Shown in pieces: positions 1 through 57,373 of a stretch of DNA of 57,373 nucleotides. The notes below the pieces were generated by a model. It had not been told where the DNA came from and searched no databases. It saw nothing but the letters and a program-made list of their open reading frames with translations. Source of the stretch: a virus. Its lineage: Duplodnaviria > Caudoviricetes. A program made the position numbers and the translations under genes. The stretch covers positions 1 to 57,373 of IMG/VR virus record IMGVR_UViG_3300031759_000022. One strand, given 5' to 3'. The first letter of the stretch is position 1. Every line of letters starts with the position of its first letter.

Positions 1-2
1 CG

Positions 3-266
3 CCCCTGGTTGCCAAAGGAAAAATCTACATACCCGAGGACGCCAAACTTAAAGGTGAATACGCAGAATGGTCAAAACGTTTCTTGCGCCAAGTCTGTTC
101 ATTTCCAGAAGCAGGGGGGCATGATGATTATGTTGATAGTTTATCCCAAGCATTAAGAATATTAAGGGATTCAGGCTGGATTCGGTTAGATCCCCTACCC
201 GCCCGAGATTATAACTATGCAGATGAGGACCCAAAACGACGAATTGCAAATCCTTATGCACAATAA
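3..266 (+). CDS. terL: Terminase large subunit, C-terminal nuclease end (5' truncated by window edge)
   Basis: Frame is open from base 3 (PLVAKGKIYIP...FPEAGGHDDYVDSLSQAL). HDDxVD is the RNase H-like TerL motif, and the gene lies directly upstream of the portal. Confidence 0.85.
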   Translation, partial: PLVAKGKIYIPEDAKLKGEYAEWSKRFLRQVCSFPEAGGHDDYVDSLSQALRILRDSGWIRLDPLPARDYNYADEDPKRRIANPYAQ

Positions 267-267
267 A

Positions 268-297
268 GGGCGGATTCCCGTACTTTATTGCATTAGT
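268..297 (+). promoter_or_regulatory. Putative phage late promoter, copy 1 (GGGCG-N16-TGCATTAGT), upstream of portal
   Basis: GGGCG 268-272, TGCATTAGT 289-297; same motif and spacing recur at other intergenic sites. Confidence 0.75.
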
Positions 298-335
298 GTA
301 TATAGGGAAGTCTATCCAACAAATTTATAGAGCTT

Positions 336-3221
336 ATGGCACAACCACAACTACCGATCCAAAATGGCAATACTTTGCCTAACCTCGACAGCCTTGAAGA
401 TATCCATGAAAAGGAGTCTCAAGATGACGCGATGGAGGACTACGCGGAAGAATTTGATTTAGACGACGATGAAGTTGAACAGGAGGTTATAGAACTTTCG
501 GACGGTTCCGTGGTAATCAACTTTCAAGAAAAACAAGGCCCAAAAAAGAATCCAAGTTTCTATGAGAACTTAGCCGAAGTGTTTGATGAACAGACACTTC
601 AATCTTTGGCTATTGAGTATTTGGATCTGATAGATGTCGACAAAGAAGCGCGCGAACAAAGAGATAAGCAGTATGAAGAAGGGCTTCGTCGCACAGGCCT
701 TGGTAAGGACGCCCCTGGTGGTGCTACTTTCGACGGTGCTTCTAAAGTTGTTCATCCCGTCATGGCCGAAGCTTGCGTTGACTTCGCCGCTTCCTCATCC
801 AAAGAGTTGCTCCCACCAGATGGGTTGGTTAAGTCCAACATCAAAGGAAACTCCGATCGAAAGAAAGAAGATACCGCCGATCGTAAAGTAACCTTTATGA
901 ACTGGCAGCTCACTGAGCAAATTCCAGAATACCGAGACGAGATGGAACAGCTGCTGACCCAGCTCCCACTCGGCGGTTCCCAATTCCTTAAATGGCGCTT
1001 TGACGAAGAGCAAAAGCGTCCAACCTGCGAATGGGTACCAATCGACGCAATTTTGCTGCCATATGCAGCATCAAACTTTTACACAGCCCAACGTGTAACC
1101 GAAGTACAAGACATTACAGAAGATACTTTCCTATTACGAGTTGAATCCGGTATCTACCGCGATATTGATTCAGAGTATTCTTCCGATGCACCATTAAACG
1201 ATCAAACTCGCAGCCAAGAAGCTAACGATAAAATCGAAGGTAAACAAAACCCGTCTAAAAACATCGACGGTTTGCGTCGTGTTTACGAAATTACTTGCTT
1301 TATGCGGTTAGATGATGATCCTGAAACTGAAGGTCGTCGCGCCCCATATATTTTAACTATTGACGAAACTAGCTCTGAAGTTATTTCGTTATACCGTAAC
1401 TGGGAATCCGGCGATGAAAAACTTGAGAAGCTTGATTGGTTCGTGGAGTTTAAATTCATTCCTTGGCGTGGTGCTTACGCCATCGGATTGCCTCATCTTA
1501 TTGGTGGCCTCGCCGCTGCTCTTACTGGTTCTCTTCGTGCTTTGCTTGACGCTGCTCATATCAACAACAGCCAGACGATGCTTAAGCTCAAAGGCGGACG
1601 AATTGGAGGTCAATCTGATCGAATCGAACCGACTCAAGTAGTAGAAATTGAAGGAGCTCCCGGTGTTGATGACGTTCGTAAGATCGCAATGCCAATGCCA
1701 TTTAACCCACCTTCATCAGTACTGTTTAGTTTACTTGGTTGGTTAACAGATGCGGCTAAAGGTGTAGTCACCACTTCTGAAGAAAAGATTGGCGAAGCAA
1801 ACAACAACATGCCTGTTGGCACAACCCAAGCTCTTATTGAGCAAGGTGCTAAGGTATTCTCCTCAATTCACTCCCGTTTACACCGCTCACAAGCTAAATC
1901 TTTAGCAATCATCTCACGTATCAATCATTGGTACTTGGATGAAATGGATAATCAGTCCGGTGAAGAGATTGAAGTACGCGACTTTGCTTACAACAACGAT
2001 GTACGTCCAGTTTCAGATCCTAACATTTTCTCTGAAACTCAGCGTCTTGCCCAGAACCAAGCCCTTTTACAAATGGCTACCTCTGCACCTCCAGGTATGT
2101 TTAACCTTCGTGCAGTGTATCAACGGATTTTGGCTCAGTTAAAGATCCCTGCAATTGGCGAAGTGTTACCTAATCCCGTTGGAGTAGTAGAATCTAACCC
2201 CGCATTAGAAAACGTCTCTATGACAATGGGGCAACCAGCTGCTGCTTTCCCCGATCAGGACCATATTGCGCACATTCAGGTTCATTTAGAATATGCAAAC
2301 AATCCAGCATATGGCGGAAACCCTGTAATTGGGCCTGCTTTTGCACCACATGCCTTAGAACATATCAAACAGCATTTAACTTTACACTATTTGCAAGAAA
2401 TGCGTGGCTATGTTGCTAAAGCAAGTGGTGGAAAAGACAAATTTGACCTGCATAAAGAAAAAGCTCTTGATGGTGATGCACAAAAAGCATTAGCTGTTGC
2501 TTCACGTATGGTAGATAACGACGCTAAAACCAATTTAGCACCGTACATGCAGCAAGTTCAAGCACTAGCACAGAAAGTTGCACAAGCACAACAGTCCCAA
2601 CAACAAGCTTCCATGATGTCAGACCCAACAGCTGCGGTTATTATGCAAACCCAGATGGCTGAAACCAAACGCAAGTCAGAAGAAGCTCAAGCTAACATGC
2701 AACTTGATAGTAAAAAGATGGAACAAGACTACCAAGTTAAAGTTGCAGAGCTTCAACAAAAAGTTCAAGAGCTTCAAGCTAAGTATCAGACGCAAACAAG
2801 TATTGATAACCAACGTAATGCAACAGATATTGCCATGGCTAACATCAATAATGCTGCAAAAGAGCGTGTTGCTATGATTGGCGCACAAACACAGATGAGC
2901 CAACAACAAATTGCGCTTGATTCTGAGCAAAATCAATCTGCAATGGAGGCTATCAACGCATCTAATTCAGATATTAGGCAACATGGCTTAGCTGTACAGC
3001 AACAAACTTTCCAACAACAAGCTGAACAAGTTAAAAATCAAATCGCAATGCAAAATGCTCAGCAACAACACGCACAAGAGCTGCAACAAAACGATCAACA
3101 GCACCAACAAGGCTTACAACAAGCCGATCAACAGCACCAACAAGCAATGGTACAAGCAGCGCAGCAACAAGCTGCACAACCAGAGCAAGCACAACCAACA
3201 ACCCCTACTGAAGGACAATAA
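336..3221 (+). CDS. Portal protein with long Gln-rich coiled-coil C-terminus
   Basis: 961 aa after TerL; motifs such as GASKVVHPVMAEACVDF and YAIGLPHLIGGL resemble P22-type/environmental podovirus portals. Confidence 0.85.
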   Translation: MAQPQLPIQNGNTLPNLDSLEDIHEKESQDDAMEDYAEEFDLDDDEVEQEVIELSDGSVVINFQEKQGPKKNPSFYENLAEVFDEQTLQSLAIEYLDLIDVDKEAREQRDKQYEEGLRRTGLGKDAPGGATFDGASKVVHPVMAEACVDFAASSSKELLPPDGLVKSNIKGNSDRKKEDTADRKVTFMNWQLTEQIPEYRDEMEQLLTQLPLGGSQFLKWRFDEEQKRPTCEWVPIDAILLPYAASNFYTAQRVTEVQDITEDTFLLRVESGIYRDIDSEYSSDAPLNDQTRSQEANDKIEGKQNPSKNIDGLRRVYEITCFMRLDDDPETEGRRAPYILTIDETSSEVISLYRNWESGDEKLEKLDWFVEFKFIPWRGAYAIGLPHLIGGLAAALTGSLRALLDAAHINNSQTMLKLKGGRIGGQSDRIEPTQVVEIEGAPGVDDVRKIAMPMPFNPPSSVLFSLLGWLTDAAKGVVTTSEEKIGEANNNMPVGTTQALIEQGAKVFSSIHSRLHRSQAKSLAIISRINHWYLDEMDNQSGEEIEVRDFAYNNDVRPVSDPNIFSETQRLAQNQALLQMATSAPPGMFNLRAVYQRILAQLKIPAIGEVLPNPVGVVESNPALENVSMTMGQPAAAFPDQDHIAHIQVHLEYANNPAYGGNPVIGPAFAPHALEHIKQHLTLHYLQEMRGYVAKASGGKDKFDLHKEKALDGDAQKALAVASRMVDNDAKTNLAPYMQQVQALAQKVAQAQQSQQQASMMSDPTAAVIMQTQMAETKRKSEEAQANMQLDSKKMEQDYQVKVAELQQKVQELQAKYQTQTSIDNQRNATDIAMANINNAAKERVAMIGAQTQMSQQQIALDSEQNQSAMEAINASNSDIRQHGLAVQQQTFQQQAEQVKNQIAMQNAQQQHAQELQQNDQQHQQGLQQADQQHQQAMVQAAQQQAAQPEQAQPTTPTEGQ

Positions 3222-3445
3222 TGGCAACTAAAAAACAAGACGGTGGTGAATTAGGCTTCCGTAAAACATACAAAATGACAGGAACACCTGGTAATGCAGG
3301 CGGCCCTGGTGAAAAAACTATTGATGCAGGTAGTTCTGGCTCCAAGCGCGCTAACAATGCTGTACTTAACGGAAATAAAGTTAAGTCAAGCAAAGTTGGA
3401 CCAGATAAAAACTTAAAAGAAGTTAAAACTGGTAATTTCTATTAA
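3221..3445 (+). CDS. Small basic Gly/Lys-rich hypothetical protein
   Basis: 74 aa, TAATG-coupled to the portal. Confidence 0.65.
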   Translation: MATKKQDGGELGFRKTYKMTGTPGNAGGPGEKTIDAGSSGSKRANNAVLNGNKVKSSKVGPDKNLKEVKTGNFY

Positions 3446-3448
3446 TTA

Positions 3449-3478
3449 GGGCGGAATCTTTCATATTGTTGCATTAGT
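3449..3478 (+). promoter_or_regulatory. Putative phage late promoter, copy 2
   Basis: GGGCG 3449-3453, TGCATTAGT 3470-3478, 16-nt spacer. Confidence 0.75.
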
Positions 3479-3484
3479 AAGAGT

Positions 3485-3673
3485 ATGAAAGACTTTTTGT
3501 CCACAATTATCTCTCGTACGAGAGATGAAAAACGTAAAACTGCAGAAACTGTTGCTGCAGGATACAACGTACACGACTTTAGTGATTACCAGCGTTTAGT
3601 TGGCCGTCACGAAGCGTTCCAAGTAGTATTAGATATTATTGATGAACTTTTAACAGAAGACGACGAATCGTAA
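3485..3673 (+). CDS. Small hypothetical head-module protein
   Basis: 62 aa helical ORF between promoter motif and GroES. Confidence 0.7.
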   Translation: MKDFLSTIISRTRDEKRKTAETVAAGYNVHDFSDYQRLVGRHEAFQVVLDIIDELLTEDDES

Positions 3674-3693
3674 GATTCAGAAAGGATTGCCGG

Positions 3694-4134
3694 ATGGCAA
3701 TTGATTTTAATGTGAAGGACGAACCAGATACACGCTCAGAGATTGAGTGTTTTCCTGATGTAGATCCTGGTGTAGAAATTCTTGGAGACAGAGTATTGGT
3801 GCAGTTACGCCGAGAAAAGCTCACAAGTAAAGGTGGTATTTTCCTTGTGGAAGAAACCAGACAAACGTTGAAGTTTAACGAGACAGTAGCTAAAGTACGT
3901 GATGTAGGACCCTTGGCATACAAGAGTCCTGATGACCTAACACCCTGGCCTGAAGGCAATTGGTGTAACGTTGGCGATTTAGTTCGCACTATCAAGTACG
4001 GCGGAGACCGTTTTGTTGTGAATGCAAACGATGATGGCGCACCCGTGGTATTTATTACACTTCAAGCGCGCGAAGTGATCTGTAAGATCAAATCATTTGA
4101 AGCAGCACAAAAAATGAAAGCGTTTGTAGATTAA
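3694..4134 (+). CDS. groES: GroES-like co-chaperonin
   Basis: ILGDRVLVQ...TSKGGIFL...VRDVGPLAY...VGDLV...YGG matches the Cpn10 pattern. Confidence 0.85.
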   Translation: MAIDFNVKDEPDTRSEIECFPDVDPGVEILGDRVLVQLRREKLTSKGGIFLVEETRQTLKFNETVAKVRDVGPLAYKSPDDLTPWPEGNWCNVGDLVRTIKYGGDRFVVNANDDGAPVVFITLQAREVICKIKSFEAAQKMKAFVD

Positions 4135-4157
4135 CAAACTTTTGTAGAAAAGAAGAT

Positions 4158-5147
4158 ATGGCAGAAAATGAAAAAGACGTTCCTATTAAGGAACGTGAAG
4201 ACGGCTCGGTATTAGCCAAAGTGGAGTTTCCTGAAGAAATTGAGGACCACGAAGAAAAAAAACCAAAGAAAAAAGACGAAGAAGAGCACGATGAAGATGC
4301 AGAAGAGCATGCCGAGGAAGACTTGGATGATGACGAAGCTGCAGAAACTACCGAAGAGCGTGAAGCAATTCGAGAAGCCCGTCGTGAAGAGCGTAGACTT
4401 AAAAAAGATTTAAAAAAGCAACGCGATCTTTCCGCAAAGAATAAAATTAACGCACTTGAGCGCCGTAACGCGGAACTTGCAGAGCGTTTAGCTAAAGTTG
4501 AGAACACAGCCTCATCTTACCAATTTGCACAGTTAGACAAGTCCATTGAAGACGAAGCTACCCGTGTTGAATACGCTAAAATGAAAATGGTACAAGCTGC
4601 TCAGTCCGGTGATGTTGTAGGTCAGATGGAATTTTTAGAGCAACTAACAGATGCTAAACAGCGTTTGAACCAAGCTCAGCATTACAAAAAACAACAAGTG
4701 GATCAAGCACAAGCACCAAAACAAAACGTGCCAAATCCAATTACTACTGAGGTTCAAGCCAACGCAACACAGTGGCTTAAAAAGAACTCTTGGTATGATC
4801 CACAAGCTAGAGATATAGATAGTAAAATTGCTAAAGTAATTGACCAAGAACTCGTTACTGATGGTTGGGATCCAAGTGATCCTGAGTATTGGGAAGAGTT
4901 AGATAATCGTTTGCAATCCCGTTTACCCCATAGATACACATCTAAGGGTGGAAAAGAAACTAAACGTTCAGCAGGCCCAACAGCCTCTAGCCGTTCAGCA
5001 AATTCCTCATCACAAAAACCTGGAACTATTACCTTGAGCAAAGCTCGAGTTGATGCAATCAGGGATGCAGGATCATGGGATGATGTAGAAAAACGAAACA
5101 AAATGATCCGAGCATATGCTCGTTATGATCGTGAAAATAAAGGTTAA
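4158..5147 (+). CDS. Putative capsid scaffolding protein
   Basis: Acidic N-terminus, long coiled coil, W..KNSWY and YWEELD motifs; position before the capsid genes. Confidence 0.65.
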   Translation: MAENEKDVPIKEREDGSVLAKVEFPEEIEDHEEKKPKKKDEEEHDEDAEEHAEEDLDDDEAAETTEEREAIREARREERRLKKDLKKQRDLSAKNKINALERRNAELAERLAKVENTASSYQFAQLDKSIEDEATRVEYAKMKMVQAAQSGDVVGQMEFLEQLTDAKQRLNQAQHYKKQQVDQAQAPKQNVPNPITTEVQANATQWLKKNSWYDPQARDIDSKIAKVIDQELVTDGWDPSDPEYWEELDNRLQSRLPHRYTSKGGKETKRSAGPTASSRSANSSSQKPGTITLSKARVDAIRDAGSWDDVEKRNKMIRAYARYDRENKG

Positions 5148-5152
5148 TTAAA

Positions 5153-5710
5153 ATGGCAACGAACCCAAGAATCAAACGTGACTTAGAAGACCGTCTTTTA
5201 GATAGAGTCGAAGAAACGAAAGAACGGATCGCTAATGACGATCTATCCGCAGCATCCAAGAAGGAACGTGTAGCTGCGTTCCGTGATAAATGGCAGAACA
5301 GTGCATTACCGGATTTGCCAAACGGGATTATTCCCGGATTCCATTTGTGCTGGTTATCCACTACAAATAATTATGACAGTATCGACAAACGATTAGCATT
5401 AGGTTATGAACCAGTTAAAGCCTCAGATTTAGGAAAAGGCTTTGAAAACTTAGGTAAAATGAACGCGGGCAAGTTTGAAGGCTGTGTTAGCTGTAACGAA
5501 ATGGTTCTCTTTAAGTTACCAGAAGAAATCTACCAAGAAGTAATGCGTATGTTGCACCTTGAGGATCCCCTTGAGCACCAACGTAATATCACTGCTGCTG
5601 TTCGGGGCTCTGCCCAAGAAGGCAAAGGTGGTCGCTCAATTCTTGAAAGAGGAATTCTGGAAATGGAAAAGGAAACCGAAAAGGCGAATAGTAATGTTCG
5701 TTTTTCATAA
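5153..5710 (+). CDS. Head-module hypothetical protein
   Basis: 185 aa ORF with RBS in the head operon. Confidence 0.7.
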   Translation: MATNPRIKRDLEDRLLDRVEETKERIANDDLSAASKKERVAAFRDKWQNSALPDLPNGIIPGFHLCWLSTTNNYDSIDKRLALGYEPVKASDLGKGFENLGKMNAGKFEGCVSCNEMVLFKLPEEIYQEVMRMLHLEDPLEHQRNITAAVRGSAQEGKGGRSILERGILEMEKETEKANSNVRFS

Positions 5711-5737
5711 CATTCTTCAAAAACAAAGGAAATATTA

Positions 5738-6400
5738 ATGTCTACGACATACCAACCCTTTGGTCTGAAGCCCGCTTACCATCCAAGTGGTCTAGATCGC
5801 GCAACTGCATTCGTTGGCACAAACAGCTTCCAAGCTGCTACTGACAATTCATACAACGCGCCTTATGGTCTCACAACTGGTCAGGCTTTTTACCAATATC
5901 AACCAGTCGGAATTAATTCCTCTGGTCAATTAGTTCCTGCTGCTACTGCAGCTGGCACAAGCCGCTTCTACGGTGTATTCGACGGTGTTGAATTCACAGA
6001 CTCACAAGGTCGTCGTTCTGTAGCTAAATGGGCTTCTAAGCTCGCTTTAGATGCTTCTACACAAATCGTATTCTGGATTTTTAGTGATCCAGCATTGGTT
6101 TACGAAGCACAAGTAAACGGTTCTGTATTACCTACAGCAATCGCACAAGAGTACAATTTTGACGCAACAAACAACCCAACCGTTGGCTATGCTATCGGTA
6201 ACGGTGGTGCTGGCTTTAGCTTAACAGCTCTAGCTGCTACTTCAGTAGCTTTAGGCGCACAAGGTCAGGTTAAAGTTGTTGGATTAGGACGTGAAGCAGC
6301 ATTCCCAGCGGGTCAAACCAATGCTTGGGGTGATACATTCACAATCGTTCAAGTTCAAGTCGCTAACAGCCAATTGGTCGCTCCGTCGATCTCGGTTTAA
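5738..6400 (+). CDS. Putative capsid decoration/minor capsid protein
   Basis: PFGLKP N-terminus, GVFDGVEFTD motif, small-residue rich; immediately upstream of the major capsid gene. Confidence 0.6.
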   Translation: MSTTYQPFGLKPAYHPSGLDRATAFVGTNSFQAATDNSYNAPYGLTTGQAFYQYQPVGINSSGQLVPAATAAGTSRFYGVFDGVEFTDSQGRRSVAKWASKLALDASTQIVFWIFSDPALVYEAQVNGSVLPTAIAQEYNFDATNNPTVGYAIGNGGAGFSLTALAATSVALGAQGQVKVVGLGREAAFPAGQTNAWGDTFTIVQVQVANSQLVAPSISV

Positions 6401-6423
6401 TTAAAAACGAAAGGTAATAAGCA

Positions 6424-7341
6424 ATGGCAACTCCAATGCGTAGTACGGACTTTCGTGCGGTAGTCGAACCGATTATCAACGAAGTCTTTGACGGTGTTTA
6501 CGAACAACGTTCCGACGAGTGGAAAGGATTTGTTGAACAAGTCCAAGGTATTCCACGTAACTACCACGAAGAAGTAATGCTTTATGGTATGAACGCAGCT
6601 CCTGCAATGCCTGATGGCACTCCAGTTACCTACGATCAAGGTGGTACATTGTACATCACCCGCTTCATCTACCAAATCTATGGCTTGGCTTATGCTTTGA
6701 CCAAAGTTTTGATGGAAGACGGCGATCACATCCGTATCGGCTCAACCTTCGCTAAGCATTTGGCTCAATCCATGATTGAAACCAAAGAAACTTTGTGCGC
6801 TAACTTGTTGAACTTCGCGTTTACAGCTGGTTACACTGGTGGTGATGGCGTAACTTTGATTAACACAGCCCACCCAATCGCCAATGGTGGTTCATACTCT
6901 AACCAGTTATCCACAGCTGCTTCTTTGAGCCAAACTTCTGTTGAACAGATGTTGATTCAAATCCGCTCCGCTGTAGACAACAACGGTAAGCGTATTCGCC
7001 TCAAGGCAGAGCAATTAGTAGTTCCACCAGCACTCGAGTTCCAATCAGAAGTAATTCTGAAATCGGTTCTCCGTTCTGGTACTGCTGATAACGATTTGAA
7101 CCCTATCAAATCAACAGGCATGTTGCCTAAAGGTACACACGTGGTTACACGTTTGTCCTCTAGCAAAGCTTGGTGGGTTCAGACTGATGCAGAAAATGGT
7201 CTCATGCTCGTAATGCGTCGTCCAATGGAAAAATCCATGGAGGGTGACTTTGAGACTGACTCCATGCGTTACAAGGCTACTGAGCGTTACGCAACCGGTT
7301 GGCACGATGGCCGTAACATTTTCGGTACAGCTGGTCTGTAA
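6424..7341 (+). CDS. Major capsid protein (HK97 fold)
   Basis: 305 aa; GDGVTL..TAHP, LVVPPALEF and GDFETDSMRYKATERY motifs typical of this capsid family; followed by a terminator. Confidence 0.9.
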   Translation: MATPMRSTDFRAVVEPIINEVFDGVYEQRSDEWKGFVEQVQGIPRNYHEEVMLYGMNAAPAMPDGTPVTYDQGGTLYITRFIYQIYGLAYALTKVLMEDGDHIRIGSTFAKHLAQSMIETKETLCANLLNFAFTAGYTGGDGVTLINTAHPIANGGSYSNQLSTAASLSQTSVEQMLIQIRSAVDNNGKRIRLKAEQLVVPPALEFQSEVILKSVLRSGTADNDLNPIKSTGMLPKGTHVVTRLSSSKAWWVQTDAENGLMLVMRRPMEKSMEGDFETDSMRYKATERYATGWHDGRNIFGTAGL

Positions 7342-7371
7342 CGTTGTATTTTAGCAACAAGCTGTAATAGT

Positions 7372-7402
7372 AAAAAGGCCCACTCAAAAGGTGGGCCTTT
7401 TT
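7372..7402 (+). terminator. Rho-independent terminator after major capsid (possibly bidirectional)
   Basis: AAAAAGGCCCAC-tcaaaag-GTGGGCCTTTTT. Confidence 0.85.
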
Positions 7403-7403
7403 C

Positions 7404-7871
7404 ATGTATAATAACATTATGGCAAGAGATTTAGAAAACGCAAAAAAACTTAAAAAAGAATGGTATGAGCGTAATAAAACGCTTACTATTGAACGCGCAA
7501 TTAAGTGGCAAAAAGACAATATTGAAAGAAAACGTGAAATAAACACAAAATGGCGAGAAGAAAATAGAGAACAGCACAACGCCACAAATCGTAAATGGGA
7601 TGAAAGTAACAAACCCATCAAAGCAGCATTACAAGCTAAACGCAAATCAGCAATCCTTCAACACACCCCAGCTTGGGATCCACATGCACCCCTCATTATA
7701 GCAAAATATCAACTAGCCAATATGCTCTCTATAGCATCTGGCGAGCCATACCACGTAGACCACATTATCCCACTTCAAGGCCGTAAAGTATCCGGCTTGC
7801 ATGTCTTTTCAAACCTCAGAGTAATCCCCGGAGCAGAAAACTGCCAAAAATCAAACAAATACCCTGTTTAG
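7404..7871 (+). CDS. HNH homing endonuclease (start may be ATG 7419)
   Basis: YHVDHIIPLQG..VSGLHV..NLRVI...ENCQKSN. Confidence 0.85.
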   Translation: MYNNIMARDLENAKKLKKEWYERNKTLTIERAIKWQKDNIERKREINTKWREENREQHNATNRKWDESNKPIKAALQAKRKSAILQHTPAWDPHAPLIIAKYQLANMLSIASGEPYHVDHIIPLQGRKVSGLHVFSNLRVIPGAENCQKSNKYPV

Positions 7872-7900
7872 GGCGGAATGTCCTTATTTTTTGCATTAGT
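7871..7900 (+). promoter_or_regulatory. Putative phage late promoter, copy 3
   Basis: GGGCG 7871-7875, TGCATTAGT 7892-7900, 16-nt spacer. Confidence 0.75.
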
Positions 7901-7905
7901 AGTTA

Positions 7906-7990
7906 TAGGAAGATATATCCCATTCTGAATACCGATACTTCCCGGTACGACGACTCAGAGACAGTTTGGGGTTCCACTGAGATAAGGAAT
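7906..7990 (+). ncRNA. Structured leader RNA with two possible pseudoknots (resembles the Polynucleobacter-1 RNA motif)
   Basis: Hairpin TACCG/CGGTA whose loop CTTCC complements upstream GGAAG; GACGA-CTCAG-AGAC segment whose CTCAG complements CTGAG next to the RBS. Family resemblance is from memory. Confidence 0.55.
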
Positions 7991-7994
7991 TAAA

Positions 7995-8447
7995 ATGTCA
8001 ACAACATTCACAGGCCCATTACGCATCAATAAGCGTAACAACCCAACAAACAACGGCGTAATCGCCCCTTCAAACACCGGTGCAGCTGAATGTACCGTTC
8101 AAAACGCAATCGTTGGCGGAACAGCAACTACTGTTGTAATCCCTGCTGGCTCTATTATTGCAAACGTCCGTGATTATATTACTACCGCAGCTGGTACACC
8201 TGCAGCAACAAATATTACCGTAGCAGGAACAGTTGTAGGCACATTAACTGATGCTGCAGGTGTTAATGCTATTACTTTTGCTTCTGGTGCAACAGCTGTT
8301 GGCCTATTAGCAAACGTAGGTACTAGCGATGTAACTATCAGCTACACAGCCGGTGCTTCTGCAGTTGGTACGTTTAGCGTAACTTACACACCACGTAATA
8401 CTGACGGAACAATTACTCCTATTGGTTCTGGATTCACTAACTCGTAA
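7995..8447 (+). CDS. Virion structural protein (capsid-associated)
   Basis: MSTTFTGP N-terminus, IPAGS.I motif, Thr/Ala/Gly-rich beta protein. Confidence 0.65.
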   Translation: MSTTFTGPLRINKRNNPTNNGVIAPSNTGAAECTVQNAIVGGTATTVVIPAGSIIANVRDYITTAAGTPAATNITVAGTVVGTLTDAAGVNAITFASGATAVGLLANVGTSDVTISYTAGASAVGTFSVTYTPRNTDGTITPIGSGFTNS

Positions 8448-8457
8448 TTAATTGCCT

Positions 8458-8488
8458 CGGGGGCTTCGTGCCCCCGTGTTAACTTTTA
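8458..8488 (+). terminator. GC-rich hairpin / weak terminator
   Basis: CGGGGGC-ttcgt-GCCCCCG followed by a T-rich stretch. Confidence 0.5.
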
Positions 8489-8500
8489 AGGAAATTAATT

Positions 8501-9475
8501 ATGTCATTAGTAACAAGTTTACAACAAGTTCCAACTTACGCCCCCTCTATTACGCAACTTGGTCGCTATGAACCATTTCCCTTGCAAGTATCCCGGGGTC
8601 AAATTGTTGGGCACCAGCCTATTTACATCACTGGGTTTACCTCGCTATTAGGTTCTACAGCTTATGGGCCAGTATGGGAAGGTACAACACCATCCGGTGG
8701 CGCATACCCATATCCATCTACAGCACTACCAATGATTATTTCTAGCTCTGCAGTTGGAGATATTGGTTTTACAGTGCAAATTAACGGTTTAGATGTTAAC
8801 TACAATCCAATTTCAGAAACACTGGCTCTTACTAACTCTGCTGTTTTTGTGGGCAGTATTACAACAACGACTTTAACCGTATCTAGTGTTACAAGTGGCA
8901 CTATTACCATTGGTCAGTACATCACAGGTACAGGCGTTACCGCAGGTACTTATATTACTGCAGGTTCTGGCTTGTCTTGGACAGTATCAGTAAGCCAAAC
9001 AGTTGGACCAATTACTTTTATTCAAGTTGGTGGTTCTACAGTTAATAACTACTTCCGTATTAACTCAATGGTTTCTACTTCTGGAAATGCTGCGGGTAAT
9101 ATTACTCTTAAAGGCACAACCTCTGCTGCAATTTTCTATGCGCAGATCAATGCTGGTACAGGTAATACTCAAATGTCTTTATACTCTGTCCCTAATGGGT
9201 ATACTTTCTATCAACTGTTTTATCAGGCGGATGCAAACACTTCCTTAACTAGCGGTGGGTACAACAAAGTAAGAACGTATACCGCACCTGCTACGGGGCT
9301 AGGAACTACTTTATTTCAAGCGGTATACTCACAAGCACTTAGTATTCCAACTGACTATCCAGTAGCTTATGCTGGCGGAACTGATATTCAATGGCAAGTA
9401 GTAGCTAATACAGGTAGTCCGTATGTGGCTAATATCTATGTATCCGGAGTATTAATAAAAAATAACATTCTGTAG
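8501..9475 (+). CDS. Virion structural protein
   Basis: 324 aa, Thr/Ser/Gly-rich beta protein in the structural operon. Confidence 0.6.
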   Translation: MSLVTSLQQVPTYAPSITQLGRYEPFPLQVSRGQIVGHQPIYITGFTSLLGSTAYGPVWEGTTPSGGAYPYPSTALPMIISSSAVGDIGFTVQINGLDVNYNPISETLALTNSAVFVGSITTTTLTVSSVTSGTITIGQYITGTGVTAGTYITAGSGLSWTVSVSQTVGPITFIQVGGSTVNNYFRINSMVSTSGNAAGNITLKGTTSAAIFYAQINAGTGNTQMSLYSVPNGYTFYQLFYQADANTSLTSGGYNKVRTYTAPATGLGTTLFQAVYSQALSIPTDYPVAYAGGTDIQWQVVANTGSPYVANIYVSGVLIKNNIL

Positions 9476-9477
9476 TA

Positions 9478-10110
9478 ATGCCGGTATATATTGATACCCG
9501 AGGTAATTCTGTTCTGTCTGTGGCGGTCTGTGACCGCTGCAACAGAAAGTTTGCCTATGTGGATCTCATGCCAGACCCAAACTTTCCGGGAATGCGTGTC
9601 TGTAAAGATGACTTAGATAACTTTGACCCTTGGCGTTTGCCTGCTCGTCAAACAGAAAATATTTCATTACGATTTCCACGACCAGACCAATATGTTGGGA
9701 CTGGCCCAATTGGTGGCCAACAATTAATTACTGAACCATCTGATAATCCAAATCGTAATTCTGTATTTGTAACACAAACAAGACAAGTTGCAACTACCGC
9801 TGGAAAGCCAGGTGATTTAACAATCGCTGGCGGCCTTTCACCGTTTTCAAATTCAATTGTGCCTATCGTTGAATCTTCTTCACCAAATACTGGCAGCATA
9901 GCCGGTGGTACATTCATAACAGCATTAGGTAACAATTTCGTTGGTGTAACCAACGTCAAACTAGGTGGCATAAACACTGCCTTTACCGTTGTAAGCCCAA
10001 CGGAAATTACATTAACGTCACCAGCTTACGCCATTACCGGTATTGTAGATTTAAGCGTCTATTCAACATTCGGTATTGCTACATTGCATGGTGCATTTAC
10101 TTATACATAA
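9478..10110 (+). CDS. CxxC-containing virion protein fused to an IPT/TIG (Ig-like) domain
   Basis: AVCDRC...RVC N-terminus; SPNTGSIAGGTFITALGNNF...FTVVSPTEIT...FTY is the IPT/TIG pattern. Confidence 0.7.
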   Translation: MPVYIDTRGNSVLSVAVCDRCNRKFAYVDLMPDPNFPGMRVCKDDLDNFDPWRLPARQTENISLRFPRPDQYVGTGPIGGQQLITEPSDNPNRNSVFVTQTRQVATTAGKPGDLTIAGGLSPFSNSIVPIVESSSPNTGSIAGGTFITALGNNFVGVTNVKLGGINTAFTVVSPTEITLTSPAYAITGIVDLSVYSTFGIATLHGAFTYT

Positions 10111-10113
10111 AAT

Positions 10114-12021
10114 ATGGCCGATCAGTCGATATCCCAATTACCCGTCGCGCTAACCTTAACTGGTAATGAGCTGACTGTTGTCGTTCAAAATGGTATTACA
10201 AAGCAAGTCTCCATTGCGCAGATTGCTAATGCCGCTTCTCCAGGTAAATTAATAAGCAATATAATTTACGATCCATCAACTGGAGACTTAACAGTTTATT
10301 ACAGTGATGGCACACATGTTGTTTTAGGGCCCATTTCTGGATACAGCGGCATATCAGGATTCTCTGGTTTTAGCGGCTATTCAGGTTTTAGTGGCTTTTC
10401 AGGTTTTTCAGGCTGGTCTGGTATTTCAGGCTTCTCAGGCATATCTGGGTATTCCGGATCAGGAATAAGCGGCTACAGTGGCTATAGTGGTTTCTCAGGG
10501 CAAGTAGGAATCTCTGGATACAGTGGTATCTCAGGCTATAGTGGCCAATCTGGTTACAGTGGTATGTCTGGCTTGTCTGGATTTTCTGGCATTTCTGGAT
10601 TCTCTGGTTCTGGTGTTTCTGGTTATAGTGGATATAGTGGCTTTTCTGGTATCTCGGGCTACTCAGGCATCTCAGGATACAGTGGTATCTCAGGATACAG
10701 TGGTATCTCAGGATACAGTGGTATCTCAGGATATTCCGGTTCTGGTATATCGGGATACAGTGGATATTCAGGCTCTCCCGGAGCAGGTATTAATGTTAAA
10801 GGTACTGTAGCAACTCCAGCAGACTTACCCCCTATAGGTAATACAACAGGCGATGCGTATATTGTATCCTCTAATAATGATCTGTACGTTTGGAATGGTA
10901 CTGTATGGGTTAATATTGGTCCAGTTCAAGGACCACAGGGTGTAAGCGGGTATTCCGGATATAGCGGCTTATCAGGCATTTCCGGATACAGCGGCTTCTC
11001 AGGTATCTCGGGATTCTCTGGCATTTCTGGTTTTAGTGGATATTCAGGTATTTCAGGATATAGTGGCTTCTCAGGCTTCTCCGGTATACCTGGTGTATCT
11101 GGAGCAAGCGGCATCTCTGGTTATAGTGGCTTCTCAGGGTATAGCGGTCAAGTAGGTATTTCAGGCTACAGTGGATACTCGGGTATTTCAGGATATAGCG
11201 GTCTCTCAGGCGTTTCTGGGTATTCTGGTACCTCGGGGTACTCGGGTTCCGGTGCAAGCGGCTACAGCGGTTTTAGCGGCATCTCAGGCTATTCTGGATC
11301 CGGTATATCAGGCTATTCTGGATATAATGGTTCGGGAGTTAGCGGTTATTCAGGATACTCAGGAATCAATGGTACAAATGGCACTAGCGGTTATTCAGGT
11401 TACTCAGGCTATAGTGGCTCTGGAATTAGTGGATACAGCGGATATAGCGGTAGTGGAATAAGCGGTTATTCAGGCTATTCTGGTTCAGGTATTTCTGGCT
11501 ATAGCGGATTTTCTGGTATATCTGGATATAGCGGTTATTCGGGATTGTCTGTTACAACAAGCGCAAACAACACTTGGACAGGCACTCAAACCTTTAATGG
11601 CACTTCAAGCATATTGGCTGAAGTATTGCTTAATGCTGCTGAAACAACAACAATTTCTGCTACTGCCGCAACAGGCACTATTGCATTTTACCCATCAACA
11701 CAATCTGTTCTTTATTACACAAGTAACGCTTCTGCAAATTGGACTACCAACTTTACTTTCTCCGCTGGTACGACTTTAAATACGGCAATGACTACAGGGC
11801 AATCTTTAACTGTAGCTTTCTTGGTAACTCAAGGAGCAACGGCTTACTATAACAATGTGGTGCAAGTAGACGGCACAACTTCAGGTGTTACTACAAAGTG
11901 GCAAGGAAGTGCCGCACCTACTGCTGGTAATGCTTCTAGTGTTGATGTTTATACCTATTCGATTGTAAAAACAGGCTCTGCTACTTTTACAGTATTCGCA
12001 ACCCAAACTCAGTTTAAATAA
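10114..12021 (+). CDS. Fibre protein with collagen-like (S-G-Y/F/I)n triplet repeats
   Basis: About 380 aa of G-X-S triplets interrupted by a GDAYIV...LYVWNG..WVNIG module; C-terminal globular domain ending DVYTY...ATQTQF. Confidence 0.8.
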   Translation: MADQSISQLPVALTLTGNELTVVVQNGITKQVSIAQIANAASPGKLISNIIYDPSTGDLTVYYSDGTHVVLGPISGYSGISGFSGFSGYSGFSGFSGFSGWSGISGFSGISGYSGSGISGYSGYSGFSGQVGISGYSGISGYSGQSGYSGMSGLSGFSGISGFSGSGVSGYSGYSGFSGISGYSGISGYSGISGYSGISGYSGISGYSGSGISGYSGYSGSPGAGINVKGTVATPADLPPIGNTTGDAYIVSSNNDLYVWNGTVWVNIGPVQGPQGVSGYSGYSGLSGISGYSGFSGISGFSGISGFSGYSGISGYSGFSGFSGIPGVSGASGISGYSGFSGYSGQVGISGYSGYSGISGYSGLSGVSGYSGTSGYSGSGASGYSGFSGISGYSGSGISGYSGYNGSGVSGYSGYSGINGTNGTSGYSGYSGYSGSGISGYSGYSGSGISGYSGYSGSGISGYSGFSGISGYSGYSGLSVTTSANNTWTGTQTFNGTSSILAEVLLNAAETTTISATAATGTIAFYPSTQSVLYYTSNASANWTTNFTFSAGTTLNTAMTTGQSLTVAFLVTQGATAYYNNVVQVDGTTSGVTTKWQGSAAPTAGNASSVDVYTYSIVKTGSATFTVFATQTQFK

Positions 12022-12022
12022 T

Positions 12023-12991
12023 ATGCCACTACTTAATACTAGAGGTGTAGCTTCTGCTAAAGGCTTTGGCTTTGGTGCTAAAGCGGGTATAGTTACTGGT
12101 TCACAATCTTATACAACTGCTGGTACTTACTCTTGGGTTGCCCCCGCTGGAGTCACTTCGGTTTCTGTAGTTGCTGTAGGTGGTGGAGGTGGCACAACAA
12201 CAGGAAGTTGTGCGTGTAGGACTACCTCAGGTGGTGGTGGTGGAGGATTGGGCTACAAAAATAACATTACAATAACACCTGGTTCTTCTTACACAGTAGT
12301 AGTTGGTCAAGCTAATAATTCATACTTTTGCTCTACTACTGTTGTAAAAGGTGGTGGAGGTCAAAATGGGTCTAATTGTGGTAGTGGTAGAGGTGGTGGA
12401 GCTGGAGGCACTTATGTAGGTACTGGTGGAGGTAATGGGGGTACTGGTAACATTTCTGGAGGCAGTACTACCCCAGGTGTCGGTGGTGGTGGTGCTGGTG
12501 GATACTCTGGTAATGGTGGTTGCGGTGGCTCTACTGGAACTAATTGTATTGGAGGTACTCCTGTGGCAGGTACACCAGCTATAGCTGGTTCTGGTGGTGG
12601 CGGTGGTGGTGGTGGTGGTGCGTTTATTAGTAAAATTACTTATTGTGGTTGTTGTGTCTGTGGTCAATTTTGGTTTGGTTCTGGAGGTGGCGGTGGTGGT
12701 GTAGGTATTTTTGGACAAGGTTCTAATGGAGCTGCAGGGACTGTTTCAAAATCTGGTACTAATGCTCTAGCAACTGGTGGTGGTGGTGGTTCTTCTGGCA
12801 CAAATGGAGGCACTGGCGTAGCTTCTTGTAATGCTGCTGGTGGTGCTGGTGGTGCTTATGGCGGTGGTAGAGGAGCTATTTCTAGAACTCTCGCTCAAAG
12901 CCAAATACAGTCTGGTTCTGTTGGCGCTGTCCGCATCGTCTACCCTGGATTAACCCGTCAATTCCCATCTACTTGCGTAGGCTCACCTTAA
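12023..12991 (+). CDS. Glycine-rich virion/fibre-associated protein
   Basis: YTTAGTYSWVAPAGVTSVSVVAVGGGG ... GAVRIVY, the common phage glycine-rich domain pattern. Confidence 0.75.
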   Translation: MPLLNTRGVASAKGFGFGAKAGIVTGSQSYTTAGTYSWVAPAGVTSVSVVAVGGGGGTTTGSCACRTTSGGGGGGLGYKNNITITPGSSYTVVVGQANNSYFCSTTVVKGGGGQNGSNCGSGRGGGAGGTYVGTGGGNGGTGNISGGSTTPGVGGGGAGGYSGNGGCGGSTGTNCIGGTPVAGTPAIAGSGGGGGGGGGAFISKITYCGCCVCGQFWFGSGGGGGGVGIFGQGSNGAAGTVSKSGTNALATGGGGGSSGTNGGTGVASCNAAGGAGGAYGGGRGAISRTLAQSQIQSGSVGAVRIVYPGLTRQFPSTCVGSP

Positions 12992-13005
12992 TTTAGAAAA
13001 ACAAA

Positions 13006-13434
13006 ATGAACTTATATATTCAAACTGAAAACGGAAATGCAATTAATCACCCAGCTTTTGAGGATAACCTTATAGCGGCATTTGGTTCTATTCCTGCACA
13101 TTGGGAAACCTTTATTAGAGTTGAAAGACCTATACCTACTATTTATCAAGTGTTAGATAGTCAAGAGCCAACATATCAAAAAGCGAATGGTGTTTGGACT
13201 GATGTCTGGGCATTGCGTGATATGACTGCCGATGAAAAAGCAGCTAAACAGCAAGCAGCTAAAGACCTGTGGGCGCAAAGACCAAACCTTGCTAACTTTA
13301 GTGCATGGACTTTTAATGAAGTAACTTGTCAGTATGAACCACCAATTCCATGACCAACTGATGGCAACGCCTATCGTTGGGATGGAGCAACTAATTCTTG
13401 GGTAGAGTTTACCCCGCCAACTCAAGTAGGATAA
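13006..13434 (+). CDS. Tail-fibre assembly-like protein, interrupted by an in-frame TGA at 13351-13353
   Basis: Track ORF ends at 13353 but the frame continues PPIP*PTDGNAYRWDGATNSWVEF to TAA at 13432-13434. Confidence 0.6.
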
Positions 13435-13520
13435 TTTATGACTATTTCCCTTCAACCAATGTTGGAACACCATAAAAGTAATATATAATAGAAGTTCTAT
13501 TTAATTTTTAAGGAATCCTT

Positions 13521-14180
13521 GTGAGTGATGCCACAACCCAAGAGCAGTTAAACGCTTTCTATTATTTTCCATCGGGTGTCTATGTTATAGAAAAGCCTGA
13601 GTTCTTAAAAGATGCTAGGGATGCTTGTAAAAAAGCAGTAGCCAAGCAAAAGAAAGAACGCAAGTTAGATGAAATTTACCCTGTTTACATGACAGAGAAT
13701 TTGTTTGACTACAAAGGCATGAGTGAATTATCTGACTATATCGGTCAAACTGCTTGGAATATTCTTAAAGAACAAGGCTACGCAATGGAAGGCTTTAGCA
13801 CAAAGTTTTCCGAGTTTTGGTGTCAAGAACACCATAAGCATTCCGCAATGGATCAACACGTTCATGGTTACGGTTCGCAAATTGTTGGCTTCTATTTTGT
13901 AGATACTCCTGAAAATTGTTCCAGAGCAGTATTTCATGATCCAAGATCAGCCAAAGTGCAAATCAATTTGCCTGAAACGGATATGACCCAAGCAACCCCA
14001 GCAAGCAATATGATTAACTTTGAACCAAAACCCGGTATGCTGATGTTTGCTAATGCTTGGTTGGCGCATTCGTTTACGCGCCATGCTTCTGAAAAGCCAA
14101 TTCGCTTTATTCACTTTAACCTGTACGCAGAGCAAGTTCAGCAAGCCCCAGCTTGCGCTGCCCCTGCGGAGGTTGTATGA
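13521..14180 (+). CDS. 2OG-Fe(II) oxygenase
   Basis: HVHG...IVGFYFV...FHDPR...PKPGMLMFANAWLAH...RFIHFN. Confidence 0.8.
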   Translation: MSDATTQEQLNAFYYFPSGVYVIEKPEFLKDARDACKKAVAKQKKERKLDEIYPVYMTENLFDYKGMSELSDYIGQTAWNILKEQGYAMEGFSTKFSEFWCQEHHKHSAMDQHVHGYGSQIVGFYFVDTPENCSRAVFHDPRSAKVQINLPETDMTQATPASNMINFEPKPGMLMFANAWLAHSFTRHASEKPIRFIHFNLYAEQVQQAPACAAPAEVV

Positions 14181-14410
14181 ATAAATACCGAATCCGGTTT
14201 AACAAATCAAGAGGTCTTGAAGGCAGAGGATCTAAAGATCACGTTTGGAGAGTATTTGAAGGCGATAAAGAATACCTCTTTAAACACTTTCAGCTTAATG
14301 TGCCATCTACCAGCGAAAAAGAAGCCAATTCGGAAGATTGGAATGTAGTTTGCTATGGTATTATGACTATCGACAAAGACACTTCTACAGCGACCATCAA
14401 TGAAATATAG
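14177..14410 (+). CDS. Hypothetical protein
   Basis: MNKYRIRFNKSRG start, ATGA-coupled to the oxygenase. Confidence 0.65.
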   Translation: MNKYRIRFNKSRGLEGRGSKDHVWRVFEGDKEYLFKHFQLNVPSTSEKEANSEDWNVVCYGIMTIDKDTSTATINEI

Positions 14411-15626
14411 CGTTGTAATACCGACTTATAGCAATTGCGATAAATACTTAAAACCCTGTATAGATTCAATTGTTAAATACACCGAAATGACCGACATAGA
14501 GTTGGTCATTTCTGCTAATGGTTGCACTGATAATACCTATCCGTACCTAGCGTATTTGCAATCATCGCTCCCTAACATTACTGTGGTTTGGAACGCCCAT
14601 CCTTTAGGGTTTGCCAAAGCGACTAACGCAGGGATTGAAGCTGCCCTATGCGATAAGATTGTGCTGTTAAACAATGACACGGTATTGTTAGAGCAACCTA
14701 AAAACCGTTGGTTAGAATGGCTTGACCAAGGCGATGTTAGCTATGTCTTAGGGCAGAATTCCCCAATTACTCAGCGGCGATTTGGCATCTTTTTTATTGC
14801 CATGATTCAAAAGAAAGTCTTTGACACCCTTGGCTTGCTAAATGAAGATTACACTACCGGTGGGTGCGAGGACATTGAGTTTTGCTTTGAGGCTGAGAAA
14901 GCTGGATTTAAGTTATCCGAATGCGATAACAAGGGGACTTACCCCATATATCACGCGGCTGAAGGCACAATGCACGACCCAGAGCTAGTTCAAGATTGGA
15001 AACAAAAGTTTTATGTTAACGAATTAAAACTAGCAAAAAAATATAATATTGAGTATTATAAATTTTTATTATCCAATAACTTTGAAAGAGCCGTATTTCT
15101 TAAAGGAGACTTAGTATTCCCAAGGGAAACCCAGCGCTATGAGTGGGCTGCTAAAAATATTTATGGTAATTCAGTATTAGAAATTGGGTGTTCTACAGGT
15201 TATGGCTGCCAGTTTTTTTCAGAAATTAATTACTTAGGAATAGACTATGACCAAGTTATCGTGGGAGTCGCTAAAGAACAAAATTGGAAATCTAGCGCTT
15301 ATTTTGACTGGGCTGATATTAACTCTTATGCTTTTAATCAATATGATACGATTATTGCTTTTGAGGTAATAGAGCATCTAGATAACGGATTAGAAATTGT
15401 TGAAAAGCTCAAGCAGCATTGCAAGCGATTATTAATTACTGTGCCACACAATGAGCCTAAAGGCTTTTGGGGCGAACATCATAAATTGCATGGTTTAAAT
15501 GAAAGCAACTTCCCTGGTTTTGAGTTTGAGTACATTAATCATGCTGGAGACGTATCCAGTCTATTACAGGTAGTAGATAGTAGTAATCTTAGTAATCTTA
15601 TGATTTGCCGGTGGGACAATGAGTAA
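14400..15626 (+). CDS. GT2 glycosyltransferase fused to a class I SAM methyltransferase
   Basis: SVVIPTY, LLNNDT, CEDIEF (GT-A fold), then VLEIGCSTGYG and FEVIEHL (MTase). Confidence 0.85.
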   Translation: MKYSVVIPTYSNCDKYLKPCIDSIVKYTEMTDIELVISANGCTDNTYPYLAYLQSSLPNITVVWNAHPLGFAKATNAGIEAALCDKIVLLNNDTVLLEQPKNRWLEWLDQGDVSYVLGQNSPITQRRFGIFFIAMIQKKVFDTLGLLNEDYTTGGCEDIEFCFEAEKAGFKLSECDNKGTYPIYHAAEGTMHDPELVQDWKQKFYVNELKLAKKYNIEYYKFLLSNNFERAVFLKGDLVFPRETQRYEWAAKNIYGNSVLEIGCSTGYGCQFFSEINYLGIDYDQVIVGVAKEQNWKSSAYFDWADINSYAFNQYDTIIAFEVIEHLDNGLEIVEKLKQHCKRLLITVPHNEPKGFWGEHHKLHGLNESNFPGFEFEYINHAGDVSSLLQVVDSSNLSNLMICRWDNE

Positions 15627-16605
15627 AGTATTGTGCAGTGTAGCAACACGTGGTCGGTACCATACAACGCTTCCACTGGTGTTGAATGCCATCATAAACC
15701 AGTCTAAACCGGTTGATAAGCTGGTTGTCTTTGATGACAACGACGAACCGCAAGACATGCGGAAAGAAATGATTTACCAGTATTTTTTCCAGATGTTAGA
15801 TGCAAAAGGTATTGCTTGGGAGTGGCTATACGCGGATAAAAAAGGTCAGCATTACATTCATCAAAATGCAAATGAAATGGGATATGATTGGGTTTGGCGT
15901 TGTGATGATGATGCTATACCAGAGCCTAATGTGCTTGAAAGACTGGTGGGATACGCCATTGAACTAACTAATGTTCAGATAAAAGTAGGCGCAATTGGCG
16001 GTGCTATTCTTACTCCTCCAAACTTACCTGACACTTCTATATCAACAGGTGATATAGATAGAATTGATTTAGAGCCAAATATTCAATGGAATTACATTGA
16101 AAGAGCTAAAGAAGTAATGCACTTGCATTGCTCTTTTTTGTATAGGGCGGGCGTACACGATTACAACTTAGGGCTATCCAGAGTAGCTCACCGAGAAGAA
16201 ACTTTATTTACCTATGGTATGTATCAAAAAGGATACAAACTATTTGCTGTACCAAACGCAGTAACTTGGCACATGAAAAACCCAGAAGGCGGGATTCGTA
16301 GTGAGACAAAGAAAGAAATGTATGACCATGATGAATTTATATTTAGAAATGTTCTTGAATATCGTAATAAAACCATTGTGGTTCTTAATAGCGGTCTTGG
16401 TGACCATATTGTATTCAATAGGGTTCTTCCTTCAATACCTAATGCTGAAGTGTTTACTTGTTATCCTGAAATCATTCCCGGACGTTCGATAGAAGAGGCC
16501 CGGTATCTATTTGGAAGTTTAGAAGACCATAATATATATAAAAAAATGGACCAATGGAAATGGAAAGATAGTTTAGAAAATGCGTATAGAAAGCTGTATC
16601 TATGA
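15619..16605 (+). CDS. GT2-like glycosyltransferase with C-terminal GT9 N-domain
   Basis: VVFDDN and WRCDDD (DxD); C-terminal VVLNSGLGDHIV resembles the GT9/heptosyltransferase N-terminus. Confidence 0.75.
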   Translation: MSKVLCSVATRGRYHTTLPLVLNAIINQSKPVDKLVVFDDNDEPQDMRKEMIYQYFFQMLDAKGIAWEWLYADKKGQHYIHQNANEMGYDWVWRCDDDAIPEPNVLERLVGYAIELTNVQIKVGAIGGAILTPPNLPDTSISTGDIDRIDLEPNIQWNYIERAKEVMHLHCSFLYRAGVHDYNLGLSRVAHREETLFTYGMYQKGYKLFAVPNAVTWHMKNPEGGIRSETKKEMYDHDEFIFRNVLEYRNKTIVVLNSGLGDHIVFNRVLPSIPNAEVFTCYPEIIPGRSIEEARYLFGSLEDHNIYKKMDQWKWKDSLENAYRKLYL

Positions 16606-17036
16606 TAGTTATTTCCCCATATGCTCAAAAACTAAGAAACGGTAAGTTAAACCCAAAAAATTATCCGTATTGGAAAGAGCTAATTGAATTAATTGATGAG
16701 CCAATTATACAAGTTGGTATAGAGGGCGAAGAGGAATTGGTTCCGGACTTTAAAAAAAACTTACCAATTAAAGAATTGCGCGCTTTAATTAAAGACTGCA
16801 GAATTTGGATTTCTTGTGATAGCTTTTTACAACACTTAGGTTGGGATGAAGGCAAAAAAGGAATTGTGTTATGGGGGCCTTCCGATCCGTTAATTTTTGG
16901 GCACCCAGAAAATATTAACTTACTAAAAGATAGATCGTATTTAGTACAAAATCAATTTATATGGTGGGAAGCTACTGAACACCAAAATGAAAGATTCGTA
17001 AATCCACAAGAAATATTAGCACATTTAAAGGAATAA
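16602..17036 (+). CDS. GT9 (heptosyltransferase-like) C-terminal domain
   Basis: KNYPYW...IIQVG...WISCDSFLQHL...IVLWGPSDP..FG. Confidence 0.75.
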   Translation: MIVISPYAQKLRNGKLNPKNYPYWKELIELIDEPIIQVGIEGEEELVPDFKKNLPIKELRALIKDCRIWISCDSFLQHLGWDEGKKGIVLWGPSDPLIFGHPENINLLKDRSYLVQNQFIWWEATEHQNERFVNPQEILAHLKE

Positions 17037-17039
17037 AAA

Positions 17040-18401
17040 ATGGCACAATCTGGCTACACAGCCTTACAAACATATTACACTACTGTATCAGGAAACCAGC
17101 CGGCGGCAGGGAACTTGGCTGGTGGAGAGCTCGCTATAAATACAGCAGATGGCACACTGTTTTATAAAAACACATCCGGAGTAGTTAAGCTACTAGCTGG
17201 GGGATCGGGTTCTTCTGGCGGATCCGGTTTTTCTGGGTACAGTGGTTTTAGTGGTGCTACCGGAAGTGGTGGATCAGGATCATCTGGATTAAGCGGCTAT
17301 AGTGGCTATTCAGGATTAGGCATATCTGGATACTCAGGACTTAGTGGATATTCTGGTGCGGGTAGTGGTTCTATATTAACCACGGCTAACGCCTTTACAA
17401 ATACAAATACATTTGCCACAACAGTATCTGTTGGTTCAACCAGTACACCAGGTACCTTATATGTTAAAGGTGGTAATGGAAATACCTTACTAATTGACAA
17501 CGGAGGGCAGCAATTTACAACATTTGCGATTTATAATAACGGTATCGAAAAAGCTCAAGCATACTGGGATCAAACTAATTTGTTATTTGCTTTGGGAACA
17601 GATGTAAGCTACCCAATGGTTTTAAGAACAGCAGCAACAGAGCGCATGCGCATAGCTGCATCTGGGGGCGTATCTGTTGGAACACTATCAGATCCCGGGG
17701 CTAATAACTTATTAGTTAATGGAACAGTTCAAGGTAGCACTTTTTATGGCTCCGGTTCTGGATTAACTGGTACCGCTTCTAGCTTGTCTGTAGGATTTGC
17801 TTCAAGTTCTTCTTACGCAACATCTTCGGGCTCTACTTCTTATGCAACATCTGCTGGATCTGCTACCTCAGCTTCTACTGCTGGAGGATTAACCGGAACG
17901 CCTAATATTACTGTTGGTACGGTAACAACCGGCACAATAAATTCATCTGGCACTACACTTAACCTTCAAATTGGTGGCAGCCCATTTATTGCTATGAATA
18001 ATAGCTTTAATACTTTCTTTCCAAATAACGACAATACGGTTTCCTTGGGTGGTGCAAGTAACAGATGGACTACCGTATATGCCACAACAGGAACAATTAA
18101 TACTTCTGATGGAAATGAAAAGCAACAGATTCAGAATTTAACCGTTGCTGAAATTGCTGTGGGTAAGGCATTAAAACCCATACTAAAAAGTTTTAAATAC
18201 AATGATGCAGTTCAAAAAAAGGGCGCTGATGCCCGTATTCACTTTGGTATTATTGCTCAAGATGTCCAAGCAGCTTTTGTAGCTCAAGGACTAGATCCTA
18301 ATAGCTACGGCGTGTTTTGTTCTGATGTACTAACCGACGGAACTGTTCGTTTAGGTGTACGATACGACGAATTATTTGCACTTATTTTAGCAGCAATTTA
18401 A
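17040..18401 (+). CDS. Tail fibre/spike with C-terminal S74 autocleaving chaperone
   Basis: GELAINTADGTLFYK N-terminus, short SGY repeats, TSD..EK...HFGIIAQDV...GVRYDEL. Confidence 0.85.
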   Translation: MAQSGYTALQTYYTTVSGNQPAAGNLAGGELAINTADGTLFYKNTSGVVKLLAGGSGSSGGSGFSGYSGFSGATGSGGSGSSGLSGYSGYSGLGISGYSGLSGYSGAGSGSILTTANAFTNTNTFATTVSVGSTSTPGTLYVKGGNGNTLLIDNGGQQFTTFAIYNNGIEKAQAYWDQTNLLFALGTDVSYPMVLRTAATERMRIAASGGVSVGTLSDPGANNLLVNGTVQGSTFYGSGSGLTGTASSLSVGFASSSSYATSSGSTSYATSAGSATSASTAGGLTGTPNITVGTVTTGTINSSGTTLNLQIGGSPFIAMNNSFNTFFPNNDNTVSLGGASNRWTTVYATTGTINTSDGNEKQQIQNLTVAEIAVGKALKPILKSFKYNDAVQKKGADARIHFGIIAQDVQAAFVAQGLDPNSYGVFCSDVLTDGTVRLGVRYDELFALILAAI

Positions 18402-18431
18402 TAAATTTTTTAACACAACTAAGGAATTACC

Positions 18432-18698
18432 ATGGCATTAATTGACGCAATAGTATCATCAATCCAAGCAGAATTAGAGGCCCTAAAAGAAGCAACTCCG
18501 GCTGCTTCTGTAGCTCCAGCGGTTGTTACCCCTGTAATATTAGAACCAACTCCAGCTGCTTCTATAGCGCCATCGGTTGTTATCCCCGTAATATTAGAAC
18601 CGCAAGTATATAAAGCCCCATCAACAGATATTAACGCGATTACACAACTTGCTTTAGATCAAGCTGCTGCTCGTTCAGTACTAGAGGCGGTAAAATAA
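18432..18698 (+). CDS. Hypothetical protein with an internal 18-aa tandem duplication
   Basis: TPAAS(V/I)AP(A/S)VV(T/I)PVILEP twice; RBS AAGGA. Confidence 0.6.
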   Translation: MALIDAIVSSIQAELEALKEATPAASVAPAVVTPVILEPTPAASIAPSVVIPVILEPQVYKAPSTDINAITQLALDQAAARSVLEAVK

Positions 18699-18699
18699 A

Positions 18700-18930
18700 A
18701 TGGACTTACAGACACTTATAAACACAGTTTTACCACTTATCTGTGTCGCCATCGGTTGGTTTTGTAAAGAGCTTTGGACTGCGGTCCAAGTTCTTAAAGA
18801 TGAGGTGCATGACCTTCGGGCACACTTAGCTGAAAACTATATGCACAAAGACGACTTTTCAGCTCGCTGGGACGAAGTTCTTAAAGCAGTTCACCGCATT
18901 GAAGACAAATTAGATTCGTTAAGAAAATGA
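18700..18930 (+). CDS. Holin-like / lysis-associated membrane protein
   Basis: One N-terminal TM segment plus coiled coil ending RIEDKLD; start of lysis cluster. Confidence 0.55.
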   Translation: MDLQTLINTVLPLICVAIGWFCKELWTAVQVLKDEVHDLRAHLAENYMHKDDFSARWDEVLKAVHRIEDKLDSLRK

Positions 18931-19184
18931 TGAAAAAGATCCTTAATGATCTTTTAACCGGCGCAGATAACAAGACCCACGACATTGCTCGTTGGTCTTG
19001 GATGCTGTCGTTTGTAGCTGTTATTATTGGAGCAGGGTACGAAATGTTTCATAATGATATTCCGTCATTAAAAGACTTTGCCGAAGCCATTGGGATTATT
19101 GCTGGGGCTCACGGTGCAGCAGTTATGCTCAAAAAAGATACAGAGCCAAAGGAGATTAAAGATGTGGAAAACGATATTAAGTAG
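18927..19184 (+). CDS. Putative holin
   Basis: Two hydrophobic segments, charged C-terminus (KKDTEP). Confidence 0.55.
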   Translation: MMKKILNDLLTGADNKTHDIARWSWMLSFVAVIIGAGYEMFHNDIPSLKDFAEAIGIIAGAHGAAVMLKKDTEPKEIKDVENDIK

Positions 19185-19650
19185 TGTTACAAGTTTTACT
19201 AGCGGAATCTATATTTATATTATTGTAGCTGCAGCTTCCGGAATTGCTTGTGGCTATGGAGCATACAGCTGGACTTCGGACTATTATGTTGCTAAAATAG
19301 AGAAAGCTAACATTCAAGCACTAAAGGAAAAAGATGACATTCAAGCAAAAGGCGACTTCTTGGTTGCAAATTACATACAGCAAATTGATAAACTATCAGC
19401 TAACGGAGCCACTTTACAAAGGCAAGTTAATATGGCTGTTGCTAATGGTCAGTGTAATATTAGTAGTGGTTTTGTCCGGTTGTACAACGCCAGTGCAAGT
19501 AATCAGGCCTCAAGCCCCAGCAGCACTGATGGCGCCCCCAGCAACCTTGACATTACTACCCTCCTCTCCATCAGCATCGAAAACAACGAAAAATACAACA
19601 GACTAGCAGACCAGTTAACACAACTTCAAGCGTTCGAAAATATTAAGTAA
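19162..19650 (+). CDS. Rz-like inner-membrane spanin
   Basis: Start MWKTIL after GGAG; N-terminal TM then coiled coil, CNISSGFVRLYN; contains an embedded lipoprotein ORF. Confidence 0.7.
   Translation: MWKTILSSVTSFTSGIYIYIIVAAASGIACGYGAYSWTSDYYVAKIEKANIQALKEKDDIQAKGDFLVANYIQQIDKLSANGATLQRQVNMAVANGQCNISSGFVRLYNASASNQASSPSSTDGAPSNLDITTLLSISIENNEKYNRLADQLTQLQAFENIK
19334..19606 (+). CDS. Rz1-like outer-membrane lipoprotein spanin embedded in Rz (true start likely further in, e.g. ATG 19445)
   Basis: Hydrophobic stretch + lipobox LSG-C followed by Pro-rich mature peptide, in the +1 frame of Rz. Confidence 0.7.
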   Translation: MTFKQKATSWLQITYSKLINYQLTEPLYKGKLIWLLLMVSVILVVVLSGCTTPVQVIRPQAPAALMAPPATLTLLPSSPSASKTTKNTTD

Positions 19651-19661
19651 TAGGAGTTAAC

Positions 19662-20183
19662 ATGGGCAAAAGGCTATTTTTAGTAGCATGGTTATGCACG
19701 TTAATTTTAGTAGTACAAAACATACCCCTAATTCAAACAGTAGAAAACAAAACCATGGCAATTACAAAATCAACATTTAATTTTATAACTGGATTTGAAG
19801 GAAAACGCCATACCGCATATAAAGATTCTAAAGGTCTTTGGACAACTGGAGTAGGCCACTTAATAAAAGCCGACGAACAATATCTTTTACACAAGGTTTT
19901 AACAGACCAACAAGTAGAAGACCTATTTAAAGACGATTTAAGGTGGTGTGACGATGCCGTAGCAAGTTCTGTTAGGGTATCCCTCAACCAGAACCAATCA
20001 GACGCCCTGTACTCGCTATGCTTTAATATTGGGGAAGAACATTTTAAAAACTCTGAAGTTGTGCGTCATCTTAATGATAATGACCTTATAAAAGCAGCAA
20101 ATGCCTTTATGAATTGGGTTACCCCTACTGTATTGACTCCAAGACGGGAAAAAGAAAAAAAGCTGTTTTTAACACCAGTTTAG
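19662..20183 (+). CDS. Endolysin, GH24 lysozyme, with N-terminal hydrophobic signal/SAR-like segment
   Basis: FEGKRHTAYKDSKGLWTTGVGH (E-x8-D-x5-T triad), NQNQSDAL.SLCFNIG, RREKE. Confidence 0.9.
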   Translation: MGKRLFLVAWLCTLILVVQNIPLIQTVENKTMAITKSTFNFITGFEGKRHTAYKDSKGLWTTGVGHLIKADEQYLLHKVLTDQQVEDLFKDDLRWCDDAVASSVRVSLNQNQSDALYSLCFNIGEEHFKNSEVVRHLNDNDLIKAANAFMNWVTPTVLTPRREKEKKLFLTPV

Positions 20184-20212
20184 GGCGTAAATCGTCCGTT
20201 TTTTGCATTAGT
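20183..20212 (+). promoter_or_regulatory. Putative phage late promoter, copy 4
   Basis: GGGCG 20183-20187, TGCATTAGT 20204-20212, 16-nt spacer. Confidence 0.75.
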
Positions 20213-20259
20213 AGATATAAGGGCCGATCACCCGTTTAACTAAACCTCGAGGAAATACC

Positions 20260-20784
20260 ATGGACGGATTTAAAAAGATTGTAAAGATGAAAATTGGCGG
20301 CGCTGTTAAGCCAGCTGCATATGTAACTCGCAAAGAGCTCAAACAAGAAGAATCTAAAGACATATCTGCTGATAAGCAGATGGTCAAAAAAGGTGTTAGC
20401 CAGCATGAGAGTTTTCTGCACAAAGGCGAACCAGCAACAGAACTTACCCTTAAAAAAGGCGGCCGAGCTAAAAAAGCTGTTGGTACAGTAAGTAAGTATA
20501 AATGTGGTGGCGGCATTAAAAAGATGGCTGTTGGCGGATCTGCGCTACAAGACCTAATGCAAGCTAAAGAAATCGCTCGTTTAGCTAATGCTAAAAAATA
20601 TTTAGGTAAAGGCCAACAAGGTCAATTTGCTGGTCAAGAAATGCAACAAACTCCAGCACAAACTGGTTTGCCTGTTGCCCCAGCAATGGCTCCTAATACT
20701 CCACCTGCACCAATGCCAGCTCCAGTACCAGGTAGCGCACCCCCAATGAAAAAAGGCGGTAAAGCTAAAAAAGACAAGTGCTAA
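20260..20784 (+). CDS. Basic low-complexity protein with (M/L/Y)KxGG repeats
   Basis: MKIGG, LKKGG, YKCGG, MAVGG, MKKGG; RBS GAGG. Confidence 0.7.
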
Positions 20785-20785
20785 C

Positions 20786-20953
20786 ATGCCGATAAAATCG
20801 AAAGCCCAACAAGGCGCTATGTATGCAGCTGCAGAAGGCAAAAGTACTCTTGGAATACCGAAAAAAGTAGCTAAAGAATTTATAGCTTCTGGTAAAAAAC
20901 AATCCAAACTACCCAATAAAGTAACCAAGCGAGCCGCTGGCCGCGGAAGGTAA
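20786..20953 (+). CDS. Small basic protein ([12 protein letters not shown]...[10 protein letters not shown]), 55 aa
   Basis: Below track cutoff; translated by hand, fills the gap exactly. Confidence 0.65.
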
Positions 20954-20954
20954 T

Positions 20955-22028
20955 ATGGCCTATAGTAATACAACTGGACAGACAACAATCAATGTTGACC
21001 AGTTAATCTCATACGCGTTTCGTGATGCTGGTAAAACTGCAGAAGAAATAACACCTGAGCTTATTGGAGCAGCCAAACAGGCTTTGTTTTATAACTTACA
21101 GAACCTATCCAACCGTGGTGTTAATCTTTGGTTGTTAGAAAATAAACTATTTGGTGCACAAACAGACCAACAAATTTTAACTCTACCAAAGACAGTTATT
21201 GATGTACGTGAAGCAAACTGGGTATATGTTCAAAATTTTCAACCTACTGCTGCGCTGCCTTTAGACAATCCAAATGCTTCAGTATTATTTAGCCAACAAT
21301 TATCTCCAGGTGTTTTTGCAACTTCCACCCTAGTTGAAAACTGGTTTGGAGGCGCGTTTAATCCGGAACAACGTGTGTTCTATGTTGGCTTCAATGCTTA
21401 TTGCCCAAATACAACCGATACATATAATCTAGTATACGAAACCAGTTACGATGGTATCACTTGGGTAAATACCCAAACGCTACCTGAAACAACTTTGGGG
21501 GACCGTGAGTGGGCTTACTTTAACATAAACATTACCCAACCATATCCGTACTATCGCTTACGTAATACCGATACACTGAATACGTTTTCATTACGTCAAA
21601 TTGTATTTTCAACAAGCCAACAAGTTATTCCACTAGCACGTCTTAATCGTGATGATTACTGGAATTTACCAAACAAACAGTTCCCTTCAGTTCGTTCATT
21701 GCAGTATTGGTTTGACCGTACTATTGAGCCTTCAATGTACCTGTGGCCTGTTCCCAACAATGATTTTCAAATGTTTCAATTGCTTGTTGAAGTTCAAATG
21801 CAAGATGTTGGATCGTTAACAAATCAAATTTATGTTCCCGATCGTTGGTTAAACTGTGTTCAAAAACAATTATCACATTCTTTATCAATGCAGATTCCAG
21901 GTGTTGATATGACTAGAGTACAATATCTTGAAGTACAAGCTGAAAAAGCATTCCTTCAAGCTAGTGAAGAAGACCGTGATAAATCTCCAATCTATCTGCA
22001 ACCCAATATTTCTTACTATACGAGATGA
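20955..22028 (+). CDS. Tail/neck (head-to-tail connector-like) protein with inserted beta-sandwich domain
   Basis: NRGVNLW, LNRDDY.NLPNK, YLWPVP, EEDRD motifs. Confidence 0.6.
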   Translation: MAYSNTTGQTTINVDQLISYAFRDAGKTAEEITPELIGAAKQALFYNLQNLSNRGVNLWLLENKLFGAQTDQQILTLPKTVIDVREANWVYVQNFQPTAALPLDNPNASVLFSQQLSPGVFATSTLVENWFGGAFNPEQRVFYVGFNAYCPNTTDTYNLVYETSYDGITWVNTQTLPETTLGDREWAYFNINITQPYPYYRLRNTDTLNTFSLRQIVFSTSQQVIPLARLNRDDYWNLPNKQFPSVRSLQYWFDRTIEPSMYLWPVPNNDFQMFQLLVEVQMQDVGSLTNQIYVPDRWLNCVQKQLSHSLSMQIPGVDMTRVQYLEVQAEKAFLQASEEDRDKSPIYLQPNISYYTR

Positions 22029-22564
22029 GTACTTCTTTGTATTGGATTCGTCATAAAGACCATACTGACATGTTTAGTCAGGGGTATGTTGGTGTCTCTA
22101 AAAATACACAAGTTCGCTGGTTTAGGCATAGCAGATATTCAGATAATCAACACCTTAAAGCAGCTATTAAAAAATATGGCTGGGACAATTTAATTAAAGA
22201 AGTTGTTTTAATTGGTCAAGAAACATACTGTTACAATTTAGAAGCAAAGATTAGGCCAACTAAGCAAATTGGCTGGAATATTGCTGAAGGCGGCGCAAAA
22301 CCTCCGGCATCCCAGTATCGTGGAGACAATTACGTAAGCCCTTTAAAAGGCATGTCCCGACCAACTCCTTGGGCTGTAGGAAGAATTAAAACAGCCGAAG
22401 AACGTAAAAAATTATCCGATGTTAAAAAAGTTAAAGTCAAATATGAAAGTATTATTTACAACAGCTTTGAAGATTTAGCCAGCCACCTTGGAATTAAATA
22501 TTCTACATTAACTAATAGGGTTTACAGAAATGCAGCTAAGTATGGATATAAGGTTTTAAAATGA
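22025..22564 (+). CDS. GIY-YIG homing endonuclease
   Basis: SLYWI...GYVGVS...RWFRH...AIKKYG...GWNIAEGG plus NUMOD-like tail. Confidence 0.8.
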   Translation: MSTSLYWIRHKDHTDMFSQGYVGVSKNTQVRWFRHSRYSDNQHLKAAIKKYGWDNLIKEVVLIGQETYCYNLEAKIRPTKQIGWNIAEGGAKPPASQYRGDNYVSPLKGMSRPTPWAVGRIKTAEERKKLSDVKKVKVKYESIIYNSFEDLASHLGIKYSTLTNRVYRNAAKYGYKVLK

Positions 22565-23175
22565 GCGTAATAATGACCTACGATTCGCTGGTGTTAAACA
22601 TCCAGCAATACATGGAACGTAATGATGCAGATTTTATTGCTCAAATTCCTAACTTAATAGCTTTAGCAGAATCATCTATTGCAGCTGAATTAAAAACGTT
22701 CATGCAACTTATTGTTGTAGAAACCTCATTAGCTGATGAGCAAACAGTTCTCAATAAGCCTGCTAGATGGCGCAAAACAGTTTCTATGAAGGTTAATGGA
22801 CAGCCTATTTTGTTACGTAGTCAAGACTATGTAGCTCAGTATATTTCAGAATCTGATGAAGGCGTTCCTAAATACTACGCGGACTATGACTACAATAACT
22901 GGAACTTTGCTCCTATTCCAGATCAAAGTTATCCTGTAGAAATTATTTATTACGCTGAAATTCAGCCTTTAGATACTGCAAATCAACAAAACTTATGGAC
23001 AACTATCGCCCCACAAGCTATGTTGTACGGAGCATTACTACAAGCACAAGGGTATTTAAAAGCTTTAGACAAACTACCAGTTTGGAAAGGCTATTATACA
23101 GATGCACTTGCAGCAATTAAAAAAGAAGACAATTCACGTCGAGTGGATCGAAATACAACGGTTCAGGAACCTTAA
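22561..23175 (+). CDS. Podovirus tail adaptor / tubular protein A-like
   Basis: MTYDSL..., IALAE, PKYYA, FAPIPDQSY, MLYGAL..A motifs. Confidence 0.65.
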   Translation: MSVIMTYDSLVLNIQQYMERNDADFIAQIPNLIALAESSIAAELKTFMQLIVVETSLADEQTVLNKPARWRKTVSMKVNGQPILLRSQDYVAQYISESDEGVPKYYADYDYNNWNFAPIPDQSYPVEIIYYAEIQPLDTANQQNLWTTIAPQAMLYGALLQAQGYLKALDKLPVWKGYYTDALAAIKKEDNSRRVDRNTTVQEP

Positions 23176-23178
23176 TAG

Positions 23179-24447
23179 ATGACTACTCCAGTTTACACAT
23201 CCCCTTTTACAGGCACTGTTGTTACCCCAACAGATGTATCTTATCTTGCACTTCCTTTCAGCGCTAATGTATCACTTTTTTGGCCCAGTACAGTTAATGG
23301 TAGCCAAACACCCGCTGCTCGCATTATTGATTGTACTCCTTCCACATCTGGCCTTACTATTAGTTTGCCTGAAGGAGATCAAGGAACACTAGGCGCTGAT
23401 ATTCTTTTTAGGAATTTAGGAACTAACTCTTTTGTTATTACAGACTTTCTTAACGGAAATAGTGTAACAATTAACCCAGGGGTTTCTAAATACTTTTATT
23501 TAACCAATAACACAACTACAGCCGGTATTTGGAGTAATGTAACATTTGGAACGGGAACTTCCTCCGCAGATGCAGCTTCATTAGCTGGTGCAGGACTAAC
23601 AACAGTAAGCGGGCAATTAGCAGTAACTCAAAACATTGTAAACATTTCCGCTGCCCCAACTATCAATAACGTAAGTAGGGCTTCAACTTATAATTGGTTG
23701 GGGGGAGTGGGTAACATTGTATTGCCTTCCGTTGCGTCTTTAACTACAGGTTGGTTTATAGCATTTAGAAATAATGGCTCTGGTACCTTGACGTTTACAC
23801 CAACATCACCACAGCTAATTAACGGCAGCACATCAATTGCTACTAATCCTGGTGATTCAGGATACATTTTTTATAATACAAGTTCCGGTGGATATATTAC
23901 TGTTGGGTGGACAACCCCAAACAATTTAGTATTCACAGCTGCAACATATGATGTAGACGCAATTTCGGCCAATACATTAAACCTGGTTTCAAATGCTCCA
24001 ATTATTCAAACATATATTGCGCAATCTGGTACTCGTACTCAGACTTTAGCAGTAACGTTTCCGGCAATTACTCAGTTGTATATTTTGGTTAATAATACTA
24101 ACCAATCTGGGTACAATATTACATTTCAAAACCAAGGTAGCAGCCAAGCGCCAATATCGCTAACAACTGGCAACATTTATACATTATTAAGTGATGGTGA
24201 GTTTTTATATATTTTAAACTCTTCATCCTCATCTTTGTTTAAGGCAGTTAACGGAAATGCTGGGGCGCCCTCTTACTCGTTTTTAAATGATAATACTACA
24301 GGTGTATACCTACAAGGTACTGGCGTTTTGGGGTTATCGGCAAACGCTGTAGAAATAATTAACGTAGATAATACAAACTTATCTGCCCCTTTAGTCACTA
24401 TAAATGCAAGGCTTACTGCAAGCTCAATTAGCGGTGGACAGTTTTAA
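23179..24447 (+). CDS. Tail structural protein
   Basis: 422 aa Thr/Ser/Asn-rich, repeated ITLP..G....N modules, APSYSF.ND..TG. Confidence 0.65.
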   Translation: MTTPVYTSPFTGTVVTPTDVSYLALPFSANVSLFWPSTVNGSQTPAARIIDCTPSTSGLTISLPEGDQGTLGADILFRNLGTNSFVITDFLNGNSVTINPGVSKYFYLTNNTTTAGIWSNVTFGTGTSSADAASLAGAGLTTVSGQLAVTQNIVNISAAPTINNVSRASTYNWLGGVGNIVLPSVASLTTGWFIAFRNNGSGTLTFTPTSPQLINGSTSIATNPGDSGYIFYNTSSGGYITVGWTTPNNLVFTAATYDVDAISANTLNLVSNAPIIQTYIAQSGTRTQTLAVTFPAITQLYILVNNTNQSGYNITFQNQGSSQAPISLTTGNIYTLLSDGEFLYILNSSSSSLFKAVNGNAGAPSYSFLNDNTTGVYLQGTGVLGLSANAVEIINVDNTNLSAPLVTINARLTASSISGGQF

Positions 24448-26622
24448 ATGGCAGCTGATAATCAGCAACAACAGAATAGCCCACAACAAGGCCCTTCTCA
24501 GTACACATCAATTTACAGCTTAGCTATTCCAGCTGGGATTAAGCGCGATGGTACTCAGTTTCAAAATGACCAGTATACAGATGGCGTGTGGTGTAGGTTC
24601 CAGCGTGGCGATCCTAAAAAAATGGGTGGCTATCGCACACTTTTTACTAGTAACGTTGGTATATATCGTGGCATGGTTGTGCAACCATACAATGGAGTCA
24701 ACTACATTTTTGCTGGTAACTATCAAGAGCTTGATGTGTTTACTTGTGGGATTAACTTTGGTACCGGTAGCGGGCCTTTTACTGCAAATACGCTTCCAGG
24801 AACTGTTCCGTTTACATTAGTATCTCACACCACATCTAGTTTTGTAATTGCTGGTAATGTTACTTCACAGTTTCCAACCGGAACTAATGTAATCTTTAAC
24901 CAGATTACCCCGGTAAACTATGTTACAACAACATCTTCTTATACAGCCCCCAATACAACTGTAAACTTTACAGGAACGTTGTCAGGAAGCCCAACAACAG
25001 TTTGGCTTAATAATGTTCTTACCTTTATTGAAGACCCTCAAGATGGTCCGTACCGTGTTACTTGGCAATTTGATGCTCAATTTAGCCCACAGGGTGGTCA
25101 GCTATCTATTTTTGCGCATCCAGGATATAACTTAATTGATATTGATAACGGGGTTCCATCACAAGTTTTAGTTGGAAATATCGCTCCTACTTCAGCAAAC
25201 ACTTGGAACTTTACTGGCCTTTCCGATAGCGGCGGGCAAAATCCAACATACCAACCAATTAGTGTTGATGGTGGGGTTACAGTACTATATCCGTTTATTT
25301 TTGTTTATGGCTCACATGGCTATATTGCTAATAATAACGTTAGTAGCACTTACGCAAGTCAAAACTTCTATGATTGGAATGGGCCTTTAGCAAACCAAAC
25401 TAACGTGTCGTCTTCTAAGATAGTTAAAGGTATGCCAATGCGAGGGGGTACTAACTCTCCCGCAGGTTTATTTTGGGCTACCGATTCCCTTATTCGCGTT
25501 TCTTTTAACTCTTCAGCTTCTAGTACAACACCTACTAGCCAATACTGGACCTATGATATTATTTCCAGTCAAATTTCAATCATGTCTTCCAATGCAATTG
25601 TGGAGATGGATGGCGTCTATTGGTGGATGGGTGTTGACCGATTCTATGCTTATAACGGTAGTGTAGTAGTAGTTCCTAATGATAAAAACGTAAATTATCT
25701 TTTTGATAACATTAACTATACACAACGTCAAAAAGTGTGGGCTACTAAAGTTCCACGATACAACGAGATCTGGTTCTTTTATCCTAGAGGTACAGCAACA
25801 GAGTGTACAGATGCTATTATTTATAATACTAAAGATAAGATTTGGTATGATGCTGGACAAGCAACTGGAGCTCAGCGCTCTTGTGGATATACAACAGAGA
25901 TTTTTCCAACACCTATTTGGGCAAGTTGGAATTATAATCCCTCCTTTAGTGCCCCGCTTACAGTAATACAGCACCCAGCTAGTCTAGCAGCACCTGGCTT
26001 AGATCAAATGTATATATCTGGTGATGTTACACCTCAGCTGGCTCCAGGAACAATCTTCACGTTTACCACAACTGGAGATTTTAATACAACCTATCAAGTA
26101 TCTGCTGCAACACTTATTTACAACACTACAATAGGCACTCCAGGTGTTACTTTAATTACCTTCACTGAAGAATCTCCTTTTACTCCAGCGGTTGGTTCTT
26201 CTGTATTTATTCAAAGTGGCGGGTTTACTATTTGGCAGCATGAGTTTGGTCAAAACCAAGTTAATTTAAACACTGAAAGCGCAGTCTATTCAAGCATTAC
26301 TACTAGCGATATCAGTTGGCTAACAGGCAATCCAAGTCAAGATAGTTTAGTTGGTGTCAATCGACGGATGCACTTACGCCGTATTGAGCCTAACTTTTTG
26401 CAAACAGGCACCATGTCTATGTCGATTTTAGGGCGTAAGTTTGCAAATAGTACTATTGAAGAGGATTCTGGACCTTTCTATTTCGAACCAGGTACAGACA
26501 AAATTGACCTTCGTGTAGAACATCGTTTAGTTCGCATTAAGTTTGAATCTAATACCATTGATGGTAATTTTGAAATGGGACGTTTAATGATTACTGCTGA
26601 ATTTGGGGACGAAAGACCTTGA
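24448..26622 (+). CDS. Tail nozzle / packaged-DNA stabilisation protein (tubular B-like)
   Basis: PAGIKRDGT, WCRFQRG.PKKMGG, YWWMG..RFYAYNG, YNEIWFFYP. Confidence 0.7.
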   Translation: MAADNQQQQNSPQQGPSQYTSIYSLAIPAGIKRDGTQFQNDQYTDGVWCRFQRGDPKKMGGYRTLFTSNVGIYRGMVVQPYNGVNYIFAGNYQELDVFTCGINFGTGSGPFTANTLPGTVPFTLVSHTTSSFVIAGNVTSQFPTGTNVIFNQITPVNYVTTTSSYTAPNTTVNFTGTLSGSPTTVWLNNVLTFIEDPQDGPYRVTWQFDAQFSPQGGQLSIFAHPGYNLIDIDNGVPSQVLVGNIAPTSANTWNFTGLSDSGGQNPTYQPISVDGGVTVLYPFIFVYGSHGYIANNNVSSTYASQNFYDWNGPLANQTNVSSSKIVKGMPMRGGTNSPAGLFWATDSLIRVSFNSSASSTTPTSQYWTYDIISSQISIMSSNAIVEMDGVYWWMGVDRFYAYNGSVVVVPNDKNVNYLFDNINYTQRQKVWATKVPRYNEIWFFYPRGTATECTDAIIYNTKDKIWYDAGQATGAQRSCGYTTEIFPTPIWASWNYNPSFSAPLTVIQHPASLAAPGLDQMYISGDVTPQLAPGTIFTFTTTGDFNTTYQVSAATLIYNTTIGTPGVTLITFTEESPFTPAVGSSVFIQSGGFTIWQHEFGQNQVNLNTESAVYSSITTSDISWLTGNPSQDSLVGVNRRMHLRRIEPNFLQTGTMSMSILGRKFANSTIEEDSGPFYFEPGTDKIDLRVEHRLVRIKFESNTIDGNFEMGRLMITAEFGDERP

Positions 26623-26888
26623 CAACTTATGTCAATAAACACAATCAGCAGTTTTTTCCTTTTGTTCCAGAGCTATCAAGCTGGGAAGACTGGAACGGTA
26701 ATTTCATTATTTATTATGGTCAACTAAACATCCCACATACTTCTGAAGAAAATTGGAAAGATGCAGCATCTTTAATTGCCAGTACTTTTACGTTTTCTGC
26801 TTTTCCAATTCCTGACCCGGATACTTTTGAAAACTGGCAAGATTGGGCCAATGAAGTGTCGTTAAGTATTAACGGTAAATCCCACTAA
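26619..26888 (+). CDS. Small Trp-rich tail-module protein
   Basis: 89 aa, PDPDTFENWQDWA; coupled to the upstream gene. Confidence 0.6.
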   Translation: MTTYVNKHNQQFFPFVPELSSWEDWNGNFIIYYGQLNIPHTSEENWKDAASLIASTFTFSAFPIPDPDTFENWQDWANEVSLSINGKSH

Positions 26889-26892
26889 ACTA

Positions 26893-26922
26893 GGGCGTTT
26901 TTGCCTTATTTTTTGCATTAGT
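26893..26922 (+). promoter_or_regulatory. Putative phage late promoter, copy 5
   Basis: GGGCG 26893-26897, TGCATTAGT 26914-26922, 16-nt spacer. Confidence 0.75.
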
Positions 26923-26950
26923 GTATATAGAATAAACTAAACGGTAAAAC

Positions 26951-29947
26951 ATGGCCTCATCGGATCCAGCACAATACGCTTCGCAGATCTCTCAGCTTTA
27001 TCAGCAGAATTTAAATCGTGCTCCTGATGCTGGTGGATTAGCCTATTGGGAGCAGCAAATGGCTGCTGGTGCTCCGTTAAGTTCAATTAATGCGGCCATT
27101 CAAAGTACACCAGAATACCAAGCAGCTCAAACTCCTACCAACGTAGGTAGCTATAGTGAAGCCAACCCTCCTCCAGGATGGACACAAGTTAGTAGTGCCA
27201 ATCCTAACCCAAATGAATCTGGGCCCATATTAACTTGGACTCCAACAAACGCCCCTACAGATCCATCGGCAATGAATTACAAGTTTGTTCCCGGACAGGG
27301 GTCAGATAGTGGAGCAACGTCAGCTAGTCAATTTATACCAACCGCCACTAACGCGGCTATTAATAATCCAGATATAGCAGGATTAGGTTTGACTCCTGAA
27401 GCAGCTCAGACCTTGTATAATTATAAGTCCACTAACCCGGGACTATACTATAATAATTTGCTACAAAACTATGCCGGTAGTATGGCAATGGATAAGACTT
27501 ATAGCGGTGGAAAAAATATTCCGGCGTTGCAGCAAAAAATTCAAGACATATCAGGTGCAGCACAACAAGCAGGAATAGCTCCTGCACAAATTAATAGCAT
27601 AGTAAATCAGCAATACCAAAGCTCGTATAACACAATAGCAGCCAACAACGCTGCTGGTGCTGGTAATGTTAATTTTGGAACTGTGTTACCTGTCATGGCA
27701 ATGATGGCAGCAGCCCCATTTACCGCAGGGGCTTCTTTAGCTATTGGTGAGGCTGTATTAGGTGCTGGAGCTGCAGGAGCTGCAACTTTAGGTGCTGCAG
27801 TATTAGGTGCGGGTACTTCTGCATTAGTTGCTGCAACCACTGGTGGGGATGTTAAAACTGCAGCATTAAAGGGTGCAATAGGCGGAGGCGTGTCTGCGGG
27901 ACTACCTAGCGCAGTAACATCCTTATTTGGTGATGCTAATATTCAAGATGTAGCAAGCGCACTTAATCTAACAAAAAGCCAAGTAGTTGGATTATTAACT
28001 AGCGCAACTGCTACTGCTTTAGGTTCAGTAGCTACAGGCGGGGATCCAGCAAAATTACTTAGTGCTATTACAAACAATTTAGCTGCCACAGCAATTGGGG
28101 ATTACGCTGGGAACTTAACAGCTGGTATTGCTCCGGAAACGTTAAGCGGTGTCACAAACGCAATTGGGGCCGTAGCCAAAGTTGGCGCTAGTGCAATACT
28201 CAATAATCAAAACCTTGCTACAGCATTAACCAATAACCTTGGTCAGATTATCGGGGCTTCTACACAGTCTTCAAAATATGCGGATACATTTGGGTCTGGA
28301 TTACCATCAACAACTACCATAGATATAAATGCTAAAAGCCCTATTGATGCTACGGGAACAACTTCTGGCCCCCCAGTTAATACTTCAGCTGGATCCCCCG
28401 TTGATTTAGCAAATACCGTTCAAGTTAAAAATCCAGATGGATCAACTGGATATTTTAATCCTGCTACAAACACAGTATACAATTCAGACGGATCTATAAA
28501 CACTGCGGCAACAGGGACAACGGGGGCCACCTTTACAGGCCAATCAGGCCAGGTAGCTGGTCCGGGTGTTGGTGTGATGGGCTTACCAAATACTAGCACT
28601 AATATAACCGCTGGCGGGACCCCAATTCCAGATGTGTTCCCTGTACAGCCAACGGGGGATCCTGTTAGTGGCGGTCCTACTCAAGGAACTCCAAACGCTT
28701 CTGCATTGACTTCGGATCAAATAGCTGCAATGGATTCGTTAGATACCCAATTGCAAAACGGTACTATTACACAAGCTCAACATGATACACAAATAGCTGC
28801 AATTGAAAATCCAACGGACCAAACAGCTTCAGGAATATTGGATGATATTACTGGAGCCCAAACTGGTTCTGGTGGTACCAGAACAAGTGGTGCGGGCACT
28901 GGTGCAGGAACAGCAGGTACTGGAACCGGAACAACAGGTACTACAACAACGCCAATAGCCACAACCCCTGTTAGCGGAACAGGTACTACACCAACAACAG
29001 GAACTGCTGCAACAGGAACCACTGTAGCTGGAGCAACTGCAGGAACCGGCACAGGGATAGTAACAAACACTGGAGCTACTGCAGGTACCGGTACGGGTAC
29101 AGGGACAACAGCAACAGGTACCGGTACAGGTACGGCAATTGGTGCCGGCGCTGCTGCAGCTTTAGCAGCTATTGCTGCCGGTACAGGTACAGGAACAGGA
29201 ACAGCAGGTACAGGTACAGGTACAGGTACAGGTACAGGTACAGGTACAGGTACAGGTACAGGTACAGGTACAGGTACAGGTACAGGTACAGGTACAGGTA
29301 CATCAACGACAATGGGAACAAATGCTATGCCAGCTGCACCAAAAGCAACGCTGTTAAAAGGAACTCAAATTTCCTCATTATTTGGTAATACTCCTGATCC
29401 TACTGTTAGCTATGCCCCAGCAGCAATTAACCCCCTATCTTTGCAAGAGATTCAACAAGCCAAAAATGGTGGTATAATTCATAAAGCAGATGGTGGAAGT
29501 TTACCAATGTCCCCACAGTTAATACGCGGACATCAAACTACTCATGCGGATTTATTTGGGGAAAAAGGTTCTCCTTTAACTAACATGCCACACATGCAAG
29601 CTGGTGGGCCAACCAATATGGAAGAAAGAACACTTCCTCAAAGTCATAACCCACAATTCTTTAGTGAAGGTGGCTTGCATTCGTTACAGCACTCTTTTGT
29701 TAGAGGTGCTGGTGATGGAACATCTGATTCTGTACCAGCTATGTTAGCCAATGGCGAGTTTGTAATCCCCGCTGATGTGGTGGCAGCATTGGGTAACGGT
29801 AGTAACGATAGCGGTGCGCATGTATTAGATGCGTTTTTAAAAACAGTTAGAGAACATAAACAAAAGCACGACGCTAAGCACCTTCCTCCAGATAGTAAGG
29901 GTGCGTTGGGTTATTTATTACAAGCACAACAAAAAGTGAGCAAATAA
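26951..29947 (+). CDS. Internal virion/ejection protein
   Basis: [19 protein letters not shown]-terminus, hydrophobic Gly/Ala segments, (GT)n tract, [23 protein letters not shown] motif. Confidence 0.7.
29207..29302 (+). repeat. Perfect hexamer microsatellite (GGTACA)x16 encoding (Gly-Thr)n
   Basis: Read directly from the sequence. Confidence 0.9.
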
Positions 29948-30876
29948 TGGCTGGTACTACTACCTCCTCTGGGTTAAACAATCTTTTAACTGATACAAAT
30001 CAGGTACAAACAACGCTGCCAACCTGGATGGATACGGCGCAGCAAAATGTTATTAACCAAGCCGGTACCGCTTCTAGTGCTGCCCCATCGTTTGGTCAAA
30101 CAACTGCTCAAGGCGCGGTTAATACTTTACAACCTGGTGCTGATAACCCTTTCACACAAGCGAATACAAGTTTAAATACTATTGCTTCTGGTGCTGCTAA
30201 CCCTTGGATTACTGATCCAACAACTGGGGCAGTGACCCCCAACACACAAACTGCTATGGGCGGTTTGTTTGCTGCACAAAACCAACAGTTAAACCAACTT
30301 ATGCCAACCATGACGGCTGGTACAGAGGCTGGAGCAATTGGTTCAGGAAACTTTGGTAGTTTACGTGGCCAAACAGCAGTAGATACTGCTAAAACTAATG
30401 CGTTTGATACACTGGCTGCACAGCAAATGCAATCTGCATTGCAGAACCAAGCTACAGGAGCTACCGCCGCTGGTACACAAGGCAGTGTTGCTAATCAAGG
30501 AATTACAGCAGGCCTAACAACTGGCGCTGCTCAAATGAATGCTCCGTACCAAGGTGCATTAAACTACGCAAATTTAGTAAATTCAGTAAACGCCCCAACA
30601 ACTGTATCCCAACAAAATCAAATGTCTCCGTTGTCTATGTTAGGTTCTCTATCTAGTGTACCCTCGGCAGCAAGTGGACTATTAGGAAGTTTAGGAATTA
30701 CAGGAAGTAGTTTTGGAGGCTTAGGTAACAGTATTTTAAGTAGTCTTGGGTTAGGTTCTTCTACACCAGTTGACACAACTAGCATACAATCTGGCGCTAC
30801 AACTGGAGGAACTTTTACTCCTACTGATGGTAGTAGTTTTGTCACTCCTCCAGTTGACACAACAACTCCAGTATAA
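29947..30876 (+). CDS. Internal virion/ejection protein
   Basis: Gln/Ala/Gly-rich, GNFGSLRG motif, Gly/Leu/Ser hydrophobic C-terminus. Confidence 0.65.
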   Translation: MAGTTTSSGLNNLLTDTNQVQTTLPTWMDTAQQNVINQAGTASSAAPSFGQTTAQGAVNTLQPGADNPFTQANTSLNTIASGAANPWITDPTTGAVTPNTQTAMGGLFAAQNQQLNQLMPTMTAGTEAGAIGSGNFGSLRGQTAVDTAKTNAFDTLAAQQMQSALQNQATGATAAGTQGSVANQGITAGLTTGAAQMNAPYQGALNYANLVNSVNAPTTVSQQNQMSPLSMLGSLSSVPSAASGLLGSLGITGSSFGGLGNSILSSLGLGSSTPVDTTSIQSGATTGGTFTPTDGSSFVTPPVDTTTPV

Positions 30877-30888
30877 CAAGGAACAATT

Positions 30889-32721
30889 ATGGCAGATACC
30901 CCAACAGCACCTTTATCAGCAGATGTAGATACTTCTGGAACGCCTACAGCGGGTTTAAGTACGCTCGGAACACCAGTAAAAGTAACCGGCGGCGGAAAAG
31001 GCGCAATGTCTACTATTTCCCCAACAGCTGGGGTATCTATGGACGAACAGTCTAGTAAAGCTATTCTTGGTAACATGCAAAAAATGTTAGATGAATACAA
31101 TGACCCATATAAAAAGTTTCAAGATAGTTTGCAAAAAGCTAGTGCTTGGACTAAGTATGATAAAACCCCTGGGTTTGAACAAATCCAACGTCAAGAAGAG
31201 CAAGATCGCTCTAACAAATATAATATTGCGCAAAATATGGCTTCTTTGCAAGCCGCACAAAATCAAACTAAAACCTTAAACCAGTTTATGAACCAATCCG
31301 GGGGCGCTGGTGGTGCAAGCGGTACTGGGGGCTCCGGGGGAGCGGATATTCCTGGAATTCCAGCAAACCAGCAACAATGGGCTAAGTATTTAAGTGCTAC
31401 AAATCAACCTGAATTTCAAAAGCTATTAACTAGCTATAATGTTAAACAGCCAGATGCACTTAAAATTATGGATGCTGTTAAGGGTATGCAAGATACCCCA
31501 CAAAACCGCGAACTATTGCGCCAAACATTTCCTAAATCATTTGAGCCAGCAACTACTTATGATGCACAAGGTCGTGAAACTAAAACTATGCCAGATATTG
31601 GGGCTTTGTTTAAACAAGCTAATGTGCCAACACAGGCTGCGCCCTCTACAGGTGCTGGTGTGTTTAGTGACCCAAGTATTCGTATTACTAGTGCACAACG
31701 TACCCCTCAACAAGGTCAAGCTCTGTATCAAACTAGCGTTGCTGCTGGAACTCCAGGCATTCAACCCAATGGCATACCTGTTGCTAAACCTGGTACAAGC
31801 CCGCATGAAACTTTGCCCGCTGGAGATGTTTTAGATATTGAAACAGATAAACTTACAACTGCTGGGCGTACTGAGTTGGCTCAAAAAGGCTACTACCAAC
31901 CATACGGAAAAGACAGCGTTCATTGGCAAAAAATTCCAGTAGCAGGTGCACCAGCAACTACTTTACCTGCAATGAAAGCCGCTCTACAACCTGGGGCACA
32001 ACCAACAACCGGAGATATACCATCTCCCTTGGCTGGTGATACCTCTGTACCGGGTGTAGCTACTAAATATGCTAACTTAGCAGCAGGTAATAAAGCGTTT
32101 ATTGAAGGACCACAAAAAGACTTAACGTCTAGAGTAGACGTTCAAAGAAACGATGTTACCAATGCTGATAAAGCGCTTGATGCAATAACTAAAGCTGATT
32201 TTGGCCCAGGTGGAGCACCAAAAATGGAAGTTATTAAATTAAAAATGCTGGCCGAAATGGCAGGCGGACCTAAATTAGTTACTCCTCAAGAAGAAGCATT
32301 TTATTTAGCTGGTCAAAATTTAGAAAATGTAAAACAAAGTCAAGTTGCTTTAGGCGCTAAAGCAGCAATGGGTGCGCAATACACGGGTAAAGAGTCCGAT
32401 AACTTTGCTAAAACTTTAGCTGGTATTAGCGATAAAAACGTGTATATTAAGTCTATATATCAAATGCAAAAAGCAAAAGCTATGATTGACAATGCGCATT
32501 TAGAATACTTAAATAGACACCAAGATGATCCACAAACAGCTAATGCAAATTGGAATCGTGAAGGTGGTATTGGTCAGCAAACATCCACAAATATTCTTAC
32601 AAATACTGTTGAGGCTTTTAAAAATATGCACACAGATGACGGTGCACGTAAATGGCTTGCTGAAAATCCAAACCATCCAAAAGCTGCTGAAGTTAGAAAA
32701 CATTTAGGAGAGGTTAAATAA
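30889..32721 (+). CDS. Internal virion protein with M15-like peptidoglycan peptidase domain
   Basis: ITSAQRT...VAKPGTSPHE...LDI...DSVHWQ resembles the peptidase M15 pattern. Confidence 0.65.
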   Translation: MADTPTAPLSADVDTSGTPTAGLSTLGTPVKVTGGGKGAMSTISPTAGVSMDEQSSKAILGNMQKMLDEYNDPYKKFQDSLQKASAWTKYDKTPGFEQIQRQEEQDRSNKYNIAQNMASLQAAQNQTKTLNQFMNQSGGAGGASGTGGSGGADIPGIPANQQQWAKYLSATNQPEFQKLLTSYNVKQPDALKIMDAVKGMQDTPQNRELLRQTFPKSFEPATTYDAQGRETKTMPDIGALFKQANVPTQAAPSTGAGVFSDPSIRITSAQRTPQQGQALYQTSVAAGTPGIQPNGIPVAKPGTSPHETLPAGDVLDIETDKLTTAGRTELAQKGYYQPYGKDSVHWQKIPVAGAPATTLPAMKAALQPGAQPTTGDIPSPLAGDTSVPGVATKYANLAAGNKAFIEGPQKDLTSRVDVQRNDVTNADKALDAITKADFGPGGAPKMEVIKLKMLAEMAGGPKLVTPQEEAFYLAGQNLENVKQSQVALGAKAAMGAQYTGKESDNFAKTLAGISDKNVYIKSIYQMQKAKAMIDNAHLEYLNRHQDDPQTANANWNREGGIGQQTSTNILTNTVEAFKNMHTDDGARKWLAENPNHPKAAEVRKHLGEVK

Positions 32722-34973
32722 TGGCTTTTGATCCAGATGCCTATGTAGCCCAAAAAAGCGCGCCATTAGAACAGCCCGGACCAAATGTAACTGTATCCGG
32801 ATTTAACCCTGATGAGTATGTTGCTCAAAAAGCTAAAACCGCTCCTGTTGAAGAAAGTAGTGGTTTTAAATTAGGTAATTTAAGTGACGCAGGGGTTTCC
32901 GCTGAGCGTATGCTAAATGCTATAGCTAAACCACCAGCAGCATTAGCAGAATATGCTGGTTGGGGTGCGCCAGCGAAAGCACTAATGGCCCGGGACGAGT
33001 ATCTTAAACAACATAGTGGTTTAGGTGCATCCCTATCTAGTCTTGGTGGCGATGTTGCAGGACTTATGATCCCTGGTGGCGCTGCAGGTAAAGTTGCAGA
33101 AGCAACTTCTATGCTTCCAAAAGCTACTGAGTTAATGGAACGTATTCCGGGTGCAGCTAAATTATTAGAAACTGGCCCAGCTTGGTTAGAAAAAACACTA
33201 GGCAGTAAATACGCACAAGCTGCAGGTTTAGGTGGAACTTCTTCTTTTTTAGCCCCTACAGGAAAAGATATAACAGAGCCAGGATTTGCGGAGCAACATA
33301 CTGCAGAGGCTGGCACAGGTGCTGCTTTAGGCCCAGTATTTACTAAGGGTGCTTCTATGGTTGGCACTGCTCTTGATCCAGCTATGAAGCGTTTTAAAGA
33401 CTTGTTAGCTCAAGGTTTCACCAAAGAGCAAATTATGAAAGGTAGCTTTGGGCAGGTTGTTGGTGGTTTAGCACAAAAAGCCGAAGACATTGGTGCATAT
33501 ATACCTTTTGGTGGAATAAGCTCTTTGGTATCAAAAGGCCAAAAAAGCTTTACAGATGCAGCCAAAAACATTGAAGGCTCCATAACAAAAACTGCAAAAG
33601 AAAAAGCAGCACAGCTTGATACTCAATTGGCAAATGCCAATGTAGGCTTAACAAATACCCAAAAAGGTGTAGTTGTTCCTGCAGCTAAAGCAAAATTAGA
33701 TTCTGATAAATTAGATTTACAAAACCGTTATGATGATTTTGTAAAAACTACAACAGATAACATGAACGAACGTCATGCTAATGAATTTAGTCGGCCTATT
33801 ATACAAAAAGCATTAGACCCTGTTGGGGTAACGCTTCCGGATGAGCACCAAGGTACCGAAGCTATTAAGTTTGCGCAAGGTGTTGAAAAGCAACTATACG
33901 ATAGTGGTATTGAAAAAGTTGGAGATATCAGAATTGGAGACAATGAGCTAAATTCACTTAAATCCGTATTAGATGCAAGTAAACACCGTCTTGGTGGAGA
34001 AGGTTCTGATTTATATAATAAATTAGCTAGTAGAGTAGATGAAATAAAAGATACTGCTGGGGATTCTAAGTTAATATCTGCTGGACAATGGCATAATATA
34101 TTTAAAGATTTAGGTGCAGAGGCTCAAAACTACAAAGGCCCCCTTTCTTCTGGTACAGACCGCGAATACGGTAGTGCGGTAACTAACCTTAAAAATAAAT
34201 GGATGGATATTATTGAGGGCACTGAAGGCTCGGATATAATTAAAAAAGCTAATGCGGTTCACTCAGCTTTACAAGTACCACAAACAGCAGCTGGGTATTT
34301 AAATACATATATGGAAAAGGGCGGTAAGTTTGACCCTAAAGATTTCTTACGAGCATTAAAATCTGAATCATCAAATAAACGTTTTGCTGCTGGTGATTCA
34401 AGACTTCAAGAAGAAGCACTTGCTGCGTATCAAAAAATGGCAGATGAAAAGTTAGCTTTAAAAGCTAGTCACGATACTTTCAAAACTCAGTTAACTGCTA
34501 AGAAAAAAGAAAAAGCCGCTGAAATGGGTGCGAATTTAACTTTGCAAAACAAAAATATTGCTAATCAAAAAGCATATTTAAAAACACAAAAAGAAGCTGA
34601 AAAAGAAGTATTAAAAACTCAAGTTGATACCAAAAAAGAAGCTTTAGACAAAACTTTAGAGGACGTCTCTAACACAGCAAACGACGCTTATGCAAAACAT
34701 AGGATTATGTATGGTATGTTGGGACTAGGGGGAACGGGAGCTATAGGTCAGGCACTACCATTGGACGCTACAACAAAATTAGGGATTGCGGGAGCTGCAT
34801 TAACTGGTTCCCACATTTATGCCGCTCCTCCAGTTCAAGCAGCGCTAAAAGCTGCAGCGCTTTCTAGGCCGGACATTGCTAGAGTTGCAGGGCAAAAGTT
34901 AAAAGAAAAAGCTCCTTTAATTGGTGGATTGGCGGCTTATTCAGCCAACCAATCCAATACACCACCTAAGTAA
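32721..34973 (+). CDS. Large internal virion/ejection protein
   Basis: FDPDAY repeats at N-terminus, Ala/Gly-rich helical; last gene of the virion arm. Confidence 0.65.
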   Translation: MAFDPDAYVAQKSAPLEQPGPNVTVSGFNPDEYVAQKAKTAPVEESSGFKLGNLSDAGVSAERMLNAIAKPPAALAEYAGWGAPAKALMARDEYLKQHSGLGASLSSLGGDVAGLMIPGGAAGKVAEATSMLPKATELMERIPGAAKLLETGPAWLEKTLGSKYAQAAGLGGTSSFLAPTGKDITEPGFAEQHTAEAGTGAALGPVFTKGASMVGTALDPAMKRFKDLLAQGFTKEQIMKGSFGQVVGGLAQKAEDIGAYIPFGGISSLVSKGQKSFTDAAKNIEGSITKTAKEKAAQLDTQLANANVGLTNTQKGVVVPAAKAKLDSDKLDLQNRYDDFVKTTTDNMNERHANEFSRPIIQKALDPVGVTLPDEHQGTEAIKFAQGVEKQLYDSGIEKVGDIRIGDNELNSLKSVLDASKHRLGGEGSDLYNKLASRVDEIKDTAGDSKLISAGQWHNIFKDLGAEAQNYKGPLSSGTDREYGSAVTNLKNKWMDIIEGTEGSDIIKKANAVHSALQVPQTAAGYLNTYMEKGGKFDPKDFLRALKSESSNKRFAAGDSRLQEEALAAYQKMADEKLALKASHDTFKTQLTAKKKEKAAEMGANLTLQNKNIANQKAYLKTQKEAEKEVLKTQVDTKKEALDKTLEDVSNTANDAYAKHRIMYGMLGLGGTGAIGQALPLDATTKLGIAGAALTGSHIYAAPPVQAALKAAALSRPDIARVAGQKLKEKAPLIGGLAAYSANQSNTPPK

Positions 34974-36866
34974 TTACTTCCTGTAACGCTTATTGACCCA
35001 GCCCTCTGCTGCTAGAGGAAATGTTGGGGCCCATGTTGGTGGGGTTGTCATAATTTGCATAACCTCACCATCCAATACTAACTTTGCATTTTCTTCATCA
35101 ACTAGGATTAATACCTCATCATGGATAGAATTGATTATCTCATAGCCCTTCTTCTCCAAATTGAGCATCGCATTTGCCAAAAAATCTCTGGCGGTTCCCT
35201 GAACTGCGGATTGAAAGATAGAGCTACCAATGAGTTGGTTCCTAGTCCAAGCCCGGGTGTAGGTATTCAAACTGTGAACAGTGACCCCATACTTAGTAGT
35301 CCCCCAAGGAGTTGTGACCAAATCGAGTTGTGGCCTCTGCCAGCAAATCAACCTACCGCTTGGCAATTTCATCCATAGTGTTTCTTTCACAACTTTCAGC
35401 ACAATATGCTGTCCCGCCCGAAATGGATTGCCGGGATTGCTTACTGCTTCAATCGCAGCATTTTCGCACAATGACCACAGCTCCTTCACTTTCGAATACG
35501 AACTGCGGTAACCATCTACTGCGCTCTTGGCTTGAACCTCACTCAGCTTAACCCCCATCCCTTCAGCATACTTAACAAGTCCCTTAGCTCCTTGGCCAAA
35601 CATCGCGCCCAATACCGCGGACTTACTAACCTGGCGTTGTTCCTTTGTGACCTCATCGTATGGTATATGGTACAAGCGTTCCGAAGCGAAGACCTTGTAC
35701 TCATCTAATCCCTTTCTAAAGAGCTCGACCTTGTCTTTTTGCCCAGCCAGGTAGACGCCAACTCGGTTTTCAATTGAGCTAAAATCCACGTCAACGAAGG
35801 TTTTGCCCGAAGGTGCTTTGATCGCAGATCTAACGAGGCTTGAAAGTTCTGCCATTGTGCCACTTGCCCCTCCAAATACCTGTGGTATCGCGCGTTCAAT
35901 CTCAGCATCTTCGAGTGTGGGACGAGCAATATTCTGTAAATTGAGGCCACCACGGCTCGCCCAGCGGCCAGTACTAGCGCCATGATATACCAATGTATTC
36001 CTAATCCGTCCTTCACGTTGTATCTCCTGCATCTTAGCGTACTTAGCCACGCTAGTTTGGCTCCCTTCTTGGCGTAATTCTAATGCCCTACGTACGTCTT
36101 TATGTAAGTTAGTGTCTACTAACTTAGCTGAAACGGTCTTAGCGGTCATATCAGCCATATCTCCACCCTTTTCATTCAACCAACCGAGCAATTTAGCCCT
36201 TTCTGAGGGCTTAAAACCTGTCATAGCGATGAGTTCTTGGTCCAACTGTGCCTGTGCCCCCAATACAGCTTTACAGGCATTCTGGAGCTCTATAGGATCA
36301 ACTGGTACGCCTCGATCATTAATTTGCTGTGTCAGAGTATATACTTCTTGTTCGGCGGCTGTAAGGGGCCTTAAAACGCTTCCTATGGCCATCTCTGTGC
36401 GTACGTCACCCATACAATAATCATACATCTGTTTTAGCAAAACCGGGTCTTTGTCGAATGTACCGTCTTTCTTTGGTTTACATAGCTTTTGAATGAGTCG
36501 CTTACCAATGGGGTCTTTTTGCTCCACAGTACCTAAAAATATAGCAGCATCTTCCAAACTCTGTGGCACGTTATTGGCTGCTGCTATAGCCATAGTATCA
36601 ATGCATCTTTCAAGCAGAATGTCCAATTTAAGCACGTATTTCATAATGTGCCATTCAAACATAACATTCCACCCTTGAAACCAATTGTTTCTTTCGTACA
36701 TAAACATTGGCAAAGGCATATCTGGGGTCCAAAGTTTTACAGGACCCCCATCAATAGAATACGCCATACAAATCACTTCGGTGCTTGGGTCGCTTGCGTA
36801 TATGTCTAATCCATGAGTTGGCAAATCAATGTTACTTCGCACTTCAAAGTCTAAATTAATCAACAT
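34974..36866 (-). CDS. polA: DNA polymerase family A (phage type)
   Basis: LDFE exonuclease motif, TGRWAS, VDFSSIENRV (motif A), RQVSKSAVLGAMFG (B), IHDE (C). Confidence 0.92.
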   Translation of the reverse strand: MLINLDFEVRSNIDLPTHGLDIYASDPSTEVICMAYSIDGGPVKLWTPDMPLPMFMYERNNWFQGWNVMFEWHIMKYVLKLDILLERCIDTMAIAAANNVPQSLEDAAIFLGTVEQKDPIGKRLIQKLCKPKKDGTFDKDPVLLKQMYDYCMGDVRTEMAIGSVLRPLTAAEQEVYTLTQQINDRGVPVDPIELQNACKAVLGAQAQLDQELIAMTGFKPSERAKLLGWLNEKGGDMADMTAKTVSAKLVDTNLHKDVRRALELRQEGSQTSVAKYAKMQEIQREGRIRNTLVYHGASTGRWASRGGLNLQNIARPTLEDAEIERAIPQVFGGASGTMAELSSLVRSAIKAPSGKTFVDVDFSSIENRVGVYLAGQKDKVELFRKGLDEYKVFASERLYHIPYDEVTKEQRQVSKSAVLGAMFGQGAKGLVKYAEGMGVKLSEVQAKSAVDGYRSSYSKVKELWSLCENAAIEAVSNPGNPFRAGQHIVLKVVKETLWMKLPSGRLICWQRPQLDLVTTPWGTTKYGVTVHSLNTYTRAWTRNQLIGSSIFQSAVQGTARDFLANAMLNLEKKGYEIINSIHDEVLILVDEENAKLVLDGEVMQIMTTPPTWAPTFPLAAEGWVNKRYRK

Positions 36867-37245
36867 TTTTTACCTTTCGTTTTGTCCAACCATGTTTGTT
36901 TTCTACCGAATGAATAGCATGGCAGTTAGCACACAATACTTCGCATTTGGCGATTTCTGCAAAAATGGTTTCCCATTTTCTTTTGGGGTCTTGCGATATA
37001 TTGAATAGTTTTTCCCCTTTAATATGATTAAATTGTAGTGCTGCAGGGTGTTTATTATATCCGCATTGCGCACAGCCTCGGCTTAATTTAATGCTATTAA
37101 TCGCCTCTCTACGACCCTGTTGAAACTTTTTTGTTGTTCTGGATTTATTCGGGTTGTGATTTCGGCATTTTGCTGAACAATATTTTTGCCAAACCACTTT
37201 TGATATGTAGTTTGCACTACACGATTGACATGTTTTCACACTCAC
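36856..37245 (-). CDS. HNH endonuclease-like protein
   Basis: CAQCGY...ALQFNH...EIAKCEVLCANCH. Confidence 0.75.
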   Translation of the reverse strand: MSVKTCQSCSANYISKVVWQKYCSAKCRNHNPNKSRTTKKFQQGRREAINSIKLSRGCAQCGYNKHPAALQFNHIKGEKLFNISQDPKRKWETIFAEIAKCEVLCANCHAIHSVENKHGWTKRKVKNVD

Positions 37246-37269
37246 TCCTAGGGTAACCGACGTATCGGG

Positions 37270-37297
37270 AAAAAAGGGGGCCAGGACTGCGCCCCCA
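37270..37297 (-). terminator. Terminator after RNR
   Basis: Minus strand GGGGGC...GCCCCC followed by T6. Confidence 0.7.
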
Positions 37298-37321
37298 AAC
37301 CAACCACCATGTAAAACTTAA

Positions 37322-39196
37322 TTATATCTCACAAACGCCAGCGCTGCAAGCAAGCATTTGGACGCCTTCTACATTGTCGGTTTCCTCTTTAAGTTGGCTC
37401 CAATCAATAACAGGTATAGCTGCTTTTAGTTCTTCGTATTCCTGCTCAGTACATTCAGTATACGGTGCTTGACGGTAAGTTCCTCCGTCGTAGGGGAGGT
37501 AGCTAACTCCGCTGATTTCGTCAAAGTTGTTCCATGTCCAGGCTCCAACACTAGGCCAGTCTCCTTCCGCAACCGAGATCGTAACAGAGGGTTTGTGCTC
37601 GCACCAATATCGCTGATAGGTAAGCCAGAGCTCAAGGTGGGCGATTGGGGTAACGTCGTCTCTGGTAAGTCCATCGGGGGCTTTCTGTGGAAAACTGAAG
37701 ACGGTAGTTTGGGTGGGTTTGTAAACACAGTCTTCTGCTGGAATTCCTTGTCCAATAAGGAATTGGGAGAGAGGATCTTTTTTATCTCCTCGCACTCTTC
37801 GGATATAGAATTTAGCATGGCGAGGGTGGATGCCGCTCGCCGAATTAGTAAGCTGGGATACTGTTCCACTTGGCTTGACGCATGTGATAGCAGCGCTGAC
37901 AGGGATTCCGAGAGCAGCTGCCCATTCTTCATTTGTACTTCTAGCGCACTCTCTAAGTTCTGTAAGTAAGGCATTTAATTTAGGTCCTTGGGTTGTGAGA
38001 AGGGGATTATCGTAGATTCCAGTGAGGGAGACACCAAGTAGGCGCTCTTCTTCAGTATTACGTTGCCACACTTTGCGCAAGTAGGGGAACTTTGTGAAGG
38101 TGGACTGGATTGTACCAAGGATGGTGGCAAGCCGCACTTTACGCAACAAGGTCTCTTTAGTATCGTCATGTCGTACTACGCACTCAGAGAGGTTGCAGAA
38201 TTGGTAAGGACGTAAAATAATTTCCGAACACGGATTCGTTCCAAATTCGTAGTTAGGGTCCCTGTTACCATATTTCTCAACAGTTTTCTTTGCAGCTTCG
38301 CGGTTAAATATACCGCGTTCCCCTGAGTGGGAGTTGTATAGCGAAAGCCACTCTTCCATGAATTTGCCAACGGTTGGAGTTTCATTGTAAACCGCAGAGT
38401 TGTTTGCAAGAGCGCGGTGCGGGGCAGTATCCCACCATGGGCCAGCTTTAGCATATCGAATCCTTTCATCGTCTAAGTCGGAAAGTGAAATCATAGCTGA
38501 TCGGCGCACACCACCAACCACTACCACCTCACCAATTTTACACATCAGGTCATGGCACTCTAATGAATTTAAGCGACGGCCTTTAGCGTTTTTAAATGTT
38601 GCTACAGTAAACTCAAACAAATCAATCAGTGGTTGCGGCCCGGAAGCTCGTCCGCCAAATGTTTTGAGTCGTGCTCCGGAAGGTCTAACGGCTGACACGT
38701 CCCATTTAGGGATTTCACCAGCCCATAAAGTGGCAAGCAAAAGTCGCAGTGACTTAGACCAACCTTCTTTTGAATCATGTACGGTGATTCGATGTTCTGA
38801 ATCAAATAAGCGCTCTGGCACTTCGGGCAGCTTATTAATATTTTTGGACTCCACTGAGAATCCGACGCCAGTGCCACACAAGAGAATGAACATTGCCTCG
38901 TCAAAGCTCTTAGGATCATCCACAGGCATATAAGCACAATTATAAACGCAAGTATTATCACGATCGGCACTCTTTCCAGCCGTCATCATGGCTCGCATGG
39001 AAGGCATTAATTCTAGGTTAACAATAGAGTTGTATAACTCAGCTTTTAATTCTGTATTTTCGGTAATTGCAGGTGTTCTGGTAAAAATATAATCTGTAAA
39101 TCTTGTCACTGTTTCAGGCCAGGTCTCACGACGACCTTTATCGTCTTGGTAACGGGCGTATCTGCTTGCCGCGATATATTCCATGTACTGATCCAA
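37322..39196 (-). CDS. nrdJ: Class II (adenosylcobalamin-dependent) ribonucleotide reductase, monomeric type
   Basis: SRYAR...RRETW, PSMRAM, NCAY, GTGVGFS, VVVGGVRRSA, TNPCSEI, CVKPSGT, terminal ACSAGVCEI; no NrdB present. Confidence 0.9.
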   Translation of the reverse strand: MDQYMEYIAASRYARYQDDKGRRETWPETVTRFTDYIFTRTPAITENTELKAELYNSIVNLELMPSMRAMMTAGKSADRDNTCVYNCAYMPVDDPKSFDEAMFILLCGTGVGFSVESKNINKLPEVPERLFDSEHRITVHDSKEGWSKSLRLLLATLWAGEIPKWDVSAVRPSGARLKTFGGRASGPQPLIDLFEFTVATFKNAKGRRLNSLECHDLMCKIGEVVVVGGVRRSAMISLSDLDDERIRYAKAGPWWDTAPHRALANNSAVYNETPTVGKFMEEWLSLYNSHSGERGIFNREAAKKTVEKYGNRDPNYEFGTNPCSEIILRPYQFCNLSECVVRHDDTKETLLRKVRLATILGTIQSTFTKFPYLRKVWQRNTEEERLLGVSLTGIYDNPLLTTQGPKLNALLTELRECARSTNEEWAAALGIPVSAAITCVKPSGTVSQLTNSASGIHPRHAKFYIRRVRGDKKDPLSQFLIGQGIPAEDCVYKPTQTTVFSFPQKAPDGLTRDDVTPIAHLELWLTYQRYWCEHKPSVTISVAEGDWPSVGAWTWNNFDEISGVSYLPYDGGTYRQAPYTECTEQEYEELKAAIPVIDWSQLKEETDNVEGVQMLACSAGVCEI

Positions 39197-39309
39197 AATT
39201 GTTTTCCTTATTGTTCTCTATATTATATGGTGGGAAAAAAGGGAGGCCATAGTTTCTATGGACACTCCCTGCACTACTTACTACAAAGGCCTCTAGGGCA
39301 ATTTACTAC

Positions 39310-39825
39310 TTATACTGCGAAATCATCAGCTGCTGAAGAACCACCACCTAATTTATCAGCATCAGCTAACTTTTGTAGGTTGTTTAAACCACACGCAATA
39401 CCTTTAGAACCGGCGGCATTGTATGGGTAAAATGTTACAGATGCACGACCATAACAACCACTATAGAACTCGTTTTGGTCAAACAACTCTTCACGATTTG
39501 CATCTACAACTTGAGGCTTTTGTGCGCTGTTGGCGTTGATAAAATAATGACCTGCATAAGCTGCATCATCACGCTCTTCATCACCATCACGCAAACCGCC
39601 TTTTAAACCTTTTGGTACTGAGCCGCCAAAGAACGCTGCGTTAGTTGTCTTAGCATCTTCAAAGGCTTTTTTAATCTTTGCAACACCTTCAACATCGGAC
39701 TTAGGGATAAGAATAGAAACTGAATACTTTGGTTCGCCACCATTCATACCAGCTTTTGGCTGAAATACATTAGCGTATGAAAAACGAACTTTACCTGTTA
39801 CGATTTTAACTTTGTTGGATTGCAT
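39310..39825 (-). CDS. Single-stranded DNA-binding protein (DUF2815 family)
   Basis: VRFSYANVFQP...KYSVSILIPK...LRDGD...FYSGCYGRAS...GIACGLNN, acidic tail. Confidence 0.88.
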   Translation of the reverse strand: MQSNKVKIVTGKVRFSYANVFQPKAGMNGGEPKYSVSILIPKSDVEGVAKIKKAFEDAKTTNAAFFGGSVPKGLKGGLRDGDEERDDAAYAGHYFINANSAQKPQVVDANREELFDQNEFYSGCYGRASVTFYPYNAAGSKGIACGLNNLQKLADADKLGGGSSAADDFAV

Positions 39826-39832
39826 TTTATTT

Positions 39833-39872
39833 CCTATTTACATTAGAACTGGACTTCAATAGGGGCCAGTTC
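39833..39872 (-). promoter_or_regulatory. Candidate H-type pseudoknot over the SSB ribosome-binding site
   Basis: Stem GAACTGG/CCAGTTC; loop CCTATT complements downstream AATAGG containing the SD. Confidence 0.5.
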
Positions 39873-39888
39873 GTCTACCCTTAACGCT

Positions 39889-39916
39889 ATTATACACACT
39901 TTTACGAATCGTGCAA
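39889..39916 (-). promoter_or_regulatory. Sigma70-like promoter for SSB
   Basis: TTGCAC-N16-TATAAT on the minus strand. Confidence 0.5.
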
Positions 39917-40159
39917 TATTCCGTGAAACTCTAATGCTTTTTGTACTGCCATTGCGTTAATAAAATCTGCTTTGTACTCATACTCGTCTAATGCTTCTGG
40001 ATCTTCTGCTATGTAATCGAGTACTTCATACATATCATATCTTAATTGTAACACAGCTTCTCTATTTCCGCTACCGGGTAAACCATCAAAATCTTTTGTA
40101 TACTTTTCTATTAAATAATCGGGAACTTCTATTTTATATCCAGAGTATTCAATATTCAT
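39902..40159 (-). CDS. Acidic hypothetical protein
   Basis: 85 aa, ATGA-coupled. Confidence 0.6.
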   Translation of the reverse strand: MNIEYSGYKIEVPDYLIEKYTKDFDGLPGSGNREAVLQLRYDMYEVLDYIAEDPEALDEYEYKADFINAMAVQKALEFHGILHDS

Positions 40160-40305
40160 AGTTGTAATGTTACCATAACTAGGCCCACATTACCTAAAGC
40201 ATATCCTAAAAACGAAATACCCATACCGACTTGACCTTTCATAATAAATTGAATTGCCACAATAGTATACACCACACCAATCAAACCAATTAACCAGGCG
40301 TTCAT
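40156..40305 (-). CDS. Small two-TM membrane protein (MNAWLIGLIGVVY..., 49 aa)
   Basis: Hand-translated; ATGA overlaps on both sides. Confidence 0.6.
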   Translation of the reverse strand: MNAWLIGLIGVVYTIVAIQFIMKGQVGMGISFLGYALGNVGLVMVTLQL

Positions 40306-40337
40306 GCGTTCATGCGTTCATGCGTTAATGCGTTCAT
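40298..40337. repeat. 8-bp tandem repeat (ATGAACGC on - strand) x5, one unit variant
   Basis: Read directly from the sequence. Confidence 0.9.
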
Positions 40338-41482
40338 GCAAAGTCCTCCTTAGCAGCTTGTTTAACACGTACCAGTTTTGGTGCTCCGTCTGGACGTAAA
40401 ACTAAATCACCCAACCATGCCGCTGCTTGCTTGTTAATCTTTTCCAATGATGCGATAGATTTAAGTGTTGGCTGATTCCAAATCTGTTCCGCTGGCATAC
40501 CCTTTTCAATAAGCACTGTTGCCGCTAATTGGTTATCTGATATCTTGCGGTGAGTCTTTGTAACTGACAGCTTAAAGCCTGTAGGAATAACATTACAGGT
40601 TATGGCCTGTTCTAGTGCGTACTCTTCTACATCATTTGCCCATGTTCTTAAATCTTGGGCTTTGGCAAGGACTTCAATAATTTCGTCTTGGCTGAGGAGG
40701 GCTGGCTCTTGGAAGTCTTGCTTGGCAAGCTCTGTGTTGAAGTCGCTGCGGGAGCGGCACGTCGCTTTGGCACGGCAGAACTGGCACCACTCTCCGGGGA
40801 GGAAGTCACCCGAGCCGGACCACGCTTTCTTGGCTTTGGGTTTGACAAAATAGTTCGCCCAGTCGACAAGTTTATGTATGCTTGTTCCGTCGGTACTGAT
40901 TGAGTCGAGTCTAGGTTGGTGAATGGTATAGCTAACTTCTTTAATGTTTGGGAACTCTTCTTTGAACTTGGCGTATGCCCCGAGTGCGTAAAGTCTGAGT
41001 TGAGGATTGTCTTCTGCGTAAACTGGAATTCCTTTTCCAAATTTAAGGTCGATAACGCGAATGGAGTGTTCAGAAAGAATAACCACATCGGCCGTACCAA
41101 AGCCATCAGGAACCCATTCAGAGAAGTCCACACGCTGTTCAAAAAGCGGTGTGTCTCCTTCACCAATTTGAGAGCGGACGTAAAGAACGTAGTTGTCAAC
41201 GTGGGCTTCAAAGTCCTCTCTTTCAGCTTCTTCATAGTTTTGATAGATCGGGTGCGTTTTAATGATTTCATATTCTCGGTCATATTCATCGTGTCCTATT
41301 TGATTAAACTGCAAACGCAAGCGTACTTCACCTAGCGAATGGGCAAGAGTGCCTTCCGCAGAGAAATCAATCCCTTTGGTATTTCTTTTTTGTTCTGGAA
41401 GGGTGGATTCTAAACGAGCACTTGGTGTGCAAGATAGCCATCTTTTGGCTCCCGATGCACTTAACATGGCGTGGGCTGTCAA
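40334..41482 (-). CDS. DUF2800-type Cas4-like PD-(D/E)XK exonuclease
   Basis: HAMLSASGAKRWLSC, EGTLAH, GFGTAD, IDLKFGKG, QLRLYALG, WCQFCRAKATC. Confidence 0.88.
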   Translation of the reverse strand: MTAHAMLSASGAKRWLSCTPSARLESTLPEQKRNTKGIDFSAEGTLAHSLGEVRLRLQFNQIGHDEYDREYEIIKTHPIYQNYEEAEREDFEAHVDNYVLYVRSQIGEGDTPLFEQRVDFSEWVPDGFGTADVVILSEHSIRVIDLKFGKGIPVYAEDNPQLRLYALGAYAKFKEEFPNIKEVSYTIHQPRLDSISTDGTSIHKLVDWANYFVKPKAKKAWSGSGDFLPGEWCQFCRAKATCRSRSDFNTELAKQDFQEPALLSQDEIIEVLAKAQDLRTWANDVEEYALEQAITCNVIPTGFKLSVTKTHRKISDNQLAATVLIEKGMPAEQIWNQPTLKSIASLEKINKQAAAWLGDLVLRPDGAPKLVRVKQAAKEDFA

Positions 41483-41516
41483 TTTATTCTTTCAATTCGT
41501 TTTAAGAAGTATACAT

Positions 41517-41547
41517 ACTAATGCAAAAAAAGGGGCTAGTCAAGCCC
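41517..41547 (-). promoter_or_regulatory. Variant copy of the late motif (GGGCT-N17-TGCATTAGT) overlapping a terminator
   Basis: ACTAATGCA 41517-41525; AGCCC 41543-41547. Confidence 0.5.
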
Positions 41548-41553
41548 CTTTTT
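41525..41553. terminator. Bidirectional terminator after TerS
   Basis: AAAAAAAGGGGCT-agtca-AGCCCCTTTTT. Confidence 0.75.
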
Positions 41554-41572
41554 AACGAATTTAAAAAAATAT

Positions 41573-41962
41573 TTATTTTAGGGCGGCAAGCAAATCTGCA
41601 ATCTCTTTATTGAAATCTACTTTTATTTCTACTTTAGCATCAATTTTAGTATCGCGGGTTTCGCGGTAATCTTGTTGAAATTGACCTCTGAGTGCTATTT
41701 CAGCGAGGCGGCTGTTGTAGCCTTTGTTTTCGATGTTTGCTAGAAGCTCACGCTCCCAGTGTGCCTGTGAGTGAACCAATGCCATATCCAGTGAATCGGC
41801 AAACTCTGGATGGTTCTTTTTGAATGTATCTGCTGCGGATTTTGAAATACCTAGATCGGACCAAATCATTTTTTGAGACGCACCTTGACGCCCTAGTTCA
41901 ATCATACGATCGCACATTTCCGGCTTAAATACGTATTTTTGAGTTGATTTTTTGGTTGCCAT
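41573..41962 (-). CDS. Putative terminase small subunit
   Basis: KPEMCDRMIELGRQGAS...LGISKS...HPEFADSL..A...SQAHWE resembles the HTH-type TerS pattern. Confidence 0.6.
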   Translation of the reverse strand: MATKKSTQKYVFKPEMCDRMIELGRQGASQKMIWSDLGISKSAADTFKKNHPEFADSLDMALVHSQAHWERELLANIENKGYNSRLAEIALRGQFQQDYRETRDTKIDAKVEIKVDFNKEIADLLAALK

Positions 41963-42081
41963 ATAATTCCTTTATTGATGGGGGCCGTCTTTCCGGCTGC
42001 CAGGAGTCCAGTCACCTCTCGCTTACTGGTAATGGCGTTTTAAGCCATTATACGGAGCCTTTCACAAGGAGTCCTATATCT

Positions 42082-42111
42082 ACTAATGCAAAAAACCAAC
42101 CAAAACCGCCC
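42082..42111 (-). promoter_or_regulatory. Putative phage late promoter on minus strand, upstream of TerS
   Basis: CGCCC 42107-42111 and ACTAATGCA 42082-42090, 16-nt spacer. Confidence 0.75.
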
Positions 42112-42351
42112 TTAATCCGGAATGATAATATTGCGTACAGGCTTTTCTTTAGCTTTTTGTTCGTCCTCAATCATTTTTCTAAAAGTTGGCATCATTTCAT
42201 TAACAATGCCTTTAGTCATAGCTTCTGCTAAAAGGCGGTGCTCCATTTCCTGTTCTGCTGTTGTCTTTTTAGTTTTTTCATCGACGTTGTCCGCAATTTT
42301 GGTACCAAATTTACGATGTTTTAAAAACTGACGGATAAAGTTATCATCCAT
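42112..42351 (-). CDS. Hypothetical protein
   Basis: 79 aa in a tightly packed operon. Confidence 0.6.
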   Translation of the reverse strand: MDDNFIRQFLKHRKFGTKIADNVDEKTKKTTAEQEMEHRLLAEAMTKGIVNEMMPTFRKMIEDEQKAKEKPVRNIIIPD

Positions 42352-42535
42352 TCTTAGCTGTTTCCTTTTCTAGCATAGCTTTAAATTGTGGCTCTCCTTG
42401 TTGGCGAATTAATGCAATTAAACCAGCTGAACTTTTATAAGGACGCTCGCCTAATTCTTGTAAAATTGCGTTAATAAATTCAACGGTAAAAGAGAAGTTT
42501 AAAATCTCTTTTTTTAGTTTATCTTCCGGACTCAT
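42344..42535 (-). CDS. Hypothetical protein
   Basis: 63 aa, overlap-coupled. Confidence 0.6.
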   Translation of the reverse strand: MSPEDKLKKEILNFSFTVEFINAILQELGERPYKSSAGLIALIRQQGEPQFKAMLEKETAKNG

Positions 42536-42819
42536 TTTTTCTTACCTTTCTTTTTAACTGGGAAATTAAATTGATCTCTTGCTGCTAATTCTTCTGGATC
42601 AACACAATACTGGTTTAGCTCCATTTTTTGGCAATATACATCCATTAAATTCTCACATCGCATATCATGAAGTGTTTTAATACCCAGTAACACATTCATA
42701 ACTTCATCCTCGGTCATAGGTCTTGGTGCGTCACTGTAATGTCGAAATAGCAAATCAATATCTTCAACTATCTGCCACACCACCATGATGGCGCTTTCTA
42801 AGTCAATCTTTGGATTCAT
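42532..42819 (-). CDS. Hypothetical protein
   Basis: 95 aa, overlap-coupled. Confidence 0.6.
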   Translation of the reverse strand: MNPKIDLESAIMVVWQIVEDIDLLFRHYSDAPRPMTEDEVMNVLLGIKTLHDMRCENLMDVYCQKMELNQYCVDPEELAARDQFNFPVKKKGKKK

Positions 42820-43027
42820 TTTTTACTTTCCCTTCAAAATCAAAACAATACCATTTACCTACAATAGCTAATGCAGGAAGTAATTCTTTCCATGCTTCAA
42901 TGTCATCTTCATGCCATTTATCTATTTCCTTAACACTTTTAGAAACATTTACGTAACTGTCAATAATACTTTTACCAACCAACTCGTCCATAATGTCATC
43001 ATCAATTTCAATATTCATTTTCCGCAC
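42803..43027 (-). CDS. Hypothetical protein
   Basis: 74 aa (start may be the internal MNIEID). Confidence 0.55.
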   Translation of the reverse strand: MRKMNIEIDDDIMDELVGKSIIDSYVNVSKSVKEIDKWHEDDIEAWKELLPALAIVGKWYCFDFEGKVKNESKD

Positions 43028-43341
43028 TCCTCGGTGTGGTTAATTGTAGCATCGTTCCAATTATAATTTGTGCCAGCGCCGCCATTACACGGCAAATTAA
43101 CTGTGTCTGTAGAGTTAACAAAACTGCTAACAGTTTCATTTTTTTCTCTTAAAGCAATTTCGTCTTGTAAATAAAATGCTGCTTTTTTAAGGTCTTCAAT
43201 ATTTTTACCTTTTAAATCTGCTCGCCAAATGTATTTCATAACATTACCAAGGTTAAATCCCATGTGCCTAGTAATCTCTAAGCACTCAACACCACTTGGA
43301 TGGCTGGTGTAGTGTATAGGGTTATTTACTTGATCGTGCAT
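43015..43341 (-). CDS. DUF3310 / SaV-like protein
   Basis: DQVNNPIHY...GVEC...GFNLGNVMKYIWRA..KG..IEDLKKA.FYL. Confidence 0.85.
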   Translation of the reverse strand: MHDQVNNPIHYTSHPSGVECLEITRHMGFNLGNVMKYIWRADLKGKNIEDLKKAAFYLQDEIALREKNETVSSFVNSTDTVNLPCNGGAGTNYNWNDATINHTEECGK

Positions 43342-43507
43342 GTTTGCCTCTTAGTTCAGTTTCAACTGCTAAAATTTCTTCCGGTGTATCGCACACCCAC
43401 AATGTTTGAACGTCTTTAAACATGGAAAGATCAATATCTTCCACACCTTGTATAGTATCAAATAGCGGGTAACCTTTTACTAAATGCTCAACAATAAATG
43501 TAGTCAT
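43322..43507 (-). CDS. Hypothetical protein
   Basis: 61 aa, overlap-coupled. Confidence 0.55.
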   Translation of the reverse strand: MTTFIVEHLVKGYPLFDTIQGVEDIDLSMFKDVQTLWVCDTPEEILAVETELRGKHARSSK

Positions 43508-43809
43508 AGCTTGAGTTCCTTTTTAATAAACGCAACACCGGCAGCAAAATGATACCGCCAATGCTTTTCTGTTAAACCGATATCATTATAACTTAAACCT
43601 TGTAAAAAAGCATCTAAAACTTTTTTTGATTTTTCTGGCATTTTTGTGCAAATTAAACGGCGTATATCCGCCACGTCTTCTACATCCCACGGTAGCCAAC
43701 CACCTCCCTCTAACATGCTTGATGAAATACCTTCTGATTCATCTTGCTCGATTACGTCCATTTCCTCGTCTGATAGGCGGGGAGCTACTGCTTGAATTTT
43801 TGATGTCAT
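43504..43809 (-). CDS. Stand-alone sigma70 region-4-like HTH protein (putative late activator / sigma4 subunit)
   Basis: MPEKSKKVLDAFLQGLSYNDIGLTEKHWRYHFAAGVAFIKKEL aligns by eye with LPxxxxxVxxxxxxxGLSYxEI...; position after the SNF2 helicase. Confidence 0.55.
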   Translation of the reverse strand: MTSKIQAVAPRLSDEEMDVIEQDESEGISSSMLEGGGWLPWDVEDVADIRRLICTKMPEKSKKVLDAFLQGLSYNDIGLTEKHWRYHFAAGVAFIKKELKL

Positions 43810-45140
43810 AGTTCTAATGATTCTAGGATTGCATCCTGTAAAGTTATTTTTCCTTCTAATACTGCTACTACTCTTTCATCTACACTATTGGATACAACTA
43901 GGTGGTGTATAATGACCGGCTTTTCTTGCCCTTGGCGATAAATGCGGGCGTTGGCTTGGATGTAGTTCTCTGAGCTCCACGGTAAGTCAAACCACACGGT
44001 TTGTGCTGTGTCTCCAACGTTGCACTGGAGATTAAGCCCGATGCCCCCTGATTGCGGGTGTGCGAGTAGCATACGAATCTCACCACGACGCCACGCCTCA
44101 ATGTTGTCATCGTCCAAGACCACGGCGTACGGGAAAGTGAGGCGAAGCCTTTGCAAGCTGTGCTTGAAGTGGTAGAAGACAAGCGTTGGGGAGGAGGACT
44201 CTTCCATGATCGACTCAAGATATTCCAGCTTAGAACGGTGTACCTCGTGTGTTTCGCCTTGTTCGTCATACACCGCGCCTGATGTGAACTGGAGGAGTTT
44301 GTTAGCCAACGCCGCTGCTGTTGGAGCTGTGATCCTTTCTTTCTTGATACTAACGACCATATCTTTTTTGAGTTGCTCATACTGGGTCCTTACGTTTTTA
44401 TCTATTTCGATTTTGTGATAAAGCAAAGTAAGCGGGGGAAGTTGTAGGTAATCCTCAGCTTTAAGAGAATAACAAATATCTGAAATTTTATCTTGAATAA
44501 CTTTAGATGCACCACTTTTTGGTTTCCATGTATAAACTTGTCTTGTTTGTCTATTAAATTGATCGGGTTGTAAATATTTGTCCCTGAACTTTGTTAGGCT
44601 TGTTTCTAAACGTGTTCCCAAATCTAATATACCGACCTGAGACCATAGATCAGATACTCCTTGAGGGGTAGGTGTGCCTGTTAAAATAATACGCCGCGAG
44701 AAGCCCTTTAAATGCTTTTTAAGTGCCTTAAATCGTTTGGTTGATGGATCCTTAAAACGGGATGACTCATCAATCACTAGGTTGCTGAACTGGCTCATCT
44801 GAGGCTGTTCCGTTAACCACACCACGTTTTCTAAGTTCACTAAGTAAATGTCCGCGGATTGGTTCAGGGCTTGCAGCCGCTGAGATGGCGATCCCAAAAT
44901 TTTCGAGATTTTTAAGGAGTTCAGATGTTCCCACTTCTTGGTCTCCTGCTCCCACACTGTCTCCGCTACCCTCTTGGGCGCGATGATTAGTGTCTTCCCT
45001 TGCATCTGCTCCGCAATGATGGTGAGTGTCGTTATCGTCTTCCCAAGTCCAGGGGGTAGAAACAGACCCAAGTTCAGCACCGACTGCGCCTTTAATATTA
45101 GTTCGTTTTGGTATTGGTGAAGCTGTGTTCGGTTTAGCAT
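43806..45140 (-). CDS. SNF2-family (SF2) helicase
   Basis: PGLGKT, IDESS, LTGTP, SGGIGLNLQ, QANARIYRQGQ. Confidence 0.9.
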   Translation of the reverse strand: MLNRTQLHQYQNELILKAQSVLNLGLFLPPGLGKTITTLTIIAEQMQGKTLIIAPKRVAETVWEQETKKWEHLNSLKISKILGSPSQRLQALNQSADIYLVNLENVVWLTEQPQMSQFSNLVIDESSRFKDPSTKRFKALKKHLKGFSRRIILTGTPTPQGVSDLWSQVGILDLGTRLETSLTKFRDKYLQPDQFNRQTRQVYTWKPKSGASKVIQDKISDICYSLKAEDYLQLPPLTLLYHKIEIDKNVRTQYEQLKKDMVVSIKKERITAPTAAALANKLLQFTSGAVYDEQGETHEVHRSKLEYLESIMEESSSPTLVFYHFKHSLQRLRLTFPYAVVLDDDNIEAWRRGEIRMLLAHPQSGGIGLNLQCNVGDTAQTVWFDLPWSSENYIQANARIYRQGQEKPVIIHHLVVSNSVDERVVAVLEGKITLQDAILESLEL

Positions 45141-45609
45141 TTAATACTTCTTTCCGTTTATCATGTAGCCAATCTGCTACTAAGTATAACTCTTTTTCCG
45201 TAGCATTATTTTTAATTGTATTTGCCCAATGGGAAATAAACACCACATTTTCTTTAATATAGCCTAATTCAGGAATAACTCTGTCTAATGATGCTGTATT
45301 TTTTTCGGCATTTCCAGAACCCTTTGTAGTACCTACGTATAATAAAGGGACTTTAAATACAGGGCAATTTTCCGTTGCTATTGATACAAGATAATCATAG
45401 TCTAAATCAAACTCCAACTTTTTATTTCGTGATCTTATTTTTGCGGACTGTAATGCTTGAGTTAAAAACCCGTGTTTGGTTGCTCGATATTGAATTTTAT
45501 GAGCCGCCATGCAAAACTTACAGTGAGATGTTAGCTTATCTTTACGTTTGGCATCTTTGTAAAATTCAGAATTTTTTTTATTAATATTACATTTTTTGCA
45601 TAGTTGCAT
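44770..45609 (-). CDS. HNH-like homing endonuclease with C-terminal extension overlapping the helicase
   Basis: CKKC...HCKFC, CPVF, SLDRVIPELGYIKENVVFISHWANTIKN. Confidence 0.75.
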   Translation of the reverse strand: MQLCKKCNINKKNSEFYKDAKRKDKLTSHCKFCMAAHKIQYRATKHGFLTQALQSAKIRSRNKKLEFDLDYDYLVSIATENCPVFKVPLLYVGTTKGSGNAEKNTASLDRVIPELGYIKENVVFISHWANTIKNNATEKELYLVADWLHDKRKEVLNAKPNTASPIPKRTNIKGAVGAELGSVSTPWTWEDDNDTHHHCGADAREDTNHRAQEGSGDSVGAGDQEVGTSELLKNLENFGIAISAAASPEPIRGHLLSELRKRGVVNGTASDEPVQQPSD

Positions 45610-45871
45610 TTATAAATTCCTCCACGTCTTCTTTAGACCTCAATACATGAACAGGAAATCCTTGTTCACCCAAATCGTCGAATACGAGCACTTGTCTTGG
45701 GCTCAATACTCCGGTTGCTGTTTTTAGTTCTACGAGGTACACTTTTTGGTTCAGGAACACTATCCGATCCGGCACTCCCGTTATTGAGCTCTGCCATTTG
45801 AAGGATAACCCCAAGGATTGCTTTATTAACTTGTTCAGGTGTTTTTCTATCTCTTTTTCTAGTACGCTCAC
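45587..45871 (-). CDS. VRR-NUC domain nuclease
   Basis: GTG start MSVLEKEIE; GVPDRIV...LVELK...LSPRQ. Confidence 0.85.
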   Translation of the reverse strand: MSVLEKEIEKHLNKLIKQSLGLSFKWQSSITGVPDRIVFLNQKVYLVELKTATGVLSPRQVLVFDDLGEQGFPVHVLRSKEDVEEFINATMQKM

Positions 45872-46295
45872 GGGTTTCGTCCTCTGTTGCATAAGCTGCA
45901 AATACTTGTTTAAACACATGCTCCCCTAAATAGGAACGAGACTCATCGCCAATATTTGTTTCACCAATATATTCAAAAATGTGAGTAGTTGTATGCGAGA
46001 CTTCATGGTATATAACACCCATTCGTTCCAACGCGTCTAACTTAGCCATTTCTTCGTAATTAAAAACAATAGCAAGCATAGCATGATGCGTACCTTCTTG
46101 CTGAATAATATGAGACTCCGCTAAACCAAGATCTAACGCGTTATGTTTAGTTGTGATACCAGAGTCTTTTACTGCATGTTGAAATGCTGAATCAGAAAAA
46201 CATATTTTAACTTTAATCCCAAAGTGCCCTGTATCAGCGACATAATATGGTTTACTGGTTAAAGGGGATGGTGGCAAGGATTTCTGCGTGGTCAT
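45666..46295 (-). CDS. HEXXH-containing hypothetical protein (possible metallopeptidase fold)
   Basis: VIYHEVSH...DE motif; 3' end overlaps VRR-NUC. Confidence 0.6.
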   Translation of the reverse strand: MTTQKSLPPSPLTSKPYYVADTGHFGIKVKICFSDSAFQHAVKDSGITTKHNALDLGLAESHIIQQEGTHHAMLAIVFNYEEMAKLDALERMGVIYHEVSHTTTHIFEYIGETNIGDESRSYLGEHVFKQVFAAYATEDETRERTRKRDRKTPEQVNKAILGVILQMAELNNGSAGSDSVPEPKSVPRRTKNSNRSIEPKTSARIRRFG

Positions 46296-46428
46296 TATCA
46301 GCCTCTATTTCAAAAGTTATACCGCTTTCTGGTTTTTTATTAAAGATAGTGTCCCAGTTTTTATCAAACTGTTCTTTATCTAAGGGCTGTATTAATGTGT
46401 CTCCCTTACCGCCGTCATGTACTGTCAT
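46252..46428 (-). CDS. Small hypothetical protein (GGKGD...FDKNWDTIF), 58 aa
   Basis: Hand-translated, ATGA-coupled. Confidence 0.55.
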   Translation of the reverse strand: MTVHDGGKGDTLIQPLDKEQFDKNWDTIFNKKPESGITFEIEADNDHAEILATIPFNQ

Positions 46429-46688
46429 TTCTTTAACCCTTTACGCAATTCGTGACTATGTAATTTATTGCCGGGGTTTTTAACTTCACCGGCTGCTTTT
46501 GCTATTTTAGCAGCTTTTTTACGATTTGCAATTTCTCCGTCGGAAAGTACAAATTCATGCTTTGCTCCCTTAGCTTCTTTACCCGCCTTTTTGATAATAT
46601 CATCATGGCTTTGTTTAATGGATGTAGCTTTAACTACCTTACCTGATTTTTCTACAATAACAGGTTTAACTACTCTTAATTTGTTCAT
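46425..46688 (-). CDS. Basic hypothetical protein
   Basis: 87 aa with AAGGA RBS. Confidence 0.6.
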   Translation of the reverse strand: MNKLRVVKPVIVEKSGKVVKATSIKQSHDDIIKKAGKEAKGAKHEFVLSDGEIANRKKAAKIAKAAGEVKNPGNKLHSHELRKGLKK

Positions 46689-46886
46689 GTTATTCCTTAT
46701 AGCATTGAGTGTAATATGATTAAAATAAAACCGATTTCAATGGCGAATCCGAATATCGCTGTGATATCCATTAGTTGTTCCTGTGGTATGCGTTGTTAGG
46801 GTTGGCCAGCATACTGGCAATTAGCTCGTCTGCATTCCAAAACCATTGCTGCGCCCGTAAGCCGTCTGCTTGGTAGATGGAGAAGC

Positions 46887-46983
46887 TCATAGCATCATCA
46901 CTGCTGATCTTCTGTTTAATAATTCAGCTTGCAATTCTTGTACCCATGCTTTAAAGTAAGTCAGCTAGTTCATTTGTGTTCAT
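46887..46983 (-). pseudogene. Frameshifted/truncated MNxNELAD-family cassette
   Basis: MNTNELADLL* shares its 5' DNA with the ORF starting at 47660; another frame continues KAWVQELQAELLNRR. Confidence 0.45.
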
Positions 46984-47105
46984 TTCTCGCCTTTGTATTC
47001 ATATAAAGTCACGCACTCAGTTTGGTCGCAAATTACTCTGCGGGTGTATGGGCTTGTAGTGCAAGCAACCAGAAAAATAAATAGTGGTAGTAGATACTTA
47101 ATCAT
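46980..47105 (-). CDS. Small lipoprotein (MIKYLLPLFIFLVAC..., 41 aa)
   Basis: Hand-translated; lipobox LVA-C; ATGA overlaps at both ends. Confidence 0.6.
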   Translation of the reverse strand: MIKYLLPLFIFLVACTTSPYTRRVICDQTECVTLYEYKGEK

Positions 47106-47302
47106 TTCTCTTGTGCCTTTCTTAGTATTGCTCTAGCAAAATCAACTTCATCTTTGCTTTCTTCCCATTCAGCCATTATTTCTTCATCTGTTAGGTCTGC
47201 TGGATGGTCGTAGAGTGGAATAGCGTTTAGTTCTTCCCCATCTATTTCGTTTAGCAAGTAAACCTCACCATCTACCATCCACGCTACTGGTTCATTGTTC
47301 AT
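47102..47302 (-). CDS. Cassette-family small protein (MNNEPVAW...LTDEEI...ARAILRKAQEK)
   Basis: Shares termini with 47893..48117 and 47657..47896. Confidence 0.7.
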   Translation of the reverse strand: MNNEPVAWMVDGEVYLLNEIDGEELNAIPLYDHPADLTDEEIMAEWEESKDEVDFARAILRKAQEK

Positions 47303-47396
47303 CTAATTAACCCTGTTATTAGTCCAACAGATATGACCAAAAAGCTAACGCCCAAACAAATTACACCTATTCCAAAACAGTAATCTACAAAATCAT

Positions 47397-47660
47397 TCAT
47401 TTTATATTCTCCGCAAATTCTAAAAATTCTTCTTTAGTCAATAGCCAAGTATGTCCGTTAACCAACTTATCTGACCACAAACGCATTACCCAGTAATTGT
47501 CAATAACAATTTCATAAAACGCTGGGTTGCTTTTCAACGCTTCTATTTCAGCTTGTTGCTGGCGTAGCATGAGTTGAGATTGATTATGTTTATCTTCATC
47601 GTAATCAACTTCGTTGTACATAAAGTCATGTAAGTAATCAGCTAGTTCATTTGCGTTCAT
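47397..47660 (-). CDS. Cassette-family small protein (MNANELAD...LRQQQAEIEALK)
   Basis: 87 aa, ATGA-coupled. Confidence 0.65.
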   Translation of the reverse strand: MNANELADYLHDFMYNEVDYDEDKHNQSQLMLRQQQAEIEALKSNPAFYEIVIDNYWVMRLWSDKLVNGHTWLLTKEEFLEFAENIK

Positions 47661-47896
47661 TTCTTTTGTGCCTTTCTTAGTATTGCTCTAGCAAAATCTA
47701 AATGCCTAAAGCATCCTCCAAACTGTTCCATCCCAGCGCCAAACTCATCTGCAAGACTGTCTATTTCTTCATCGGTTAAGTCTATATAAACTTTGTATGT
47801 ACGACTTAATTCATCTGCTTCTAATCCGCATTTTTGACATTGCACAGTCATCCTATCTGACCTTTTTTTCCATGATTCGTGTTTGCATGTGTTCAT
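47657..47896 (-). CDS. Cassette-family small protein with Zn-ribbon core
   Basis: CKH...CQKC; ends LTDEEI...FARAILRKAQKK. Confidence 0.7.
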   Translation of the reverse strand: MNTCKHESWKKRSDRMTVQCQKCGLEADELSRTYKVYIDLTDEEIDSLADEFGAGMEQFGGCFRHLDFARAILRKAQKK

Positions 47897-48117
47897 TTCT
47901 CCTGTGCCTTTCTTAGTATTGCTCTAATTACATTATCCAAACCAACAACTTTTTCACTTTGAGAAAAGTTAAACACATTTTTTATAGCCCATTCAAAGTC
48001 TGCTATTTCCTCATCTGTTAGTGTCTTTAATTGTGGCGAACAAGTGTGAATGGAATCGCCTGTAACTCTTTTGCCACAATCTAAACACGCAGTCCACGCT
48101 ACTGGTTCATTGTTCAT
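47893..48117 (-). CDS. Cassette-family small protein with CxxC..HxC core
   Basis: MNNEPVAW...CLDCG...IHTC...LTDEEI...RAILRKAQEK. Confidence 0.7.
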   Translation of the reverse strand: MNNEPVAWTACLDCGKRVTGDSIHTCSPQLKTLTDEEIADFEWAIKNVFNFSQSEKVVGLDNVIRAILRKAQEK

Positions 48118-48246
48118 TTTGTTTAACTCCTAACAATTCAAAAGGATTGAATTTAATTCTGTTATCTTTATATACCCTTGAAACTTCTACGCCATTTTCA
48201 ATAACAACAGTCATATCATCATAAATACAAGTAATTTTATAATTCA

Positions 48247-48474
48247 TTAGTTTTTGTCCTTTACTTGGTGCCATTTAACAAAATCTACTGCATCCCAAAA
48301 GCCGTTCTCGTACTCCTCAGAGTTGATGCCTGTCATGGTGATGTCTTGGTACCAAACAATCATCTTCTCTAGGTGGGTAAGTCGGTCCTGCATCTTCTTT
48401 AGCTCATCACACGGCACACCTACCACGTTGTTAGGTCTTTTAGCTGCGTCTATGCCAAATTGTTCTTTGCTCAT
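48247..48474 (-). CDS. Hypothetical protein
   Basis: 75 aa, overlap-coupled. Confidence 0.55.
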   Translation of the reverse strand: MSKEQFGIDAAKRPNNVVGVPCDELKKMQDRLTHLEKMIVWYQDITMTGINSEEYENGFWDAVDFVKWHQVKDKN

Positions 48475-48884
48475 TCTGCGTCCTCTATCACAATGCCGTT
48501 ATCACGGCGGTAAATTTCCTCATCAGCAAACACCTTGGCTATGTGCTCGGGTACGTGGGTCTGCGTCATGCGGATGTTGTGGATGTGCATGTTAGACAGC
48601 GAGCACACTGGGCGGTATTCCAGTGGTGATCTGCCGTCCTTGCCACGACAGCCCCACCAAAATGCTTTTCTAATTACCTCATGCGGGTCTATGTCATACA
48701 CACTGGCCTGTGTGTACGGCGCGTCATCGTGTATGTTGCAACGTTGGTAATCAAGGCCACCATCAATCATGTACTCCTTACCATTAGCGTCAACGTACGT
48801 CTTATAATCGTGCCGGTGAAAAGACTGCATCAATGTACCGTCTGGTGTGATGATGCGGTTGGCTAATAGTTTTGGTTCGGTCAT
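48471..48884 (-). CDS. Conserved-looking phage hypothetical protein
   Basis: TPDGT.MQS.HRHDY...YMIDGGLDY.R...WG.RGKDG. Confidence 0.7.
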   Translation of the reverse strand: MTEPKLLANRIITPDGTLMQSFHRHDYKTYVDANGKEYMIDGGLDYQRCNIHDDAPYTQASVYDIDPHEVIRKAFWWGCRGKDGRSPLEYRPVCSLSNMHIHNIRMTQTHVPEHIAKVFADEEIYRRDNGIVIEDAE

Positions 48885-49018
48885 TTTGTTTTCTCACAGT
48901 TGTATATGACGGTGCAAATATTGTTTTGACAAATAATTTCCTTGGTGCAAGTTTGAGTTTGCGCAAAGGCGGTGATTGGGCTAAATGCCAGTAAAAATAA
49001 CCAAATAATACACTCCAT
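48881..49018 (-). CDS. Small secreted Cys-rich peptide, 45 aa
   Basis: Hand-translated MECIIWLFLLAFSPITAFA-QTQTCTKEIICQNNICTVIYNCEKTK; GGAG RBS. Confidence 0.55.
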   Translation of the reverse strand: MECIIWLFLLAFSPITAFAQTQTCTKEIICQNNICTVIYNCEKTK

Positions 49019-49020
49019 AC

Positions 49021-49233
49021 TTATCTCCTAAATGGTGTGGCTGGTGCGCGTCTGCCGTACAACCGACGAACCTTTATGGCTGTAATTCTGCCAAAGGTAA
49101 TATTTCGCCAGCCTTGGTGCGCGCGTCTTGTTCGTTGTAGCTTAAAGCGTTTTTTCTTAAACTTAGGTATGTAACTACGCACACCTCTGCGCCGACCAAC
49201 ACCACCAAAAATGGTGGTGAAGTCGTTACGCAT
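49021..49233 (-). CDS. Very Arg-rich small protein
   Basis: Likely start MRNDFTTIFGG; fills the gap after the primase. Confidence 0.5.
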   Translation of the reverse strand: MRNDFTTIFGGVGRRRGVRSYIPKFKKKRFKLQRTRRAHQGWRNITFGRITAIKVRRLYGRRAPATPFRR

Positions 49234-49249
49234 TATTGTCTTTCTAAAG

Positions 49250-51580
49250 TTAAAACACTTCTTCATTAAATGATTCCACGCTCTCAACATACTTTTGAGC
49301 TTTGTCAGTTAATTTTACACCATGGTAAACCTGTATTCTACCACCGTTTGCCCTATCTTCGCCAGTTAAAATTCTATGCTCCTGTGTAGCGGCTAAGAAA
49401 CGGCGTTTAAACGCTAGTTCTGTACCTGGGGGTAAAGACTTATGTATAGCCCATTTTTTGTAGCAAGTGAACACATCGTCTTTAGATACCTTACCTGTAG
49501 GGTCAAACACAAGAGCGTCTTCAACAAATGAACCTATTGGATTGCCCAGTTCGGACATTAACTCTAATAACTGCTTACCCGATTCTGGTTGGATAAAGTG
49601 CCCACCACGGGCTAGTCGGCGTTTAAGTCCATCCATAGCCCAGTTAAAAATACCAGCTAACTCCTTATCTAATTTAACGGACAAGTCTGTATCTTCATTG
49701 TTATAAAATGAACGGGTCATTTTAAACACTACCATACGGCCCGTCAATGCGTTAGAGTTCTCAGTTAATTGAAGTACCTCGTTACTATAAACCACAATAC
49801 GGGTAGGAAGATAGCCGCTCCAAGCCTCTTTGTTCTTTCGATTGACTGTGACGGTATCGCCACCCACAATCCGCAAAAGCTGAGATACGACAGCACTCCT
49901 ATTACGTTCGGGAGCTCTTGCATCTGTGAAAGAAGCCAATAATTTACCCAGCCAAGGCTGTAAGCCAAAAGTATCACAAAGTTCCTCTAGTTGTGGTGCA
50001 ACGGTATTATGTTGTCCTAGTAACGATACCAGCACCTTGTTAATAGTCCCCTTACCTGATCGGCGAGGTCCGATAATATTAAAGAATTTTTGTTGCTTTG
50101 TTTCACCCGACAACACATATCCAAACATTTCTTGCAATGCTTGGACTGATTCAGGGTCATCCCCCCATACTGATTCTAAAAACCCCATCCATGATGGGCA
50201 TTGTGCAGTTGGGTTATATGTAAACGGCAATGAGTTTGGAGTAAAGAATCCCAATGAGTGCGGGATCATTACATAATCTTTTAGATGGAAGATTCCGTTT
50301 TTAAGGGAGATAAGGTCAGAAGCGTCGGGCTGGTTTGAAGCATATTGTTCCAACCAGATTGGCGGTTTCGTATTAGGATGGTTTGGCAAATGGCAGATGG
50401 ACTTAACTGCATCGAGTGCCGCAGATACGGATGCTGGAGAAGGGTTAAACATTTCAAGTGCCCCCTTTCTTCCCGTCTTCTTGCATTTATCCAAAAAAGC
50501 GTAAAGTTTAGCTCTGATTGTTGCTTCTTCGATAATTTCATAATGAGTACCTACATAAATAAAGAAGTCCTGCGCGTAGTGAACTAATGTATGTCCTTCT
50601 TCGCTTGAGAACAGATTGTCTAAAAACGTACGGGCATGATTCATTGTTCCTGCATCAAGAATAATATCGCCCCGCTTTAACGCCGCTTGTCTGGTTTGGA
50701 TGTTTACTTTGAAGATAAGCGAGCGCAACGTGGATGTAGAACCACTCTCCCGTTTAAACGTCTTCCACTTTGCATGGCATGAGTTATCGCCCGTGGCTTG
50801 GTAGGCTGGTGTTGCTCCATCATTGTAAGACCATGTATTCCAGAGTTCACAGGCTTCCGGGTCACCTCTAAACTGGTGATGGAGAGCATACCCTACACTC
50901 ATCCAGTCTGCGTAGCCACAATCAGGGTTTAAATGCGCTAGGATGTCTGTTTCAACACGGGCTAGGTCGTACTCAGGGACAGGGGGTTTGTAGTCTGCAA
51001 AGTCATCCCCAGTAACATGAACCACCCTATCAGGAATAACGGAGGATAAGTCTTGTTCCTGTGCGGGGACAGAACCGCTTATAAGGTGTCCTGTTACCGT
51101 GAAGTATCTTCCATGGGGGTATGCCTCAAATCCAATCGAATGGTCTACATGGGCTGTTTTAAGGCTTCCACGGGTAAATATCTTTACACCTGTTCCCGAT
51201 GGGCTGATTTCCATGTAGCCGTTGACGGATTCTGCAATATGCTGCATTGCAGCATTTGTGAAACTCGACAATTCGGCATCATAGCAGTCATCCAAATCAA
51301 TGCCCACTAGGTTATCATCTTCGGAGAAGACAAATCCAACACCACTAAATCGGTCAGGGTTGTTTTGATAGGCGGCTTGGACTGTTAGGAAGTCTGCCCA
51401 TGTTGTTGGGTTAGTGGATGATGCAGATTGCCCTGATGCTTGAATTGGTAGTTTTGACCAGCGTCTATTACCTTCTTCGCCCACTTCTGTATGACGCCAT
51501 AGAACCCATCTAGGGATTCTTTTAATCTCCATGGGTATGTTCTCAAAGATTACGGGCAGTGCTTCTGGTTTATTGCTCAT
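49250..51580 (-). CDS. Primase-helicase (AEP/PrimPol N-domain, PriCT-2, D5-like SF3 helicase)
   Basis: RWVLW, GIDLDDC, EISPSGTG, RYFTVTG; YADWMSVGYALH; GPRRSGKGT Walker A. Confidence 0.9.
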   Translation of the reverse strand: MSNKPEALPVIFENIPMEIKRIPRWVLWRHTEVGEEGNRRWSKLPIQASGQSASSTNPTTWADFLTVQAAYQNNPDRFSGVGFVFSEDDNLVGIDLDDCYDAELSSFTNAAMQHIAESVNGYMEISPSGTGVKIFTRGSLKTAHVDHSIGFEAYPHGRYFTVTGHLISGSVPAQEQDLSSVIPDRVVHVTGDDFADYKPPVPEYDLARVETDILAHLNPDCGYADWMSVGYALHHQFRGDPEACELWNTWSYNDGATPAYQATGDNSCHAKWKTFKRESGSTSTLRSLIFKVNIQTRQAALKRGDIILDAGTMNHARTFLDNLFSSEEGHTLVHYAQDFFIYVGTHYEIIEEATIRAKLYAFLDKCKKTGRKGALEMFNPSPASVSAALDAVKSICHLPNHPNTKPPIWLEQYASNQPDASDLISLKNGIFHLKDYVMIPHSLGFFTPNSLPFTYNPTAQCPSWMGFLESVWGDDPESVQALQEMFGYVLSGETKQQKFFNIIGPRRSGKGTINKVLVSLLGQHNTVAPQLEELCDTFGLQPWLGKLLASFTDARAPERNRSAVVSQLLRIVGGDTVTVNRKNKEAWSGYLPTRIVVYSNEVLQLTENSNALTGRMVVFKMTRSFYNNEDTDLSVKLDKELAGIFNWAMDGLKRRLARGGHFIQPESGKQLLELMSELGNPIGSFVEDALVFDPTGKVSKDDVFTCYKKWAIHKSLPPGTELAFKRRFLAATQEHRILTGEDRANGGRIQVYHGVKLTDKAQKYVESVESFNEEVF

Positions 51581-51685
51581 TAAGATTCCTTTCTTATTTC
51601 CGCTATTGTATAGCGAAACAGCCGGAAATACTAAATAACTTTTAGTTATATTGAAATTCCTTATGATACCAAAAAGTTATGGATT

Positions 51686-51843
51686 GACAGGGTAGCGGGG
51701 GTCTATCTCACTTTATTCTTTTTTAAAAAAAAAAAAAAAAAAAAAATATAATAAGAAAAGGTAAATATACCCTGTATTTCACGACTACCCTGTCTATTTT
51801 TGTGGATAACCTGTGGATAACCTGTGGATAACCTGTGGATAAC
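51686..51843. other. Putative replication origin: inverted repeat + A22 tract + four DnaA boxes
   Basis: GACAGGGTAG 51686-51695 / CTACCCTGTC 51785-51794 flank a T/A tract; TGTGGATAA at 51801, 51812, 51823, 51834; directly upstream of the primase-helicase. Confidence 0.7.
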
Positions 51844-51861
51844 TTTTATTGCACCATTCTT

Positions 51862-51891
51862 GGGCGTTTTGCGATAAAATTTTGCATTAGT
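51862..51891 (+). promoter_or_regulatory. Late-motif copy oriented antisense to early genes, beside the origin
   Basis: GGGCG 51862-51866, TGCATTAGT 51883-51891, 16-nt spacer. Confidence 0.6.
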
Positions 51892-52108
51892 AGTTACCTA
51901 GAATAATATCTGCTACTTCCTTGGTTAAAGGGGTGCAACTATTAGATTCCACGGTAAACACCTCGTATTTATTAAAAGACTCAATGTTTTTTGTTTTTAC
52001 TGGGTCTTTAAGGGTGGTTGTTCTTATTACAAGGTTTAGCCCATCGTTATAGACTGTTACTACCTCCCCTAACATTTCACCCCACATAACCCAATCCCCG
52101 GACTTCAT
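51887..52108 (-). CDS. Small SH3/KOW-like protein, TKEVADI family
   Basis: MKSGDWV...GEV; ends PLTKEVADIILG. Confidence 0.7.
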   Translation of the reverse strand: MKSGDWVMWGEMLGEVVTVYNDGLNLVIRTTTLKDPVKTKNIESFNKYEVFTVESNSCTPLTKEVADIILGNY

Positions 52109-52302
52109 AGGTCTATTTCAAAACCTAGTCTTTTAACCATCTTATAAGACCATTTTCGGAAAGATTCTCTGTTTTCGCTGGTTTGTTCATCATTTGAATC
52201 CCATTCAGATTGGATTTCAAATTCACCTTCAAGATTGTGAAATTCTAACCTTAATAGGTTTCCGTCTTTATCGTAAACATCCGTTGGAATAACCTTGGTC
52301 AT
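52105..52302 (-). CDS. Hypothetical protein
   Basis: 65 aa, overlap-coupled. Confidence 0.6.
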   Translation of the reverse strand: MTKVIPTDVYDKDGNLLRLEFHNLEGEFEIQSEWDSNDEQTSENRESFRKWSYKMVKRLGFEIDL

Positions 52303-52616
52303 TATATTTCCTTAACTTTGCTTGGTTTTTCTTCCCAGTTATCTGGTGTGCCGTAATCCCCCCGTGATGACCTCATGCGTTCCTCCTCACGATACCTAGG
52401 TTCTACACCTAACCACATAGCAAAAGCCTCTGCATACTCCACATACTCGTCGTTAATTACATATAGCGGGTGGTTTAGCCCCGCAACATCAACTGTATGG
52501 GAAATGGTGCAAGACCTTACCCAAGTCTTATTGCGTTTAAACAGCCTGTCCCTAGCTATAATAAAACGGTTATAGGCTCTGGTCTGTTCGGGGTTTAGTT
52601 CAATCATCTTGCTCAT
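52302..52616 (-). CDS. Hypothetical protein
   Basis: 104 aa, overlap-coupled. Confidence 0.6.
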   Translation of the reverse strand: MSKMIELNPEQTRAYNRFIIARDRLFKRNKTWVRSCTISHTVDVAGLNHPLYVINDEYVEYAEAFAMWLGVEPRYREEERMRSSRGDYGTPDNWEEKPSKVKEI

Positions 52617-53175
52617 CAGTTAATCTTTCTGTATTTAAGTGGTCTATGGAGATAGGCTCTCTAACCATAAAGGACTGCAACTGCGCCAATTTGCGTGTTG
52701 TAATCCCCATTATTTTTGCCAGTTCTTCGGGTTTAGGACTTCTGCCTAGGATTTGAGATAAGGCTCTTTCGTTGTAGTTCATCTTCTTTAATGCCTCTAC
52801 TACATTCATAGGCAATCGAATGATGCTGGAAAGGTTGTCAAGTTCTCGCCTTACACCCTTCTCAATAAAGGACTTTGCGTAGGTCGCAAACTTAGCATTG
52901 TTTTTTGGTTTCCATTTGCGCCCTGCTATTAGTAATTGCTCATTACCAATGCCAATGATATCTTCAACAGGCATTTTGCCATGCTTCCAATAACTCATTT
53001 TACGCACTACATAAACGACAAAACGCAGATTGTGGGTAATAAGGCGGTCTAATGCCTCGTTATCCCCCTGTGCTATTTTGTAAGCTAGTTCATGCTCTTG
53101 CTCGGTTGTTAGTGGCTCAATACCGTACAATGATTGTAGGTAGTCACTTAGTATGTCGTTGTCAATCATAGGCAC
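52600..53175 (-). CDS. Sigma70-family factor containing regions 1.2, 2 and 3 but lacking region 4
   Basis: DYLQSL...LTTEQEHELA, LITHNLRFVV, DIIGIGN..LL.A, KFATYA, IIRLP, LGRSP..EELA, PISID, then stop. Confidence 0.88.
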   Translation of the reverse strand: MPMIDNDILSDYLQSLYGIEPLTTEQEHELAYKIAQGDNEALDRLITHNLRFVVYVVRKMSYWKHGKMPVEDIIGIGNEQLLIAGRKWKPKNNAKFATYAKSFIEKGVRRELDNLSSIIRLPMNVVEALKKMNYNERALSQILGRSPKPEELAKIMGITTRKLAQLQSFMVREPISIDHLNTERLTDEQDD

Positions 53176-53196
53176 TCACATTTTGTATGAGTGCCT

Positions 53197-53205
53197 ATTA
53201 TATCA
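53197..53205 (-). promoter_or_regulatory. Extended -10 promoter (TGaTATAAT) for the sigma gene
   Basis: Consensus TGnTATAAT about 22-30 nt upstream of the start. Confidence 0.6.
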
Positions 53206-53364
53206 CATACCCTTTCTTTTTGCACCATAATGGTGCTTGTAACACATAACTAAATAGGTAGCCAGTAAAGCCCACCATGAATTAACTACTACCCACCACA
53301 AACCCTTGATTAAACCTAATACTGATATTGTTACTAGATAAAATAATGCCACTATGTATTCCAT
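53203..53364 (-). CDS. Small membrane protein, 53 aa
   Basis: Hand-translated MEYIVALFYLVTISVLG...; two hydrophobic segments. Confidence 0.5.
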   Translation of the reverse strand: MEYIVALFYLVTISVLGLIKGLWWVVVNSWWALLATYLVMCYKHHYGAKRKGM

Positions 53365-53489
53365 TAAAACAATGCCTTTCCTAGTTGTTTAAACACTTCC
53401 GAAAAGGTGAGGCTTCGTACCCTCTTTGGTTTTGGTGCTGGCTTCCATACCACCTCACCAAAATCATCATACTTAATCTTCGGGTTCAT
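53364..53489 (-). CDS. Small hypothetical protein, 41 aa (MNPKIKYDDFGEVVW...LGKALF)
   Basis: Hand-translated; TAATG coupling. Confidence 0.5.
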   Translation of the reverse strand: MNPKIKYDDFGEVVWKPAPKPKRVRSLTFSEVFKQLGKALF

Positions 53490-53622
53490 AAAAGTATTCT
53501 AAACTTCCATCTTCGCCCAACTCCTCCAATGTCTTTAACTTCTGCATAAAGCATTTCTGTGTTTCGTAGTCCTCATCAAAGTTATCGTGGTTATCATCAG
53601 TAAAATAATCTCTGTTAATCAT
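53473..53622 (-). CDS. Small acidic protein (likely start MINRDYF)
   Basis: GAGGAG RBS supplied by the upstream cassette end; ATGA overlap. Confidence 0.5.
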   Translation of the reverse strand: MINRDYFTDDNHDNFDEDYETQKCFMQKLKTLEELGEDGSLEYFYEPED

Positions 53623-53828
53623 CTGCTTCTCCTCATAATATCGGCTACTTCTTTGGTTATAAAATGACAATCTTCATACAGGGCAATTCTTTCACTTCTA
53701 GTTTGAAAATCAAGGTGCGGGTTGTCCTTATAGTATTCAGTCGGCACATATAGATATATCAAGTTCGCTATTTGCCTAGAAACCATACAAGGGTATCCCT
53801 TATACTCCACAAAATCACCGTACTTCAT
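53619..53828 (-). CDS. Small SH3/KOW-like protein, TKEVADI family
   Basis: MKYGDFVEY; ends ITKEVADIMRRSR. Confidence 0.7.
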   Translation of the reverse strand: MKYGDFVEYKGYPCMVSRQIANLIYLYVPTEYYKDNPHLDFQTRSERIALYEDCHFITKEVADIMRRSR

Positions 53829-53830
53829 GT

Positions 53831-54037
53831 TTAAACACTCCTCATAATGTCTGCTACTTCTTTGGTTATGGGGGTTACTTGATCTTGGTTATATACACTC
53901 TCTCCATAATTAACGGGGCTGTAATCTTCTTTACAATGCTTCACCCATATTGCCCCACCTCCTGTATCCCAAGTAACCTTGCCTATATGGGTCTTACCAT
54001 CAAACCCTTCCGCAAATACAAATTGCCCACGAATCAT
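53831..54037 (-). CDS. Small SH3/KOW-like protein, TKEVADI family
   Basis: MIRGQFV...IGKV; ends PITKEVADIMRSV. Confidence 0.7.
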   Translation of the reverse strand: MIRGQFVFAEGFDGKTHIGKVTWDTGGGAIWVKHCKEDYSPVNYGESVYNQDQVTPITKEVADIMRSV

Positions 54038-54039
54038 GT

Positions 54040-54231
54040 TTAAACACTCCTCATAATGTCTGCTACTTCTTTGGTTATGGGGAATATCTCATTGGTAGGT
54101 TCAATTATTGCGTATTCTTTATCCTCGGCATTTAACACCCATATCTGACAATACATTCCCCCGTACTGTCTAATTTGACCAACACCTGTGCTATACATAA
54201 CCCAATCTCTAGGGTTCATGCTATCACCCAA
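54040..54231 (-). CDS. Small SH3/KOW-like protein, TKEVADI family (likely start MNPRDWV at 54219)
   Basis: DWVMY..GVGQI; ends PITKEVADIMRSV. Confidence 0.7.
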   Translation of the reverse strand: MGDSMNPRDWVMYSTGVGQIRQYGGMYCQIWVLNAEDKEYAIIEPTNEIFPITKEVADIMRSV

Positions 54232-55031
54232 TATGAAACTGAATCTTGCCTCAAGCCAATGTCCTCTACAAATTCCTTTTCGTTTGAGATATCTAATACA
54301 AACATTTTACCTCTAATATCTTCAGGAAGCTCGTTTAAACTTGCTAATATTTGCGGCTCTTTGCTACCTTTTTTGATATACTCTACTGAATTCGGTTTGA
54401 CCCATACAAAAGAATAATCAGGGTCATAGCGGGAATACTTGTCAATCTCGGCTTTATTTTCGGCTAAGTAGTTCATGGCACTAGCAAATTTTTGGGTCTT
54501 AGGTGCATAACCAATGCTATGCAAGTGAATCATATCCTCATAGGCTAAATCAAAAGCTGAATCTGTTTGCCTATTTACTTGCCAACTCCATTTATTTCTT
54601 ATATTGGCAACTGCGCCTTCAAAATTACTTTTCACTTCATCAATGACTTGAAATATGGTTAATGGGTGTATGGTTTTCTTTGCCGTTGCTAGAATGTTTT
54701 TGGCATGAATGGAGGATTTAAGCTGACCCTCTCCTCGCCCATAATATCTTCGGCTTGATTCCACATTCCTATTAACAATCCAAAATTTGCCATCAAATTT
54801 TTGTCTGCCAATTACTGAAACACGCTTATTAAGGCTATCATCAAAGTAAACATCCAATGAAGTAGTAACCCCTACCCATTCACATTCAATTGGAATATTG
54901 TATCGTTCTACTTCACCCTGGTTAAACACTACATTCGGAATGGCTTTTTGTATATTGTTTGCCAGTTCTACAAGTAAAGAATCCACATGGGGGATATCTT
55001 GAAACGGTATATAAATTGCTTCTTCTTTCAT
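54216..55031 (-). CDS. Early hypothetical protein
   Basis: 271 aa, AAGGAG RBS. Confidence 0.7.
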   Translation of the reverse strand: MKEEAIYIPFQDIPHVDSLLVELANNIQKAIPNVVFNQGEVERYNIPIECEWVGVTTSLDVYFDDSLNKRVSVIGRQKFDGKFWIVNRNVESSRRYYGRGEGQLKSSIHAKNILATAKKTIHPLTIFQVIDEVKSNFEGAVANIRNKWSWQVNRQTDSAFDLAYEDMIHLHSIGYAPKTQKFASAMNYLAENKAEIDKYSRYDPDYSFVWVKPNSVEYIKKGSKEPQILASLNELPEDIRGKMFVLDISNEKEFVEDIGLRQDSVSYWVIA

Positions 55032-55046
55032 TTTAATACTCCTTAA

Positions 55047-56030
55047 TTAAGCAAACCAAGATTTATAACGGTCTTTGCACAACTGACCTAGAGGCACTTC
55101 AACTGCCTTTAATGGCTTAACGATCTTATATAAATCTCCATGCACATATCTACTAAGCCTCTCTTTATGGAATACATGGGTGTATTTTGTATCGTAACCC
55201 CCACCTGTTTCTTTCATAAAATGGTCGTATGTTGATACTTTTATTTTAAATTTATAGTTTTCGGCAAGAGTAAACCAATGCTCAGGAGTATTGTCATCGA
55301 CTTGTTTAAACACATCGGCTACTTTAATACCTTTATCTTTTGATACTAATTTAAGGGGGCTTTCCCATGCACCACAATATTTTGGCTCTACCATATCCAC
55401 CATAACTTTAAGGTAATCTAAAAAGGGTTTAGTCTTAGCCCTCCATTCTTTAGTTAATTCTCTATCTAAGGTGTGGATTACTTCTCTACGCACTACCAAT
55501 GGCATCCAATCCTTCGTGCCCTGTTTGCGTGTGAAAGAGATATCCCCTTTTTCTATGGTGTAATACTGACCGTTTAAACTCACATACTTACAAGTGCTAT
55601 GGTTTACCATTTCAAAACCGTACGGCAAATTGAAGTCATAAAAGTAAAAAACAGAATTACAACTGAAACCCCTCGGATATAGACCGTGTGGATCAGATTG
55701 TGACCATATAGTTCTAGGTGTGTGGACTGTCAATGTTTCCATGCCATCGTTTAAACAGTATGTTATGGCTCTGCTATGAAGCCTTGACTTATTTATCTCC
55801 GACCAACGGTACGCGTCATAAGTAACATAATATTCATTGTCACTCACCTTTACAATTCGTTCTTGTGACCTATTCCTCTCACCCAAGGGGCGAATATCAA
55901 GATGACCCCTTTTCTTTCCAGTAATCGGTTTTACTTCCTCGTATCGGTTTGCTACTCTTAGAAAATCAAATCTACCACCGTTATCTCTTTGCACATCATA
56001 AGGTGTGCGAGTATTCCGTCCAAAACCCAT
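55047..56030 (-). CDS. Early hypothetical protein (likely start MGFGRN)
   Basis: Long ORF; GAGGAG RBS precedes the ATG at 56030. Confidence 0.7.
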   Translation of the reverse strand: MGFGRNTRTPYDVQRDNGGRFDFLRVANRYEEVKPITGKKRGHLDIRPLGERNRSQERIVKVSDNEYYVTYDAYRWSEINKSRLHSRAITYCLNDGMETLTVHTPRTIWSQSDPHGLYPRGFSCNSVFYFYDFNLPYGFEMVNHSTCKYVSLNGQYYTIEKGDISFTRKQGTKDWMPLVVRREVIHTLDRELTKEWRAKTKPFLDYLKVMVDMVEPKYCGAWESPLKLVSKDKGIKVADVFKQVDDNTPEHWFTLAENYKFKIKVSTYDHFMKETGGGYDTKYTHVFHKERLSRYVHGDLYKIVKPLKAVEVPLGQLCKDRYKSWFA

Positions 56031-56031
56031 T

Positions 56032-57201
56032 TTAATTCTCCTCAATATGAATTGTTGCACCAATAGGTGCGGTTGTTTGCTTGTTGTCTTGTATTACCCA
56101 CAATACGGGGCAATTCCAACTCCCTCCCCAATCATTGCCTACATACCCATCGGTTAAAACAATGGCACATACTGGCTCTATCTTGTGCTTGTCCATGTAT
56201 TTTGTAATACAGGATGGGCTTGTACCTCCGCCACCCTTCGGCTTGGTAGATGATCGCATTTTATCGGCTTCGTTTAAACCATATACTTCATGCCCCGCTA
56301 CTGCGCTATCCCAATACAATAAATCTACCTGTTCGGGATTTACATTTTCCATAATGCTACTAACTTCTGACAAAAATCGGTTTAATATTGCGCCTTGAAT
56401 ACTGCCTGATGCATCAATAGCCAAAACAACACGACCCATCGTTTCACTAAATTGTGATGGCATATAAATGTCATGTTGTAACCACCTTCTGTTGGGTCTA
56501 GCCCATGTTGAATCATCTTTGCCTTTACATACTGCTGAAACAAATTCTCGTAGTGCCTCTTTCCAATTTACTTTGGCACTCATCAACTCATCAAATGATC
56601 TGTTTAAACTGCCCCCTACCTTACCCGCTAAGATTGCGCCTTGACGAATGGCCTGGTCTATTTCCTTACCAAGTTCTTCCTTCTCCTCGTCACTCATCTC
56701 CTCTGCGCCTTCCCAATCATGCTCATCAAACCCATCCCCTCCCCCTCCCCCGCCACCTTCCCCGCCTTCATCGGGTAATAGGTTGAATACATCGGCAGAG
56801 TTTAACCCCTTGTATTTAATATCATACAAACCCCCCTTTGGTAGTGTGATAAAGCCGTTTGAAAATTCGCCTTCATCCACTACTTCTATGTTAATAACAT
56901 AGTCACAAGCCTTATTAGCCTTGTCGTGGTTGATTTTGGATAGATGCTTCCATGTTAATAAATGGCGGTACATTTTATGCTTTGCTTCGTGAATAATTAC
57001 ACCACGCAAATCGGTATCGTTTAAACTCTCCACAAATTTGCGCCCGTAATATACATCCCGACCATTAGTACAAGCCGTTGGCAAATCCTCTTTGACTTTA
57101 CATTCTCCGACCATCAATACCCCCGAATATGCAACAAACTGCGGGGACTTCATAAGATCAATATGCGCTCTTTCAATTCGTTGCTCTGCGGTTAGTGCCA
57201 T
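56032..57201 (-). CDS. Metallopeptidase-vWA protein (DUF2201-like)
   Basis: PTACTNG, IIHEAKH (HEXXH), N.ACD..IN, AIDASGSI (MIDAS), GGGGT, VLTDGY. Confidence 0.88.
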   Translation of the reverse strand: MALTAEQRIERAHIDLMKSPQFVAYSGVLMVGECKVKEDLPTACTNGRDVYYGRKFVESLNDTDLRGVIIHEAKHKMYRHLLTWKHLSKINHDKANKACDYVINIEVVDEGEFSNGFITLPKGGLYDIKYKGLNSADVFNLLPDEGGEGGGGGGGDGFDEHDWEGAEEMSDEEKEELGKEIDQAIRQGAILAGKVGGSLNRSFDELMSAKVNWKEALREFVSAVCKGKDDSTWARPNRRWLQHDIYMPSQFSETMGRVVLAIDASGSIQGAILNRFLSEVSSIMENVNPEQVDLLYWDSAVAGHEVYGLNEADKMRSSTKPKGGGGTSPSCITKYMDKHKIEPVCAIVLTDGYVGNDWGGSWNCPVLWVIQDNKQTTAPIGATIHIEEN

Positions 57202-57373
57202 TACAATGCCCTCACTTGTATTTTGTCGTTTTCCTTGACCACTTCCGCCTTACCTTCGGCTAGTAGTTCAAGGGCTAGGTGAAACATAAATAACTTTTGC
57301 ATGGATGTTGATAGCAAGTGTTTAAACACTACTGCCAATACCGTTGCAACTATCGCCCATACTAATAAAAAAA

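Follow-up and report, generated by a model that had tools for sequence, protein, structure and literature searches.

Iterated exact palindromes in the early-gene block of a lake-phage clade: candidate docking sites on DNA resembling the T5 pre-early region

The 8-bp palindrome GTTTAAAC is concentrated in the early-gene block of a phage genome and its relatives, where it would represent a positively selected, exact and two-fold symmetric recognition word on double-stranded DNA. We put at roughly one in two the probability that the array consists of docking sites for a symmetric DNA-binding protein or enzyme and marks T5-like pre-early DNA. The window (the whole stretch analysed, 57,373 nt) contains 17 copies when both strands are searched, distributed as 12 in 52535–57327, 5 in 31608–50752 and 0 before 31608. 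All 17 positions in the preliminary description proved exact, with nothing further on either strand. The genes and elements around the cluster are as follows; the label "early" for the block rests on gene order.

50970–57373, minus: partial early (pre-early-like) block, motif-dense, purged of restriction-type palindromes, extending past the window end
49250–51580, minus: D5/P4-type primase-helicase, first gene after the block
51581–51886, minus: non-coding boundary element with four 11-bp repeats, a long T run plus AT-rich tract, and further repeats
52302–52616, minus: 104-aa clade-specific protein, after the sigma gene
52600–53175, minus: sigma-70-like factor, 191 aa, regions 1.2, 2 and 3 matched, near the distal end of the block
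54216–55031, minus: 271-aa protein, no family, conserved with the DUF2201 cassette
55047–56063, minus: 338-aa protein, no family, conserved with the DUF2201 cassette
56032–57201, minus: DUF2201 metallopeptidase/VWA-like protein, 389 aa

The copies of GTTTAAAC, given without strand, lie at these positions.

52535–52542: in the 104-aa gene, frame LFKR
53387–53394: in a doubtful 41-aa ORF, frame VFKQ
53829–53836: gene junction, its TAA being the stop of a 68-aa gene, followed by the ATG of a 69-aa gene (GAGGAGTGTTTAAACATG)
54038–54045: gene junction, stop of a 63-aa gene and start of the 68-aa gene
54333–54340: in the 271-aa gene, frame SLNE
55304–55311: in the 338-aa gene, frame VFKQ
55572–55579: in the 338-aa gene, frame SLNG
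55749–55756: in the 338-aa gene, frame CLND
56272–56279: in the DUF2201 gene, frame GLNE (GQGD or GMGD in motif-less relatives)
56602–56609: in the DUF2201 gene, frame SLNR
57019–57026: in the DUF2201 gene, frame SLND, a position common to 16 of 23 clade members
57320–57327: in a small ORF open at its 5' end, frame VFKH
31608–31615, outlying: in a 610-aa plus-strand gene
39382–39389, outlying: in an Enc34-type ssDNA-binding protein gene
45908–45915, outlying: in a 209-aa gene
49405–49412, outlying: near the 3' end of the primase gene
50752–50759, outlying: in the primase gene

The clustered sites comprise six read as xLN (SLN, CLN, GLN), four as xFK (VFK, LFK) and two gene-junction stops; the frames originally assigned to them were right. 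The junction sites at 53829 and 54038 share a leader of ~38 nt. Outside the block the density of GTTTAAAC is at chance level; the outlying site at 49405 has counterparts in relatives, equally far from where the primase gene ends, as judged by locus coordinates rather than alignment.

All block genes in the window are on the minus strand. In the clade, the complete block measures ~9–12 kb, starting at a non-coding region next to the terminase arm and reaching as far as the gene for the phage sigma factor; the window contains only its distal 5–6 kb, and in relatives it goes on for another 4–6 kb upstream of the equivalent of the window end. Position 57373 is overrun by contigs from all four sequencing runs examined, two of them by about 2 kb. 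The window end is thus an assembly break, not a genome end, and the genome-end location that had been implied for the cluster is not supported. The AAA_5 ATPase that partners the DUF2201 protein is located, in relatives, past the equivalent of the window end, and the 338-aa protein is kept with the DUF2201 cassette even in motif-less relatives. The sigma-70-like factor is clade-specific and gave no match to region 4; a fold search with the 104-aa protein returned no match.

Enrichment of GTTTAAAC held up under codon-shuffle and Markov null models. Dinucleotide shuffles of the whole window gave 2.25 ± 1.36 copies (maximum 8), and 17 was reached in 0 of 100. For 52001–57373, with 12 copies observed, Markov models of orders 1–3 predicted 0.16–0.50, and shuffles confined to ORFs called by a simple greedy script gave 3.12 ± 1.23 when synonymous codons were exchanged (maximum 9, n = 500) and 1.23 ± 0.48 when codon order was permuted (maximum 3, n = 500). 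Markov orders 5–6 come near the observed count only because nearly all TTTAAA (12/13) and GTTTAA (12/14) in the region belong to the 8-mer itself. The preliminary description had named two findings that would overturn the enrichment, its disappearance under a codon/Markov null and its lack in the equivalent region of relatives; it survives the former and is present in 22 related contigs, so neither overturns it.

Among 80 related viral loci, fetched through the DUF2201 protein, 22 carry 15–40 copies in a one-directional early-gene block of 9–12 kb and the remaining 58 carry 0–2. Whole records of relatives contain 25–44 copies vs 0–3 for the word read backwards; in one 66-kb record (G001), 22 of 25 copies fall within 11.2 kb, a 36-fold difference between inside and outside. 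What appears as a "direct terminal repeat" in that record is a 64-bp portion of a tandem repeat in the tail fibre. More distant relatives have other exact palindromes instead, e.g., CTAACAWTGTTAG. Palindromes in sister clades measure 13–20 bp (exact over 13 bp in one clade), and the word of one distant clade occurs in 155 exact copies and 19 with one mismatch. Clades of different G+C use different words, and the word TAACAWTGTTA spans phages of 43–57% G+C. Phage N4 shares the gene cassette but shows no such iterated word.

The proposal that selection acts on DNA, not on protein, is borne out by sites in all frames, by residue changes, by symmetric flanks and by the restriction of enrichment to the exact word. 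We classified 586 sites (window plus 22 loci) against ORFs called by the greedy script: 176 and 171 lie in two open frames of plus-strand genes, 105 + 3 serve as stop codons, 92 are intergenic and 39 are in opposite-strand ORFs. Site creation altered residues, e.g., with SLN replacing TID/TLD and GLN[ED] replacing GQGD/GMGD, and site positions turn over between subclades. Across 13 non-redundant blocks (114.7 kb), the exact word occurs 325 times vs 71 for all 24 one-mismatch variants together, and these variants have a density of 6.2 per 10 kb inside blocks and 7.6 outside; only exact GTTTAAAC is enriched, not its one-mismatch neighbours. Two-fold symmetry extends beyond the 8-mer into its flanks: for the two frames, the share of sites with a purine at position −5 is 93% and 81%, and that with a pyrimidine at position +12 is 80% and 74%. 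The median spacing is 320 bp (319 spacings), only 8.8% of spacings are shorter than 150 bp vs 33% under an exponential distribution, and the coefficient of variation of 0.43–0.72 indicates even spacing.

The same block has lost nearly all other palindromes of restriction type. Observed over expected counts inside it are 3/311 for GGCC, 3/107 for ACGT, 4/156 for CCGG, 10/157 for CGCG and 28/249 for GTAC, vs ratios of 0.57–0.94 for the same words outside. Many 5- and 6-mers are depleted as well (e.g., ACATGT 0/67, CGATCG 0/48, CCATGG 4/144). From ~50970 on, the five 4-bp palindromes drop in the window from ~11 to ~2 per kb, with 11 in 4786 bp vs 568 in 52588 bp. This purge was found in 13 of 13 loci (0–2.3 per kb inside vs 4.9–12.2 outside), and its sharp borders coincide with the motif block; in the window it stops ~600 bp inside the 5' part of the primase-helicase gene. 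In more distant relatives, palindromes are iterated although the purge is not strong (GGCC 0.37 inside vs 0.57 outside), which makes the purge and the iterated word separable.

At the block border, each of the four 11-bp repeats (51801–51843) contains a perfect DnaA box, TTATCCACA, and the element resembles an origin or the injection stop signal of T5. In relatives, lineage-specific iterons occupy this position and recur at the opposite block end. In locus L016, an element of ~220 bp (iterons, AT-rich tract, iterons) stands at both block ends, 11.69 kb apart and 75–83% identical, and visual inspection of L006 and L018 showed the same repeats flanking the block on either side. According to the available portions of PMC10644984 and bioRxiv 10.1101/866236, restriction acts on T5-like phages only via sites in the first-step-transfer region, and the T5 border region is non-coding and origin-like, with repeats, palindromes and DnaA boxes. 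The block described here resembles that region in comprising ~10 kb of small early genes, uniquely restriction-sensitive in T5 and uniquely purged here, and in its non-coding border with repeats, inverted repeats and DnaA boxes. It differs in having no sequence relationship to T5 and in the duplication of the border element at both ends; two-step entry and terminal redundancy are features of T5, whereas the analysis here covered assembled contigs. The portions available of the BF23 paper (PMC10644984) and of bioRxiv 10.1101/866236 do not mention an iterated palindrome in the T5 region, and, as far as the latter source was available, how first-step-transfer DNA survives early nucleases is presented as an open question (Davison 2020).

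Confinement of the purge to the block, together with the iteron/AT-rich element at its ends, suggests that this DNA is most likely exposed first, and unprotected, in the host, by analogy with T5 first-step-transfer (pre-early) DNA. The earlier proposal of "first-entering DNA" is backed independently, though indirectly, by the block, which alone is nearly free of restriction-type palindromes as T5 first-step-transfer DNA requires; its placement at a genome end is not supported. In a block that has shed nearly all restriction-type palindromes, the retained word looks like a selected docking signal. Tiling the one-directional early block of the lake-phage clade at about one site per 320 bp, the word would most likely be read by a symmetric dimeric DNA-binding protein or enzyme. 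This reader, which the phage itself probably encodes, would act on the whole block as a unit. The array may flag the block to be protected, to be spared by a phage- or host-directed nuclease, or to be silenced later. Pfam, PHROGs, Atlas and AlphaFold2/Foldseek searches of the conserved block proteins found no DNA-binding fold or family, a ribbon-helix-helix protein occurs in only 4 of 22 clade loci, and neither a DNA methyltransferase nor a restriction-type nuclease was found within the window. Near-absolute exactness of this kind is commoner among restriction/modification-type enzymes than among transcription factors.

That exactness, repeated in the distant clade, lends some weight to the doubtful possibility that the word is acted on by a site-specific enzyme, phage- or host-encoded, rather than bound passively. 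Such an enzyme could be an endonuclease or nickase cutting the early block after use (self-shut-off, release of first-entered DNA), or a methyltransferase, as proposed for cyanobacterial iterated palindromes. Rare-cutting type II enzymes recognize contiguous 8-bp palindromes, and GTTTAAAC is the PmeI site. In the available text of PMC5861425, the cyanobacterial word HIP1 is another exact palindrome of 8 bp that selection maintains, and Davison, in the part available of bioRxiv 10.1101/866236, proposes a restriction-like pre-early function in T5. Against an enzyme, no nuclease or DNA methyltransferase family appeared in the window or the scanned block proteins, and the 13-bp exact palindrome of a sister clade exceeds typical type II sites. 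A reader supplied by the host is unlikely, whether the word served as a cis-acting, Chi-like attenuator of a host nuclease on incoming linear DNA or as a set of high-affinity sites recruiting or titrating an abundant host DNA-binding protein. Exact-word enrichment, even spacing suggestive of a "range of action", confinement to apparently unprotected DNA, the use of different words by clades of different G+C and presumably different hosts, and the failure to find a phage-encoded reader among the block proteins would all suit it. Known Chi sequences, however, are asymmetric and orientation-dependent, while two-fold symmetry holds here for word and flanks alike and the palindromes of sister clades reach 13–20 bp; the G+C range spanned by TAACAWTGTTA fits a phage-borne reader better, and nothing on the host was found in genome collections.

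Readings in which the word serves gene organization or expression fare worse than docking sites. We rejected, as having little probability, a recombination linker for small early genes in which the word, set between a hairpin and a ribosome-binding site with its ATG, forms part of a cassette at gene junctions. T4-type phages use promoter/stem-loop cassettes as gene-shuffling linkers, about one-third of the sites are at junctions (108 stop codons plus 92 intergenic, n = 586), many intergenic copies sit between a GC-rich hairpin and a ribosome-binding site in a repeated ~45-bp cassette, and homology ends slightly more often near junction sites (54.7%) than near site-less junctions (41.1%). Yet ~60% of sites are intragenic, where breakpoints number 8/175 (4.6%) vs 7.7% at random intragenic positions, sites within conserved proteins came at the cost of residue changes, and junctions are simply the cheapest places for one. 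A signal acting in RNA is very unlikely, be it for ribonuclease cleavage of early transcripts, for slippage at UUUAAAC or as a translational-coupling spacer. One-directional transcription places every site in mRNA, some sites fall between ribosome-binding site and ATG, and UUUAAAC belongs to the classical slippery heptamers. Against it stand palindromy that is strict here as in all sister clades, flanks symmetric in two different frames, sites in all three frames and the inability of the 8-mer to form a hairpin. A promoter element of a phage sigma factor lacking region 4 is more improbable still and was rejected. Such sigmas, e.g., T4 gp55, read a short −10-like word, a clade-specific sigma gene stands at the block end, and two relatives each have a copy within the spacer of a sigma-70-like promoter that precedes the primase gene. 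Against this, the word is palindromic, mostly intragenic, repeated every 320 bp and found upstream of the sigma gene itself, and another conserved motif, TTGCATTAGTnnnTATA, precedes middle and late operons. The latter has 6 exact and 3 near copies vs 1.07 expected; all 6 exact copies are outside the block and oriented with their genes, one two-mismatch copy lies at the block border (51882–51898) on the strand opposite to the genes, and G001 has 9 copies, 0 inside its block. That the enrichment is a by-product of base composition, of codon usage or of the loss of other palindromes is already refuted and has next to no probability: the block is somewhat AT-richer and G/C-containing palindromes were removed from it, but codon-preserving shuffles yield 1.2–3.1 copies vs 12, words one mismatch away show no excess, site creation involved amino-acid changes, and N4 keeps the cassette without such a word.

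Among known systems, a PmeI-type site is identical in sequence, and the all-or-none specificity matches that of type II enzymes. To our knowledge, phages normally avoid sites of their hosts' enzymes; the block differs in avoiding nearly all other restriction-type palindromes, and the window yielded no gene for a cognate enzyme. Cellular machinery reads DNA uptake sequences and Chi, which are asymmetric and spread genome-wide. Stoperators measure 13–14 bp and are oriented, mostly intergenic and spread across the whole genome; GTTTAAAC differs as an 8-bp palindrome, ~60% intragenic and limited to the early block, and no repressor was found. In the available text of PMC9283540, the stoperators of Cluster A mycobacteriophages are asymmetric and read by a monomeric immunity repressor. 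They share with the present array tens of copies of one protein-recognition site (here a putative one) over phage transcription units, which would act on whole operons rather than one promoter. HIP1 (GCGATCGC), with 0 copies in the window, is described in the portions available of Xu, Lawrence and Durand 2018 (PMC5861425) as an iterated palindrome of cyanobacterial chromosomes, maintained by selection and over-represented tens- to hundreds-fold. Both words are exact 8-bp palindromes within and between reading frames, under selection and with no known reader, whereas HIP1 is genome-wide in a cellular chromosome and GTTTAAAC is confined to a ~10-kb phage block, with the word varying between clades. 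DNA uptake sequences and Chi share with GTTTAAAC an exact short word, a fairly even high density and selection on DNA at some amino-acid cost; GTTTAAAC differs in being palindromic and local to a phage early block.

The 57,373-base window contains 17 copies of the exact 8-bp palindrome GTTTAAAC. Twelve fall within 52535-57327 and the other five within 31608-50752, the first copy being at 31608; the positions listed by eye in the preliminary description are all 17 exact. Dinucleotide-preserving shuffles of the window yield 2.25 ± 1.36 copies (maximum 8). The local enrichment also persists in 52001-57373 against codon and Markov nulls, with 12 copies observed compared with 3.12 ± 1.23 (maximum 9) under synonymous-codon shuffling within ORFs (n = 500), 1.23 ± 0.48 under codon-order shuffling, and 0.16-0.50 under Markov models of orders 1-3. 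Because 12 of 13 TTTAAA and 12 of 14 GTTTAA words in this stretch belong to the full 8-mer, the unit is indeed the octamer. Gene calls from a simple ORF script place the 12 clustered sites in xLN (6) or xFK (4) frames, or as a TAA stop directly before the ATG of the next gene (2).

The window record is linear and an estimated 89% complete. Structural genes lie on the plus strand as far as 34973, and replication and early genes occupy the minus strand from 34974 to the window end. The main features are:

Window start: 3' end of the terminase large-subunit gene, the window beginning inside the gene
336-3221: portal gene, after the terminase
39823-39881 (-): DUF2815 RNA motif (RF03084, 70.8 bits), upstream of the gene for the Enc34/DUF2815 ssDNA-binding protein
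51581-51886: non-coding border element of 306 bp, directly upstream of the primase-helicase gene
52600-53175 (-): sigma-70-like protein of 191 aa, regions 1.2, 2 and 3, no region 4 match
Final 5.5 kb: DUF2201 metallopeptidase/VWA protein, 338-aa and 271-aa proteins of no family, several small ORFs, and the sigma-70-like factor

The minus-strand arm further encodes a family A DNA polymerase, a class II ribonucleotide reductase, the Enc34-type ssDNA-binding protein, a DUF2800 nuclease, an SNF2 helicase and a D5/P4-type primase. The DUF2815 motif was the single Rfam match and is unrelated to the word, and no tRNA genes were found in the window. Megablast of the region returned no match among cultured phages, the nearest of which by protein share only ~30% identity in the primase and DUF2201 proteins; no relative was found among bacterial and archaeal genome contigs.

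The first-entry idea of the preliminary description implied a cluster lying at a genome end, a ground that is not supported. The window sequence occurs in lake-water metagenomes, and contigs from four of four runs examined continue beyond 57373 (by ~2 kb in two runs); the truncation of the cluster at the window end therefore reflects an assembly break and not the end of the genome. Public-run contigs break at a duplicated leader shared by adjacent genes of 69 and 68 aa, which have an identical ~38-nt leader/5' end starting with the palindrome (53829-53875 and 54038-54084). Within the gene of a 998-aa virion protein, GGTACA is repeated 21 times in tandem (29180-29302). A similar tandem repeat underlies the false 64-bp 'direct terminal repeat' of G001, a 66-kb record of a relative, whose 'complete, DTR' label is therefore uninformative on physical ends.

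We gathered 80 loci via the DUF2201 protein. The word is present in 15-40 copies in 22 of them and in 0-2 copies in the other 58, so that the enrichment recurs in the equivalent region of these 22 relatives. As some of the 22 are near-identical, pooled statistics were limited to the window and 12 non-redundant loci. Counts over whole records are 25-44 for GTTTAAAC and 0-3 for the word read backward. In every case the array occupies one co-directional gene block; in G001, 22 of 25 copies fall inside 11.2 kb. The block opens in the non-coding stretch lying between it and the divergently transcribed terminase arm. An SprT-like gene comes next, then numerous small ORFs, and after these an AAA_5 ATPase, DUF2201, and the 338-aa and 271-aa proteins. 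The array thins at the sigma-factor gene, and the window contains the distal part of the block only. The sigma factor, its two small downstream neighbours and the primase occur only in the GTTTAAAC clade (the window and the 22 word-rich loci), whereas the ATPase/DUF2201/338/271 cassette is common to relatives without the word. Phage N4 has this ATPase/DUF2201 pair too but no iterated palindrome. In relatives the terminase large subunit is split over two adjacent ORFs (L006:4514-5506 and L006:3078-4520, both on the minus strand); for the upstream ORF, a weak match to LAGLIDADG (E 0.003, under the curated cut-off) may reflect an intein or homing-endonuclease insertion.

Selection acts on the DNA itself, as the preliminary description had held likely from the use of several reading frames. 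Sorting 586 sites (window and 22 loci) by ORF calls assigned 176 and 171 to the two open frames of plus-strand genes, 105 + 3 to TAA used as a stop codon, 92 to intergenic positions and 39 to ORFs called on the opposite strand. Codon alignments of four shared genes disclosed clade-specific residues at the sites, SLN where relatives have TID/TLD and GLN[ED] where they have GQGD/GMGD; proteins have therefore been altered to create sites. Orthologous sites are common to up to 19 of 23 sequences and their columns vary by subclade, and the alignments indicate that sites turn over with density maintained. Exactness is equally marked. The 13 blocks (114.7 kb) contain 325 exact copies, 28.3 per 10 kb versus 1.9 outside, while all 24 one-mismatch variants combined number 71 (6.2 per 10 kb versus 7.6 outside), certain variants being depleted. 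Flanking positions are constrained as well, with a purine at -5 in 93% and 81% of sites and a pyrimidine at +12 in 80% and 74% (two reading frames), suggesting a two-fold symmetric footprint of ~18 bp on duplex DNA. Sites are spaced more evenly than by chance: across 319 spacings the median is 320 bp, and 8.8% fall below 150 bp compared with 33% expected. No helical phasing was detected (best R 0.148 at 7.1 bp among 176 periods). Together, the use of all frames, stops and intergenic DNA, the residue cost and the symmetric flanks bear out selection at the DNA level.

The same blocks are nearly emptied of restriction-type palindromes. Across 13 blocks (114.2 kb), observed and expected counts are 3/311 for GGCC, 3/107 for ACGT, 4/156 for CCGG, 10/157 for CGCG, 28/249 for GTAC and 71/236 for GCGC, whereas outside the blocks these six words stand at observed/expected ratios of 0.57-1.0, with GGCC, ACGT and CCGG at 0.62-0.94. 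The loss extends to many 5- and 6-mers: counted on both strands, ACATGT (0/67), CGATCG (0/48), CTATAG (0/43) and GGCACC (0/73) are absent, and CAATTG (2/95), CCATGG (4/144) and CACTG (1/156) are nearly so. The purge is present in 13 of 13 loci (five words; 0-2.3 versus 4.9-12.2 per kb) and is weakest in the window (2.3 versus 10.8 per kb). Its borders are sharp and match the motif block, from ~21.0 to 31.0 kb in G001 and, in the window, from ~50,970, a point ~600 bp into the primase gene, as far as the window end.

In more distantly related loci (37-55% identity in DUF2201), the corresponding region is occupied by different exact palindromes, namely CTAACAWTGTTAG, CCTAACAATTGTTAGG, TTCTAACGTTAGAA and TGTTAGTCCATGGACTAACA, most copies being intragenic. 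The loci with palindromes of their own share the ATPase/DUF2201 cassette:

L045, L048, L055-L057, L059, L060, L063, L070 (and L039, L072, L038): relatives' loci with own palindromes and the same cassette

The CTAACAWTGTTAG core, TAACAWTGTTA, is found in 10-24 mostly intragenic copies in ten of the loci examined; across the 13 loci examined, exact copies of the core total 155, one-mismatch copies 19 and two-mismatch copies 89. The purge is mild in this clade (GGCC ratio 0.37 inside versus 0.57 outside) and strong in the GTTTAAAC clade, so palindrome and purge are separable traits. In L062:14864-15657, and also in L064 and L069, 19 repeat copies lie 36-37 bp apart with the words AACGAGTC, GTATAACA and AGAGAACC, forming a tandem array.

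Border elements accompany the block. The window's element at 51581-51886 has four 11-bp units in tandem (51801-51843). Every unit contains a perfect DnaA box, TTATCCACA, and a long run of T with an AT-rich tract comes after the array; by analogy, the element looks origin-like or injection-stop-like. Perfect DnaA boxes in the border array are confined to the window, and relatives have lineage-specific iterons around an AT-rich tract in the equivalent position. In L016, elements of ~220 bp at both block ends are 75-83% identical and 11.69 kb apart, and inspection by eye revealed the same repeats at either block end of L006 and L018. The upstream non-coding region contains GGTGCGGTGCAACA(T)-type repeat arrays around a central GTTTAAAC (L016:4170-4460, L018:4780-5100, L006:6220-6560). 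A ATTTCACAATGTGAAAT-type palindrome is present in that region too and appears again ahead of the primase gene. Both the arrays and the ATTTCACAATGTGAAAT-type palindrome may be packaging, end or operator sites.

Base composition as the source of the enrichment is ruled out by the codon and Markov nulls, the residue changes and the unenriched one-mismatch variants. A role as a sigma promoter was also rejected, given that ~60% of copies are intragenic and that operon starts are occupied by a different motif, TTGCATTAGTnnnTATA, found ahead of middle and late operons. Against 1.07 expected, TTGCATTAGTnnnTATA occurs in the window as six exact and three two-mismatch copies, the exact ones being:

288-304, 7891-7907, 20203-20219, 26913-26929 (+): TTGCATTAGTnnnTATA, exact
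41510-41526, 42075-42091 (-): TTGCATTAGTnnnTATA, exact

None of the six is inside the block, and each is oriented in the direction of its genes. One of the two-mismatch copies lies at the block border on the strand opposite to the genes. Often preceded by a hairpin and a T run, TTGCATTAGTnnnTATA stands before portal, structural and some replication operons, and none of its nine copies in G001 is inside the block. It is likely the promoter for the phage sigma factor that lacks region 4, which the products of the two clade-specific small genes downstream (104 and 65 aa) might complete. A recombination linker fares no better: ends of homology between relatives are not enriched at intragenic sites (8 of 175, versus 7.7% at random positions) and only slightly enriched at junctions (54.7% with a site versus 41.1% without). 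At junctions the word is often flanked by a GC-rich hairpin upstream and a ribosome-binding site downstream, and junctions look like the cheapest places for a site. A signal read at the RNA level is unlikely because the word is palindromic, its flanks are symmetric and all frames are used.

The main rival is that GTTTAAAC is an enzyme target, to be cut, nicked or methylated, since its specificity is all-or-none; against this, no DNA methyltransferase or restriction-type nuclease was recognised in the scanned proteins. The search for the methyltransferase family covered the scanned window proteins and the block proteins of relatives, and any methyltransferase acting on the word could be host-encoded. 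Nor did Pfam and PHROGs identify a DNA binder among block proteins. Atlas look-alikes of the 338-aa protein gave only weak DUF932/DUF3871 leads (0.90) and those of the 271-aa protein none, and Foldseek with AlphaFold2 models of the clade-conserved 104-aa and 82-aa proteins (pLDDT 71 and 85) returned no match at E <= 0.001. A ribbon-helix-helix protein (Pfam RHH_9, 27.2 bits) is encoded in four of 22 clade loci, from three distinct phages, and is not a general reader because of this limited presence:

L016:7734-7922, L012:7491-7763, L009:7507-7710: RHH_9 gene, just upstream of the AAA ATPase

The reading that best fits the sequence evidence is that the copies form docking sites for a symmetric protein. 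Such a protein would act on the block as a unit and might protect it, hold it, mark it as self or later silence it. Phage genomes are expected to shed palindromes. The block does so to an extreme degree, yet gains one exact 8-bp palindrome at an amino-acid cost in conserved proteins, a combination that indicates a strong, region-specific DNA function.

Known systems share parts of this pattern. The cyanobacterial word HIP1, of which the window has no copy, is linked with a companion DNA methyltransferase; no such companion was found with GTTTAAAC in the scanned phage proteins. HIP1 is an exact, selected, genome-wide 8-bp palindrome with no known reader, according to PMC5861425. GTTTAAAC is likewise exact, many-fold over-represented, placed within and between frames and conserved across genomes, but it is local (22 of 25 copies in 11.2 kb of the 66-kb G001). 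Stoperators of Cluster A mycobacteriophages are described in PMC9283540 as numerous, asymmetric, repressor-read sites. The array resembles them in its many dispersed copies inside transcription units (12 in the window, 15-40 per relative's block), whereas stoperators are oriented with transcription and GTTTAAAC and its flanks are two-fold symmetric. Chi also differs from this symmetric palindrome in being asymmetric and orientation-dependent.

The closest regional parallel concerns T5-like phages, which, according to PMC10644984 and bioRxiv 10.1101/866236, are restricted only via sites in the first-step-transfer region; the latter source describes an injection stop signal that is non-coding, rich in repeats and palindromes, and contains DnaA boxes. 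The block likewise loses restriction sites region-specifically, and the window's border is also non-coding, with repeats, an AT-rich tract and four DnaA boxes. Because a site-free ~10-kb block of small early genes with an origin-like border matches the T5-like first-step-transfer region, we infer by analogy that the block would be DNA exposed first and unprotected, 'early' and 'first-entering' being drawn from gene order and site avoidance. First entry, as proposed in the preliminary description, thus gains indirect support from site avoidance and the border, on grounds other than a genome end. PHROGs named no homologue of T5 pre-early A1/A2 among 30 block or flanking proteins, which include part of the small ORFs.

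An extension of the docking-site reading, which we consider unlikely (roughly one chance in seven), is that GTTTAAAC constitutes a cis-acting 'self' code in first-step-transfer DNA. A phage reader, co-injected or made first, would recognise the exact word about every 320 bp and spare, hold or switch off the sole phage DNA in the cell during dismantling of host DNA and defences; each phage clade would have evolved its own word and its own reader. If true, such a code would answer how T5-type pre-early DNA is spared when the phage itself attacks host DNA, and would represent a new class of regional DNA marking in viruses. A purged domain with a clade-specific iterated palindrome may also offer a sequence-only signature of pre-early or first-exposed DNA in uncultured phages. 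The word, the putative 18-bp footprint and a few clade-conserved early proteins could provide a handle on the protection, holding or silencing of entering phage DNA, questions unsettled even in phage T5.

In none of the three systems, as these sources describe HIP1, stoperators and the T5 region, is an exact palindrome that differs by clade also limited to an early block purged of restriction sites. The literature searched, with supplementary files outside its scope, contained no description of GTTTAAAC, CTAACAWTGTTAG or iterated or over-represented phage palindromes of this kind, and we rate the array as a new form among known kinds of selected DNA words.

Separately, the structural arm of the window encodes at 13521-16605 (+) a 2OG-Fe(II) oxygenase-like protein, a fusion of a glycosyltransferase with a class I methyltransferase, and a second glycosyltransferase, enzymes that could modify the virion or the host surface.
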